Shown piece after piece: positions 1 to 64,000 of a DNA stretch of 64,000 nucleotides. The notes under the pieces are model-generated. The model had not been told where the DNA came from. It saw only the letters and a program-made list of their open reading frames with translations, and did not search any database. Numbering within the stretch: the stretch's first letter is position 1; the number at the start of each line of letters is the position of its first letter. Source of the DNA: Squalus acanthias (taxonomy: Eukaryota); assembly GCA_030390025.1 (NCBI GenBank), contig CM059432.1, positions 69,690,001 to 69,754,000 of the forward strand, given 5' to 3'. A program made the translations under genes and the position numbers.

Positions 1-557
1 GGAGGCGGGGTGCTACTGGAAAGCGCTCCCCCTCCTTCTTGAGGCGCTACCAGTGAATTTCACGACACTACATTCAACAGTGCCATGCGGCGGCACCTAG
101 CACAGCGTCATTGTACGCACGGGGGCCCTGCTAGACCACCGGGGAGCGGTGTACTGAGAAAACAGTCCGGCACTCAAGAGGAGTGCCGGGCTGAGCGGCA
201 CCCGGCGTAAGAAGGAGCAGGTGCTGGCAGTCGGCCAAAAGACAAATGGCCGCCCGGTACCTGCCCTTTAATTTGCTCCACCACTGCTGCCAAAACGCCC
301 CCTGAACCAGTCAGACATATCATCCGGCGATAGGTCAGGGGGCACAAGGGAAGTTTGCGGCCGGGGCGCTGCGCACGGCGATGATGTCATCGCCAGCGGT
401 GCAGCGCCGCGGGGTACTACTGGCTGCCGCCGCCGCTAACCTCCCACTGAAATTCGCGGGAGGCGTTAGCGGCGCCACACCCGAGCGCTAGGGGCTTTGC
501 GCCCCGCTAGTGCCCGGGGCGCTAACAGGAGGCGCAATGCAACCCAACTTTTCCCCC
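1..557. mobile_element. Right part of a GC-rich Harbinger-type non-autonomous element (related to 26514-27409 and 43683-44597)
   Basis: Ends in ...gctaacaggaggcgcaa...tttttccccc, resembling the right ends at 27375-27409 and 44562-44597. The left end is outside the window. Confidence 0.6.
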
Positions 558-868
558 TTAATGTCTTATCTGTCCTTTTCACAGAGCAAGGAGAAGAAAG
601 TGGCCTAGAAATTGGATAAAGCCCGAAAACGGGCACGGGCAGTGAGAAGCGCTATCTGCCTGCACCTGTTCAAAGTGGTGCAGACAGCACCTAAAATTCG
701 TGCTGCCTGCTCATTGTAATGATTGCAGTGCTGCTACGTGCTGCTGATTGACTTAGCGCTGAACAGGGGGGCCAATATCGGGTGTAGTCTACTGGCCAAT
801 AAAGGTTGGCCTAGGCTCTCTGCACTATTTAAAAGGGAGGTGCTTTGTTGCAGCATCTCATTGTCATT

Positions 869-1703
869 GGTCCGGATTTTGCAGTCGGCTGCATAACTAA
901 GGGTTATGCCGCTGGCATCCGAACGGAATGCGCACTTACCTGCTGGGAACCCTCCTTCGAGAAGCTGCTGTCAGACACTGCGGGGTTGAGTGCAGTGTAG
1001 TGGCCTACGGATCCCAGGAGCGCACCATGTACGTTAGCGTACCTGGGAACACGTGGGCCGGTGCGCCAATCAGCAAACAGAAGGTCTCTCATTCACCCCC
1101 AGTCTCTCTCAAACGGGCCAAGAGGGTATAAGTTTCATCGAGGGAAATTCTTGAGATTTTTCTCCAGAATCGTGTTCTGTACATTTCCGGGAGAATGAAT
1201 GATTAATACTATTAGAGATCATCTTTGTGTGCTGTACCAAAACATGTTTTTTTTGTCTCCGATTTCCACTTTTTCTCTTGCAATAAAGAAGTGCAGATCC
1301 AATATGTAGTTCGTGATGCCGATTTATGAGTAGTCTTCCTTCCAAAGTGATAGGAATGTATGGGGCTAGGCAGTGAAATGATTTAGCTACTTTTGGTGCC
1401 GCAGTCCATAACGCTGTCAAAATAAAGTTTGTAAGTATGAAAAGCCAGAAATGTGGAGGTTTTAGGTTGAGTCCAGGCACGGAAATTCTGTCTAGTAAAT
1501 TGCCAGTCCAACGCATTTACTTGGATTTGTCAGGAGTAATTGTGGTTTCATTGTTGAAGCGGATGATCTGTCAAGTCGGAACTTGACAGAGCGCAAGTTC
1601 GGGATTTGCGCATGAGGAAGTCACGAACTTGTTGTCCATTTCAAAGGCGGTGTGACAGTGTAGTCTGAGAGTACGCTGTCATATCGACCGCAAATTTTGC
1701 CCC
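869..1703. mobile_element. Harbinger-type MITE nested in H1
   Basis: Imperfect TIRs ggtccggattttgcagtcg / cgaccgcaaattttgcccc and ATT TSD. The sister element H2 shows the empty site (cattgtcattgtggtgagagcc on the minus strand near 17085-17107). Confidence 0.8.
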
Positions 1704-2664
1704 ATTGTGTAGAAAGCCATGGCCCTACAGCCAAGAGAAACGATGAGGAGATTTTCAGGTGTGGCACTGGAGGCCTTGGTCCTGGGGGTTCAAAGACTCC
1801 ATCAGGTTTCTCTAACCGCAGGGGGACAAGACACCTTCAAGGAAGTGCAGCAGAAGGCTGTGGGAGGAGATCGCTGAAGCCGTCACTGCAACGAGTGTTG
1901 GCCCCAGGACCTGGATCCAGTGCCGCAAAAAGTTTAATGACCTCACACAAGTGGTCAAGGTGAGTGAATGCATCATCAAATGCCATATCCCACCATCTGC
2001 ATCACTAGCCTCACACACTGCTCAATGCACCACACCCCATCACTCACCTACCAACAATCTCCAACAATAACCACTCATACCTCACAATCATAGCTTCACT
2101 TCACCCTCACACACTTATCACAATGCAAGAGTCACACCCACATCTCACACCTTGAATACACTGCCAACTATTCAACCATGGCAGGCACTCACCCAAACAC
2201 ATTGCACCACACTCACTGACACACTTCCTTTTCTCTTGCAGGTAAAGGTCGCTCATAACCGCCGGGAGCAGCAGCAGACGGGTGGAGGGGAAACACGTCT
2301 GCAGAACCTGATGGAGCTGGAGGAAGCAGTGTTGGAGATCATTGGCGGGGCACTTCCATGGCAAGTGAGGAAGTTGAAAGCATTGCTGATGATGACGGTA
2401 TGCTCATACCTAATCCTTCTTCTCGCATCCCACTTCCCCCTCATCCCACAATCTCTTGTCACTTGCAAGCTGCTGATGGTGTATGCATGGATATCTTGCT
2501 TTACCCCCCTCCCCTCACCACAACCCAACCTTTCTCCTTTCAGATTCCAAGAAGTCCCACCAGCACAGCCAGTCCCCGAAATGATGGAAGAGGACAGTGA
2601 AGGAGTGTCACTGTATCTAACACTCGCAGGCACCAGCTCAGAAAATGGCACTACGCGGTCTTTA

Positions 2665-5465
2665 GAATCATAGAGGAAACATAGAAATTTATGGCAAAAA
2701 AGGAGGCCATTTGGCCCATCGTGTCTGTGCCAGCCCAAAAAGAACCATCCAGCCTTCCAGCTCTTGGTCCGTAGCCCTGTAGGTTACGGCACTTTAAGTG
2801 TATATCCAAGTATTTTTTAAATGTGATGAGGGTTTCTGCCTCTACCACCCTTTCAGGCAGTGAGTTCCAGACCCCACCACCCTCTGGGTGAAAAAAGTTC
2901 TCCTCAACTCCCCTCTAATCCTTCTACCAATTACTTTAAATCTATGCCTCCTGGTTGTTGACCTCTCTGCTAAGGGAAATAGGTCCTTCCTATCCACTCT
3001 ATCTAGGCCCCTCATAATTTTATACACCTCAATTAAGTCTCCCCTCAGCCTCCTCTGTTCCAAAGAAAACAACCCCAGCCTAATAAATCTTTTCTCATAG
3101 CTAAAATTCTCCAGTCCTGGCAACATCCTCGTAAATCTCCTCTGTACCCTCTCTAGTGCAATCACATCTTTCCTGTAATGTGGTGACTAGAACTGTATGC
3201 AGTACTCTAACTGTGGCCTAACTAGTGTTTTATACAGTTCAAGCATAACCTCCTTCCTTTTATATTCTATGCCTCGACTAATAAATCCCATATGCCTTCT
3301 TAACCACTTTATCTTGTAGGGGGTGGTGGTTTGTGTCAGCTTTGCCTCTGACTTCCGAGCGGTTCGAAACGCTCCCACTCCCTTGGTTCTAGACCTTGGA
3401 CTTATTTGGGGGTTGTGATAAAAAGGTGCAGCAGACAACTGAGTTTGATGAAAGAACTTCAATCTTTATTCAAAAGGTAAAACACAAATGACAACACTCT
3501 TAACACTCTAAAGGTGAGGAACACTTTGGTACAAGCGAGGGAAATGACAGTAGAACAATACTTCACCCCTCCCAACCCCACTTTACTAGCTAAGTTAGGT
3601 TTTGAAGGACCAGGGATAATGCTCACCAATCCTTTGACAGTTGGGCTAAATCGCGGCTTTGGGGTTCGCTGTTTATGGCGGTTAGTGTCTGCCGTACCCC
3701 GTACGCGGTAGAGGACTTCACCTGCGTTTCTGGTCAGTCTTCGCGAGTCCGCTGATGCGGTAGGGTGCGTTTTGGATCTATCAGGTGAGTACCCAATTTC
3801 CTTTGGTTAGGAGTAGGGTTTAGAGTCTGTTGGTAGAAATCTTACCCAGGGGTAAGTCAGGAGTAGTTTGTAGTGTGGAAACTTTGCATTCTTCGGGTTT
3901 TCTTCCCTTGAGTTGGTCTTTGTTGGTCGCGGTGGCCTGCTATTACCTGGTCAGTTGGGGGTAATGTGCGGTTGTTGGTTTCGTGAGGCCTTTGGTTTCC
4001 GCAATGGCTTTAGGCCTTGTCTAGTGTGTCGGTCGACCTTGTGGAGCCGTCGATGTCTTCTTGGCTTGTTGCTCCGGGTGACTGTGTTGGGACCGTTGTT
4101 GGAGGTCCGTCGAGGTGGTATCTTCACGGGCTGGACTCAGGTGTGTCTGAGTGGTGAGTGATGCCGACTCGCTTCCAGCTCGGTTTGCCTTCTTCCTGGT
4201 TTCTTCTTCTTCTGATAACCACCGGTTGCGACTGGCTTTTTTCTTGAACTGCTTAACGGGCCTTCAATTATACTAAATTGAAGTGGCCTTATCTACCCGC
4301 CAAATCTACTCAGTTCATTGTCTGGTTTTTGGCGGGCTCGCAAATCGGTAACGACTTACTAGCGCATTAACTGGTTTCTTAACAGGCCTTCAATCTTACC
4401 CATTGAACATGGCCTTATCTACCCGCCAAATCTACTCAGTTCATTGTCTGATTTTTGGCGGGCCTGTTACCAGTAACTGCTCTGTAAGTGTCAAATGGCT
4501 TTTGGGATGGTTTGCATCCTCTCGATCTCCTTGGCTGATCACTGGTGATTGGTTTTGTGTTTTGGGTTTCTAGGCTGGACTCGGTCTTTTCTATAGAATG
4601 GTCCTGAGTGATTTGTATTATGCATGTTTTCTGATGGGCCCTGTAATCGGTTTTGATGGGGCCTGTTATTTTGGGTGGGACTGTCTTCTCCCAGGGTCTG
4701 TTGTTCAAATGTTAATGTCTGCTGGGGCTTGAGTGGGGTCATCCCGGTTCCTCAGACAGTGTAATTAACTGCAATAGCCAAACTGCTTTTACAGAGGTCG
4801 AACCCATCTCCTTGTCCCTTTACAGGCCCAGACATAGTTTTTAAATGCCAAAACTTGGTTTTTGGTCTTAAATTCCTTAGGTTAGGCCCAAATGCATTTT
4901 TATCACTCTGAGGTAGTTCCAAAGTCCTTTTTCCTTAGGTTTTGGGGATCTGCAAAATTTTGGAAACCTTACAATCTATTTGTCCTGCTACCTTCAGGGA
5001 TCTGTGGACATGCACTCCAAGGTCCCTCAGTTCATCTTCACTTCTCCGTATCCCACCATTTATTGTGTATTCCCTTGCCTTGTTAGCCCTCCCCAAATGC
5101 ATTACCTCACACTTCTCCGGATTGAATTCCATTTGCCACTTTTCTGCCCACCTGAGCAGTCCATTGATATCTTCCTGCAGTCTACAGCTTTCTTCCTCAC
5201 TATCAACCACACGGCCAATTGTTGAATCACATGCAAACTTCTTAATCATGCCCCCTACATTGAAGTCTAAATCATTGATATATACCACAAAAAGCAAGGG
5301 ACCTAGTACTGTGCCCTGCAGAACCCCACTGGAAACAGCCTTTCAGTCACAAAAGCACCCATCGACCATTTCCCTTTGCTTTCTGCCACTGAGCAAATTT
5401 TGGATCCAACTTCCCACTTTCCCTTGGATCCCATGGGCTTTTACTTTTCTGACCATGTGGGACCT
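2665..5465 (-). mobile_element. 5'-truncated CR1 LINE (RT 3' part), itself split by a solo LTR
   Basis: ORF pieces LFVVYINDL...KWQMEFNPEKCEVMH (4935-5297) and LVRPQLEYC / LERVQRRFTRMLPGL (2842-3310). CATAGA-type tail near 2665-2685. Confidence 0.92.
3315..4973 (-). mobile_element. Solo LTR, 1659 bp
   Basis: TGTAGG...CCTTACA termini with an ATCT 4-bp TSD (3311-3314, 4974-4977). The CR1 sequence resumes directly after it. AATAAA on the minus strand at 3465-3470. Confidence 0.85.
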
Positions 5466-6535
5466 AATGATAGTATAGAGGCGGGATCTGCACGTGGTGA
5501 GTCACTGGGCACGAGTGGGCTGCAGCCAAGCCAGAGGGAAAGGGTAAATCGGGTGCCAGCTCCCCGGAGGGCAAGTTCGCGCACAAGTTCTGTTGCATAG
5601 GACTCAGATGATGACCTCGATGGGGCGGCCTTCAGAAGAAGGGTGATGGGCATGCACACAGAAATGCTGGTGCAATAGCAAGCCTGCCAGAGAGCCTCTT
5701 GTCAGTGGCAAGGAACCTGGAGAAGTCCAGCTCCAATATTACACAGGGCTTTGCACGGAGCTTGGAGCCTGTGATTTCCAGGATGGAAATGGTGGGCAAC
5801 ACCATGAGAGCCCTTGTGGACCCAGCCATGATGCTGCGTGAGATGGGCGATGTTGCAGCTTCCATTGCAGAGCAGGCGAAAGTGACCCAATGTCTCAGTG
5901 CTGCAGCGGAAGCTCAGACTGCTGTCATCTTGACTGTGTTTACGAGTGTAGAAAGGGGCTTACTGGATCTCACAGCACTCCAGCAATCTGTTCCCCAATA
6001 GATAGCTAACAATGCTGAGGCACTGCTCCAGGGGCGTGGCAGTGGCTCCGTGGAGCAAGAACCCGCTGTCCTCTCTCAGAATGCCAGCATTCGTACTCAC
6101 ACCACTGCCACCCTGCCAGTGCCATTGCTGCTGCCTGTCATCCACCCAGCCCAGACTGCTGCCGCCTATGCCGAGATGATGCAGTCTCCAGCCGGGCCTT
6201 CAAGAGTCAGAGCTGCTTGAGGCCGTCCTGCAAGGCCATCTGTAGTCTCTCCCACTGAAAATCAGCAGCCTTCACCCAGCCACTGGAGGAGCACTTCATA
6301 GGAGCACTAGAGTAGGTAAAGGCACACGAAAGACAGACACTAAGGAAATGCACAATGGTGATTAGTTGACTTTGTTCTTTTGATTTGAATTTGATAAATT
6401 TATAAATTGTGTTTGGAATGTTTGTTTTGTGGTGGCTCTCATTTCAGCTTTGTGCCGAGGAAGACACTGTGATGTTCCATGACAGAGGGATGGTAAGATG
6501 GGGAACTGGTGAGCAATGGGGTTCTGGGTTTTCAT

Positions 6536-7735
6536 TCACTGGAACTGGAGTCTGATGGAGTCCCTTCCGGAACGGGGATCTGCTGCCTGCCTCCTCCCTT
6601 CCTCCTCTTCCACTTCCTCCTCCCGCTGAGGTGGGGCCGGAACCCATGGTGGCAAGGGCTGAGCGTTCATGATGGCCAAGTTGTGGAGCATGCAGCCGAC
6701 CACAAAATGGGACACCCGCCCTGGTGTGTACTGGAGGGCTCCTCCCGAGTGGTCAAGGCAGCGGAACCGTTGCTTGAGCACCACGATGGTCTGCTCGATG
6801 AAGTTCCTCATGGCAGTATGGCTCTCATTATATGAGTGCTGTCCGTGAGTGGTGGGGTTGCAAAGGGGAGTCATCAGCCAGCTGCAGAGCAAATAGCCCT
6901 TCTTTCCGAGCAGCCACCCTCTGGTTTGACATGGTGGCTAGAAGATTGCTGGCAAACCGGCCTGGCACATCATGACTGCTGACAGGATCACCACACGGAC
7001 TGCAGCGGTTCAAGAAAGCGGTTCACCACCACCTTCTCAAGGGCAACTAGGGATGAGCAATAAATGCTGGCCTTGCCAGCGACGCCCAGATCCCACAAGC
7101 GAATAAAAAAAATACACCAGGCATTCACCATCGTGGCATGGTTGCACACCAACTGCACATTAAGCGAGTGGTAGTTTTGCATTTATGGAACATCTCAGGA
7201 TTGATATGCGGCGCCTGCAAAGCCACGTGTGTGCAGTCGATGGCGCCCTGCACCAGGGGGAAGCCTGCTATCCTGGCAAAGCCATATGCATACTCCTCCT
7301 GCTTCTCTCTGTTCAGAGAGAAAATAATGAAGCCCCTTCTCCTGGAGTACAGAGCCTCTGTGACCTCCCGGATGCATCGATGGATGGCGAACTGGGAGAT
7401 GTTTGCTATGTCTCCTGATCCAGACTGGAAGCATCCATTGGCGAAAAAATTGAGGGCCACTGGGAGAGCCATCATCGCCCTGCTCTGAGGCTGCAGGTCT
7501 GGTTGCAGGAAGTGGCAGACTTCTGTGATCACCTCTTTGATGAAGCAGAGCCTCCTAAGACACTGCTCCAGGTAGGAGAAGTGCTCCTTGAAGACCCTAG
7601 GTGGGTAAGGCCTCCTGCTGAGAGCCCTCCAGCCCTCCTCCTCCTCTGTGAGGATCTTGTCCTCTTCTTCACTAGCTCTGCTCCATCTCACTGCCATACT
7701 TGCACACAAGGAGGACTGCAAGTAGAGCCCCCATG
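6536..7735 (-). pseudogene. Harbinger (HARBI1-like DDE) transposase of H1, disrupted
   Basis: Motifs RRPYPPRVF, ALNFFA, GAIDCTHV, HSLNVQLVC, IEQTIVVLKQRFRCLD and CMLHNLA. It has frameshifts and a LINE-tail insertion. Confidence 0.9.
6985..7113 (+). mobile_element. Short 3' end of LINE family B inserted in the H1 transposase
   Basis: gcaataaatgctggccttgccagcgacgcccagatccc...aataaaaaaaa matches the 3' end of the element at 21808-21920 (reverse complement). Confidence 0.8.
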
Positions 7736-9867
7736 ACTGTGAGCAAGTGGTGTGAGCAGAACCCTTTAAATGAGAAACAAGGCATTCTCCAGTTGCAGCA
7801 ATATTCCCTGTCACCTCAGCAACTTTAAATAACTGTAGAAATCTACAAACTGTTGCATAAACTTACACAGAGCGAGTCCAAATTAAAAAGGAAGTCAGCT
7901 GCAAGTTGTTGATGATCACTTTAAATAGCACTGGTGGGGGGTCCTTCCTGCTGCTGGACGCATGTTCAGCTGGTCGTGATTTGGAGAAATCGTTAAAAGG
8001 AGCGGCATCGTCCAAAATGGCAGATTGTGCATGAAATCAGTGTTGCACACTCACTGACGTCACGATCTGCCTCATTTCCATTTCTGCAGCGAGTGCCGAC
8101 CTGCCCAATATGCCGCCCCCACGTGACCTGCCGGAAGCATACGGAATCGAGGTGGCCGCCATTTTTATTCCAAACCAGCCTTAACGGCCAACGCAAACGG
8201 GTCCAATTTCCCGGCCAGTTTTTTCTTGTGTTCATTCTGAGAAGAACAGCAACCAAAATACCAACCCCGAGCATAAACACTTGCATTAAATAGCAATAAA
8301 GATACAGGCACTTTGCAAAAATATACAATGAAATGGATGATGAACGGGCAGCATCGATAAGGGCTGATGAGGCATGAACAGGTGTAGGCAGAAGATGTTT
8401 TGCTGCCACTACTAACATGCTGACTGTTCCTTCTAAGATATCTTGGCATATATATCTAGAGGATGTTGCAACAACATGGGTATATTAAAATAAATGGTTT
8501 AATAACTGTCTAAAAATAGAGCACAGAGGAATGTAGTGTGAGCGTGCTAAGCATTCTCACCTGAACTTCAGCAATTGGAAAATATATCCATGCACTGTGT
8601 TGAGCAGTGACTTGCTTTCACGCACACGGCTTGCAAAATTGTATAACTGTTGGATGAGTGCTCATCTGCACTGGAGCAACAACTTGGCAACTGCAGTAGC
8701 AACCTTATTAGCGCAGGCCATAAGGGCATTTTTCATGAATACCCCTTGATGCTATGGCTATTTTAAGGCTCAAACTCCAAGAAGCCCTCATGGCTATCTC
8801 GCATGGAAAATATTTACAATCATGAGGTAAGGGAGGTTGAGAGGATCCAGCCATCAATCCTTCCTTTTCACTCAAAGAGTTGTGTCATATTTGATTGCCT
8901 TAGAATGAAAGCATATGCCTCAGGTGGGAGCCTAGCATTGAAGTGCAATATTTTTTTTAGTAGTGGTAGCAAACCATTTTCACAATGATGCTCTGTACCT
9001 TGGACAATCCAGCAATTTGGGAAATCAGATGCTCACTGCTGAAGCGTATGTAACAGTCTGCACGTTGGGACTTAGCTCCAATTACCTCTCTAATAGAGCT
9101 ACATACATCAAGGTGGCCAGCTCCTGAGGTATCCCTTGTGGGTACAGGAAGATTCCTGTGGTATAAAGGTTGAAGGTAATTCTGACCTTCATTGTTAGTG
9201 GTAATGAATTCCGGATAGCTGGCTGTTTTCTTGCACCGTGTGGCATACCTCTGACACTACCTAACTGCTAATCCTGTATCTCTTCTTCTATTATTCCTCC
9301 ATCTTGCCCAGGTAACTTACTCTGTTATGGTAAACACACCACCTGAACAGTGCCTATTGCTAGTTGTGAGTGTATGCCCTCTTATGCACCTCCTCCAATG
9401 TTAAAGCTACCCAGCAATGACTGCTGTACCCAAGCTCTCTTTGTTAAGTGGGTATTTAGGTCCAGGTGTGACTGCACCAATGCCAGATCTGACCTGGAGC
9501 TAAATATTAACTTTTTGACCAACCTGTAATCTTGATGAGTTGATAAACAAAAAATTGTTTTCTTCTTAACATTTTGCTATTATTTGTTGATGCATCTTTG
9601 GCAGGGCAGGAATCCTCAGGGCAGAGAGGAGTAACAGCAGTCTCTACCCTTATTCCATCAGTTTTCACTCATCTTTACTTTGTTGCTAAAGAAAAGCCAG
9701 AAATTTTGGCTCCCATTTTTTTAATATATGTTTTTGACTTCAATAACCATTATAAAATTTGCTATTTGCAGTGGCCATTTTATTAGTAAGCCCTACTAGT
9801 GGGGTGGTTGAGGCATTGAATTCTGGTATCTGAATCTCTAGCTGAACAAACCTCATTGAACTAAAAA

Positions 9868-10020
9868 GACTAACATTTATATAGCGCCTTTCACGACCAC
9901 CGGACATCCCAACGTGCTTTACAGCCAATGAAGTGTAGTCACTGTTGAAGGAAATGCGGCAGCCAATTTGTGCACAGCAAGCTCCCACAAACAGCTATGT
10001 GATAACGACCAGATAATCTG
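9868..10020 (-). mobile_element. 3' part of a DeuSINE (SacSINE1-like) with an L2-type tail
   Basis: The reverse complement reads cagattatctggtc...tgctgtgcacaaattggctgccgc...gtgaaaggcgctatataaatgt, and the tail is shared with the L2 end near 39055. Family name is from recall. Confidence 0.65.
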
Positions 10021-10138
10021 TACAAAATGAAACTAAAATATTTCAAGGAGTTGTTATTACTAATCTACACAGTGCATGGAGTTGATCTTAACTAAAATGT
10101 ACCTTCATTGACACTTGCTCTGTAACTTTTTCTTCAAG

Positions 10139-10296
10139 CCTGGACTTTTCCAATTGGAGGCTGTGTCCTTGGGTAAGCTACAGAAGGTGCTCCTACACAG
10201 TGAAGCGGATATAAAATCCCAGCGTTGGTATTGTAAGAAAGTGGTCATTAAGGAAGAGGGTAACAATGAATTAGAATATATCTTCAACTGTGACAG
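10139..10296 (+). CDS. RP1: PLAT-domain protein exon 1 in window (PGLFQLEAVSLGKLQKVLL...EYIFNCDR)
   Basis: PLAT C-terminal motifs (LGKLQKV, WYCKKVVI, FNCDRW), ttttcttcaag acceptor and AG|gtaac donor in phase 2. The symbol comes from recalled similarity to the PLAT-containing RP1 isoform; LOXHD1-like is the alternative. Confidence 0.85.
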
Positions 10297-10882
10297 GTAA
10301 CAATTACGTTGAAATCTTGTTAGACAAAAATATAGGTTTTTGGAATATCACACTTCCTAATGTTTTACAATAATATTAAATTAATTCCAAATATATATTG
10401 ATATATATATAGGATATTCTGGTGATTCTTTATAAAATCAAATAAGTCATGCTGAGTAATGCTATTTTTCAGTTTTACTAATTGTGATGTAATGCATATG
10501 CGGCACAGGCAACTTAGATCAAACAGTCTTAATTTAATTGTGCTGTTACTAGTAGTTCAGTAATCAATTTCTATTTAAAAGAAAGCCAGGCTAAATTTGC
10601 ATAAACAAATAAAGGGGTAAATTTCTCTTAGCAATAATTTCAGTGAAGATGTCAGTATGAATTTTGTACTGACATTGACTTTTAGGATAAAATTATCAAT
10701 GAGCTATTTTAGTGCATCCTTGGTTTAAATTCACTCACACTTGCAGCAGTAAACAAGGACAGAAACGGAAAGAGGGCACAAATCTAGTATGAGTCAATAT
10801 CTTCTGGAGAAGAGACAAAGGAAAATAATTGCAAGAAAAAAAACTAACAACAGAAATAATTCATCAAACTCATAGACAACAC

Positions 10883-11486
10883 GGCTAAAATTCCTCAGCC
10901 TATTTTTTTCCATAACTTTTACGGATACTGGCAGACTCTACCCTCTCTCTGGAATATGGCAGAAACCTCATTGCATCAGGTCTCTGCCTTTCCGAGAGTT
11001 TCCGACTTGCCTTATAAAGGATGGAACCTCTGCCCACCCTTTAGAAGGTAAATGTTGAAAGGTAAAAGGTAAAAGTGGGAAAGAGGGTTGGACTTCTTAT
11101 TTCAAGAGTTCCCACTCCAGTGGCTCAGTCAGGACCCGGCGTATCTGGTACCCCCAATAAGTGAGGCATAACAGACTCCTGATGGGCGGATTTGATTCCC
11201 ACCAGTGGGGTCAATGAAACTGAAAGTTTAAAAAAAAAACTTTTTACCGCAAAAGGTGATCAGCAGGTCAAGAGGAACATGGCCAAGATTGGGATAAGGA
11301 GACTTGGGTAACCTTCCTCAAATGCCGGGTGAGTGCATGGGGCAGGCATATACCAGAGATGCACCTGTAATGAGGCTTGCATTCCCCTGCCCAATACTAA
11401 CTAGGTGCACTCTCACTGACCCCGCAAACTCCAGCGGACTCACTCCGGCCATAACCACCGGGATCACGTCCCAAGGAATTTAAACC
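10883..11486. mobile_element. Possible old Harbinger-type MITE
   Basis: Imperfect inverted ends ggctaaaattcct / aggaatttaaacc. No clean TSD. Confidence 0.35.
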
Positions 11487-11613
11487 TCAGTATGTATCAG
11501 AAAGGGTGTAAAGGATTTTTCTGATCAAATTAGACTGACTTGCCTCGTCGCTCAGAAAAGTACAGTAATAGTGTGATATCTCTATGTAACATATGGGTTT
11601 ATGTTTATTATAG

Positions 11614-11672
11614 GTGGTTTCCATATATCTTAATGGATGTTGTCCAAACAGATGTAGAGATCATACTTTCTG
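11614..11672 (+). CDS. RP1: PLAT-domain protein exon 2 (RWFPYILMDVVQTDVEIILS)
   Basis: ttattatag acceptor and G|gtgag donor. Supplies the missing base and the Trp of the C-D-R-W PLAT motif; phases match both neighbours. Confidence 0.8.
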
Positions 11673-12292
11673 GTGAGAACACTTAAAATACTTCAAAAAT
11701 GGTATTGTAAAAAATGATTACTGCATTCAACATAAAACACAGATCCAATCCGGCTCAAGTCGTGAACATTTATTAAATGCTTTTGACCACAGTAAAGTTT
11801 TTAAAGATAGCGTCAGAGAAAAAAATTGTGAATACTTTGGCTTTACTATTGTATCAGATGTGATGTATATTAAGAATGTAGTGTTTCAGAATAGACTTTT
11901 TGTTATTTTCCATCACATAAATACACTACCAGACTCCAGTGTGATACTAAATTTATTACATGGTGTTATAACAGCACTGAGAAGACTGTTCCTCTAAACA
12001 GTTGAGAAATGTTTCAGATCACGGCCTCCAGCACCTCATACCTGCCTGAAATATTACTGATCTGTTTGAAGCTTTCCCTTCTTACATTCTCAACCAAACA
12101 ATCCTACCCAAAAAACATATTGAACCTCAGAAAGAATGAAATGAAAATGGATTCCGTACAAATAGAAACTCCAGAAAAATGAGGGACTCGCAGCATGGAG
12201 CGAGTGCCAAAGCTCTTAATCCATATTAAAGAAGGCTGACTATTGTTCTTTTATGTGCATGAGAATATAAATCTTTATTTTTGTATTTTCAG

Positions 12293-12334
12293 AAATTCAT
12301 GAAGAGAATTCTAGCACACAAGAAATTGCTCAAG
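12293..12334 (+). CDS. RP1: PLAT-domain protein 42-nt linker exon 3 (EIHEENSSTQEIAQ), GC donor
   Basis: Strong ttttgtattttcag acceptor, open frame, phase 1/1, donor CAAG|gcaag. Confidence 0.6.
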
Positions 12335-13079
12335 GCAAGAACATATTGACTAGACCTCACTACCACTTCTGTTAATTATAAAAATGCTAATTTAAATTGA
12401 TATCATCCTAGTCTTCAGTTATTTTTCTCTTGGTAAGAGACACAATTTTCTCCATTAAGAACAAGCAGCCACCAATTTCCATACTCCCAACAATGCCCCA
12501 CTGAACCAGTCAGCAGAGGGCATGCAATAGTGGGTTGACAGCCTCCAATATCTCCATTCACTTCCTCATGGGAAGCATCTGGATAGAAAGTCCCAGTTTG
12601 GAACTCCCCGTGCAGTGTTTCAGCTACCAGAATCCTGCTTTACAGAAGCATAGCACATTGTGCCACTGGCATCAACAATCTAAACAAGAATGCCCATGTT
12701 TGTAAGAAGTCATTTTCTGGAGTTACATTGAAAGAGAATTCGAACAGGTGATTGAGGCCTGAAAAATGGGTAGAGATTGCTCTCATTACATTTCTGCCCA
12801 TTGTGCACTGCTCATGATCTTCCTGCCAGGCTTTTAATGCTAGTCAGAAAAGAATTACTAAAGGTGTGATTACCTGCTTTTCTTGCAAGGAATGCACTGT
12901 GTGCTCACATTCACCATATAAACTGGGTGACTAGGGTCAAGCATGTTCTGGGCTGGCGGGCAATCTGTATTTAAAGGTAGACCAGTTTATTTGGAACGTA
13001 TGCAAGAGTGGACATTAACTTTGGGTTTGCGAGCACTTTTTTGCAGTTTATTTTCAGAGGCTTTTGTTCAAGATTTTTG

Positions 13080-13660
13080 GCAATGAGATTTCTCATTGCT
13101 ACAATCAAAATTCTGGATATGGGAATTCAGTAGGTATTCCTCTCATTTTGTGTTATTTGGAGGAGGAAGATGAGGATGAAAGAAGGGATGCAAGGCAAGC
13201 ACAATTGCGCCATAGGTAAACTGTCTTTACCCATGCAGAATGGCTATAGATCTAGACACACCTGTCTGGGAATGTCTAAGAAAACTACCTTCATAATCTT
13301 CATTTCATAAGGGAGACAGGCAGAGAATTATCAACTTAAATCTAACCTACAGACAACCTCAAACAGTGAGAATCCTCTTACAGGGAATGAAGGTCACCAC
13401 AGCTTTGAACATATGAGCCTCAAGTTCATTTCAAGCTACCACAGGAAGCATCAGCAATATCTTTGTCAAAACTCCTCACATGAGACTTTGTCAAAACCCC
13501 TCACGAGGACCTAATTTAAACACTTAATGATAAACCTGATAGATAGAACTGGTCTTGGATGTCTGGAACATTAAGGTTGTTGTCGCAATGCAAGCTGCCC
13601 CGTGTAGGTCCTTTCACCACACTGAAGGCAGATACCTTGTATAACAGATAAAGACACTCA
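13080..13660 (+). pseudogene. Old, highly decayed Harbinger transposase remnant that H2 inserted into
   Basis: Near 13390-13460 it translates as KVTTALNI*ASSSFQATTGSISNI, matching the KVTVALNFFASGSFQ motif. It may continue after 17330. Confidence 0.5.
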
Positions 13661-14180
13661 GGCTGCGAAATTGGAGTCTTTAGCACCGGTTGTTAAGGCC
13701 GGTTTGGAAGGAAAATGGCGGCCACCTCGCTTCCGACAATTTTGGTGGGTCCTGCGGCAGCCGCCATTTTGGGCAGGTCAGCGGCACTGCCGTTGCCTGC
13801 GTTCGCTGCAGAAATGGAAATGAGGCAGATCGTGACATTACTGAGTGTGCAACGTTGGTTTGATGCACAATGTGCCATTTTGGAAGTCGCCACTCCATTT
13901 AACACCCTCTCCTAATCACAACCAGCTGACTAAGCAGCAGAAAGGACCCCCTCCAGCGCTATTTAAAGGGATCATCAACAACTTGCAGCTGCCTTTTTTT
14001 TCATTTCTACTGGCTCTGTGTATGTTTGTGCAACTGTTTGGAGCTTTCTAGAGTTGTTTAAAGTTGTTGAGGTGACAGGAAGTAGTGCTGCTTCTCTTTT
14101 AAAGGGTTCTGCTCACACCACTTGTTCCAATCTTCGGGGTTCTACCTGCAGTCACTCTCGCGCTCGAGAATGACAGGGAG

Positions 14181-15258
14181 ATGGAGTGGAGGCAGCGAAG
14201 AAGAGGACAAGATGCTCTCAGAGGGAGGAGGAGGGGCAGGAGGGTTCTCAGCAGGAGGCCTTACCCACTTAGGGTCTTCCGAGAATACTTCTCCTACCTG
14301 CACTTAAGCCAGGAGCAGTGTATTAGAAGGCTCCGCTTCACCAAGGAGGTGGTTACAGAACTCTGCCAACTCCTGCAGCCAGACCTGCAGCCTCAGAGCA
14401 GGGTGGCGACGGTGCTGCCAGTGGCCCTCAATTTTTTTGCCTCCGGATCCTTCCAGTCTGGAGCAGGAGACATAGCTAACATCTCCCAGTTCGCCATCCA
14501 TCGCTGCATCCGGGAGGTCACAGAAGCTCTGTACTCTAGGAGAAAGGACTTCATTGTCTTACTATTGAACAGAGAGAACCAGGTGGAGCGTGCATATGGC
14601 TTTGCCAAGATATCGGGCTTCCCCATCGTGCAGGTCGCCATCCACTGCACACATGTGGCTTTGCGGGCACCGCATACCAATCCTGAGATGTTCCGTAACC
14701 GCAAAGGCTACCACTCACTTAATGCGCAGTTGGTGTGCGACTGCTCTCAGTGCATCATGATGGTGAATGCCTGGTATCCTAGCTGCAGTCATGATGCCTT
14801 CATCCTGCGCCAGTCCGGTGTGCCAGCAAACTTCCAGCTACCACGTCAAACCCGAGGGTGGCTGCTGGGAGACAAGGGCTATCCACTCTACACCTGGCTG
14901 ATGACTCCCCTCCGCAACCCCACCACTCGTGGCCTGCACTCGTAATGAGAGCCATGCTGCCATGAGGAACGTCATCGAGCAGACCATCAGGGTACTCAAG
15001 CAACGGTTCCGCTGCCTTGACCTCTCGGGAGAAGCCCTCCAGTACATGCCAGAGCGGGTGTCCCATTTCATGGTGGTCTGCTGCATGCTCCACAACTTGG
15101 CCATCATGACAGTGCAGCCATTGCCACCACGGGTTTCAGGACCACCTCAGGAGGAGGAGCAGGAGGAAGAGGAGGAGGAGGAAGGGAGGAGGCAGGCAGC
15201 AGGGCCCCATTCTGGATGGGCTGTCTGTGAGCGCCTCATCAGACTCCAGTTCCAATGA
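14181..15258 (+). pseudogene. Harbinger transposase of H2
   Basis: ORFs 14181-14945 and 14929-15258 are joined by a frameshift. LLGDKGYP and IEQTIRVLKQRFRCLD are present, but the first catalytic Asp is replaced (AIHCTH versus AIDCTH in H1). Confidence 0.9.
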
Positions 15259-15478
15259 ATGAAACCCTAGATCCCTGTTGCTCACCACTTCCCCATCTTA
15301 CCATCCCTCTGTCACGGATCATTACAGCGCATTCCTGGGCGCAAAGCTGAAATGAGAACCACCACAAAACAAACACTCCAAACATAATTTACTTATGTAT
15401 CAAATCAAAATCAAAAGAACAAAGACAACTAATCACCATTGTGCATTTCCTTAGTGTCTATCTTTTGTATTGCTTTTC

Positions 15479-17120
15479 CTACTCTAGTGCTCCTGTGAAG
15501 TGCTCCCCCAGTGGCTGCAGCATGGCTGGTGGAAGGCTGCTGACTTTCAGTGGTGGAAGCTGCCTGGCTGTAGACTGCACTACCTTGACATGGGCAGCAG
15601 CACTCTGGGCTGGCTGAATGACGGGCAGCAGCAAGGGCACTGGCGGAATGCCAGTGGTGCGAGTACGAATGCTGTCATCCTGAGAGAGGACAGCAGGTTC
15701 TTGCTCCACGGAACTACTGCCACTCCCCTGGGGTGGCGCCTCAGCATTCCTAGCTATCTGTTGGGGAACAGGTTGCTGGAGTGCTGTGAGACCCTGCAAG
15801 CCCATTTCCACACTCGTAAACCCAGCCAAGATGACAGCAGTCTGAGCTTCCACTGCAGCACTGAGACATTGGGTCACTTTCGCCTGCGCTGCAATGGGAG
15901 CTGCGACATCGCCGATCACATGCAGGATCATGGCTGGGTCCACAAGGTCTTTCATGGAGTTGCAGATCATTTCCATCCTGGAAATCACAGGCTCCAAGCT
16001 CCACGCAAAGCCCCGTGCAATGTTGGACCCGACTCCTTGCCATTGACAAGAGGCCCACTGGCAGGCTTGCCATTGCACCTAGCATTTCTGTGTGCCGCCC
16101 CATCGAGGCCATCATCAGAGTCCTGTGCAGCAGAACTTGTACACGAACTCGCCCTCTGGGGAGCTAGCACGAGTTACCCTTTTCCCCTGGCCTGGCTGTA
16201 GCCCACTTGTGCCTGGTGACTCACCACGTGCAGATCCCGCCTCTATACTACCCTCTAAAGTCCACACAGTGCCATTTTCTGAGCTGGTACCTGCGAGTGT
16301 CAGATGCAGTGGCGGTGTGTCTTCTCCTCCTTCACTGTCCTCCTCCATGACTTTGGGGACTGGCTGGCCAAGTTGGAGTTCTTGGGTATCTGAAAGGAGA
16401 AAGGCACAAGGGTCGGGTTGTGGTGAGGGGAGGGGTGCAAAGCCAGATATCCATGTATACAACATTAGCTTGTAAGTGAGAAGAGATTGTGAGATGAGGG
16501 GGAAGTGGGATGTGAGAAGAAGGATTAGGTATGAGCATACTGTCATCATCAGCAATGCTTTCAACTTCCCTGCTCACCACGGACTCTGTGACGGCCCCTC
16601 CAATGATGTCCAGAACTGCTTCCTCCAGCTCCACCAGGTTCTGAAAACAGTCTTTCCCTCCTCCCGTCTGCTGCTGCTCCCAGCGGTTATGAGCGACTTT
16701 TGCCTGTAAGAGAAAAGGAAGTGTGTCAGTGGGTGTAGTGCATGTGTTTGGGTGATGTGCCTGCATGGTTGAATAGCATTGAGTAGTGTGTGAGGCTTGT
16801 GGTGCAGATGGTGGGATATGGCATTTGATGATGCATCCACTCACTTTGACCACTCGTGTGAGGTCATTAAACTTTTTGTGGCACTGAATCCAGTTCCTGG
16901 GGACAACAGTCGTCGCATTGATGGCTTCAGCGATCTCCTCCCACAGCATTCTGGTTTTCTGCCTTGAAGGCCTCTTGCCTCCCTGCCAGTAGAGGACCTG
17001 ATGGCGTCTTTGAACCCCCAGGACCAAGGCCTCCAGTGCTGCATCAGAAAATCTCCTCGCCCTTTCCCTTGGCTGTTGGGCCTTGGCTCTCACCACAATG
17101 ACAATGAGGTGCTTCTGCAA
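15479..17120 (-). pseudogene. Harbinger Myb/SANT-like gene of H2 (three exons)
   Basis: RERARRFSDAALEALV...WEEIAEAINA...QCHKKFNDL. Intron positions are the same as in H1 and H5, and there is a frameshift near 16080. Confidence 0.85.
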
Positions 17121-17712
17121 CTAAGCACCTCCCCTTTAAGAAGTAGAGTGCCTAGGACAAACTTATTTGGCCAGTAGACTACACCCGATATTGGCCTCCC
17201 TGTTCAGTGCTAAGCCAATCAGCAGGGCGTTTAATGCTGAGATCAGCGCTGCAATCATTATAATGAGCAGGCTGCATGAATTTTGCTGCCTGCGCCTGTT
17301 TTCAGGCCTTATCCAATTTCTAGGCCTCAGACTTCAGACAAGAGCTGCTGTACGACAAAACCTGAGGCCAGATCTGAGAACATATGCTTCTATAATCAAG
17401 GGTTTGGTAGATACCGTGATTGGATGACAGAGAGGTAAGCAGCTGCTGCCAAAGCTCCACAGCTCCAACTCGTAGAACCACCATTAGATTGGATATGCTG
17501 TGTTGGTGGTAATGCATTTATACATTTTATAGTGAGTTGTGCTGCTTACCATGTCATTTGTGAGGAGCTCCCAGTACCTTGTTATCAGATGATATCTGCT
17601 CTTGTCCATCATCTACTAACTAACTTGTGATAGGCCTCTTTGAAGGGGAGGTAAGCAGTCTTTCTGGGATCAAAGTGGCTCCAAGATGATATGCCTGGCA
17701 ATGGAAGATAGA

Positions 17713-17859
17713 TGCGGAGATGCCGGTGTTGGACTGGGGTGGACAAAATTGAGAGGTCGCACAACACCAGGTTATAGTCCAACAGTTTTATTTGGAGCTC
17801 CGAAAGCTTGTGATTTCAAATAAAACTGTTGGACTATAACCTGGTGTTGTGCGACCTCT
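17713..17859. mobile_element. Penelope-like palindromic retroelement end
   Basis: Perfect 47-bp inverted repeat (17748-17794 / 17817-17863), flanked by the 14-bp direct repeat caatggaagataga (17699-17712, 17860-17873). The Penelope assignment is inference. Confidence 0.65.
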
Positions 17860-18582
17860 CAATGGAAGATAGAACCAAGTTAGCCCTCTGTGGCCGACTC
17901 GGTAATCCAATACCTGAGCCAAGTATTCCAGGGCTTGCTGATGAGTGACCCACAGGTTGGCTGACTAATGGAATCTAGAGGAATATATCTGACATTTGAG
18001 ATTCTTTCCACTTAACTTGCTGCTCTCCAATTCAGTTACTTCAGCGCTGGGAATGGATAATTGTCCCATTAGAAGCTTAGCTTACAGCACAGAAGGTGGC
18101 CATTTGGCTTATCATGTTTGTGCCAGCTCTTTGTTCATGCAGTCCAAACTAATCTCACTGCCCTGCTCTCTTCCAATAGCCCTGTAACTTCCTCTGCTTC
18201 AAATGATCATCTATTGTGTCCTGAATTTAAAGACTATAAACTTTTATTAGTTAACATCTGCAATGAAAAACAATAGTATAAGGATTTACAAGATTTTTAT
18301 GCTTGGATTCATTGGGACTATACTAGGATATAAAAAAGTGCCCTGATGAAATCTCTATAAATCAAAGCAAGATTTTCCAAAGCACCATAACTATGGGATT
18401 CTAGACATTGTTGGCGTCACCAAGAGGGATCATGTGTGAAGTTCCATCACCTAGTTAAAAAAACAAAAGGGCCAATGATAATTGTTATTTCAGCAGCAGC
18501 CTTATTTATTGAAATGCTGTGGTCTTGTCTTATTCAAAATAATGAAAATTATGAGCTTATTTTTCTCTCTTTTAAAATGCAG

Positions 18583-18746
18583 GAGACAAATGGGAAGTGA
18601 TAGTCACCACTGGAAACTTTCGTCTAGCTGGCACCGACGCTACTGTCATCATCTGTGTGTATGGGGACAAAGGAGCATCAGGCCCAATTATTTTAGGCAC
18701 TGGAAAGCAACAGCTATTCAAAGCCAGTAACACAGATATATTTAAG
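18583..18746 (+). CDS. RP1: PLAT-domain protein exon 4 (GDKWEVIVTTGNFRLAGTDATVIICVYGDKGASGPIIL...NTDIFK)
   Basis: Canonical PLAT N-terminus (V.TG...AGTDA.V....YG..G.SG), tgcag acceptor and AAG|gtatc donor in phase 0. Confidence 0.92.
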
Positions 18747-19028
18747 GTATCAAGTAAGGCAACATGGTTGCCCAGAAGTGAGAAAGCATTTGCATTTGCA
18801 AAGTAGTTAACACATATAAAAATAAATTTGCCAATCTAAAGCAAAATCAAAAACACAAAATACAAGCAAGAAAAAATTGACAAAATAAGATACTAAATAT
18901 TAAAAAGTAGAAAGTGAGAAAAGTAATAAACATAAAGTAGCAATAAATATCAAAAAGTGCTGAATGCATGAAATTCATAAAATGATAGATATAAAAGTGA
19001 ATAAATGAAAACAATAAAAATACATGTA

Positions 19029-19428
19029 CAGGAAACTTTTGTTTATCCGGCACCCAAATATCCGGAATTCTCGCTTAACCGGCAAAAATCATCCTCCGAA
19101 AACTCCTCTCAAATAACCGGCAATGTTGCCGAGTCGCAGTCGAGTCTCCGCGAACGCCGAGTACTCCGAAAACTCCTCTCAAATAACCGGCAGTGTTGCC
19201 GATCCCGAGTCCGAGTCCGCGAACGCCGATTTAGTCAGTAGGGGTAGTTTTCAAAAGTGCCACTACTCGGCCTCCTGGCGCTGTCGGAAGTATACTGCAC
19301 ATTTCTTGATTTATTTATTTTTCTTTGTTAAAAATAGCCTCGGTAGATATAACTCTCCGTTATCCGGTACTTTCGATAAACCGGCACCACGCCGGTCCCG
19401 TCGGTGCCGGTTAATAAAGAGTTTCCTG
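19029..19428. mobile_element. Tc1/mariner (pogo/Tigger-like) MITE, 400 bp
   Basis: 25-bp TIRs caggaaacttttgtttatccggcac / gtgccggttaataaagagtttcctg with a TA TSD. Internal direct repeat tccgaaaactcctctcaaataaccggca. Confidence 0.85.
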
Positions 19429-19618
19429 TATAAGGTTTGCAAAACCTATAATAACAAATATCCACAAGTAACTTAACAGAAGTAGTTTTCTGCAACAAAA
19501 GTAACATTTTAGCCCATAAAATTGTACTTTTCATTTTAGCAACACAAATAAATGGACATTTATTTAATGATGCAAATTTAAAAAATAGCAGAGCAAGCAG
19601 TAATGAAGAAAAAACCTA

Positions 19619-21807
19619 GGGCGAAAAATTCGGCTCCATAGCACCGTTGCCGTTTTGTGCCGAAAATGGCATCCGTGCCGTGCGCACACACTTATGCGTG
19701 CCATGCCGGACGCCATCTTGGTGAAGGCGGTAGGGTGGGTGTTAGGAGTGTGCACCGTAAGTATGCAGAGTACGCAGATCCTGACATCACGCAGGTTTGA
19801 CGCCAGCACTGCCATTTTCGTTGTCAACGCTAACGCCCTGTGTTAACATGCGTTCTGCATCAGTAGGGACCCCACCACCAGCAATATTTAAAGGGATTAG
19901 CAACCACACTAAAGTTAGTTGCAGATTGATTTCTACTGGCTCTGTGTAAGTTTGTGGAAGGGTTTAGAGCTTTCTAGAGTTGTTTAAAGTTGGTGAGGTG
20001 ACAGGGAGTGATGCTGCACGTGGAGAAGGCCTTGCTTCCGACTTCAAGGGTTCTGGTCAGACACTTGCTCCCAGTCATAGGTGCTCTAGTTGTCATCCCC
20101 CTTGGCCTGCAGCATGACAGGGAGATGGAGTAGAGGCAGCAAAGAGGATAAGCTGCTCGCAGAGGAGGAGGAAGAGGGGGAGAAGGGTTCTCAGCAGGAG
20201 GCCTTACCCACCTAAGGTCTTCTGAGAGCAATTCTCTTACCTCAGCCTGAGCCAGGAGCTGTGTGTGAGGCATCTGCGCTTTATGAAGGAGGTGCTCACA
20301 GAACTCTGCCACCCCTTGCAACCAGACCTGCAGCCTCACACCAGGGCAAGGACAGCGCTGCCCGTGACTGTGTAGGTGACCGTGGCCCTGAATTTCTTTG
20401 AGTCGGGATCCTTCCATGGCTTGAGCAGGTGACATCTGTAACATCTCAGTTCACTGTCCACCAGTGCATAAGAAAGGTGACAGAAGCTCTTTATGCCAGG
20501 AGAGGGGACTTTATTGTCTTCTCCCTGACGAGAGAGAAGCAGACGGAGCGTGTTCGTGGCTTTGCCAGGACAGTGGACTTCCCCATGGTGCAGGGTGCCA
20601 TCGACTGCATGCACGTGGCTTTGCGGGTACAGCATCTAAATGCTGAGATGTACCGCCACCACAAAGGTTTCCACTCGCTGAATGTGCAGTTCATGTGCGA
20701 CCATGCTCAAAATATGATGATGGTGAACGCCCGATATCCTGGTAGCAGTCATGCTGCTTTTATTCTGCGCCAGTCTGCTGTTCCCTCAGTCTTTGAGCCA
20801 CCACGTCAAACCAGAGGCTGGCTGCTGGCCGGCAAGGACTCGACCACCTGGCTCATGACTCCACTCCGCAATCCAACTACACGAGGCCAGTATGCGTATA
20901 ATGAGAGCCATGCTGCCACACGAAACATCATAGAGCAGACCATTGAGGTGCTGAAATAATGGTTCTGCTGCCCCCTGCAGTACTCACCAGAGCAAGTTTC
21001 AAGATCATTGTGGTCTGTTGCATGCTCCACAACATCACCATCATGAGGGCACAGCCCTTGCCACCAGGCATACGGCGACCAGCTGAGGAGGAGAAAGTGG
21101 AAGAGGAGGAGGAGGAAGCAGAAGAGGAGGAAAAGGAAGGAAGGAGGTGACCCAGACAGCCTCTTTCTGCCTAGGCTGTCCATGACTAATCCGGCTGTGG
21201 TTTCAGTGAACGCAACCCCAATTCCACATTCACCAATAGTGCCACACCTTACCATCTCTCTGATACGGACCATCACAGTGTCCTCATGGCCACAATGCTG
21301 AAATAAAAGCCACCACAAAAGAAATATTCCAATCCAACTTTGTACATGAATCCATCCAATATATAAAAAAGTCAACTAATCACCCTTGTGCATTCCCTCA
21401 GTGCCTATCTTCCGTATGCCTTTGCCTGTACTAGTGCTCCTACAAAGTGCTACCCCAGTGGCTGCACCATGGCTGGTGGAAGGCTGCTCACTTTCAATGG
21501 GGGAGACTGAAGATAGGCCTTGCAGGACGACCTCAAGCAGCTGTGGGCCTGGAAGGCCCGACTGTAGACTGCACCACCTCAGCCTGTGCATCAGCAGTCT
21601 GAGTTGGCTGGCAGACAGGCAACATCAAGGGCACTGGCGGAGTGGCAGTAGTGGGAGCACGAATGATGCCATCCTGAGAGAGGACAGCAGGTTCTTGCTC
21701 AATGGGGCCACCGCCACTCCCCCGGGATGGTGCCTCAACAATCCTAGTAATCTGTTGGAGGACAGATTGCTGGACTGCTGTAACACCCTGCAAGCCCCTT
21801 TCCACAC
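19619..21807. mobile_element. PIF/Harbinger transposon H3, right half missing
   Basis: Left TIR gggcgaaaaattc, transposase on +, and a Myb-gene 3' end on - (21376-21807) cut off by LINE B. No continuation was found after 27972. Confidence 0.85.
20114..21200 (+). pseudogene. Harbinger transposase of H3
   Basis: GAIDCMHV, HSLNVQFMCD, RYPGSSH, RNIIEQTI and CCMLHNI motifs, with stops and frameshifts. Confidence 0.88.
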
Positions 21808-24551
21808 TTTTGTTCACGGGATGTGGACATCGCTGGCAAGACCAGCATTTATTGCCCAACCCAAATTGCCATTGAGAAGGTGGTGGTGAGCTGTCTTCTA
21901 GACCCGCTGCAGTCCATCTGGTGAAGGTAGTCCCACAGTACTGATAGGAAGGGTGTTCCAGGATTTTGACCCAGTGACTGAAGGAACAGCGATATATTTC
22001 TAAGTCAGGATGGTGTGTGACTTGGAAGGGAACTTGGAGGTGGTGGTGTTCCCATGCGCCTGCTGCCCTTCTCCTTCTAGGTGGTAGAGGTCGTGGGTTT
22101 GGGCGGTGCTGTCGAAGAAGCCTTGGCGAGTACATCTTGTAGATGGTACTCACTGCAGCCACACTGCGTCGGTGGTGGAGCCAGAGAATGTTTAAGGCGG
22201 TGGATGGGGTGCAAGTCAAGCGGGCTGCTTTGTTCTGGATGGTGTCGAGCTTCTTGAGTGTTGTTGGAGCTGCACTCATCCAGGCAAGTGGAAAGTATTC
22301 CATCACACTCTTGCATTGTGCCTTGTAGATGGTGGAAAGGCTTTGGGGAGTCAGGAGGTGTGACACTCGTCGCAGAATACCCAGCCTCTGACCTGCTCTT
22401 GTAGCCACAGTATTTATGTGGCTGGTCCAGTTAAGTTTCTGATCAATGGTGACCCCGAGGATGTTGATGGTGGGGGATTCGGCGATGGTAATGCCATTGA
22501 ATGTCATGGGGCGGTGGTTAGACTCTTGCTTGTTGGACATAGTCATTGCCTGGCACTTGTGTGGCACGAATGTTACTTGCCACTTATCAGCCCAAGCCTG
22601 AATGTCGTCCAGGTCCTGCTGCATGCGGGCATGGACAGCTTCATTATCTGAGGAGTTGCAAATGGAACTGAATACTGTGCAATCATCAGCGAACATCTCC
22701 ATTTCTGACCTTATGATGGAGGGAAGGTCATTGATGAAGCAGCTGAAGATGGTTGGGCCTAGGACACTGCCTGAGAAACTCCTGCAGTGATGTCCTGGGG
22801 CTGAGATGATTGGCCTCCAACAACCACCACCTTCTTCCTTTGTGCTAGGTATGACACCAGCCAGTGGTGAGTTTTCCCCCTGATTCCCATTGACTTCAGT
22901 TTTACTAGGGCTCCTTGATGCCACACTCGGTCAAATGCTGCCTTAATGTCAAGTGCATTCACTGTCACCTCACCTCTGGAATTCAGCTCTTTTGTCTATG
23001 TTTGGACCAAGGCTGTAATGAGGTCTGGAGCCGAGTGGGTCCTGGCGGAACCCAAACTGAGCATCGGTGAGCAGGTTATTGGTGAGTAAGTTCCGCTTGA
23101 TAGCACTTTTGATGACACCTTCCATCACTTTGCTGATGATTGAGAGTAGACTGATGGGGCAGTAATTGGCCGGATTGGATTTGTCCTGCTTTTTGTGGAC
23201 AGGACATATCTGGGCAATTTTCCATGTTCTCGGGTAGATGCCAGTGTTGTAGCTGTACTGGAACACCTTAGCTATAGGTGTGGTTAGTTCTGGAGCACAA
23301 ATCTTCAGCACTACAGCCGAGATGTTACCAGGGCCCGTAGCCTTTCCTGTATCCAGTGTGTTCAGCTGTTTCTTGATATCACATGGAGTGAATCGAATTG
23401 GCTGAAAACTGGTTTCTGTGATGGTGGGAACCTCAGGAGGAGGCCGAAATGGATCATCTACTCAGCACATCTGGCTGAAGATGGTTGTGAATGCTTCAGC
23501 TTTGTCTTTTGTACTCAGGTGCTGGGCTCCGCCTTCATTGAGGATGAGTGTGTTCATGGAGCCTCCTCCTCCCATTAATTGTTTCATTGTTCACCACCAT
23601 TCATGACTGTATGTGGCAGGACTGCAGAGCTTTGATCTGATCCATTGGTTGTGGGATTGCTTGGACCTTTCTATAGCATGCTGTTTCAACTGTTTAGCAT
23701 GTATGTAGTCCTGTGTTGTAGCTTCACCAGGTTGGCACCTCATTTTTAGCTACGGCTGGTGCTGTTCCTGACATGCTCTTCTACACTCCTCATTGAACCA
23801 GGGTTCATCCGCTGGCTTGATGGTTATGGTGGAGTAAGGTATATGCCGGGCCGTGAGGTTACAGATTGTCGTGATATGCTGTTGCTGATTTCCCACAGCG
23901 CCTCATGGATGCCCAGTTTTGAGCTGCTAGATCTGTTCTGAATCTATCCCATTTAGCACGATGTTAGTGCCACACAGCACGCTGGAGGGTGTCCTCAGTG
24001 AGAAGATGGGACTTTGTCTTCAAAAGGACTGTGCTATGGCCATTTCTACCAATACTGTCATGGACAGATGCATCTGCGACAGGTAGATTGATGAGGACGA
24101 GGTCAAGTAGGTCTTTCCCTCGTGTGGGTTCTCTCACCATCTGCCACCGGCCCAGTCTGGCAGCTATGTCCTTCAGGACTCGGCCAGCAGAGGTGCTACC
24201 GAGCTACTCTTGGTGATGGATATTGAAGTCCCCCACCCAGAGTATATTCTGTGCCCTTGCTATTCTCAGTGCTTCTTCCAAGTGGTGTTAAACATGGAGG
24301 AGTACTGATTCATCAGCTGAGGGAGGGCGGCACGTGGTAATCAGCAGGAGGTTTCCTTGCCCATGTTTGACTTGATGCCATGAGACATCATGGGGTCCAG
24401 AGTCAATGTTGAGGACTCCCAAGGCCACTCCTTCCCAACTGTATACCACTGTGCCGCCACCTCTGGTGGGTCTATCCTGCCGGTGGGACAGGACATACCC
24501 AGGGATGGTGATGGAGGAGTCTGGAACATTGGCTGAAAGGTATGATTCTGT

Positions 24552-27458
24552 GAGCTAGAAATTCATGTGGTTTGTGCCACAAGATGGCACTAAAATGCCA
24601 TTGACAGCTGTAACGATAGCTCATGCCGGTTCCAGCACCACACGTCATATTGGTGGTGCCAGTAGTGCTGCCAGTAACCTCGATCGCCAGGGAGCTCACC
24701 ACGATGGAGATTGTGACATCAGTGAGTGTGCAACGCTCACTGGACACCCGATCTTCCAACTTTGTTTTAGCCAAGGTACTTACTGGCTGGAGAAAGCAAT
24801 GATAGCTTCAGGCGGCATGCAGCGACGCTATTCAAAAGGATCCTCACCAATCACTCACACCTGTCAGGGTTTTGAAGTTTGGGTGGCTGTGTGCTAGTTC
24901 CTGCTACTGGAAGAGTTATCTTTAGTCATTTCAAGATTCTTTGGTATCAGGGAGTGTTCTGGCAAATACAAAACTCCCTCATTATTTTTGAAAGGCTTCA
25001 AAGTACAACACTTGCTAAAAATCACTCACTCAATTAATGTGCAGTTGGTGTGCGACCACAGACAGCGAATTCTCACAGTCAATACCCGCTATCCTGGCAG
25101 CAGCCACGATGCCTTCATCCTGCACCAGACTGGTGTGCCAGCACTCTTCCAGCCACCACATCAAGCTCGAGTGTGGCTGCTCGGAGACAAGGGCTATCCA
25201 CTCTCTACCTGGCTCATGACTGCCCTCCGCAACCCCAACACTCATGCCCAGCACTCATATAATGAGAGCTATGCTGCCACCAGGAACATCATCGAGCAGA
25301 CCAGCGGCTTATTGAAGCAATGGTTCCGTTGCCTTGACCGTTCGGGAGGAGCCCTCCAGTACTCGCCAGAGCGGGTGTCCCATTTCGTGGTGGTCTGCTG
25401 CATGCTCCACAACTTGGCCATCATGAGGGCGCAGCCCTTGCCAGCAGGGATTGCGGGGCCACCTCAGGAGGGGGGACGAGGTAGAGGAGGATTAGAATGA
25501 GGAGGAGGAAGAGGACGAGAAGGAGGAGGAACAGGAGGGAGGGAGGAGGCAGCGAGACAATCGGCCATCCCGATGGGCTGTCCGTGACCAGCTCATCAGA
25601 CTCCGATTCACATGAATGAAACCCCAGATCCCCGTTGCTCACCACATCCCCATCATATCATCCCTGTCTCACGCCATATCACAGCATCCTCCTGGGCGCA
25701 AAGGTGAAATGAGAGAGACCACAAAATATTCCAAACACCATTAATAAATTTATCTATAAACATATCACACATATTACATGAAATCTGATATCTAATGACC
25801 CTTGTGCCTGCCATAGTTGAATAGCTGTCATTGTGTGCAAGGTGTGAGATGTGGGTGTGAGTGTTGCTAGGTAGAGATTGTTGGTGGGTGAGTGCTGTGG
25901 GTGTGGTACATTGAGCAGTGTGTGAAACTTGTGGTACAGATGGTGGTATGTAGCATTTGTTCAAACCTTCATTCACCCTGACCAACCGTGTGAGCTCGTT
26001 AAACTTCTTCCTGCACTGGATGTGGGACCTGGGGAGCACAGTGCTGCCCGTGATGTGGTGTGCCACCTCCCTCCACATAGTCCGGCAGACTTGTGGTGAG
26101 TGTCGCCTGCCAGTTGGTACAGGACCGCCCGCCTTCTCTCCACTGCTAAAACCAATGCCTCCAAAGCTTCATCGGAAAACCTCCAGGCTCTCTCTCCGGG
26201 GCGGCAATCTGTCATCAGGATTTGTAAATAAGTGCTCCTTCGCCTTGTCCTTCCTCTTATGGTTGTTGAGGCAGCTGCACACCCAACAATGCTGAGAATG
26301 AGGTGCTGCAGCATCTCTTTAAGTAGTGAAAAAGCCCGTGGCAATCATTACTTGAATTTAGACTACACCCGATATTGGTCCATCTTTTCAGTGTAATGCC
26401 AATGAGCTTGGGTTTTTAGACTAGAATCATGGCTGCAATCATTTTAATGAGGAGTGAGGATGAATTTTGCGTGCAGTCTAGATGATTTTCACCTGGCGCT
26501 ACTTAAACATTTTGGGGTAGAAATTAGGTCGCGCCCCATTTGGGGCGCAAATATCGTCCGGACGCAAATATTAGCGCCTGGCGCTAATTATCGGCACTGA
26601 CGGGAAACTTCACTTTTACCGCCCCGGGAGGTGAGTGGAGCGCTAAAGCAGGCGCTGCACACCTCTCTTAAGGCGCAAAGGCCGAGCACTGAGGCGCTAA
26701 CTCGGAGCGCTGGCGAAGCTCATGTAATGTCAGTCAGCAATGGAACACACACACAATGGCACGGGCCAGTTCTTAAAGGGGATGGTTAATCTTGCTTTCC
26801 ATCCACATCCTGTTCATTGCTGCCTTGAATCTCGGCCTGGAGAGACTTGCACATCAAATGTGCTGGAAAGAACAATGGAGAGCACCAGGCAAAGAGCTCA
26901 GAGTGCAGCTCCCACGGTCTCTGCTAAATCGATACAAGGAATGGCAAATCAAAATGAACCTGCAAAGTGCTGCTCAGTACCCAAAACTCCTTCACACAAC
27001 GTTGAATCTCTCCAGAAGTCTCTCCCTCTCTCTCTCAGAATGCGTAGTTCAAAAATGCCACCAACAATAAAAGACAGGAAGAGGCCCCCTTTAAATAGCG
27101 CCCCCCCCCCCAGCCCCACAGCGATTGATAGCGTTCCAGTCTTCTGGTCGTTGGAAGCGCCAGGCGGTAAGGCAGGGGACGCCACTCAATTTCCGCTACG
27201 GGGCGCCCCAAGGGCGTTGCACCATGGAATGACGTCACAATCTGCGCGCGCAGGTGGTCGCAGCGGTAAGTTTTAGCGCCGCCGCACAATCTCAAGTTAA
27301 GTTCTCGAGCGGCGCAAACATCGCTGCGCCCGGGCGTTAGCGGCTTTGCGCCCCATTAGCGCCCTCTTAAGGCGCTAACGGGTGGCGCAACCAAGTGAAT
27401 TTTTACCCCTTTTAGTCGAAACACTGCCCATTCCTTGGCTATAATGAATTTCTAGCCC
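24552..27458. mobile_element. PIF/Harbinger transposon H4 (internally deleted) inserted into the LINE B endonuclease region
   Basis: TIRs gagctagaaattc / gaatttctagccc, transposase 3' half on + (about 25024-25616, LLGDKGYP) and Myb 5' part on - (about 25810-26220). Confidence 0.88.
26514..27409. mobile_element. GC-rich Harbinger-type MITE (family X) nested in H4
   Basis: TIRs ggggtagaaatt / aatttttacccc and TTT TSD. Closely similar to 43683-44597, and the equivalent site in H5 (about 54945-54965) is empty. Confidence 0.85.
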
Positions 27459-27889
27459 ACATGTAAGTATGACTATGTCAGGTTGTTGGGACAGCTCTCC
27501 CAACTTTGGCACAGGTCCCCAAACGTTAGTGAGAAGACTTTGCTGAGTTGAATGGGCTGCGTGTGTCTTTGCCGTGTCCAAATCCGGTGCTTAGGGCAAT
27601 GCCAGGTTGTCCGTCCGGTTTTATTCTTAATGTTTTTCCTAGCGGTTTGATACAACTGAGTGGCTTGCTAGGCCATTTCAGAGGGCAGTTAAGAGTCAAC
27701 CACATTGCTGTAGGTCTGGAGTCACATATAGGCCAGCCTGGGTAAGGACGGAAGATTTCCTTCCCTAAAGGACATTAGTGAACCAGATGGGTTTTCACGA
27801 CAATCCGGTAGTTTCATGGTCACCATGACTGATACTAGCTTTTTAATCCAGATTTATTTAATTAACTGAATTAAAATTCCCCAGCTGCT

Positions 27890-27972
27890 GTGGAGGGATT
27901 TAAACACACATCTCTGGATCATTCTTCCAGGCCTCTGGATTACTAGTCTAGTAACATAATCACTATGCTACC
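27890..27972 (-). promoter_or_regulatory. tRNA-like head with Pol III A-box and B-box at the 5' end of LINE B
   Basis: The minus strand reads GGTAGCATAGTGATTA (A-box-like), CTAGA-CTAGTAA-TCCAG (anticodon-arm-like) and GTTTAAATCCC (B-box-like, one mismatch). Confidence 0.65.
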
Positions 27973-29145
27973 ATTCAGCAAATTTCAACCAGTTTCACAT
28001 CTTTCAACAAAGATGGCCATCTCAATTCTGTTTCTGCTTCAGGGTATGGCTATACTGCTCATACCATCACTTATGGCGGTGTTGTTAGAATTCGGGTTTG
28101 AAATGGTATTGAAGGGCAATAGCACAGAGACCTTTGCCATGGCTGCCCACCTCCATTTACATGCAGCAAGCCAGGCTCCTGGCCTATTTATCTGGACTGG
28201 CTTTTTTTAGGAAGAGAATTCGGATGAGAATTTATGGGGTAGGATTGTGATAGTAAGTCACACTGTCTCAGTGTGGCCATAAAACTGCCCCAGAACCGGT
28301 GGTTTCAGGAAGAAAAAAAATCCAGCTCCAGCTGTCTTAATCAATCAAAGGACAATTTGGTTACAATTAATCCTTTCTCACACAAACTTGTCTTCAAAAG
28401 TTGTAACTCTCAGTCCTTGGAAAATTTAGCAAGATAGCATGCTATACTGATAACCGAGTCCCTAAGATTCCTTACACAATGCCTTCAGTCACAAGACCAC
28501 TGGTTCATCATTTTTATCCAAGGCCCAAGACCATTTGATCATAAGTAGAAAAATCCTTCTTTGTCTGGTCGACACTACTTGGACTGAACTGCTATTTTGT
28601 CTGAATTCTGAAATCACATAATGGAGGAAATTAATCCCTTTGAATAGCCTACAGCAATTGAGAGAGGTATGTGTGGGGGTAGCTTGTTAGTCTTCACCAC
28701 CTCAGGTAATGTGGTGGAGTGGATTGCCCACCTCTTACAAAACCCACCTGATTTTCATTACATTGAAATCAATGAATCCACCCCATGTTGTTTTAACTTG
28801 TATATTCATGCATATTTATCTTCAAAAAGGTAAAACATGTTACAGTAAAATTTAAAATTAGTAGGTGATCTTCCATGCTGAAAATCATGAAGGTTGCAGA
28901 TTAAAATCGGAGGAACCTGCATGAAGAGAGCAGGACCTCAGCAGGTAAGCACCACAGGTGATTTTAATGCCCACCAGCCCGGTTTCTGCTTATTAATGGT
29001 CTCTATGGAAATTCCTTTTTACCTGGAGAAGGGGGAATAGAGGAATGCTAGCAAATTTGGGTTACATCATGTGCTGCTCACCGTTAATCTCCCAGGCGCG
29101 AATATGGGTGACAGCTAGAGTCACAACTTACACCCTGGAACATGG

Positions 29146-29985
29146 TCCTGGTTCTTGAAGGCCAATCATCACAGGCTCAGGACATCACTGCATGAGTTCC
29201 TCCTGGTTCTTGAAGGCCAATCATCACAGGCTCAGGACATCACTGCATGAGTTCCTCTGGCCAGTGTCCAATGCCTGACCATCTTCAAGTGGTAAATCTA
29301 CATCCTTCCTTCTGCCATAAAGTCAGGAATGGGGATGTTCACTAACAATTCCACAGTGTCCACCACCATCAAGATCCATAGGGTCATTATTGACCAGGAG
29401 CTTAACTGGACCAGCCATATCAACACCGTGACTAGGGCAGAGCAAAGGTTGGTACTCTGAGACAAGTGGCTCACTCCCTGACCCCTCACAGTCTCTGCAC
29501 CATCTACAGATCTCAAGTCAGGCGTGTGATGGAATGCTCACACGCAACTGGATGGGTGCAGTTGCAACAACACTCAAAAATCTCGACATCATTCAAAGCA
29601 AAGAAGTTCACTTGTGCGCGCCTTTGCCACTGGACTCAATAACCACTCTCTCCATCACTGGCACACTGTGGTTGTCATATGTACTTTCTACAGGATGCAC
29701 TGCAGCAAATCACCAACTTTACTTAAACAGGACTGTGACCTCTACCCCTGAGAAGGTCAAGAGCAGCAATATCATGCGAACACCATCACCTCCAAGTTCC
29801 CCTCAAAGTCATACACTGTCCTGACTTGGGCATAAATTGCTGTTCCTTCATCATTGCTCATTCAAAATTCTGGAATTCCCTACCTAACAGCACCATGGAA
29901 GTACCATCACCATTGCATCAGTTCAAGGAGATGGCCCACCTTCTCAGCAAGTTGGGATGGGTAATGAATTCAGCTTTCAGTGTTG
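29146..29985 (+). mobile_element. Decayed LINE B-family RT/3' fragment beginning with a perfect 55-bp tandem duplication
   Basis: Similar to the reverse complement of 21850-22830. The unit 29146-29200 is repeated exactly at 29201-29255. Confidence 0.75.
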
Positions 29986-30146
29986 TTTCAAGTATTTGTG
30001 ACACTGCAGCCTGGACCATTAAACAGCATTGTTGGAATTAATATGCTTGCCACCTCCGTCCAGACACACTTAACAACTGTCTCGCTACCTAACAAACATC
30101 TGTAGGAAGAAGGAGCTCTTTCCTATGGCACACTTGCTGCAATATT

Positions 30147-30970
30147 GACCCGGAATTTGCAGTCAATGGCAAAGCAAAGGCGTTTGCCGCTGGCCCCGAA
30201 GAAAGCTGCCCACATCTCGCGATCTCTGTGGTGAGAAGTTTGCCTTTTTCAATGTGCAATTGAGATCAGTGTAATGTAACGGGAATCCCGTAGCGCAATC
30301 TGCTGTGATGTCAACAAGCTGTCTAAGCAGCCAATCACAATGCAGAATTTTCACAGACAGGGAAGCAGGAAGTGAAGAATTTTCTTTTATTCTGACTTTT
30401 TAAAAATGTTACAGGGAGCAAAACAAAGATTGGGGGTCTCATATGGGGAAAAGGTAAACCTGAAATAAATATGAACGAACTTTTAAAAAATATAATTTTT
30501 TTAAAGTTTCTTAAAAATTGTAATTTTTTATTGTAATGGAGAAATTTGACACTCCACAAAATTAAAATTAGTTTTTTTTCAGGGCCATAACCTTTGTTTA
30601 GCAGTCAATATGCTGTTAAAACCCTAGTTACACCTAATCCAACAAGGTCTAACATTTAATGGGACATTTTACTATGTTAAAGGCGCTATATAAATACAAG
30701 TTATTGTTATTGTATTTAACAGTGATATTACCACGGAAAAGCCCAAGTTTTCATCAGTTTCACTGATTTCCCTGATTACACTGATTGCCGGCTCTGTGGG
30801 GCGGGGCCACAGCGCAGCCAGTATCGGAGCAACGAATGACTGACCGCAACTTCAGGATTTCCGCGTTGAGAGGCGCATGCGCTGGATCCTGAAGTTATGG
30901 TCAATTTCAAAGGTGTAATAGCAGCGAATGCTGCTCGTTTGCTGTTATTGCCCACTGCAAATTCCGGGCC
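30147..30970. mobile_element. Harbinger-type MITE with TIRs related to 869-1703
   Basis: TIRs gacccggaatttgcagt / actgcaaattccgggcc, with AATATT on both flanks. Contains a short L2/SINE tail at about 30660-30712. Confidence 0.75.
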
Positions 30971-33900
30971 AATATTTTTAGCGCCCCATTGGTAAATTGA
31001 GCAGTCCTGCTGCTGGACCATGTAGTAGTTTTGACCATGGGTGCGCTATAACAAGGTTCCCCTTTACCTACAAAAACAAACAGGACTATTTAAACAGCTG
31101 CAGGCCCACTAATGAGTGAACTCCTAATGAGAGGCATCGTTCACAGAAGGGAACTGCTTTTGCTCTCGCAAACTGCTAATTGTGCTGACCCCAGAAATAT
31201 ACACTGGGTCAGTACATGAACACTTAGGCTTGTGCTGATAGTGCACCACCTGCCAACTAGTTATTCATTTTAATGACCAGAACATCATGAAAGTTGCAAA
31301 TCGGTATGCTGACCTTCATACTTATTTTTCTATCTGTCTTCCCATCAAGTGAAGCTCCACACTGGGATTGATAACTCAAAATTATTTCTCTCATCTTGGA
31401 GCCTCTGAGCACTTCATTTCCTAGAATATTTAAAATCTTCTTTGCTGTAATGTTGATTACCTGGCAGATTTCATAGTGGATAACTGTACTGCACAGCATG
31501 CAGTTAAATGATTCTGTTTGAAATAGCAGTTATTGAAGGATTAGTCTATTAAACCAGTAGTCAATATTATTATTTTTAAATGAACAAATATGAGCAAGAA
31601 CAGATTTCAGATCATTTATTTTGATTATGGTTCTATTCTGTTTAGATACACTAGATGTCGTACTTGTAACAATATGTTGTTGTGAGTAATGATAAGGATT
31701 TGATTCAAACATCCAGAAGAGATTTTAAATCTATTTCTTTTACCTTAATAATTGTTAGGATGATTACAAAAATAATTTAAGCTGACAAAGCATTGCCATG
31801 TGATTGTAATGTAAATATAGTGGCTTGTAACTGACAGTATTTAAAATGGCAAATAGGAAGGATAGCTATGAGCTTAGGAACATTTCATTAAGCATATACC
31901 ACTGACATACTAATACAAAATGGGATCTGACATTGAGGCAGGTTGGCCAAATGCCAAAATCACAGACCTGCATGGAAGAGTCACTAGTAAATATATACAG
32001 TCTGTGTGCAGCCTTCAGCACCATTTAAGTTAGACATTTGTCTTATGTAAGATTGACAATTAAGGATACATTTGTAATGGTAAACATTCATTAAATCCAT
32101 ACTTAGAACTTCACAACCGTGCTTTTAAATTATCACATATATTGGAGAGATAAAACTGATATTAAATAAATAATTTAATTTGTCAGAAATACTTCTATTA
32201 ATTTGTGCTGCATTGAAAGATGGCTCTTTTTCTCCCCCTCAAATGTCAGTGTTTATTATGATCTCTTGACATCAGGCCACCAGATTCTCTGCAAACCTAT
32301 AATCTCATTACGATTCTGCTGCTAGAATATGGCAAAATTTGTCAAATGTAAATACAAACAAGAAACTTATCGTCTGATATTAAAGAAACATGAATTTGGA
32401 CAGGTAATTTGTTCAAAAGTTTCTAATAGATAAATCCATTGATCATTTAATTTGTAGTTCTATCTTTTGGTTGGCTAAAGCTTTAATCAAGTTATTGAAA
32501 TTTAATGTATTTTTCCAATTAGAAAAATATCACATTAAAAGAAAAAATACCCTATCTATGTAATCTTTTCTAAATCTAACCATTTTAGAATAATACAAGA
32601 AGGTCTTGTAAAATGGCATAAAGCCATTGGCCACACATTTCCATGGGCTGTGATCCCAACATTTACACTGGGATCATGTCAGCCAGTGCCCCCAGTGCTG
32701 ACTCCACCAAAGTATGTGGACCCAGGAGGAGGGCACCTAATTTACATAGGGCTGACGGACACATCAGAAGATACAGGAAAAGGTTAGTAGGCTCAAACTA
32801 GACTATCCCTCTTTCAGAGGTCAAATATACCCTTCAATCATTTCTGTACCAAAAATGTCTCCACTTGTACCTTGAATACATTTTTACTGAATACTTCAGT
32901 GGCCTTCACTTGTAGTATATTCCACAACTTGAACCCTTTGGGGTAAAAAGTTCCACCTCACTTCCTTTCTTGCTAACTTGCTAATTTTAACCTTGTGTCT
33001 CCTCTCTTTTTGTGTGGTTCACATTTCCATTCTATTGTGATAAATGATTTATACACACCGCCTGTTTCATGATTTGACCGCCTTCTCATAAACCCACAAA
33101 GAAAAATAAAGTGCTTTATCTGCATAGTACGAAGGGTCACATTGAATATTCAGCTAATAAATGACTTTTGTGCCAGATAGTCACTGGGAACGATGGTCAG
33201 GTTCATAACAACCTGTATTGATGTATTATTAGTGCTGTATTCTTTTAAAAAAATTGACAAATATGCATAAACATTTTTAAAATAAATACACACTGACTTC
33301 CCCATCAATATGAAAAACTTAAAATGATTTCTAAGTGGGGACTGGGTTAATGCACGTACTTACAGGTCAGTCAGCTCACGGCCTGACCTAAAATAGTGGA
33401 CTTGACCTATGTACCAATGAAGCAGCTGTTTTCTATTCCCAGTGGAGACCTCCAGTGGTCAGAGGTACCCCAGAAAAAACCTCTCAAGGGGAGACTTGTT
33501 GCGTTTGCAGCACTTATGTCATTTGTTTCCTTTACAAGATTGCCTCCAATAGCTACAATGCTGATAGTGGAAATCCTAAAGTAAAGGATGTTTCAGCAAC
33601 AAATGCAAAGTATTACTATAGTTTATCCATTGGAGGTTGCTGACAACCATGCTTTAGGTAACAGACTTTTGAAAACTGCCCCTCATTGAGATATCACTAA
33701 AGGTTGAATTTACGATTTTGGCCTCAAGATCTTTTTACAGTAGTTTATGGAACTACTGGTAATACCAAGGAAGACATTCAGGCAGCATTATATTGGTTCA
33801 AACATCCTTCTAAGGTAGTGTTAGACACAGTCTTACAAATTGTTTTGTCGGTTAATTGAATGTTTTATTAGACGGTACTTTTCGTGTTTTGTTTGCTCAG

Positions 33901-34120
33901 ATTAATCTAATTGATCTTGGGGAGTTATATAAAATTCGCATAGGCCATGACAATAGTACGGACAAACCTGGCTGGTTTCTAGACGATGTAAAGCTGAAGG
34001 AGCTTAATACTGGACGGGTTATCAGTCTTCCTGTAAACCGTTGGCTAGATGAGAATCAAGATGATGGAGATATATGGAGGGAATTTCCTATTGCCAAACC
34101 AGGAGAAATGCACCTTCCAG
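33901..34120 (+). CDS. RP1: PLAT-domain protein exon 5 (INLIDLGELYKIRIGHDNSTDKPGWFLDDVKL...VNRWLDENQDDGDIWREFP...)
   Basis: Classic PLAT motifs DLGEL.KIRIGHDN, GWFLD.V and NRWLD. gtttgctcag acceptor and CCAG|gtaagt donor, phases 0/1. Confidence 0.95.
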
Positions 34121-34184
34121 GTAAGTGTCTCTGTCTTTGCTATACTGCTATTCCACTGCCCATAATATTGGCACTTGGATCACA

Positions 34185-34315
34185 TAGATAAATACTTGAA
34201 GGAGAAAAATTTGCAGGGGCAGGGGAGTGGGAATAATTGGATAGCTATTTCAAAGCGCTGGCACAGGTACAATGAGCCGATTCGCCTCCTTCTGTGCTGT
34301 ACCATTCTATGATTG
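34185..34315 (+). mobile_element. CR1 3' end fragment
   Basis: gataaatacttgaagg...ttgcaggg...cctccttctgtgctgtaccattctatgatt is a CR1 3'UTR and tail. Confidence 0.7.
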
Positions 34316-35068
34316 TATCAGTACCCTCCAGCACTGACCCAGCTGGAGTTCATGGGGTCCAAAGAAGGACACTTAATTTACATTGGATTTGTGGGCACCT
34401 AAGCCACTGTAGGCACATCTCCGGTCCCCCCTTGCCTCACAAGCTATAAAATGACATCAGTTTCCTGTTCCGAGGAAGTGACAAGTTCTCCCAGAAAGCT
34501 TTGAAGAGCACCCAGCTCTGTAAGCAAACTGTGTTTAATTTTTTTTAAAGTTCTGCAAGTTTCATCAGGGTGCAGTCTATGATTCTAGTCTGTTACCCCC
34601 TTGTGGGGCCCACCTGCACCCTTCAGGAGGTCGGTACACCTCATCTAACACAGTGTAACCTTATCCAGGTCCCTGTGAGGCTGAGGATACAGGAACTCCC
34701 AACATATGGAGTCCCCACCCTTGGCCTCTCTCCCAGTCGCACCCTCTCTGATGTGATAGCCTTGTGAAGGGTGGATGGAGGTTCCGCCGCTTACTAGGCA
34801 CTAAGGAAATCTCAAAGTTAAGGCCTGGATCCTGTGTATCTGAGTCCCAGTAGAGGCTATTCCAGCAAATTCCTGCAGAAAATAGGGTGGGAGTCCACCA
34901 GAACAGCTAAATAATTTCTGTATTATTTAATGATAGTAGAGATGTAGAGTTCTCAACGAACAAGATGTCATAGAATGTAATAAGTGGATTCAGTATGTGA
35001 TTTTTGCCACTTATATTTTTGGTTTTCCCTTTTTAATTACCTTTTCTTCTTTTTTTAAAATGGGACAG

Positions 35069-35223
35069 TGCTGCTATATCATATCCATGTGTTTACTGGT
35101 AATAAACCTGGAGCAGAGACAGATGCTAATGTCTACATCAACATATTTGGTGAAAGAGGAGACATAGGCAAACGGAAACTGCACAGGTCTCAAAACAATC
35201 AGGGAAAGTTCCAAAAAGAGCAG
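35069..35223 (+). CDS. RP1: PLAT-domain protein exon 6 (VLLYHIHVFTGNKPGAETDANVYINIFGERGDIGKRKLHRSQNNQGKFQKEQ)
   Basis: PLAT N-terminus (Y.I.V.TG...A.TDANVYI.IFGERGD.G.R.L), acceptor after a pyrimidine tract and CAG|gtaac donor, phases 1/0. Absent from the ORF track. Confidence 0.95.
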
Positions 35224-35389
35224 GTAACACGACAAAATATCTATTAAATACATAAACAATTTATGTTCTCCAAGAACAAATGGTAAACCAGATATTTTCT
35301 TTTTATTGGTATGGCATGTTATTCTAATTGATGTAATGTAGAAATTACAGTACAGCATAATTTGTTCAAACACTCCATTATTCACTGAG

Positions 35390-35590
35390 TAGAAGATAGA
35401 AATTTACAACACAGAAGGAGGCCATTCGCTCATCGTGTCTATGCCAGCTCTTTGCTAAATCAATCCAAAACTAAGCCCAATGCCTAGCCATTTCCCCATA
35501 GCCTTGTACCTTCCTCTGCTTCAAATATTTATCTAATTTTCCCTTAAAATATGCAATAATCTCTGCCACAACAACTCCATGTAGTAAAGC
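35390..35590 (-). mobile_element. CR1 3' end fragment
   Basis: atagaaatttacaacacagaaggaggccattc... matches the other CR1 tails in the window. Confidence 0.65.
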
Positions 35591-35786
35591 ACAGACGGTG
35601 AGTACAAAAGAAGGCAATAAGCCTGTGCAAAAGTTATACGCTAGATTCTTTGGGCCCCAATTTTTATACTAATTAGGTGATCACCTTGTAATACAACTTG
35701 AGTGCCTGAGCAACAGTTCAGCGTTTGTTCCAAAATTGTGGCCCACAAAAGTTCAGGCACTTCTGCCTGGTGCCCCCTTACATTCT

Positions 35787-36570
35787 TAGAATCATAGAAT
35801 CATAGAATGGTTACAGCACAGAAGGAGGCGATTTGGCCTGTCGAGCCGTGCCAGCTCTCTGCAAGAGCACTTCAGCTAGTCCCACTCCCCCGCCCTTTCC
35901 CCGTAGCTTTGCAGATCCTTCAGGTACTTATCCAATTCCCTTTTGAAAGCTACGATTGAGTCTGCCTCCACCACCCTTTCAGCCAGATCCTAACCACTCG
36001 CTGCGTAAAAAGTTTTTCCTCATGTCGCCTTTGGTTCTTCTGCCAATCACCTTAAATCTGTGTCCTCTGGTTCTCGACCCTTCCGCCAATGGGAACAGTT
36101 TCTCTCTATCTACTTTGGCTAGACCCCTCATGATTTTGAACACCTCTATCAAATCTCCTCTCAACCTTCTCTGCTCTAAGGAGAACAACCCCAGCTTCAC
36201 CAGTCTATTCACGTAACTGATATTCCCCATCCCTGGAACCATTCTTGTAAATCTTTTCTGCACTCTCTCGAAGGCCTTCACATCCTTCCTAAAGTGCGGT
36301 GCCCAGAATTGGACACAATACTCCAGTTGAGGTCAAACCAGTGTTTTATAACGGTTCATCATAACTTCCTTGCTTTTCTACTCTCTGCCTCTATTTGTGA
36401 AGCCCCAGGATCCTGTATGCTTTTTTAACCGCTTTCTCAAACTGCCCTGCCACCTTCAGTGATTCGTGCACATATACCCCCAGGTCTCTCTGTTCATGCA
36501 CCCACTTTAGAATTGTACCCTTTAGTTTATATTGCCTCTCCTCGTTCTTCCTACCAAAATGTATTTCTTG
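35787..36570 (-). mobile_element. 5'-truncated CR1 LINE
   Basis: (TAGAATCA)n tail and ORF FERVQKRFTRMVPGM...RLRGDLIEVFKIM. Confidence 0.9.
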
Positions 36571-36879
36571 GCCTCATGGCACCAATGCTTTCTTGCCCAG
36601 TGTCCCCCTTCCTTCACCCTGCACTCCCTTTCCTCCCTGTCCTGTACCCTTTGTTCCACCGTCAGGAAGGAGCCTGTCACACAACAGCCCTTCACTGGCT
36701 GATAGCACCCAACGTTGCAGCCCTGGCACTCCCTGCATGTCATGAGAGATGCACCTGGAGAATCAATAAATTATGTAAATAGTCTGATGCATTATCTGGT
36801 GAGGTCTGCCTATTTGTGCAGGGACACATGTAGCATCTGCAGAACACCAGTGTTCGTGGTGTGTCCAGCTTTTGGCTCT

Positions 36880-39085
36880 CCTTTCACCATGACATTTCTG
36901 CAGCTACCGATTTGCTCAACCACACCCTCACCACCACCTTCGATGCACGAGTCTCTATTAAAACAATTGCTCTCTCTCACCCTGGCCGTTTCCCCAGTAT
37001 GGCCCTCATCTTCCCTGTCTTAAGTTCAAGGGATGCAGACTTGAACGGATATGGTGGACAACTGGTTTAGCCATTCTCCACCAGATCTGGCTAGACCACA
37101 TAAAGCATTATCGGGTCCTGCTCTCGTCTGCCAAAATTGCTCACTATTCCAGAATCATTCTGGAATGCAAAGATAACACCCGGTTTCTATTCTCCACTGC
37201 TAACCGTCTTCTTAAACCCCTCTCCCCTGTCTCCTCCACCCTCACCTCCAACAACAAGTGCGAGGAGCTCATGACTTCTTTGTCTCTAAGATTGAGACCA
37301 TCTGATCAGCTGCCTCTGCCACTTCCCTTCCTTCCCCTAGCCCACAGGGCCAAACTTCCCCTCTGCCCTAACCCTGAATTCGCATCTTTCTCCAGTTTCT
37401 CTCCGAGCTCCTCTCATGATCTCTCCGCGCTCATCTTGTCCATGAGATCCACTTCCTGCTCCCTCGACCCTATTTCCACCAAACTGCTGACCACCCAACT
37501 TCCTTTTCTGGCTTCCATGTTAGCTGATATTATTAACGGTTCTCTCTTCTAAGTTACTGTCCCCCTCTCCTTTATACCTGCCGTCATCACCCCCCTCCTC
37601 AAAAAGCCAACCCTTGACCTCACTGTCCTTGCAAACTACCGCCCCATCTCCAACCTTCCTTTCCTCTCCAAAGTCCTTGAACATGTCGTCGCCTCCCAAA
37701 TCCATGCCCATCTTTCTTGGAACTCCATGTTGGAATCCTTCCAATCAGGTTTCCGCCCTGCCACAGGACCGAAACGGATCTCATCAAAGTCACAAATGAC
37801 AGCCTTTGTGACTGCAACAAAGGTAAACTATCCCTCATCGTCCTTCTCGTCTTGTCTGCAGCCCTTGACTCGGTTGACCACTCCATTCTCCTCCAACGCC
37901 TCTCCACCGTTGTCCAGCTGGGTGGGACTGCACTCGCCTGGTTCCATTCTTATCTATCTAATCGTACCCAGAGAATCACCTGCAATGGCGTCTCTTCCCG
38001 CTCCCCCATCGTTACCTCTGCTGTCCCCCAAGGATATATCTTGGCCCCCTCCTATTTCTCATCTACATGCTGCCGCTTGGTAACATCATCCGAAAACACA
38101 GCGTCAGTTTCCACATGTACGCTGACGACACCCAGCTGTACCTCACCACCACTTCTCTCGACCCCTCCACGGTCTCTAAATTGTCAGACTGTCCGACATC
38201 CAGTACTGGATGAGCAGAAATTTTCTCCAATTAAATATTGGAAAGACCGAAGTCATTGTTTTCGGTCCCCGCCATCAACTTCGTTCCTTAGCCACTGACT
38301 CCATTCATCTCCCTAGCATCTGTCTGAGGCTGAACCACACTGTTCACAACCTTGGTGTCAAATTTGACCCCGAAATGAGCTTCCGACCACACATCCGCGG
38401 TATAACTAAGACCGCCTATTTCCACCTCCGTAACATCGCCCGTTTCCGCCCCGCCTCAACTCATCTGCTGCTGAAACCCTCATCCATGCCTTTGTTACCT
38501 CTAGACTTGACTGTTCCAACACACTCCTGGCTGGCCTCCCACGTTCTACCCTACGTAAACTTGAGGTCATCCAAAACTCGGCTGCCCGTGTCCTAACTCG
38601 CAGCAAGACCTGTTCATCCATCACCCCTATGCTCGCTGACCTACATTGGCTCCCGGTTAAGCAATGCCTCGATTTCAAAATTCTCATCCTTGTTTTCAAA
38701 TTCCTTCAAGGCCTTACCCCTCCCAACCTCTGTAATCTCCTCCAGCCCCACAACACCCACCCCACCCCCGAGATATCTGCGTTCCACTAATTCTGCCCTC
38801 TTGAGCATCCCTGATTATAATCGCTCAACCTTTGGTGGACGTGCCTTCAGCTGCGAAGGCCCTAAGCTCTGGAATTTCCTGCCTAAACCTCTCCGTCTCT
38901 CTACCTCTCTCTCCTCCTTTAAGACGCTCCTTAAAACCTATCTCTTTGACCAAGCTTTTGGTCACCTGCCCTAATTTCTCCTTATGTGGCTCGGTGTCAA
39001 ATTTCTGTCTTACAATACTCCTGTGAAGCGCCTTGGGATGTTTTACTACGTTAAAGGCGCTATATAAATACAAGATGTTGTTGCT
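36880..39085 (+). mobile_element. L2-clade LINE, 5'-truncated and decayed
   Basis: [39 protein letters not shown] and FKTLLKTYLF motifs. L2-type 3' end gtgaagcgccttggg...aaaggcgctatataaat...gttgttg. Confidence 0.9.
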
Positions 39086-39099
39086 GTGTGATGCGCAGG

Positions 39100-39770
39100 C
39101 CACCTCATTGGCCACATTGTGAGAAGAAATTGTTACAAAATCCGTCCTAAATTCACTTTTCACTTGTTTAAATCTGTGCCCCTTTATTCCACTGTTGTGG
39201 CTTTCCTTCAATTAATGCTCTGGATTTATCTTTTCTACACTGTTTAATATCTTGTATGATTTCAATATCTTGTATATTTCTAAGGTCCCCTCTCAGCTAG
39301 CTTCTTTCAAGAGCCACAGTCTCCAGTCTTCTTCCATAGCTCAGTTACCTGACTCCAGAGCTTGGCCACGTGCTTCTTCTCTGCATTACTTCTGGTTCTT
39401 AAATATTTCCTTTGTGTCTTGATTAAAACTGGATACAGTATTCAACATGTGGTGTGAGCCGAGCACTATAAAATGTTAGCATAAGCTCCTCTGATTTATA
39501 ATCTACTGATTTTTTAATCCAGTTCAGCATTCTGTTTGGTTTGTTGATTGCTGCCCACATGACCTGACATGTTAATGGTTGAATCTGCTGACACCTCCCA
39601 ATCTCTTAACACCTCTCACCTTTAGATATTTCTACACAATCCATAGTGTATGCACCTTCCTATTTTTTTCTTTAGTGTTCAGTACCTTACATTTCATTTG
39701 GCTCATTTCTGTTAATTTACAAATTTCTTCTTATTTCTGTAGGTTCCTGGCTGCATCCTCTACACTGCTT
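39100..39770 (-). mobile_element. Old decayed CR1 fragment
   Basis: The reverse complement encodes ...KGHRFKQVKSEFRTD..., with remnants of the PHVEYCIQF region near 39430-39455. Confidence 0.55.
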
Positions 39771-39825
39771 CCCTTGCATTAGGTTTTTCAATCTGCCATT
39801 AATTTTGCAGGGAGCAGGGAGCAGA

Positions 39826-40036
39826 AGTCAATTTCGGGTCCGGGGCGCTACCGGGGCGATGCGCACGGCAGTGACGTCACGATCTCCGGGCGAAGGAGAT
39901 CGGGGCGCAACGCCGTAGCGCCGTCACAAAACTCCTGTCGAATATGGCAGGATTCGATGTCAGCGCCGCGCCCGGTCGCAAACCCATTTGCGCCCGTTAG
40001 CGCAACGGGAGGCGCAAAGGCACCCAATTTGGCCCC
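39826..40036. mobile_element. Right-end fragment of a GC-rich Harbinger-type element
   Basis: Similar to the family X right end (gacgtcacgatct...tttgcgccc.ttagcg...aacgggaggcgcaa...aatttggcccc). Confidence 0.55.
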
Positions 40037-40084
40037 CAAATTGTTAAAAATCTGATTCCTCGATAGAACCTGCCTCCAACCCGC

Positions 40085-40325
40085 CCCTGACTGTTCCTGA
40101 CCCCCTCCCCGTGCTGCTCCCGGGCCCCGAATGTTCCCTCCCCCCCACCCCCACGCTGCTCCCAACCCTCGATTGTACCCAACCCCCCTCCCCCACCATG
40201 CTGCTCCCGACCCTCGATTGTTCCCTACCCCGACCACCGTGCTGCTCCCGGCCCCTGATTGTTCCCGACCGCCCCCCCCAGCTCCTCTGTTCCTCCCCGT
40301 GCTCCTCTGGCCCCCCGCCCCCCAT
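40085..40325. repeat. C-rich minisatellite with a unit of about 38-40 bp
   Basis: Recurrent cc(g/a)tgctgctccc(g/a)(a/g)ccc(t/c)(c)gattgttccc units. Confidence 0.75.
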
Positions 40326-41554
40326 ACGAACCCTCCCCTCCTCCTCTCTGCGGCCTAGTGCCACAGGCCCACCCACCTGAAGCCAGCCGGCCTCTTAATC
40401 TGGCTGGCTGCGGGTGGGAAACAGGTTTCCCATGCAAATTAGGCCCTGGCGTTAAATTCGGCAGCCCCCCACCCCCGCTCCCAACCAATTCTCCCCATTA
40501 AAATTCAGGCCAGTACTTCCGCCCTAAAAGTACCAGCTAAGGCTAGGACCCAGCATATCCAGGTCCTGTCCTAATTCCTGGGCCTTCCACTACACTCCAG
40601 CCAGACGTCATGTGCATTATCGGGGCCAGTAAGGTTCAACAGAGATCCTGGGACACTCAGCTCAATATGTCTCCTACTCTGGCACCAGTCCTTTAACAAG
40701 TACCTTCAGTTTCTTATTAAGCTCCATGTTTTCACTTGAATTCCCAATGCTTTGAGTTTAAATAGCAGCCTTTCATGAGGAGCTTTGTTCTAGGTTTTTG
40801 TCACAGGTGTTTGTGTTATTGTTGTTATATTTTTGTACACCAGGAGTGAGGATTTTAATTTGGTGCTTCACTCTGGTTGCTCACTTGCTGTGTTTAAAAG
40901 TGTTTTAACTGGGGCCCCATTGCCTCTAAATATTAAATTATTGGTTCAGTCATGTAAATTAACAACATCGAGCTGTTTAGCTGGTCCTATTGATCCTTTA
41001 CTTGGTGAAAATCCGTTTATAGCACATCCTAAGGTTTATTACGGGCTACCTCCTCAAAAAAGTCATGAGGTTAGTTAGGCAGGAGTTTCCCCTTTTGAAA
41101 CCATATTGGCTGCTACTTAGACTATTATTATGCAGATAATTCTCAAGTTTTCTCGTGCCATTTAATTCTATTGCTTGTTAACTGTTACTGATGGTAGAGG
41201 TGTTTGTACTTTCTGCGGTATATTTATCACCTTTTTTGAATATAGGTAGTACATTAGCTTGTTCCAATCTAAAGTGACCTCCCCAGCATTCAATGACACT
41301 CTTCTGATGACTATCAGCACTTCACAAATTTGTCCTTTGCCTGTCTTAGTACCTTGGGATAAGTAGCACCCGTCCCTAGGAATATATAGGAAGATAAGTA
41401 TACTTAAATTATCTCTATTTAAGGAGAGCATGGAACTATGGAAACATTGAATATTTTAACTATTCTTTGTTTTTCCACATTTGCATCTCTGTCAGCATTA
41501 TTTAAGTGTTTTATCCCTTCCCTTATAGCTAGGATCCATAGTTCAATTTATGCA

Positions 41555-42626
41555 GCGAATGGTGAGCACCTGGAACGCGCTGCTGACGGAAGTGGTGGAA
41601 GCGGACACACTCAACGTTTTCAAGGGGAGACTGGATAGGCACTTGAGGGAAATAAACTTGCAGGGCTACGGGGATAGAGCGGGGGAATGGGACTGACTGG
41701 ATTGCTCTACAGAGAGCCGGCATGGACTCAGTGGGCCGAATAGCCTCCTTCTGTGCCTCTATGACTCTATGGGCGCGATCTTGCCAGCCCTGGGGAGGCG
41801 GGTATGGAGGCAGGACTACCAGGAAAATGGCAGAATTTGGGGGCGGGTGCCCAACCCGCCCCCAACCTGCCTCCATGCCATCTTGCCAGGAGGCGGGTAG
41901 CCGACCTGTGCCACATCCCGTCTCCTTGGAGGCGGGAAGGGGATTACAGCCACTTAACTGCCTGTTAACAGGTAGTTAACAGGCAGATAAGAGGATTATC
42001 CCCATTTTGCCCACACAAGTGCGGGCTTCCCGAAGGCTGCGAACCCCGCCAGGGTCACCGAGGCGAGCTGTGAGTCTGCGGGGGTTGCAGGGGTGCAAAA
42101 GTGCGCTGTGAAGGTAAGTGATGGGTGCAAGTGTGGAGAGGTGAATATGTGAGGTAAGTGGACAGTGTTAGAAAAAGTTTACTTACCTTTATTTCTTCCT
42201 GCAGGCTTCAAGAGTTGGGTATGCGGAGAGTCTCGCACCTCCGCAGCAGAGATGACAGATGGCCGTTGCATTCTCCAATGCAACAACCATCTAATTTCTG
42301 CAAAAGAAAGAGGTTTGATGAGGTCTTGAATTCAAGAACTCATCAAACAACAGAGAATGTCAGTGTGTGACAGCTTCACAGAGCTGTCAAACGATGACAA
42401 TTCATCTGTCAAAAATTTTTGACAGATGAAACGTCATACGTTGACGTTCTCAGTAGCCGGCTTTCCCTTAATTGGCCTGCTAAGCCCACTGGGCGGGCTT
42501 AACAAGGTCAATCAAGGGAAAATAGCGTGGGTTGGCCAGAAGTTGATGGAGGCGGGACTGAAACCCGACAAGTGGGAGTCCCACCTCCAAAAGCTCCCCA
42601 TTGGCAAAATCCAGCCCTATGACTCT
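41555..42626 (+). mobile_element. CR1 3' end whose (CTATGACT)n tail is split by a MITE
   Basis: CR1 3'UTR at 41555-41770 ends ctctatgactctat. The tail resumes as tatgactct at 42618. Confidence 0.8.
41771..42617. mobile_element. Harbinger-type MITE (family Y)
   Basis: TIRs gggcgcgatcttgcca / tggcaaaatccagccc and TAT TSD. Homologous to 56225-57068 in the opposite orientation. Confidence 0.85.
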
Positions 42627-43177
42627 TGCTATTGTAGTACTAGAAAAATTACTTGGAGTTTTGTTTACTATCTGTACATTTTAATTTCAGGATCCTCTTG
42701 AGATGGCTTGAAATGCTTTTTGAAACTTTCTAGAGACCTTCAGAAATGTTATTCCCGAATAAATGACATTTCCATTTAAATCTGCATTCCTTTAAACTTC
42801 ATTTGCACCGAATTTACCACTCCCACCACCACAGTGTTCCCTCGCACCATCCGAATCTGCACCTGGTGCTCTGAATATTTATGCAAGGAGCTTACTCTAG
42901 GAAATTGAGTGCTATTAGCACTTTACCATTATAATAAGATTTTTACTAGTCATAAACCATTTGGAACTGACTAATGTCAGTGCGTGAAAATTGACTACAT
43001 TACATTTCCCAGCAGAGACAAAACAGCATTTGGTAGACCAGCAGGCTCACAATACTTGTGGTCAACAAAGTATTTGATGGTTTATCGCCATCAGCTAGGA
43101 TCCATAGTTCAATTTCTTCCCACTTATTTTCTAATAATTATATTACAACTAATGCAAATCATATTTCTGTCTCACAG

Positions 43178-43256
43178 ATGGACACCTTCAGCATTGAGGC
43201 AGTTTCTGTTGGAATAATGAAAACGATTGTAATTGGCCATGATGGTGTGAAAGCAG
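43178..43256 (+). CDS. RP1: PLAT-domain protein exon 7 (MDTFSIEAVSVGIMKTIVIGHDGVKAG)
   Basis: tttctgtctcacag acceptor and GCAG|gtac donor, with the D.F.IEAV..G....I.IGHDG PLAT motif. The next exon was not found in the window. Confidence 0.92.
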
Positions 43257-43670
43257 GTACAGTATAATCAATTTACCTATATTTGAACTCTTGGTTATCA
43301 TACAGGGGAACATCACAGGGACAACAGTGATGATACCATTCCCAATGGTCATTTTTATGCTGGCTTACTGCTATCAGGTTACTGATGGTTCAGGCATTCA
43401 TGCTACTTTGGGGAGTAATGACGCTATTTGCAAATTTTGATATAAAGGTTTAATTTCCTATGTGTGCTATTTTTAACACATTTACTGTGCTATTTGGTGC
43501 AATTATTAATGGGGGAGAAATTTGTGTTCGCCAGAAAAGTTGCCGGTGTCATGGGGCATGGAGATTGGTGGCACAGCGCTTACCTTCTGTGCAACGCCGT
43601 CCTGGTGGCGTTGCTGGAGGCATCCGAGATGAAGTTCCTGTCCAGGTGCGGCATTGCAGCTTCCCACAGC

Positions 43671-46149
43671 CATAGAGACATAGGGGGAGAAATTCAGTAT
43701 CGCCCCATTTGGGGCGTAATTATCGGCCGGGCGCAAAGATTAGTGCCTGGTGATAATTATCGCCACCGACTGCAAACTTGACTTTTATCGCCCCTGGAGG
43801 TGATTGGAGCGCTAAATCAGGCGCTTCACACCTCTCTTAAGGCGCAAAGGCCGAGGAGCGAGGCGCTACCTCAGAGCGCGGCGCTACCTCAGAGCGCTGG
43901 CGAAGCTCATGTGATGTCAATCAGCAATGAAACACACACACAATGGCGCCGGCCAGTTCCTAAAGGGGAGGGTTGATCTTGCTTTCCATCCACATCCTGC
44001 TCATTGCAGCCTTGAATCTCGGCCTGGAGAGACCTGCACATCAAATCTGCTGGAAAGAACAATGGAGAGTACCAGGGAAAGAGCTCAGAATGCAGCCCCC
44101 ATAGTCTCTTCTAAATCGATAAAAGGAAGGGCAAATCAAAATGAACCTGCAAAGTGCTGCTCAGTACCCAAAACTCCTTCACACACCGTTGAATCTCTCC
44201 AGAAGTCTCTCTCTCTCTCTCTCTCTCAGAATGCGTGGTTCAAAAATGTCACCAACAAAAAAAGGCAGGAAGCGGTCGCCTTTAAATAGCGCTCCCCCAG
44301 TCCCTTCCTGACTGCAAAACGCTCCCCTCAAACTGTCGTTGCTAGCGGCAGGCAGTAAGGCTGGGGGCGCCACTCAATATCTGCTCCGGGGCGATACCGG
44401 GGCGTTGCGAACTTGACTGACGTCATGATCTGCCGGCGCAGGAGATCGTGGCGGTAGTGTTTAGTGCCACCGCAAAATGTCTAGTTAATTTCGCGAGCGG
44501 CGCAAACATCGCCGCGCCCGGGCGCTAGATGCTTTGCGCCCCATTAGCGCCCTCTTAAGGCGCTAACGGGAGGCGCAACCAACTGAATTTTTCCCCCATA
44601 GAGTTATACAGCACAGAAAGAGGCCCTTCGGCCCATCGTGTCTGCGCCGGCCATCAAGCCCTGTCTATTCTAATCCCATTTTCCAGCACTTGGTCTGTAG
44701 CCTTGTATGCTATGGCATTTCAAGTGCTCATCTAAATGCTTCTTGAATGTTGTGAGGGTTCCTGCCTCTACCACCCTTTCAGGCAGTGAGTTCCAGATTC
44801 CAACCACCCTCTGGGTGAAAAAGTCTTTCCTCAAATCCCCTCTAAACCTCCTGCCCCTTACCTTGAAATTATGCCCCCTGGTTATTGACCCCTCTACTAA
44901 GGGGAAAAGTTCCTTTCCATCTACCCTATCTATGCCCCCCATAATTTTGTACACCTCAATCAGGTCCCCCCTCAGCCTTCTCTTCTCTAAAGAAAACAAC
45001 CCCAGCCTGTCCAGTCCCTCCTCATAGTTGAAGCACTCCAGCCCAGGTAACATCCTGGTGAATCTCCTCTGCACCCACTCCAATGCAATCACATCCTTCC
45101 TATAGTGTGGTGACCAGAATTGCACACAGTATTCCAGCTGTGGCCTAACTAGCATTTTGTACAGCTCCATCATAACCTCTCTGCTCTTATATTCTATGCC
45201 TCGGCTAATGAAGGCAAGTATCCCATATGCCTTCTTAACCACCTTATCTACCTGTCCTGCTGCCTTCAGGGATCTATGTATATGCACACCAAGGTCCCTC
45301 TGATCCTCTGTCCTTCCTAGGGTCCTACCATTCATTGTGTATTCCCTTGCTTTGTTAGTCCTCCCAAAATGCATCACCTCACACTTTCCAGGGTTAAATT
45401 CCATTTGCCACTGTTCTGCCCATCTAACCAACCCATCTATATCGTCCTGTAGCCTGAGGCTTCCCTCCTCGCTATTTACCACTCCACCAATTTTTGTGTC
45501 ATCTGCAAACTTACTGATCATACCTCCTACATTCATATCTAAATCATTAATGTACACTACAAACTGCAAAGGACCCAGCACCGATCCCTGCGGTACACCA
45601 CTGGACACAGGCTTCCAGTCACAAAAGCAACCTTCGACCATCACCCTCTGCCTCCTGCCACTAAGCCAATTTTGGATCCAATGTGCCAAATTGCCCTAGA
45701 TCCCATGGGCTCTTACCTTCTTAACCAGTCTCCCATGCAGGACTTTGTCAAAAGCCTTACTGAAGTCCATGTAGACTACATCAACTGCACTACCCTCATC
45801 CACACACCTAGTCACCCCCTTGAAAAATTCAATCAAATTGGTTAGACATGATCTCCCCCTGACATGCTGACTATCCTTGATTAATCCTTGCCTCTCCAAG
45901 TGGAGACTAATTCTGTCCCTCAGAATTTTTTCCAATAATTTCCCTACCACTGATGTTAGGCTCACTGGCCTGCAATTCCCTGGTTTATCCCTACTACCTT
46001 TCTTGAATAATGGTACTACATTAGCTGTTCTCCAGTCCTCTGGCACCTCCCCTGTGGCCAGAGAGGTTCTGAAAATTTGTGTCAGAGCCCCTGCAATCTC
46101 CTCCCTTGCCTCACACAGCAGCCTGGGATACATCTCGTCTGGGCCTGGG
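43671..46149 (-). mobile_element. 5'-truncated CR1 LINE (RT), relatively young
   Basis: ORFs 45696-46149 and 44670-45689 contain YMDFSKAFDKV, GVPQGSVLGP and KFADDTK, separated by one stop. The catagag tail is split by a MITE. Confidence 0.95.
43683..44597. mobile_element. GC-rich Harbinger-type MITE (family X) in a CR1 tail
   Basis: TIRs gggggagaaattcagt / actgaatttttccccc and ATA TSD. Confidence 0.88.
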
Positions 46150-47575
46150 GGAGCCTCTGAAATCGAGGCTGTGGAGCTCACCAAGAATTGTGGGTAATGA
46201 AGAGGTCTGAGAATTAAAGGGGCCATGCAGATTGAAGCAATACAAATTAAAATGAAGTGAAATAATGCAGTTTTCGGCCCTTTCTGACTTTTAAAAAACA
46301 TTTAACATTAAAAACAATTCCAAATGTGAATATCCAGCTCTTAAAGCTGAATTATCTTCCTAACCTCAACAAATGGTAAAACTGTCTCAGCACTAACACA
46401 AATGGCTCAGCAAGCTAGGGAAGGGGCACCCAGGGTCTTGCACGCAGAGCTCCAGATTTGTGCAGGGGTTCAACACTGAAAGACAGGCCCTCTACCCACA
46501 AGGGCCAGGAGGTCCTCCAGAAAGAAGGGTGTGGAGTACATCACTGAGGCCATCACTGCCAGCAATGTCGCCCCCACCATCTGGCTCCAGTGCCCAAAGA
46601 AGCTTCATGACCTCAGACCAGTGGTTAAGGTCAGTAAATGCATCTTCAAAAGCCATCTCCTACCAACTGCACCACTAGCATCACACACTGCTCTATGCAC
46701 AACCCCCAATCACTCAACTACCAACAATCTGCACCAATCACGAGGCACATCTCCCATTCCTAGCCTCACCTCACCCCCTTGGAGGAGACAGTGCAGGCCA
46801 TTCTTGGCAAGGGCATGGCTGAGCCTCTGGCCAGCGGCGGAGCTGAAAAGATACAAGATGCTGGTATCCTCATACATTATCCTCCTTCTGGCATGCACCT
46901 CATGCTTTCCCACCCTCCCATCACCACAACTCCACCCTTGTCCCTTCCTCATTTCACACACCCAAGAAATGCAGCCTGCCTAGCCAGTGGTTGACCAAGA
47001 AGAGGGAGAGGAGAGTGAAGAAGAACAAGAAGAAGAAGAAGATTGCTTTGACACTCCCAGCTAAGACATTTGCAGTGTCCCCCACTGAAAGTCAGCAACC
47101 TTCCACCAGCCATACTGCAGCCACTGGGGTAGCACTACGTGACATCATTAACATAGGTAAAGGCACAAACGAGACAGTCACTAAGAGAATGCAAATGAGT
47201 GATGAGTTGATTTCTTGATGCCACATTGGATGGATAGATGTATATAGGTGGATTGAAAAGTTTGCTTGTGGTGGCTTTTATTTCAGCATCATGGCCAAGA
47301 GGATGTTGTGATGGTCAGTAACAGAGGGAAGGTAAGGTGTGGGACTAATGTTGAAAGGGGAATTGAGGTTGTGGTCACTGGGACCGCAGGCGGATGATTC
47401 GATCCCGGATATCCTGGCCAGAAAGGGGCTGTCTGGGATGCATCCTTCCGTCTGATTCTTCCTTTTCTGATTCCTGCTCTTCGGCTTCCTCCTCTTCTGC
47501 TTCTTCCTCTCTGGCTTCCTCCTCTTCTGTGTCTTCCCCTTCCCTCTACAAGTGATGCTGTAAATGTGAAATGAC

Positions 47576-47692
47576 AGCATAAAATGCTGGAAACACTCAG
47601 CTGGTCAGGCAGCATCTCGACCTGAGACGTGAACTCTGTATTTCTCTCCATTGATGTTGCGTGACCTGCTGAGTAGTCACAGCATGTTTTGT
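47576..47692. repeat. Short decayed palindromic repeat (Penelope-like or SINE hairpin)
   Basis: atgctggaaacactcagctggtcaggcagcatc ... gatgttgcgtgacctgctgagtagtcacagcat form imperfect inverted arms. Confidence 0.55.
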
Positions 47693-49049
47693 CTTCTCAA
47701 AGGCCTTAATTTACCATCCAAACCCTTGCAAGCATCCAGCAGCACTCCCTACAAACTTAAAAAACTTTTCACATCTATTGCAGCATACCACCACGTCAAT
47801 AAAATCAAAAAATCCCAGTCCAAAACCTTACGTTCAAACTTACCTAATGATGTGTGTGTCGCTTTAAGAGCTGCAGACATCGCCACTGTTAACCTGGCAT
47901 GCTTAGGACCCAGCGCTGAATTCAGCGCTAGGATTGAAGTTCGTGTTGGTGACGTTAAGTCGGTGTTGCACGCCGATTGACGTCACCGTGCCGCCATTTT
48001 TTCTTTTAGGGTGCTACCAGTTACCGGCAGCACAAAGGGGGACATGAATATGGCGGCCGCCACGGGACCCACCACCAGCTGGTGAAAGAGCGGCGGCCGC
48101 CATTTTATTGCCATTTCATGGCGCTACGGAGTGTCGGTAAGTAGATGAATTTCTAGCCCAATGTGTTTAAAATAAACGGATTAATGACTGTGCTAAAACA
48201 GCACAGATAGGAAGTTAACATGAATATATTAACCAATGTGTTAAATAGTGTACAAAGGAAATTAAACTTAATAGTCCTTTGAATGATTTTTAAAAATTAA
48301 CTCATCGTACTGACTCTACCCCTCCAGATTAGAATAGTTTTGGTCTTAGGTTAGTACCTGTATATCACAGAACTATTCAAAATTTGAAACATGGCTCAAA
48401 TTAAACGGTTTACCCCTCCCCTATAGTTGGATTCAGTCTACTGGCTTTATCATTATACTCAACATATTGAACCCATGCCTGAATTTACACATAGTTGTAA
48501 ATGCTACCCAAATGTGGCACCATGCTAAACTGCCATTTTTTGTTTGGTGATAAGCAATTAATTTACTGGCAGGTTAAAAAAAATCATACCTTTAATTGCT
48601 TTAATCTAACTCGTATGTTTGTTCTCATTAAGCTGAGGGACTTCAGGACTGGTGAACGGAACATGATTCAACTTTTGGCATTGTCAGGTTGGGTGTAATG
48701 GTGGGGGCGAGTTACAAATGAAGCTCCCTCAATTCTGCCACAGCAAAGCATGTTAAACTCAAACTTTAATTGCACCAGTTGATTTTTTTTAACCATTTCC
48801 CGCATAAGTAATCCTTTTGGTCTATGAGTGATATTGTCAATTCAGTACCAGCTAATGCCAAATTATGGACAGTTTTGCAGGCAGGTCTGCAGGAGGGTGG
48901 GAAACTCAGTGATTGGGTGAGTAGGTTCATTGTTGCATTTGATGTTGTACCTAATACTAAATAACCTTGGATCACTGCAGGACTAATGAAATCAATAGTG
49001 TACTTACTATATGTAAATGATTTGTTTCTTTTTTTAAGAAACATTACCA

Positions 49050-49905
49050 CATTTAAAAAATTAATTCTCGGGAAGTGAGCGTCACAGGCAGTTATTGCTC
49101 ATCCCTCGTTGCCCTGAGTTGCTGATGGTGGGTCTTCTTCTTGACCTGCTGCATTCTATATGGAGAAGGTACTCCTACAATGCTGTTAGGCAAGGAGTTC
49201 TAGGATTTTGATCCAGTGACGATGAGGGAACAATGATATACGCAGGATGGAATTTGGCTTGGAGGGACAATGTTCACATGCACCTATTGCTTCTAGGTAG
49301 TACAGGTTGCAGGTTTGGGAATTGGTGCCAAAAAAGCCTTCGTAAGTTGCTCCAATGCATCCTGTAGATAGTACACCCTGCAGCCAAGTACTCCAGTGAT
49401 GTAGGGGGTAGATGTTTAGGCTAGTGAATGAGGTGCTGATCAAACGGACTGCTTAGTCCTGCATAGTGTTGAGCTTTTTGAGTGTTGTTGCAGCTGCATC
49501 CATTCAGGCAAGTGTAGAACATTCCATCACACTCCCTGTATGTGGTGGGGAGGCTTGGGGAAGTCAGGAGGTGAGTCACTCTCTACAGAATACCCAGCTT
49601 CTGACCTGGTCTAGTGGCCATGGTATTTACATGGCTGGCCAAGTTGCTTCTCTGGCCAATGGTGACTCACGACGATGTTAGTGGTGATGGTAATGCATTG
49701 AATGTTAAGGGGAGGTGGTTAGGCTCTCTCTTGCTAGAGATGGTCATTGCCTGGTACTTGTATTGCGCGAATGTTACCTGCCACTTATGAGCCCAAGCCT
49801 TGATGTTGTCCAGGTATAGACTGTTTTATTATCTGAGGAATTGTGACTAGAGCTGAACTTTGTGCAACCATCAGCAAACAGCTCCACTTCTGACCTTATG
49901 ATGGA
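49050..49905 (-). mobile_element. Decayed LINE B-family 3' fragment
   Basis: Colinear similarity to 21810-22720. Confidence 0.75.
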
Positions 49906-49989
49906 CGATAAGCAATTTTATTTTTCCTAAAGGTGCTACTGACCTTTAAGAAAACAACCTGAAAAATGGAAACTGAAAATGGAAATAAA

Positions 49990-51812
49990 TGTTGCTAAAC
50001 ATTGGGAAGACCGAAATCATCGTTTTCAATATCCCCGCCACAAACTCCATACTGTTGCCACTGATTCCATTCCCCTCCCCAGCTGCTGCCTCAGGTTAAC
50101 CAGATCGTTCACAACCTCAGTGTGAGCTTCCGACCCCATATCCTCTCCATCACAAAGACCATCTGCTTCCACCTCCATGGCGCCACCTGTCTCCACCCCT
50201 GCCTCGGCCCATCGACTGCCGAAACCCTCATTCATACCTTTGTCACCTCCAGACTCACTATTCCAATGCTCTATTGGCCGGCCTCCTATCCACCACCCTC
50301 CACAAATTTTAGCTCATCCAAAATTCTGCTGCCCATGTCCTATCCTGCATCAAGTCCTGCTCACCCATCATCTTCTTCTTCTTCTTCTTAGGCAGTCCCT
50401 CGGAACCAAGGATGACTTGCTTCCACACTAAAAATGAGTTCTCAGGTGACTGATGAGTCCAATGCGGGACCTACAGTCTCTGTCACAGGTGGGGCAGACG
50501 GTGGTTGAAGGGGCGGGTGTTCTAAGAAGAGAAGAAGGGTGGGGTGCGCTTGGGTTTTTCACCATCCTCCGCTTGCTTCACGATGACATGCAATCCATGA
50601 TCCTGACCAACGGGTCCACCACAGACCCAATTCACGTATGGACCGGGGTCAAGCAAGGCTGTGTCATCGCACCAACGCTCTTCTCGATCCTCCTGGCTGC
50701 AATGCTCCATCTCGCCCTCAGTAAGCTCCCCGCTGGAGTGGAGCTAATCTACAGAACAAATGGGAAACTGTTCAACCTCCGTCGCCTCCGGTCCAGATCC
50801 AAGGCTGTCCCAATCTCTGTCATCGAATTACAGTATGCAGACGACGCTTGCGTCTGCACACACTCTGAGGTCGAACTCCAAACCATCGTCAACACCTTCA
50901 CTGAAGCGTACGAGAGCATGGGCCTTACACTAAACATCCGTAAGACAAAAGTCCTCTACCAACCTGCCCCCGACACACAGTACTGCTCCCCGATTATCAA
51001 AATCCATGACGAGGCCTTGGACAACGTGGACCACTTTCCATACCTCGGGAGCCTACTGTCAACAAGGGCAGACGTCGATGACGAAGTCCAACACCGCCTT
51101 CAGTGTGCCAGTGCAGCCTTCGGTTGCCTGAGGAAGAGAGTGTTTGAAGACCAGGACCTCAAACCCAGCACCAAACCTATGGTCTACAGAGCAGCAGTGA
51201 TACCCGCCCTCCTGTGTGCTTCAGAGACATGGACCATGTACAGCAGGCACCTCAAAGCACTGGAGAGGTACCACCAATGCTGCCTCCGCAAGATCCTGCA
51301 AATCCATTGGCAGGATAGGCTCACCTACGTCCGTGTTCTTGCTCAGGCCAACATCCCCTGCTCACCCATCACCCCTGAGCTCGCTGGCGTACATTAGCTG
51401 CTGGTCCTCCAATGCCTTGAATATAAAATTCTCATCCTCAAGTTTAAATCCTTTCATGGCTTCGCCCTTCCCTATTTCTGTAACTTTTTTTAGTGCTACA
51501 ACCCTCCAAGAACTTTGCATTCCTCCAAATCTGGCCTCTTGTGCATCCTCATTCTCTTCGCCCCACCATTGATGGCCATGTCTTCAGCTGTGTAGGACCT
51601 AAGCTTTGGGATTCTCTCCCTAAACTTCTCTGCCTCTCCACCTCCTGCTTTAAGACCCTTCTTAAAACAGACCTCTTTGATGAAACTTTTAGTCACCCCT
51701 CTTAATATCTCCTTCTTCGGCTCAGTGTTGATATTTATCTGATTGTGCTTCTGTGAAGTGCCTTGTGACGTTTTTCAACATTAATGTAACAGCAATATAA
51801 ATGCACATTGTT
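49990..51812 (+). mobile_element. L2 LINE 3' fragment interrupted by an RTE insertion
   Basis: Colinear with 38230-39085 and ends FKTLLKTDLF plus an L2 tail. Confidence 0.85.
50371..51356. mobile_element. RTE-clade LINE insertion with 5' inversion
   Basis: 15-bp TSD cctgctcacccatca (50356-50370, 51357-51371). The 3' end with an (AAG)n tail and CPTCDRDCRSRIGLISHLRTH is on - (50371 to about 50558). RT motifs GVKQGCVIAPTLF, YADD and FPYLGS are on +. Confidence 0.9.
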
Positions 51813-51872
51813 TTTCTTGAAGATGGAACTTGATTTGCAATAGTGCAATTTTGAGAACTATAAAATGACTCT

Positions 51873-54800
51873 GGGGGAAAAATACGTCCCCTTAGCGCCT
51901 ACCGGGCGCTAGACCAGTATCGCTGGGGCGAGGTGAATCCAGCGCTGCATGCCAAATCCGGCCCCCCCCCCCCCCCCCCGTAGCGCAGCTGGCAAGAGGT
52001 ATCACTGGGATTGTCAACGCCAGATGGATCATGCCGTCAGTGACCGCCCAATTTGCTAAATTGATTCTCGCCACTTACCTCAGCGCCTGGAGTAAACACC
52101 GACAGGGAGAGCTCGCGTGAAGCACCAGGAAGCCGGTTCCAGGGACGTTATTTAAAGGGATCATCAGTAATCACTCGCAGCTGTCAGGTTAGTACAGCTT
52201 CAGTGGTTTCTTATCTGTTTCACCCACTGCAACAGTTTCATTCAGTAATTTCAAGATTCCTTTGTATCAGGAGTCTTCTGGCAACTAAAAAGTAGCTACA
52301 TTTATTCTTCAAAGATTCAAACTGCTACACTTGGTAATATTAATGGGGGCAGTACTGGCATGTCACCTCGCTCTCCAGGATCTACAGCAGAGGGAGCGTA
52401 GGCAGCGAGAAACATGGGAACATGTGCGCAGAGAGATGAGGAGGGACATCAAGTTTCTCAACAGGAGGCCTTACCCTGCGAGGATATTCCGAGAACACTT
52501 CTCCTACCTTCAATGAAGCGAGGAGCAGTGTATTAGACGGCTCCACCTCACCAAGGAGGTGGTCACAGAACTCTGCCACCTCCTCCAAATAGACCTCCAG
52601 CCTCACATCAGGATGACTTAAAGGCCAGATCCCCTTTGCTCACCACATCCCCATCATTCCATCCCTCTCACAGGCCGTATCACACCGCGAAGCTGAAATG
52701 ACAGACAACACAAAAGAATGGTAAGTGAATTAATAAATTTATCAAAAATCAGTGAACACATATTTACACCAAAAATATTAACTTTTCACCCTTGCGCAAT
52801 CCCTTAGTGCCTGTTGTTACTGTGTCTTTGCCTACTTAGTGCTCCTATGAAGTGTTAGCCCAATGGCTGCAGCAGGGCTGGTAGAAGGCTGCTGAGTGTC
52901 CGTGCGGGAGACTTCAAATGGCCTTGCAGGACGACCTCGACTGGCTCTGAACCTGGAAGGCCCGGCTGTAGACTGCACCACCTCAGCATGGGCAGCAGTC
53001 TGGGCTGGCTGGATGACAGGCAGCGACAAGGGCAATGGCGGAGTGGCAGCGGTGGGAGCAGGAATGCTGTCATCCTGAGAGACGACAGCAGGTTCCTGCT
53101 CCACTAACCCACAGCCACTCCCCCGGGGCAGCACCATGGCGTCCCTAGCAATCTGTTGGAGCACAAATTGCTGGCCTGCTGTGACACCGTGAAAGCCCTG
53201 GTCGACGGTGGTAGACCCAGCCACGATGGCAGCAGGCAGAGCTTGCGTGGCATCAAGCTGAGACTGCATGAGAGCAGCCTGAGATTGGATGCCACCAAGC
53301 ATTGACTGCATTACAGCACTAAGATATTTCGTCACTTCCGCCTGTGTTGCAATGGAAGCTGCCAGATCGCCCCTCACACGCAGCATCAGGCCTGGGTCGA
53401 TACGTTCTCTCTGGGAGTCTACCATCCTTTGCAGACTGGAAATGATGGACTCCATGGTGTGCGCAGAGCCTTGTGCAATGTTGGAGGGGGACTCCTCCAC
53501 GCTTCTTATCATTGTTGAGAGGCTCTCAGGCACCCTTGCCATTGCACCTATCATCTCCGTGTGCATGCCCATCACTCTTCTTCTAAAGTCCTCCCCATCG
53601 AGGTCCTCATTTGAGTCCTGTGCAGCAGAACTCGCGTGCGAACTCGCCCTCCGGGGAGCTGGCCCCCAAGCTACCTTTTCCCTCTGGCCTTGCTGCAGCC
53701 CACTCGTCACTGGTGCCTCACACTGTGCAGATCCCGCTACTATACTAGCCTCTAAAGAACCCGTAGTGCCAGTATCTGAGCTGGTGTCTGCAGGTGAAAG
53801 ATGCAGTGACGCGGTGTTTTCTTCCTCCACCTGTTCTCCCGCATCACTCTCAACGGTACCCTCAGGGACAGGCTGTTCAGGTGCTTGCTGATTATCTGAA
53901 AGCATAAAGGCACAAGGTGAGGGGAGGGGGGCAGGAAGGGAGAAATGCATGCATACAGCATGATTAGCTGGAAAGTGCAAAACGCTTGTGTGGTGAGGGG
54001 GAAGTGGGATGTGAGAAGAAGGAGTAGGGATTAACATACTGTTGCTGTCCCCAAGTGAGTCAACTTCGCTGGTGGCCACGGCGCCCAACACCTGGCGCCC
54101 AATAATCTGCAGCACTTGATTTTCCAGCGCAGACAGTGGTTGGGTGTTGGCTTGTCCCCCGCCTGTGCGCTCCTGCTCCCTCCTGTTGTGAGCCACCTTG
54201 GCCTGCAAGAGAAAGGAAAGAGTGTGATGTGCCTGCCATGGTTGAATAGCTGTCATTGTGTTCAAGGTGTGAGATGTGGGTGTGAGTGTTGGTGGGTAGT
54301 GATTGTTGGTGGGTGAGTGCTGGGGATGTGGTGCTTTGGGCAGTGTGTGTAGATTGTGGTTCAGATTGTGGTATGTAGCATTTGTTGAAGCATTCACTCA
54401 CCCTAACTACCCGAGTGAGGTCGTTAAATTTCTACCTGCACTGTGTGTGGGTCCTGGGGACCACAATGCTACCAGAGACGTGCTGCGCTACCTCCCTCCA
54501 CATGGTGCAGAAGACTTGTGGCGAGGGCCTCCTGCCACTTGCCGGGTAGAGCACCACCCTCCGTCTCTCCACAACGAAAATCAATGCCTTCAATGCTTCA
54601 TCGGAGAATCTGCGGGCTCTCTCCCTGGGGTGTGGATCTGCCATGAGCACACATAGTTCAGTCCTCCGGCTCCTTCTGCTTGTTCTGCTTCTGCTTGCTG
54701 AGGCAGCTGCATAGCCAGCAATTGTGAGAATGAGGTGCTGCAGCATCAATGAACCTCCCCTTTAAGTAGTGAAAAAAGCCTGTAGCAATCATGACTTGCA

Positions 54801-55003
54801 ATTAGACTGCACCTGATATTGGTCCACCCTTTGAGTGTAATGCCTATGAGCTTGGGTTTTAAGACTTGAATTGGGGCACCAATCATTTTATTGAGCAATG
54901 AGCACGAATTTTGCGTGCAGTCTAAAGAATTTGCGCCTTGCGCTAATTCTCCAACTTTTCTACCGACACCGCCCATTCCTTGGCTATAAGGAATTTCTAG
55001 CCA
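51873..55003. mobile_element. PIF/Harbinger transposon H5 (transposase mostly deleted, Myb gene nearly intact)
   Basis: Ends gggggaaaaatac / gaatttctagcc, with the right end matching H4. Transposase 5' stub at about 52343-52615 (RRPYPARIFREHFSYL). No clean direct TSD. Confidence 0.85.
52832..54645 (-). pseudogene. Harbinger Myb/SANT-like gene of H5: exons about 54645-54402, 54202-54040 and 53895-52832, with one in-frame TAG
   Basis: MADPHPRERARRFSDEALKALI...WREVA...QCR*KFNDLTRVVR|AKVAHNRREQERTGGG..., with GT-AG introns of 199 and 144 nt. Confidence 0.85.
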
Positions 55004-55279
55004 AGAATACCTCCAAGAGTAGGATGCTGTTTTTATATTGATGTTGATGAAGTTATCTCTGCTTTAGTTCTTGTGAGTCTTCGTACCAATTGTTGTAAAA
55101 TATTTTGTTTTACTTCTAGCACCATTACTGGCACCAGTGGGTTTTCCAATGGGCATTATCCTATCTGGTGTGTTTATCAGAAGAGGAGAAACTGTGGAGG
55201 GTTGTTAGACAGCTCTGACCACATGAGAAATGCGCTATGCCCACCCTTCGGTATTCTTCATCTGCAAACATAGATAGCC

Positions 55280-55760
55280 AGATCTCATATTGACAGGTAG
55301 CTAATGCTGGTGGGGTTCTTCTTCCCACTGGAAGCTGGGTCAGCAGGTCCAGTAGTATCACTAAGATATGTCCACTTGATCTGCGTCCCTGTAATGAACT
55401 CCAGACCCACTCTCTCTACCAGTGCACTGTGCTGCAGTATGTACGATCGACAGGATGCACTGTAGCAATTCATTAAGCTTATTTTGACAACATATTGCAG
55501 CCCCACCACCTCTACCATGAAGAAGGACAACAGTAGCAACACAACCTAGTCACATACCATTCTAACTTGGACATATACCACCATTCCATCATCATTACTG
55601 GATCAAAATTCTAGAATTGCCTGCTTGAAATCATTGTGGGAGCATCATCACCACAAGGCGGTTGACAGAGAAGGCCCACCACTACTTTATCAAGGCAACT
55701 AAGGATGAGCAATAAATGCTGCCTTGCCAGCATTGCCCATATTCTGAGATCAATAAAAAA
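55280..55760 (+). mobile_element. Decayed LINE B-family 3' fragment
   Basis: Ends gcaataaatgctgccttgccagcattgcccatattctgagatcaataaaaaaa. Confidence 0.7.
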
Positions 55761-56212
55761 ATGTGAATCCTGACTAATTGTAATATTGGATGCTTCTTTG
55801 AAAGCACTGAACTTACAGTAATGTTATACTTTTAGTGGCACAGCATAAAAGAAGACATGCCAGGATAACCTGATTGACCATTGCCACCAAGAAGCTACCA
55901 ACTACTTTTACAGACACTGGTATACTTACTTGGCAATGACTGGAAAACTGACTTCACAGGGTCTGCATCAGCAGAGAGGCAACTACAGTGCTGTGCCACT
56001 GCTGTGAGGACAACTACAGCTACCACGCAGTATAACCTATCACATCTAGTGAAAGTAAAGGGAGAATTTTAACCCCCAAGGAAGCGTGGGTTGGGGGCTG
56101 GTGGGGAGGTAAATATTGTAAAATTCTCAAATCCGACTCCAACACGCCCATCTCTGGGTTTAACGGAGGCACGTTTGGCTGTGTGCGAGCAACCTGCTCG
56201 CCAGAGACGGGT

Positions 56213-59200
56213 CATAGAGTCATAGGGCTGGATTTTGAAACTCAGGTCGGGTTGGTGTCGTGAATCCCACATTTTGGCTTGTAAACCCGCCTCCATCGAG
56301 ATGTGGCCAACCCACTGTATTTTCCCTTGATTGACCTTGTTGAGCCCGCCCAGTGGGCTCAGCAGGCCAATTAAGGGCCACCCAGCAACAGGTGACATCA
56401 CAGATTGACATTTCATCTGTCAAGAGCTTTTGACAGATGAAATATCAGCGTTTGACAGCTCTGTGAAGCTGTCAAACACTGACAATATGATTTCTAACTT
56501 GAGTCCTTCCTCTCAGGCTGAGTTAGAAATCATTCCACCACAGAAAACAGAAGGCTGCAGTTTTTGACAGGACCACGGCTTTTCTGCTTTCTGTGCCGGT
56601 GAGATTTCTGACTCCCGAGAACTGAAGGGCTGACACCTGCAGGAGGAAGTTAAGGTAAGTAAAACTTTTTCCCACACTTAGCACTTACCTTACAAACTTA
56701 CCTCTGCACACATGCACCCATCACTCACCTGCCCATCGGACATATCGACCCCTCCAACCCCTGCAGACCCACGGTCCGCCCCGATTACTTGGCGTGGTTG
56801 CCACCTGTCGGGAAGCCCACATTTCACCTTTTAAAATAGGGATTATTCAAAAAACTGCCTGTTAACTACCTGTTAACAGGCAGTTAATTGTCACTCATCC
56901 CTTCCCACCTCGGGGAATCGGGTCTCAGCACAGGTCGGGTACCCGCCGCCAGCGAAACTGGCATGGAGGCAGGTTGGAGGCGGGATGGGGTCGGGACCCC
57001 CGAATCTGCAACTTTAACCCCCCACACGCCTCCAAACCTGACTCCACAGGTCATTGAAAATCCAGCCCATAGAGTCATAGAGTTATACAGCACAGAAAGA
57101 GGCCCTTCGGCCCATCATGTCTGCACTGGCCATCAAGCCCTATCTATTCTAATCCCATTTTCCAGCACTTGGGCCGTAGCCTTGTATGCTATGGCGTTTC
57201 AAGTGCTCATCTAAATGCTTCTTGAATGTTGTGAGGGTTCCTGCCTCTACCACCCTTTCAGGCAGTGAGTTCCAGATTCCAACCACTCTCTGGGTGAAAA
57301 AGTTTTTCCTCAAATCCCCTCTAAACCTCCTGCCCCTTACTTTGAAACTATGCCCCCTGGTTATTGACCCCTCTACTAAGGGGAAAAGTTCCTTTCTATC
57401 TACCCTATCTATGCCCCTCATAATTTTGTACACCTCAATCAGGTCCCCCCTCAGCCTTCTCTGCTCTAAGGAAAAGAACCCCAGCCTGTCCAGTCCCTCT
57501 TCATAGCTGAAGCGCTGCAGCCCAGGTAACATCCTGGTGAATCTCCTCTGCACCCTCTCTAATGCAATCACATCCTTCCTATAGTGTGGCGACCAGAACT
57601 GCACACAGTATTCCAGCTGTGGCCTAACTAGCATTTTGTACAGCTCCATCATAACCTCCCTGCTCTTATATTCTATGCCTCAGCTAATGAAGGCAAGTAT
57701 CCCATATGCCTTCTTAACCACCTTATCTACCTGTCCTGCTGCCTTCAGGGATCTATGTACATGCACACCAAGGTCCCTCTGATCCTCTGTCCTTCCTAGG
57801 GTCCTACCATTCATTGTGTATTCTCTTGCCTTGTTAGTCCTCCCAAAATGCATCACCTCACACTTTTCAGGGTTAAATTCCATTTGCCACTGTTCTGCCC
57901 ATCTAACCAACCCTTCTATATCGTCCTGTAGCCTGAGGCTTCCCTCCTCGCTATTTACCACTCCACCAATTTTCGTGTCATCTGCGAACTTATTGATCAT
58001 ACCTCCTACATTCATATCTAAATCATTAATGTACACTACAAACAGCAAAGAACCCAGCACCAATCCCTGCGGTACACCACTGGACACAGGCTTCCAGTCA
58101 CAAAAACAACCTTCGACCATCACCCTCTGCCTCCTGCCACCAAGCCAATTTTGGATCCAATTTGCCAAATTGCCCTGGATCCCATGAGCTCTTACCTTCT
58201 TGACCAGTCTCCCATGCGGGACTTTGTCAAAAGCCTTACTGAAGTCCATGTAGACTACATCAACTGCACTACCCTCATCCACACACCTAGTCACCCCCTT
58301 GAAAAGTTCAATCAAATTGGTTAGACATGATCTCCCCCTGACATGCTGACTATCCTTGATTAATCCTTGCCTCTCCAAGTGGAGACTAATTCTGTCCCTC
58401 AGAATTTTTTCCAATAATTTCCCTACCACTGATGTTAGGCTCACTGGCCTGTAATTCCCTGGTTTATCCCTACTACCCTTCTTGAATAATGGTACTACGT
58501 TAGCTGTCCTCCAGTCCTCTGGCACCTCCCCTGTGGCCAGAGCGGTTCTGAGATTTTGTGTCAGAGCCCCTGCAATCTCCTCCCTTGCCTCACACAGCAG
58601 CCTGGGATACATCTCGTCTGGGCCTGGGGATTTATCCACTTTTAAGCCCGCTAAAACCGCTAGTACCTCCTCCCTCTCAATGCTAATTTGTTCAAGTATA
58701 TCACAATCCCCCTGCCTGATTTCTATGCCTGCATCGTCCTTCTCCATAGTGAACACAAATGCAAAATATTCATTTAAAGCCTCCCCTACATCTTCTGGCT
58801 CTACACACAGATTGCCACTTTGGTCCTTAATGGGCCCTACTATTTCCCTGGTTATCCTCTTGCCCTTAATATACTTATAAAATACCTTGAGAGTTTCCTT
58901 TATTTTGCCCGCCAGTGTTTTTTCATGCCCCCTCTTCGCTCTCCTAATTTATTTTTTAATTCCCTCCCTGCACTTTCTATACTCCTCTAGGGCTTCCACT
59001 GTTTTTAGTCCTTTGTATCTGCCAAAAGCCTCCCTTTTTTTCCTAATCCATTCTTGTATATTTCTTGACATCCAGGGTTCCCTGGACTTGTTGGTCCCAC
59101 CCTTGACCTTTATGGGAACATGTTGGCGCTGTACTCTCTCTATATCCTTTTTGAATGACTCTGAATGCTCTGATGTGGATTTTCCTACAAGTAGCTGATC

Positions 59201-60804
59201 CCAGTCCACTTTGGCCAGATCGTGCCTTATCATATTAAAATCGGCCTTCCCCCAATTTAGAACTTTTATTTCCGGTCCATCTTTGTCCTTTTCCATGACT
59301 ACCTTAAATCTCACCGAATTATGGTCACTGTCACCAAAATGCTCTCCTACTGACACTTCTACCACTTGCCCGGCTACATTCCCTAGAATTAGGTCCAGTA
59401 CTGCCCCCTCTCTTGTAGGACTTTCTACATGCTGGCTCAAAAAGCTCTCCTGGATGCACTTTAAGAATTCCGCACCCTCTAAACCTTTCACACTCTGACT
59501 ATCCCAGTTAATATTGGGGAAGTTGAAATCCCCTACTATTATTACCCTATCATTTCTACACTTCTCTGAGATTTGCCGACATATCTGTTCCTCTATCTCA
59601 CCCTAACTGTTTGGGGGCCTATAGTACACTCCCAGCAAAGTGCTTGCCCCCTTTTTGTTTTTATGTTCTACCCATATGGCCTCATTAGAGGAAGCTGCTA
59701 AGATATCATCCCTCCTTACTGCAGCAATTGACTCCTTGATTAATATTGCGACACCCCCTCCTCTTTTACACCCCCCTCTGTCTCGTCTGAAGATTCTATA
59801 CCCCGGAATATTGAGCTGCCAGACCTGCCCCTCCCTCAACCATGTCTCTGTGATAGCAACAATATCATACTCCCATGTGTTCATCAACACCTTCAATTCA
59901 TCTACCTTACTCGTAAGACTCCTTGCATTAAAATAAATGCCCTCCAGCCTTGCCATACTCCCTTGTGCCATTCCATATTTGCTCTGCCTTCCAGACTGAC
60001 TTGTTTTTTCCTCTATATTTGGCTGTGCATCACCCCCTACTATAACTCCACTCCGTATCCCATCCCCCTGCCAAGTTAGTTTAAACCCCCTCCAACAGCA
60101 CTTGCAAACCTCCCCGCAAGGATGTTGGTCCCGTTCCGGTTCAGGTGCAACCCGTCCGACTTGTACAGGTCCCACCTTCCCCAGAAACAGACCCAGTGAT
60201 CCAGGAAACTAAAGCCCTCCCTCCTGCACCAACTCTTTAGCCACGCATTCATCTGCCCTATCCTCCTATTCCTACACTCACTAGCATGTGGCACCGGGAG
60301 TAATCCAGAGATTACAACCTTTGAGGTCCTGCTTTTTAATCTGCTACCTAGCTCCCTAAATTCTTGTTGCAGGACCTCATCCCTCTTTCTACCCATGTCG
60401 TTGGTACCAATGTGAACCACGACCTCTGACTGTTCGCCCTCCCCCTTCAGAATGCCCTGCAGCCGTTCAGTGACATCCTTGACCCTGGCACCAGGGAGGC
60501 AACATACCATCCTGGAGTCACGTCTGCAGCTGCAGAAACGCCTGTCTGCACCCCTCACTATTGTGTCTCCTACCACTATTGCCCTTCCACTCTTACTCCT
60601 CCCGCCTTGTGCAGCTGAGCCACCCACAGTGCCGTGAACTTGGCTCTGGCTGCACTCCCCAGAGGAACTGTCACTTTCACCATTTTCCAACACAAAAAAA
60701 CGGTTGTTGAGTGAGATGCACTCTGGGGCTTTCCTGACTAACTGCCTGCCCCCCTTCTTCTGATTGGTGGTCACCCATTCGCTCTCTGACTGCACTTTCT
60801 TAAG
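56213..60804 (-). mobile_element. Near full-length CR1 LINE: ORF1 SGNH esterase plus ORF2 EN-RT with a few disablements
   Basis: ORF1 60076-60795 (IVVGDTIVRG, CLPGARV, HIGTND), EN (YFNARSL, AITETWL, GVYYRPP), RT 57680-58756 and C-terminus 57149-57652. Stops at about 59603 and 57680, frameshift near 58949. Confidence 0.96.
56225..57068. mobile_element. Harbinger-type MITE (family Y) in a CR1 tail
   Basis: TIRs gggctggatttt / aaaatccagccc and ATA TSD inside (CATAGAGT)n. Confidence 0.88.
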
Positions 60805-61109
60805 CTGTCAATCATTATCACATGTTGATGAGGTGCTTTTGAAGAGATTCCAACAGGGATTTGAATTTAATTCCTCCAGCAAGGGTTACCTGGGGCTCGG
60901 GAAACTTGCCAGTGAAACGCAGGCGAGATTGAGCAGCACTCATAGAGTGTTTAAAGTTCTAATTGCCCAATATGAATAAAGGCTCAGTGCTTACAGCTGC
61001 TTTCTCAGTTTCCTGTGGCAAACGTTTTGCAGGGAGTTCTTGTGATCCTAGGCGTGTTTCCGAAGTTTGGAGGCTTTCAAACAGACAACAGCAGGATGGG
61101 GAGGGTCCC

Positions 61110-62270
61110 ATGGATGCTGTTGATAAGACATTGGACAAGGAAGACAATCACCATCCATGGCAGCAATGTCATGCTATGGTGGGATCTGCAGGTAAACAAC
61201 AGAGAGGTGCACAACAGAGAGTTGCACAATACAGAACTGGACAACACAGATCTGAAGAACACAGATCTGGAGAGCAGAGAGGAGAACAGCAGAGTGGAGA
61301 ACAGCAGAGAGAGGAACAGCAGAGAGAGGAACAGCAGAGAGGAGAACAGCAGAGAGAGGAACAGCAGAGTGGAGAACAGCAGAGAGGAGAACAGCAGAGA
61401 GGAGAACAGCAGAGAGGAGAACTGCAGAGAGGAGAACTGCTCTCAATTTCTTTGCCTCCAGCTCCTTCCAGTGTGCCACCTCAGACATCTCGAGGCTCTC
61501 TCAGTCAGCTGCACATAAATGTATAAGGCCGGTCATGGATGGATTGTTTGCCAAGGCGTCCACTTATATCAGCTTCCCTTACGATGACAGTAGCCAGAAT
61601 GGGCAGTTGGATTCGCATCTCTGGCTGGCTTCCCACAGGTACAGGGTGCCATCGATTGCACACATGTGGCAATCACAAGATGAACCAGGAGATTTTATCA
61701 ACCGCAAGGGATTTCATTCCATCAAAGCACAGCTGGTGTGCAACCATGAGAAGAGGTTCATGCAGGTGTGCTCCAGATTCCCTGGAAGCAGTCATGATCT
61801 TTTATACTGCGGCAGTCCAACATTCCTAACCTCTTTGTACCAGGAAATAGAATTCAGGACTGGCTCGAAGGAGACAAGGGATACCCCCTTCAAACTTGAC
61901 CCATGACACCTGTGAGGAACCCACCAATGAGGCATAGCAGTGCTACAACAAGAGCCACGTGACCACCAGGTGTGTCATCAAGCAAGCCATTGGCATGTTG
62001 ATGATGCGCTTCAGGTGCCTAGATAGGTCTGGAGGCACCCTTTAGTACTCGCCAGCGAGGGTGTCCAGAATGATATTGGTGTTCTGCGTCCTGCACAACA
62101 TTGCGCAGCAGAGAGGATTAGAGATGGAGGATGACCAAGGCACTCATCAATCATCTTATGAAGAGAACATTGAAGAAAAGGAGGACATAGATGACAAGCA
62201 ATATAAAAATGGGGCACTTATTGCCAGACCAGCCGTGTACATTGCTGCCAGGGATACCCTAAGAGCTTGA
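61110..62270 (+). pseudogene. Harbinger transposase of H7, decayed
   Basis: FINRKGFHSIKAQLVCNH, RFPGSSHD, GDKGYP, RFRCLDRSGG and FCVLHNIA motifs, with many frameshifts. Confidence 0.85.
61195..61440 (+). repeat. 15-bp minisatellite (GAACAGCAGAGAGGA/GAG)n
   Basis: Direct tandem units encoding (EQQRG/E)n in the 5' part of the H7 transposase. Confidence 0.9.
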
Positions 62271-64000
62271 GGGTTCACACTAGAAAACAATGATATTCTC
62301 CGGCCCACTTCCACCACCACCACGCTTCCCTTTACACAAAACAGTCCTTCAACCAAGTATACACCCATTGCACATCTCCCCAATGGGTCCCGTCATGTAT
62401 TGATATTCATCATGAAGCAACTGAAAGGGCGAGTTGGACAAGACGGGGAAATGATGTGTTAGCATTCAACCTCATTCCTTCTATGGTTCACAACAACACG
62501 TTTCGAGTAAACACAAGACACTTGATAGTAGAATATACAGAACAGACTTTATTGATATACAACACAGTGATCGGCCTAACAGTATACAAAGAGAGCAGCT
62601 TTTTGGCTTCAAGTTCTATCTTTTGAGCCCTCTGAAGAACTGTTGCAAACCATGCTCCTTTAAAAATCATATTTTGCCTACATCAAAGGTACATGTCACA
62701 GATAAGACCTCAAGATGTATCTATTCCAAATCCTTTGAAGACAAACTATTCACGTAAACATTTGTAGTTGTTTATTACAAAGCTACTTCCCTCAAACAAT
62801 GCTTCCTGACTGTACTGTTCACAACCTCTTTGAAGAACAGGCTTTATTAACCATTATCTTACTACACTATAGCTATACCGCTAACTATGTGTTTTACCCT
62901 AGCCCTTAATGTTTCCTTACATAAGCACTTCTCGCTTCAGAAGACAAGCTACGCATTCCTCTCACAACACTGCAAAGCCATCCTGTTTATATTGGAAAAC
63001 CTGTTGGTCCAAGATACAAAGAAGTTTGACTATTAACCCTTAACTCTTAACTCCCCAAGATGTCCAACATACAACTCTCCAGGATGTCCAACATGATGCA
63101 AATCATTAAATTTTATGTGCCGTTATAGAAAAAGGAAACTTAACAACATAACATAACATTTTGTTAAACACCCATGTGCATACCCTTGGTGAATTACACT
63201 TCCTACCACATGGTGTATCCCCAACAGCTTCAGCAAAGGTAGAGGCAGGCTACTCAGATCCTTGCTGTGACTGCTGAGATACTTTTGGCTTACGACCTCT
63301 GGGTTTTAGAACCCATGAGGGCTCTGCTTAAGACTGCGCCACCTACACCTGTACAGGGGCAGACTTGGCCATCGGGAGATGAGGCACCATGTTGGGTACT
63401 GGCTGAGAATTGGGCAACAGGTGAGAAGTGTGAGTGCTTTGAGTGGAGTTTCTACTTCCATGTCCCCTTTCACCATCATCCCTCTCCTGGCCCAGCACCA
63501 AATCACTCCTACCATTCTGTTGGAGAGCAGCTTGGTGTAGATCAATGACATGTTGTAAGGCCATGGATAAGGTATCTGTCGTCCTGGTTAAAACAGCAGA
63601 CATCTCCTGCATGGCCGTTGTCATGGCCTGCATAGACTCATTTGAGAGCCTTGCTTGAAGCTCCATGGAGGTGGCTACTCTTTCCATTGGCAGACATTCT
63701 CGCAAATACCTGCGACACCAATCCACTACTTTTGGAGCTGAACTCCTCCATCCTCTCCGTTATTGTGGAGAATGTGTGTGGCACGTCTCCCAGTACGTCG
63801 CAAAGTTACTGCTGTACCTCTATCATTCTCCTTCTCAACAGTGGCTCTCAGGGTTCAGCACCTGTTTCCAGCTGGGCAGAGCTTGGGGAGGATTCCGCCC
63901 CGACGCGGACTCTCCACAGCTATTCTTGCCACCAGTGTCTGCTCGTGCACACTTGCAAATTGTGAATCACCAGGTGAAAATCCAACTAACTGTCTAACTG

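Follow-up and report, generated by a model that had tools for sequence, protein, structure and literature searches.

A tRNA-like head opens the protein-coding Zenon LINE of sharks and rays and is a candidate internal promoter for RNA polymerase III

By the textbook division, coding LINEs rely for their transcription on RNA polymerase II, non-coding SINEs on RNA polymerase III. A retrotransposon in the genome of Squalus acanthias, analysed within a window of 64,000 nt of contig CM059432.1, raises the question whether a protein-coding LINE family can begin with a tRNA-like head, and which polymerase such a head would serve. A sequence-only reading of this window had proposed a SINE-LINE hybrid with a polymerase III-like start. 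We identify the element as the elasmobranch Zenon LINE, a single-frame retrotransposon of 3.3 kb, here in a full-length but decayed copy with the following features (positions in the window).

27976 to 21808, minus strand: Zenon LINE copy, about 3.25 kb with Harbinger H4 removed
27890..27976, minus strand: tRNA-like head; homology to Squalus Zenon-1 begins at 27976, which is 2 nt off the start of the consensus (by eye)
27960..27970, minus strand: A box, 10/11 here (1 mismatch), full match in 7/7 published consensuses
27935..27951, minus strand: anticodon-like arm, 4/5 pairs, AGT in a 7-nt loop
27914..27930, minus strand: extra hairpin at the variable-arm position, 5-bp stem, z -1.1
27897..27905, minus strand: B box with 1 mismatch, full in 6/7 consensuses, lying 65 nt downstream of the A box start
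27650..27889, minus strand: conserved body of the 5' region, retained in short forms; not a Deu domain, no Rfam family
27540..27649, minus strand: spacer upstream of the endonuclease; ATA at 27624 against ATG in 6/7 consensuses
27465..27539, minus strand: endonuclease N-terminus, with inferred losses of 1 nt and 15 nt in this copy
24552..27464, no strand given: Harbinger H4 (24552-27458) and a 6-nt footprint
21814..24551, minus strand: remainder of the single endonuclease-reverse transcriptase frame, decayed; RVT_1 at about 23190-22445
21808..21899, minus strand: 3' tail common to the short forms; stop codon at 21816-21814, then a worn A-rich end
19857..21808, no strand given: part of Harbinger H3, abutting the Zenon 3' end

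As had been read from the sequence, Harbinger H4 interrupts the endonuclease frame between PDIVIL and TESYL, and its removal rejoins the frame and leaves an element of about 3.25 kb. The terminal inverted repeats of H4 are complementary at 14 of 15 positions, its transposase belongs to DDE_Tnp_4 (E 1.8e-29), and an element of 0.9 kb is nested within it at 26514-27409. With the 6-nt footprint (27459-27464) counted as part of the insertion, the empty site skips 2913 nt, and the empty-site joint was found in the contigs of all four runs. The coding frame comes to about 940 codons, compared with 935-1008 aa in relatives, and is broken along its whole length by about 5 frameshifts and by stops, of which there are at least 9. 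This Squalus copy is dead, and the Harbinger insertion came later. Its A tail is eroded to 6 nt; runs X6 and X13 contain 861, 671 and 676 records whose loose ends at 21813/21818 read as A tails. The rest of H3 was not found beyond the Zenon head. Target-site duplications flanking head to tail, for which the earlier reading had called, were not seen at this locus: the flanks are mismatched, and the best match, of 6 nt, lies far from the ends.

Elasmobranch Zenon LINEs were published by Stuart et al. 2026 (PMC13343379), with the consensuses SquAca_Zenon-1/2/3, CarCar, RhiTyp, ScyCan and HypSab_Zenon-1, of which the first 400 nt each were covered by our comparisons. Aligned by eye to SquAca_Zenon-1, the present copy differs at 27 of the 338 gap-free positions at the 5' end (about 92% identity). 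The seven consensuses span 2886-3314 nt, six of them falling at 3.1-3.3 kb like this copy, and the copies underlying each number from tens to thousands; a largely intact frame is listed for 3 of 612 stingray copies and 1 of 1419 whale-shark copies. In a reverse transcriptase tree built without a labelled Zenon sequence, the element falls with Penaeus-type elements that likewise have a single frame (16 of 35 rows, support 95/96), and the same crustacean-type placement is reported for elasmobranch Zenon in PMC13343379. The common 5' 400 nt, the lack of ORF1, the A tail and the kinship with crustacean elements all agree with the published description, from which no structural difference was found. 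On sequence grounds, this copy is a member of the elasmobranch Zenon family.

A canonical CR1, marked by an esterase ORF1 or by clustering with elements that have one, was rejected as its identity, there being no ORF1 and the reverse transcriptase falling in a different clade from the CR1 copies of the window, to which it is 26-27% identical. Classification of the whole element as a SINE was likewise rejected, as it measures 3.25 kb and carries an endonuclease-reverse transcriptase frame. Four further fragments, from which the abundance of the family had been concluded, do exist in the window, but they are headless 3' pieces, three of them only about 70% alike, and lend little support to abundance of this exact family. 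Coverage was 0.2-1.4 million in the head and endonuclease bins versus 8-25 on the flank, values which reflect high repetition and are not copy numbers. The RNA runs contain 0.07-0.16 of the words. A metagenome scan gave no matches to the junction pattern, and 45 candidates for the Penaeus-type protein, none of them confirmed.

The A box, the anticodon-like arm with AGT and the B box described in the earlier reading are all present at the 5' end, each box with one mismatch. With the standard box consensuses, both strands of the window together hold a single instance of the three-part pattern, compared with 0.3 per shuffled window; the chance of its falling within the opening 15 nt of a given element is about 4e-5, the pattern having been defined post hoc, after the site was seen. 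A and B boxes without the arm are common (8 observed, 7.3 expected). No second head was found elsewhere in the window. Owing to the extra hairpin, the A-to-B spacing of 65 nt exceeds that of tRNAs. On this decayed copy ARAGORN called no tRNA gene and Rfam returned no tRNA match at E 10 (one chance match, E 1.3); the fold of the head does not surpass those of shuffled sequences (z -1.6 and -0.6), the anticodon-like arm does not fold alone, and no acceptor-stem partner is visible. Both box mismatches and the T4 run at 27876-27873 are departures of this copy from the consensus (by eye). The Deu domain of SacSINE1 was considered for the identity of the head body and dropped, neither of the two conserved Deu motifs (PMC7245038 Fig. 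S4) matching the head even with 3 mismatches allowed; the sole resemblance to the Deu domain is 10 nt at the domain start.

Across the family, by-eye comparison showed that a tRNA-like head opens 7/7 shark and ray Zenon consensuses and 0/3 hagfish and coelacanth ones. In the elasmobranch set the A box is full in all seven and the B box in six (by eye), and both are maintained across five orders of sharks and rays. The full-length consensuses begin 5-10 nt upstream of the A box, approximately where a tRNA gene would start. The stem of the extra hairpin differs in sequence but pairs in great white, whale shark and catshark, and is lost in stingray (by eye). The 240-nt head body is unlike the 5' regions of hagfish or coelacanth Zenon. 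In the whale-shark gene model P0038 the head body continues into the endonuclease, with a spacer short-cut that may be a predicted intron. Contig joints by themselves do not prove the link between head and endonuclease, and among the 15 listed of 9855 joints no contig bridges body, spacer and endonuclease.

A chance insertion, confined to this locus, of a SINE ahead of a LINE already truncated at its 5' end would agree with the single head in the window, the mismatched flanks and the lack of a target-site duplication. We regard it as scarcely credible, because the same head-spacer-endonuclease order is shared by 7/7 elasmobranch consensuses, which refutes it unless those are assembly chimeras, and neither a tail nor an A run lies between head and endonuclease. 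The head is therefore not joined to the coding frame at this locus only, nor do full-length copies have another 5' end with an ORF1. Head, body, spacer, endonuclease-reverse transcriptase frame and A tail form one family-wide unit. Of the hybrid originally proposed, the membership of the head in the family stands (7/7 consensuses, P0038), as does the existence of internally deleted short forms. The family itself had already been published. The head is present in the deposited Zenon sequences yet unremarked in the main text of PMC13343379, where tRNA, promoter and polymerase do not occur and SINE occurs once, in a reference title. Among the papers searched, with terms that were in part strict, none was found to describe Zenon or another coding LINE as bearing a tRNA head.

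Short forms that join the same head and tail were found as head-to-tail joints in the contigs of 4/4 runs. At about 415 nt, such a form would count as a SINE in being short and non-coding. At least two breakpoint pairs were distinguished, each lying entirely within LINE sequence. The models P0041, P0042 and P0044, in which the match ends at 27679, were considered as a third breakpoint and not counted, as they are possibly splice artefacts; P0043 is a chance match. In moths, a single-frame 3.3-kb Zenon likewise repeatedly yields short forms of 5' and 3' parts, named Persaeus (Wang et al. 2019, PMC6740152); these are described without tRNA homology or a polymerase III promoter, whereas the 5' part of shark Zenon is tRNA-like. 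Because this common 5' part is tRNA-like, the deletion products of shark Zenon resemble ordinary SINEs. SINE pieces are borne by BovB at its ends. Bov-tA and SINE2-1_ACar, among the SINEs derived from bipartite RTE or Vingi LINEs, similarly combine a tRNA head with 5' and 3' LINE parts (Kojima 2018, PMC5786205), but there the head is described as added after the deletion and the LINE is headless, while in shark Zenon the coding LINE itself bears the head. According to the same account, only RTE and Vingi were found to generate such SINEs. SacSINE1 and the Deu-SINEs (Luchetti et al. 2017, PMC5499810) also include a shark SINE with a tRNA head and a comparable length (463 nt); compared by description, SacSINE1 differs in its Deu domain and its L2 tail, whereas the Zenon head is without Deu motifs and the tail is Zenon's own.

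The order of events could also be the reverse, a SINE-like short form having come first and Zenon having taken its 5' part by template switching, so that the short forms would be relatives and not deletion products. tRNA heads are hallmarks of SINEs and exchange of modules is common (PMC5499810, PMC4824008), and the 240-nt body has no match in hagfish or coelacanth Zenon 5' regions; the breakpoint pairs inside the LINE, on the other hand, fit repeated deletion, as of Persaeus from moth Zenon (PMC6740152), and we consider a SINE-first origin rather unlikely.

As the sequence-only reading had noted, the endonuclease begins about 440 nt from the 5' end and leaves no room for an ORF1; the longest ATG frame there is 59 codons. 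Its absence is not the surprise it had been taken for, being universal in Zenon (PMC13343379). Zenon lacks ORF1 in all phyla, and because headless Zenon also does without it, the head is not the cause that permitted its loss. No in-frame AUG lies upstream of the endonuclease in this copy, and the ATG of 6/7 consensuses does not share the endonuclease frame in the sole consensus readable that far.

For the function of the head, we see an even chance that in the 3.3-kb elasmobranch Zenon it acts as an internal promoter from which RNA polymerase III makes the coding RNA. In the proposed mechanism, a Zenon ancestor would have acquired the head, either before the family spread through sharks and rays or while it was doing so. 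The A and B boxes would be bound by TFIIIC, and polymerase III would transcribe through the body; the protein may begin at a non-AUG codon or through coupling to a short upstream frame, and would copy the polymerase III RNA back into the genome by A-tail target-primed reverse transcription. The SINE-like short forms would derive from the LINE via internal deletion or template jumping. RNA made by polymerase III is uncapped. The fuller proposal, to which we give somewhat less than an even chance, is that shark and ray Zenon may be autonomous, protein-coding and polymerase III-transcribed, in effect a SINE encoding its own reverse transcriptase, with an uncapped RNA, no in-frame AUG and SINEs formed via one internal deletion. 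Polymerase III transcripts have been reported to retrotranspose without ORF1 in human cells (PMC2666806).

In the first 400 nt, T4 runs are found in 0/7 elasmobranch consensuses versus 3/3 other Zenon consensuses (by eye). The density of T4+ runs on the sense strand is 0.9 per kb in this copy, where the two CR1 copies of the window reach 4.2 and 5.2 per kb. This depletion is not significant against base shuffles (3 observed, 5.4 expected, P 0.21); one of the three runs lies where the consensus could be compared. Pooled with two sister fragments, which are not known to be headed, 4 were observed versus 9.3 expected (Poisson P about 0.05, by hand).

The coding RNA might instead come from polymerase II, either from the head region or by host read-through, with the boxes serving the short forms or a second, non-coding RNA pool that borrows the protein in trans. 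Kojima 2018 (PMC5786205) regards LINEs as polymerase II elements, and introns hold 30-39% of such whale-shark LINEs (bioRxiv 443036). Translation would moreover be hard for a 3.3-kb RNA that has neither a cap nor an in-frame AUG, and the T-run depletion of this copy lacks significance. Against this, the boxes of the long-form consensuses are intact in five orders, the long form starts at the 5' end expected for polymerase III, and no T4 run lies in the visible 5' regions; transcription by polymerase II is possible, with the balance tilted against it. The tRNA-like fold might also be a processing signal, excised from a longer host transcript to set the 5' end, comparable to the self-cleaving ribozymes in R2 and RTE LINEs. 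The 5' ends are precise and shared, the paired changes between species in the extra hairpin suggest a constraint on RNA structure, and ribozyme-cut 5' ends are known from six LINE clades (PMC5786205). This explanation appears improbable, as the best-conserved parts are the two promoter boxes and an acceptor stem is not visible; the latter bears on RNase P in particular. RNase P requires an acceptor stem.

If the polymerase III reading is true, a LINE family whose exact 5' end has retained the A and B boxes intact in five orders would break the division between polymerase II and polymerase III elements. It would also provide a one-step origin of SINEs, by deletion of the middle, instead of the usually assumed fusion of head and tail, and a natural example of a polymerase III RNA being translated into a long protein. 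If polymerase II is used, a correction of repeat annotation remains, in that a SINE-like repeat common in sharks belongs to the same family as a LINE.

A Zenon-type LINE runs on the minus strand from 27976 to 21808 and is interrupted within its endonuclease, between the PDIVIL and TESYL stretches, by the Harbinger transposon H4. Its main features are the following.

Features of the LINE copy and of its interruption
24552-27458, Harbinger H4, with DDE_Tnp_4 (E 1.8e-29) and a Myb/SANT-like piece, by profile search
27970-27960, minus strand, A box, by pattern match
27951-27935, minus strand, anticodon-like arm, by pattern match
27905-27897, minus strand, B box, by pattern match

The sequence-only reading had proposed that removal of H4 restores the endonuclease frame. 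In 4/4 public runs, drawn from four studies and carrying three organism labels, contigs skip precisely 2913 nt, a 6-nt footprint being counted as part of the insertion; they therefore support this proposal and show the H4-empty site to be the common form. The remaining element of about 3.25 kb has one endonuclease-RT frame, which is decayed and some 940 codons long (RVT_1, E 9e-12, profile search). As had been noted, this frame begins about 440 nt into the element; it ends a few bases before an A-rich end. With about five frameshifts and at least nine stops, this is a dead copy. Contig depth upstream of 27976 drops to the single-copy level (8-25).

H4 in turn holds a 0.9-kb element bounded by inverted ends of its own (26514-27409; an 84% copy lies at 43683-44597), which looks lineage-restricted, with very high depth in the organism A runs and near absence from those of organism B. 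The 3' end of the LINE adjoins an internal part of Harbinger H3; the rest of H3 was not found beyond the LINE head, and no target-site duplication was seen around the element. These mismatched flanks, which leave the family-level result unaffected, would be accounted for by a deletion when the element inserted or by recombination of one Zenon copy with another. Elsewhere, a Zenon tail of 107 nt that ends in poly-A (6988-7094, plus strand) splits a further Harbinger copy (between 6975 and 7116), so that both nesting directions are present in the window. A perfect 57-nt direct duplication lies at 29146-29257 within a Zenon-like fragment.

The closest full-length proteins are single-frame elements of 935-1008 aa at 36-40% identity, with Penaeus records in two clusters, while short pieces at 63-76% identity come from gene models of horn shark and whale shark. 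Zenon-derived stretches in four shark gene models (P0021, P0034, P0042 and P0044; FERM-domain, GPRC6A-like and two unnamed) are probably annotation artefacts. A 35-row RT tree placed the element in a 16-row group with its single-frame relatives (support 95/96), apart from the CR1 copies of the window. One of these, near full-length (57150-61000, minus strand), has an upstream frame that by eye resembles an esterase ORF1; the other is a 96.7% identical partial copy (44597-46150, minus strand), and both served as controls. The Zenon elements already published from sharks and rays (Stuart et al. 2026, PMC13343379) have no ORF1, carry a poly-A tail and cluster with elements of crustaceans.

At the 5' end, the A box, anticodon-like arm and B box are arranged as in a tRNA. 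In the 64-kb window the three are found together at a single place, the head, against 0.3 times per shuffled window; the two boxes alone are unremarkable (8 against 7.3 expected). Thus the boxes and arm anticipated from the sequence were recovered, but a tRNA call by ARAGORN or Rfam on the worn head, and folding better than in shuffled sequences, were not, so the case for a tRNA origin is made by boxes and arm and not by a profile hit.

Comparison with the first 400 letters of the ten Zenon consensuses in the PMC13343379 supplement showed that all seven from sharks and rays (great white, whale shark, catshark, stingray and three from spiny dogfish; 2886-3314 nt) begin like the present copy, sharing its head, body and spacer, as do 0/3 from hagfish and coelacanth. 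Four words from the head match only these seven rows of the file. By eye, the element differs from the dogfish consensus SquAca_Zenon-1 at 27 of 338 gap-free positions, homology beginning 2 nt from the consensus start. Long copies number from tens to thousands per elasmobranch family (59 to 2313 among the legible values). Independently of these consensuses, the whale-shark gene model P0038 also continues from the head body into the endonuclease. Since consensuses and P0038 share this order, a chance SINE insertion at one locus and a different full-length 5' end carrying ORF1, either of which would have undone the proposed hybrid, are both refuted.

Read by eye over the visible 400 nt, the A box is perfect in 7/7 elasmobranch consensuses and the B box in 6/7; we take the mismatches of the present copy as decay. 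The consensuses start 5-10 nt ahead of the A box, close to the position at which a tRNA gene begins. A hairpin at the variable-arm position has one stem sequence in dogfish and the present copy and another, likewise paired, in great white, whale shark and catshark; the stingray consensus has lost it. Runs of four T are found in 0/7 elasmobranch consensuses versus 3/3 other Zenons.

RNA polymerase III would transcribe the elasmobranch LINE from this head, a reading to which we give an even chance. It is favoured by the intact boxes on the long form, by the position of the consensus 5' end, by the reported retrotransposition of polymerase III RNAs without ORF1 (PMC2666806), and by the scarcity of T runs, which number 0.9 per kb in the element against 4.2 and 5.2 in the CR1 copies. 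Against it, the T-run deficit of this copy does not reach significance (3 observed, 5.4 expected, P 0.21), and an RNA that has neither a cap nor an AUG in frame would be difficult to translate. In stingray, the only ATG-bearing consensus readable to the endonuclease within 400 nt, no in-frame AUG was seen in the visible region; Penaeus-type relatives have a Met start immediately upstream of the endonuclease. Alternatively, polymerase II may make the coding RNA, the boxes serving only non-coding forms, which we hold to be about half as probable as not; that ORF1 loss is general across Zenon (PMC13343379) also weakens the polymerase III reading. That the head is a processing signal seems improbable.

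An ATG follows an A-rich run in 6/7 elasmobranch consensuses (ATA at 27624 here); in stingray it starts a short frame, out of frame with the endonuclease. The corresponding frame here (27624-27526, minus strand) likewise runs into the start of the endonuclease in another frame and differs from stingray by 6 nt in length, frame preserved; translational coupling or frameshift is possible. A sister fragment (49088-49905, minus strand, 71% to the element) has, directly after its tail in place of the A run, a six-T run that would read as a polymerase III terminator, and no other T4 run.

Identity of the body with the Deu domain of SacSINE1 was rejected, as neither of two conserved Deu motifs taken from Fig. 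S4 of PMC7245038 matches anywhere in the head when up to three mismatches are allowed. SacSINE1, compared by its description and these motifs, combines a Deu domain with an L2 tail (PMC5499810), unlike the present element.

ORF1 loss in the family was already reported, and the head sits in the deposited sequences, although the main text of PMC13343379 never mentions tRNA, promoter or polymerase; "tRNA" has 0 occurrences in the available whale shark preprint text. In a literature search confined to open-access papers and part of their supplements, and not extending to Repbase or Dfam, no description of a tRNA head on Zenon or another coding LINE was found.

Contigs in 4/4 runs (1-15 per run and joint) join the head at 27650 directly to the tail at 21899 or 21891, yielding a SINE-like unit some 415 nt long, followed by an A tail. 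The ENA protein P0037 adds a second breakpoint pair, matching the body up to 27655 and then the tail frame from about 21875 (8/12 residues identical, by eye). Both pairs use LINE sequence only and therefore fit repeated internal deletion, from which we infer that the short forms would derive. Kojima 2018 (PMC5786205), treating LINEs as polymerase II elements, found SINEs that include the 5' part of a LINE for RTE and Vingi alone; the shark forms carry a Zenon 5' part. As internal deletion products of Zenon they would resemble Persaeus, for which repeated deletion from moth Zenon was shown (Wang et al. 2019, PMC6740152), but Persaeus is without the tRNA-like part and the shark short forms carry the tRNA-like head.

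Follow-up and report, generated by a model that had tools for sequence, protein, structure and literature searches.

The locus analysed here raises the question of why three MITEs should lie at one and the same triplet of the tail repeats of three different CR1 retrotransposons. The original prediction for this window (the whole 64,000-nucleotide stretch of Squalus acanthias DNA that was analysed) had read them as Harbinger-type insertions into a preferred target, and the junctions that it described were confirmed at all three sites.

Results

The MITEs belong to two unrelated families, X and Y (no match between them by blastn), with intact TIRs and a perfect 3-bp TSD at each of the three sites (TAT, ATA and ATA on both sides at sites 1, 2 and 3, respectively). 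In the CR1 sense, the duplicated triplet is always the TAT of the CTCTATGA unit, and every MITE is flanked by tail sequence on both sides. Sites 1 and 3 have the insertion in the second tail unit, site 2 has it in the first, and the family Y copies of sites 1 and 3 turn the same end toward the CR1 body.

At site 1, a short non-coding 3' fragment of an older CR1 subfamily, assigned by its 3'-end similarity and including the hairpin region (41592..41770, plus strand), ends in a proximal tail (41757-41770) whose last three bases are the left TSD (41768-41770). The family Y MITE follows (847 bp, 41771..42617, gactc-TAT...TAT-gactc), with 13 of 16 terminal bases complementary, and then the right TSD TAT with a distal tail remnant (42618..42626, plus strand). 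At site 2, the distal tail unit with its TSD (43671..43682, minus strand) precedes a family X MITE of 915 bp (43683..44597, gagac-ATA...ATA-gagtt; 15 of 16 terminal bases complementary). The other TSD, the proximal tail and a 5'-truncated young CR1 that retains the C-terminal half of the reverse transcriptase (RVT_1, E 1.4e-12) occupy 44598..46150 on the minus strand, with the 5' junction of the CR1 at 46150. Its host is a larger, internally deleted Harbinger with TSD AAT (43511..48159); it has sequence in common with the element at 13661-17326 and the paralogs of the latter, in their Myb and transposase regions. Site 3 lies beside the left end of another larger Harbinger (56060..56211), host of the third CR1. 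It consists of a distal tail unit with TSD (56212..56224, minus strand), a family Y MITE of 844 bp (56225..57068, gagtc-ATA...ATA-gagtc; 14 of 16 terminal bases complementary) and the second TSD, proximal tail and long young CR1 (57069..60810, minus strand, 5' limit approximate), which contains reverse transcriptase (RVT_1, E 8.3e-31), endonuclease (Exo_endo_phos_2, E 1.9e-11) and part of an esterase-type ORF1 (Lipase_GDSL_2, E 2.2e-13). The host Harbinger probably continues across this CR1, resuming near 60810 and taking in a transposase remnant at 61256-61906 (DDE_Tnp_4, E 1.3e-5); no right end for it was found within the window. An observation absent from the original prediction is that sites 2 and 3 sit 172 and 165 bp, respectively, inside the left end of their larger Harbingers.

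The window holds eight CR1-type 3' ends, whose tails total 167 bp. With the tail share computed over 58,821 bp (the window with six MITEs taken out), 0.043 tail insertions would be expected under uniform placement among 15 hand-catalogued Harbinger-type elements, six of them without a verified TSD. Three were found, the other 12 lying outside tails; the binomial P of about 1e-5 is post hoc and overstates the surprise, because the window was picked for the pattern. Three candidates were kept out of the catalogue: a short one at 35652-35744, for which no TSD was found, and two elements without Harbinger-type ends, a palindromic one at 17748-17863 and another near 19040-19420. A comparison of tail variants, suggested together with the original prediction, gave the direction that the target motif predicts, with CATAGAGT-type tails occupied in 3 of 3 cases and other tails in 0 of 5 (Fisher P 0.018). 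The CATAGAAT-type tail at 35787..35811 (minus strand) is indeed empty, as had been stated, and further empty tails lie at 2663-2690, 18072-18085, 34300-34313 and 35390-35405; the better-preserved empty tails read ATTCTATG. The two sites quoted for comparison are also real, namely gacac-TCA-gactt at 13661/17326 and ttgtc-ATT-gtgta at 869/1703. The former bounds a two-gene Harbinger (13661..17326, TSD TCA) that served as non-tail reference and has transposase and Myb/SANT remnants (DDE_Tnp_4, E 6.2e-16; Myb_DNA-bind_5, E 4.4e-10). In addition, a family X copy with TSD TTT (26514..27409), 86.4% identical to that of site 2, lies outside any CR1 tail; it is nested in another Harbinger, 49 bp from the right end of the latter.

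As judged by sequence, the three MITEs can be classed as PIF/Harbinger-like (PHIS) non-autonomous elements, with the TIRs and 3-bp TSDs described above, and their mobilisation in trans is putative. Partner elements with GG(G/C)..GAAATT-type ends gave DDE_Tnp_4 and Myb_DNA-bind_5 matches; the first 12 bases of family X are common to the element at 43511, while the match of family Y is looser. The target preference of the Harbingers extends beyond the TSD, as in other PHIS elements. The TSDs of the window are mostly A/T-rich (TAT, ATA, TTT, AAT and ATT, also TCA, AGT and TGT). With respect to the CR1s, endonuclease and reverse transcriptase domains were both found at site 3 and RVT_1 at site 2, and the alignment of the eight CR1 ends revealed a conserved 3' block, including the putative hairpin region, followed by octamer tails.

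A target motif was trained on 20 half-sites from 12 non-tail elements, a small set in which families are mixed and from which the tail sites were left out. T at +4 was present in 15 of these half-sites and a purine at +1 in 16. Among the eight registers of the tail, TAT scored highest (6.0 bits against 4.0 for the next), and CATAGAGT tails scored 6.0 against 4.3 for CATAGAAT tails. The occupied sites rank in the top 0.23, 0.06 and 0.23% of the 58,821 positions, and in the top 0.01-0.03% with a stricter set of 13 half-sites. The proposal that the CR1 tail matches the preferred target was thus borne out. Scoring by exact matches was less discriminating, TAT being tied with TCT against both the Harbinger3_DR flanks (7 vs 7 of 12) and the contig consensus (6 vs 6 of 12); the tail sites match that consensus at 6, 8 and 6 of 12 positions and the non-tail sites at 5-8. 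Two empty degenerate tails (2663 and 35390) hold sites which by the same motif score 8.0 and 7.3, higher than the occupied ones. A degenerate motif composed after the tails had been seen (12 sites, four of them in tails) was circular and was dropped as evidence. It must be noted that the motif predicts 0.29-0.41 tail insertions among the 15 elements, against the three seen (P 0.003-0.007). The excess is about 70-fold, of which the motif accounts for about 7-10-fold and leaves another 7-10-fold, so that it may be only part of the explanation.

The listings of contig joints and loose ends from public runs show presence only. Among the matches listed for run X17, 321 contigs exit the left end of family X with a consensus ending AAAACAC-TAT and 561 exit its right end with a consensus starting TAT-GTGTTTT. 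The flanks are diverse (consensus agreement 0.37-0.38), and their consensus is a palindrome near the Harbinger3_DR target AAACACCWGGTCTTT. As this consensus is not the tail, most family X copies lie outside tails, which are one target among many. The consensus past the right end starts with ATA, TTA, TAA and TAA in four runs. For family Y termini there was no loose-end row among the matches listed. In run X1, among the matches listed, ATA-GAGTC-ATA (one tail unit plus one TSD) connects a family Y end with another TIR-like end; in run X5, with the same scope, a degenerate tail unit connects a family Y end with the young CR1 3' end. Both joints suggest that tails elsewhere in the DNA of these runs have taken insertions too. 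A joint from 41612 to 43682 (runs X5 and X16), whose sides are bridged by undefined sequence, was left out of this count. Contigs from four runs (organisms A, I and J) all start at 42597, inside the right end of the site 1 MITE, so that this family Y insertion is likely common to the three organisms.

Searches with CR1 3'-end patterns gave no matches in viral contigs and metagenome contigs. With a CR1 protein query, all 12 viral-contig candidates went unconfirmed, and 2 of 130 candidates in prokaryote genomes were confirmed (0.5-kb contigs, 51-56% identity); these two, probably vertebrate contamination, were not used.

Discussion

We consider it probable that the three MITEs share one TAT through a transposase preference for loosely palindromic sequence around the 3-bp cut, and that the CTCTATGA repeat happens to offer such a site once in every unit. 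The mechanism by which CR1 retrotransposition leaves a tail is established, and a tail of 2-4 units, as seen in the sequence, would be deposited at every new copy. On either side of an A/T-rich triplet, the Harbingers of this window would favour a purine (+1), A/T (+2), T (+4) and a pyrimidine (+5), a pattern to which the non-tail half-sites and the contig consensus loosely point. By our scoring, only the TAT register places GAGTC and GACTC on its two sides, and insertions may therefore be phase-locked. Two-gene Harbingers would then mobilise the MITEs in trans, in later and independent insertions. Neighbouring units may stay usable, so that one tail could accept a second MITE one unit away, as a single contig joint suggests. 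The relation between CR1 and MITE is probably passive, with MITE copies mostly elsewhere and many tails empty. The notion of tails as landing pads is partly supported: the tail matches the preferred target, and composite movement found no support; that the motif accounts for only part of the excess counts against it.

What supplies the rest could be a second factor acting together with the motif, either the structure of the tail or the ends of resident Harbingers nearby, for instance a putative Myb protein or transposase already bound there. We regard this as rather unlikely, notwithstanding the excess that the motif leaves. Of seven MITEs, four are nested in another Harbinger-type element no more than 300 bp from its end (P ~6e-4, post hoc) and five no more than 500 bp (P ~3e-4, post hoc), at distances of 267, 49, 172, 165 and 474 bp. 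These include sites 2 and 3, which are confounded by their closeness to a resident end. However, the tail of site 1 has no enclosing Harbinger nearby, both cut-offs were set after the data were seen, and a motif built from 20 half-sites was flattened by pseudocounts and could understate the true preference. Chance combined with ascertainment is very unlikely as an explanation. There are great numbers of MITEs and of CR1 tails, the summed contig depth of the two repeats being extreme (depth is not copy number), and the window was selected because three of them coincide. Against this stand the P computed for uniform placement, the use at all three sites of the one register of eight predicted from other sites, and the two contig joints, among the matches listed, with tail-associated insertions at other loci.

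That CR1 and MITE travel together, through read-through copying of a master CR1 whose tail carries a MITE or through segmental duplication, is largely refuted for these three sites and we consider it extremely unlikely. The shared orientation of the family Y copies would fit such joint movement, and the few tail bases past each MITE could prime reverse transcription. However, the CR1s of sites 2 and 3, 96.6% identical over 1545 bp, hold unrelated MITEs at different tail units and differ in their 5' ends and hosts, which makes a composite unit, the possibility named in the original prediction as speaking against it, unlikely. In this regard, the two family Y copies are 72.8% identical and their CR1s 65% (167 aligned bases between the site 1 CR1 and those of sites 2 and 3). 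Moreover, the X5 joint, a single match, has the opposite Y end toward the young CR1, the X17 contigs leave family X into diverse flanks, and the young CR1 end appears without family X in 267-949 contigs per run among the matches listed. The reverse order, with the MITE first and a CR1 later primed on its flank through microhomology between tail and target motif, is likewise extremely unlikely. CR1-clade LINEs are able to use short 3' microhomology, and the tail is similar to the motif. It is the 6-10 in-register tail bases past the TSD on the far side of each MITE that count against this order, because they are expected only if the MITE split a pre-existing tail.

The preferred reading, target choice through a loose palindrome, has close relatives. 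Every characterised member of PIF/Harbinger is described as preferring an extended target, of 9-15 bp (PMC2836001). Harbinger3_DR of zebrafish has a 3-bp TSD inside the longer palindromic target AAACACCWGGTCTTT (PMC3016246); our family X consensus AAAACAC / GTGTTTT resembles its published AAACAC / GTCTTT, and both systems have two-gene elements with a DDE transposase and a Myb/SANT protein (PMC3016246, PMC2836001). In contrast, the TSDs here are mostly A/T-rich rather than CWG and the preference is looser, and a link to LINE tails is absent from the portions of the Harbinger3_DR descriptions available to us (PMC3016246, PMC2836001). Tourist-like MITEs (PIF, mPing) are likewise non-coding TIR elements that duplicate 3 bp and prefer an extended target, and their mobilisation depends on ORF1 plus transposase; ours are longer (840-915 bp vs 100-500 bp), live in a vertebrate host and show a motif of 5-7 bp per side, not 3 (PMC2836001). 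With the NuwaI group of PHIS elements they share an animal host, GGG-starting TIRs and DDE plus Myb/SANT ORFs; however, its defining CWG TSD (PMC4482050) occurs in none of the nine matched TSDs. The TWA of the narrow-sense PIF/Harbinger group (PMC4482050) is not among these nine either, but the contig consensus past the right end of family X starts with ATA, TTA, TAA and TAA in four runs. Amniote CR1 LINEs also end in an octamer microsatellite behind a 3' hairpin region and have endonuclease and reverse transcriptase domains; the three occupied tails, ACTCTATG, are one base from the avian ATTCTRTG (PMC8665684). Dada and Pokey, too, are DNA transposons found repeatedly in multicopy sequence, and Pokey prefers its repeat and uses other sites as well (PMC3706591). 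They differ in superfamily, in having conserved RNA genes as targets and in the Dada TSD of 6-7 bp (PMC3706591); the target here is the tail of another mobile element, and the strict specificity of Dada is absent, with 12 of the 15 elements outside tails and diverse family X flanks.

No paper on Harbinger insertion into CR1 tails was found in the literature searched, which leaves subscription journals and Repbase largely outside. The extended palindromic target preference is already known, while its match to the CR1 tail was not found in that literature; the surprise is limited because the underlying mechanism is known. A stronger version, in which Harbinger target choice in this lineage was tuned to, or reinforced at, the ACTCTATG tail and tail occupancy exceeds the prediction of a genome-wide motif, is decidedly unlikely. 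If it held, CR1 amplification would drive a pile-up of DNA transposons, with several MITEs one octamer apart per tail, and CR1 subfamilies, in changing between the two tail types (ATTCTATG and ACTCTATG), would have left a record of interaction between two transposon classes. The case as it stands is one of a transposon class making preferred, probably harmless, targets for another. It offers a natural test of Harbinger target choice, with two abundant tail variants one base per unit apart and a predicted register. Finally, CR1-MITE junctions of this kind can mimic composite elements, and may thus bias nesting-based repeat dating and repeat libraries in this lineage.

Structure of the Tail Insertions

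The window consists of intronic DNA from a vertebrate gene encoding PLAT domains, with one exon at 33990-34130 (PF01477 match at 33856-34191) and a second likely one at about 43180-43260, and it contains LINEs and Harbinger-type elements at high density. The original prediction described three Harbinger-type MITEs, from two families (X and Y), in the octamer tails that end CR1 copies, and all were found with the flanks quoted: family Y at 41771-42617 in the tail of an older-subfamily CR1 fragment (site 1), family X at 43683-44597 in that of a young CR1 (44598-46150) inside the Harbinger 43511-48159 (site 2), and family Y at 56225-57068 in that of a young CR1 (57069-60810) inside another Harbinger (site 3). 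Within the PLAT-domain gene, each of these sites seems to lie in an intron. A blind scan for inverted ends starting with GG plus a 3-bp duplication retrieved the three MITEs, with 13-15 of 16 terminal bases complementary. Deletion of the MITE and one target-site duplication (TSD) rebuilt an in-register tail at every site (two and a half, two, and three and a half units at sites 1, 2, and 3, respectively), the duplicated triplet always being the TAT of CTCTATGA. Since both flanks of each MITE consisted of tail sequence, the MITE split a tail that was already present.

Movement of CR1 and MITE as one composite unit, which the original prediction had set against its own reading, is made unlikely by near-identical CR1s carrying unrelated MITEs at different tail units. 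Sites 2 and 3 have CR1s that are 96.6% identical over 1545 bp and are separate insertions; the former ends at 46150, the latter extends to about 60810 with reverse transcriptase (RT), endonuclease and part of ORF1, and their host elements differ. No similarity was detectable between the MITEs of these two sites, and the tail units occupied also differ. At site 1 the tail belongs to a different CR1 subfamily, of which a 180-bp end is present (65% identical to the CR1s of sites 2 and 3); the family Y copies of sites 1 and 3 shared 72.8% identity. Contigs of public sequencing runs from three organisms (A, I, and J) all started at 42597, within the site 1 MITE and 21 bases from its right end, with 9-19 differing letters per 320-540 bases in the flank contigs of I and J; this insertion probably predates the split of the three organisms. 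Three events that differ in age and family at one register favor target choice over copying.

Target Motif and Size of the Excess

Fifteen Harbinger-type elements were catalogued by hand: nine whose TSDs match (in one of them the TSD is preceded by three extra bases), two with both ends and unmatched TSDs, and four with one end. The tails of the eight CR1-type 3' ends total 167 bp in 58,821 bp, and 3 of the 15 elements were tail-borne against an expectation of 0.043 (post hoc P of about 1e-5). In the comparison of tail types proposed originally, made here within the window, CATAGAGT-type tails were occupied in 3/3 cases and other tails in 0/5 (Fisher P 0.018).

The 20 half-sites of 12 non-tail elements had a purine at +1 (16/20), A or T at +2 (18/20), T at +4 (15/20) and a pyrimidine at +5 (16/20). 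With a matrix built solely from them, the insertion sites in the three tails ranked within the top 0.23, 0.06, and 0.23% of all positions. Among the eight registers TAT scored best (6.0 bits), followed by TCT (4.0), the rest being negative; ACTCTATG tails outscored ATTCTATG tails (6.0 vs. 4.3, or 7.5 vs. 5.1 with a stricter set of 13 half-sites).

Independently of the window motif, contigs of four runs were compared with 41450-44900, requiring 80% likeness. Run X17 had 321 contigs that departed at the family X left end, where the consensus ended in AAAACAC-TAT, and 561 that departed at the right end, where it started TAT-GTGTTTT; the consensus agreement of 0.37-0.38 indicates that family X flanks are diverse. 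In all four runs, contigs that departed near the right end went on with an A/T triplet followed by G-T-rich sequence. This palindromic consensus is almost the same as the Harbinger3_DR target AAACACCWGGTCTTT in the available text of PMC3016246.

Probable Tail Insertions at Other Loci

Among the contig joints listed (12 of 466 rows), one of run X1 led from a family Y end through ATA-GAGTC-ATA to another TIR-like end, a spacer that would be the expected residue of two insertions at adjacent units of one tail; its row shows no CR1 body. Another, of run X5, connected the 3' end of the young CR1 with a family Y end, a degenerate unit lying between them. This Y end is the one that points away from CR1 in the window, and the joint can be read as an additional tail insertion in opposite orientation. 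The young CR1 end without family X was found in 267-949 contigs per run, where the consensus continued with further tail. The CR1 3' hairpin-plus-tail block also occurred in tandem (joints 44641-44642 to 44597-44600) in several contigs of organisms I and J, up to 18 in a single run.

Other Elements

Each of the two young CR1s (43671 and 56212) entered a different Harbinger 150-160 bp in from its left end, and both have the same orientation; the host ends are only about 61% alike. The Harbinger 24552-27458 carries an extra ACA between right TIR and TSD (27459-27464), the reverse complement of the TSD TGT, suggestive of a hairpin-type addition or one made during repair. A large Harbinger at 51873-55002 has mismatched flanking triplets; on its minus strand runs a long uninterrupted frame of 521 aa from stop to stop (52832-54397), with no Pfam match. 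The Harbinger hosting site 3 contains a 15-bp tandem array of about 16 copies (61180-61440), in an open frame upstream of a transposase remnant. Donor-like GTAAGT words and the complements of these form a cassette common to the family Y copies (42100-42200, 56640-56710), and an internal repeat of CTGTTAAC words, direct and inverted (41955-41985, 56855-56885), is identical in two copies otherwise 73% alike. A 116-bp near-perfect palindromic element of a different type lies at 17748-17863. Two short contigs of an Aeromonas assembly (L001 1-538, L002 1-547) showed CR1-like RT pieces with 51-56% identity, probably vertebrate contamination.

Discussion

The original view of the tail as a preferred target agrees with the register and tail-variant scores; the motif explains the excess in part. 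The matrix places 1.9-2.7% of insertion weight on tails, so that 0.29-0.41 of the 15 elements would be expected there (P 0.003-0.007 for three), and the motif therefore covers a factor of about 7-10 in an excess of roughly 70-fold. What is left over may be due to ascertainment, to flattening of the matrix or to a further cause. It must be noted that TAT and TCT tie under exact-match scoring against the published or contig consensus, being separated only by the degenerate matrix and the A/T-rich TSD, and that two decayed empty tails contain sites outscoring occupied ones with the non-tail matrix. In addition, the insertion points of sites 2 and 3 are 172 and 165 bp in from the left end of a larger Harbinger in each case, and 5/7 MITEs lie within 500 bp (49-474 bp) inside another Harbinger-type end (869, 26514-27409, 40037, 43683, and 56225), a closeness that exceeds a uniform model (about 3e-4, post hoc P). 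Nearness to the ends of resident elements is therefore a live confounder.

Anatomy, motif and register match are shown by the sequences, whereas we infer that the transposase recognizes the site, that the MITEs were mobilized in trans and in which order the events took place at sites 2 and 3. We consider it reasonably probable that Harbinger proteins use CR1 octamer tails as targets, with MITE families landing there independently. CR1 deposits the tails; in the ACTCTATG variant, GAGTC and GACTC stand symmetrically about TAT once per unit, and proteins reading a loose palindrome around the cut could use this as a target, several families arriving independently while most copies go to other places.

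According to the available text of the sources, CR1 elements are known to have an octamer tail (PMC8665684), and characterized PIF/Harbinger elements have a 9-15-bp target preference set by element-encoded proteins (PMC2836001). In their mode of action the MITEs of the window resemble Tourist-type MITEs whose target is like that of Harbinger3_DR. The elements show the PHIS features tested and fail the CWG test of NuwaI (both as described in the accessible part of PMC4482050), and differ from Dada, which is strictly target-specific in the portion available of PMC3706591. As for the TWA duplication of PIF/Harbinger in the narrow sense, none of the nine matched TSDs in the window has this form, and the contig consensus beyond the family X right end starts with ATA, TTA, TAA, and TAA in the four runs. 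In the available text of the literature searched, outside subscription journals and Repbase, we found no description of Harbingers inserted in the tails of CR1 elements. The elephant shark was reported to be without Harbingers, and examination of other cartilaginous fish was urged (PMC9179366, available part). The phenomenon is real and a known target preference explains most of it; the novelty is the target itself.
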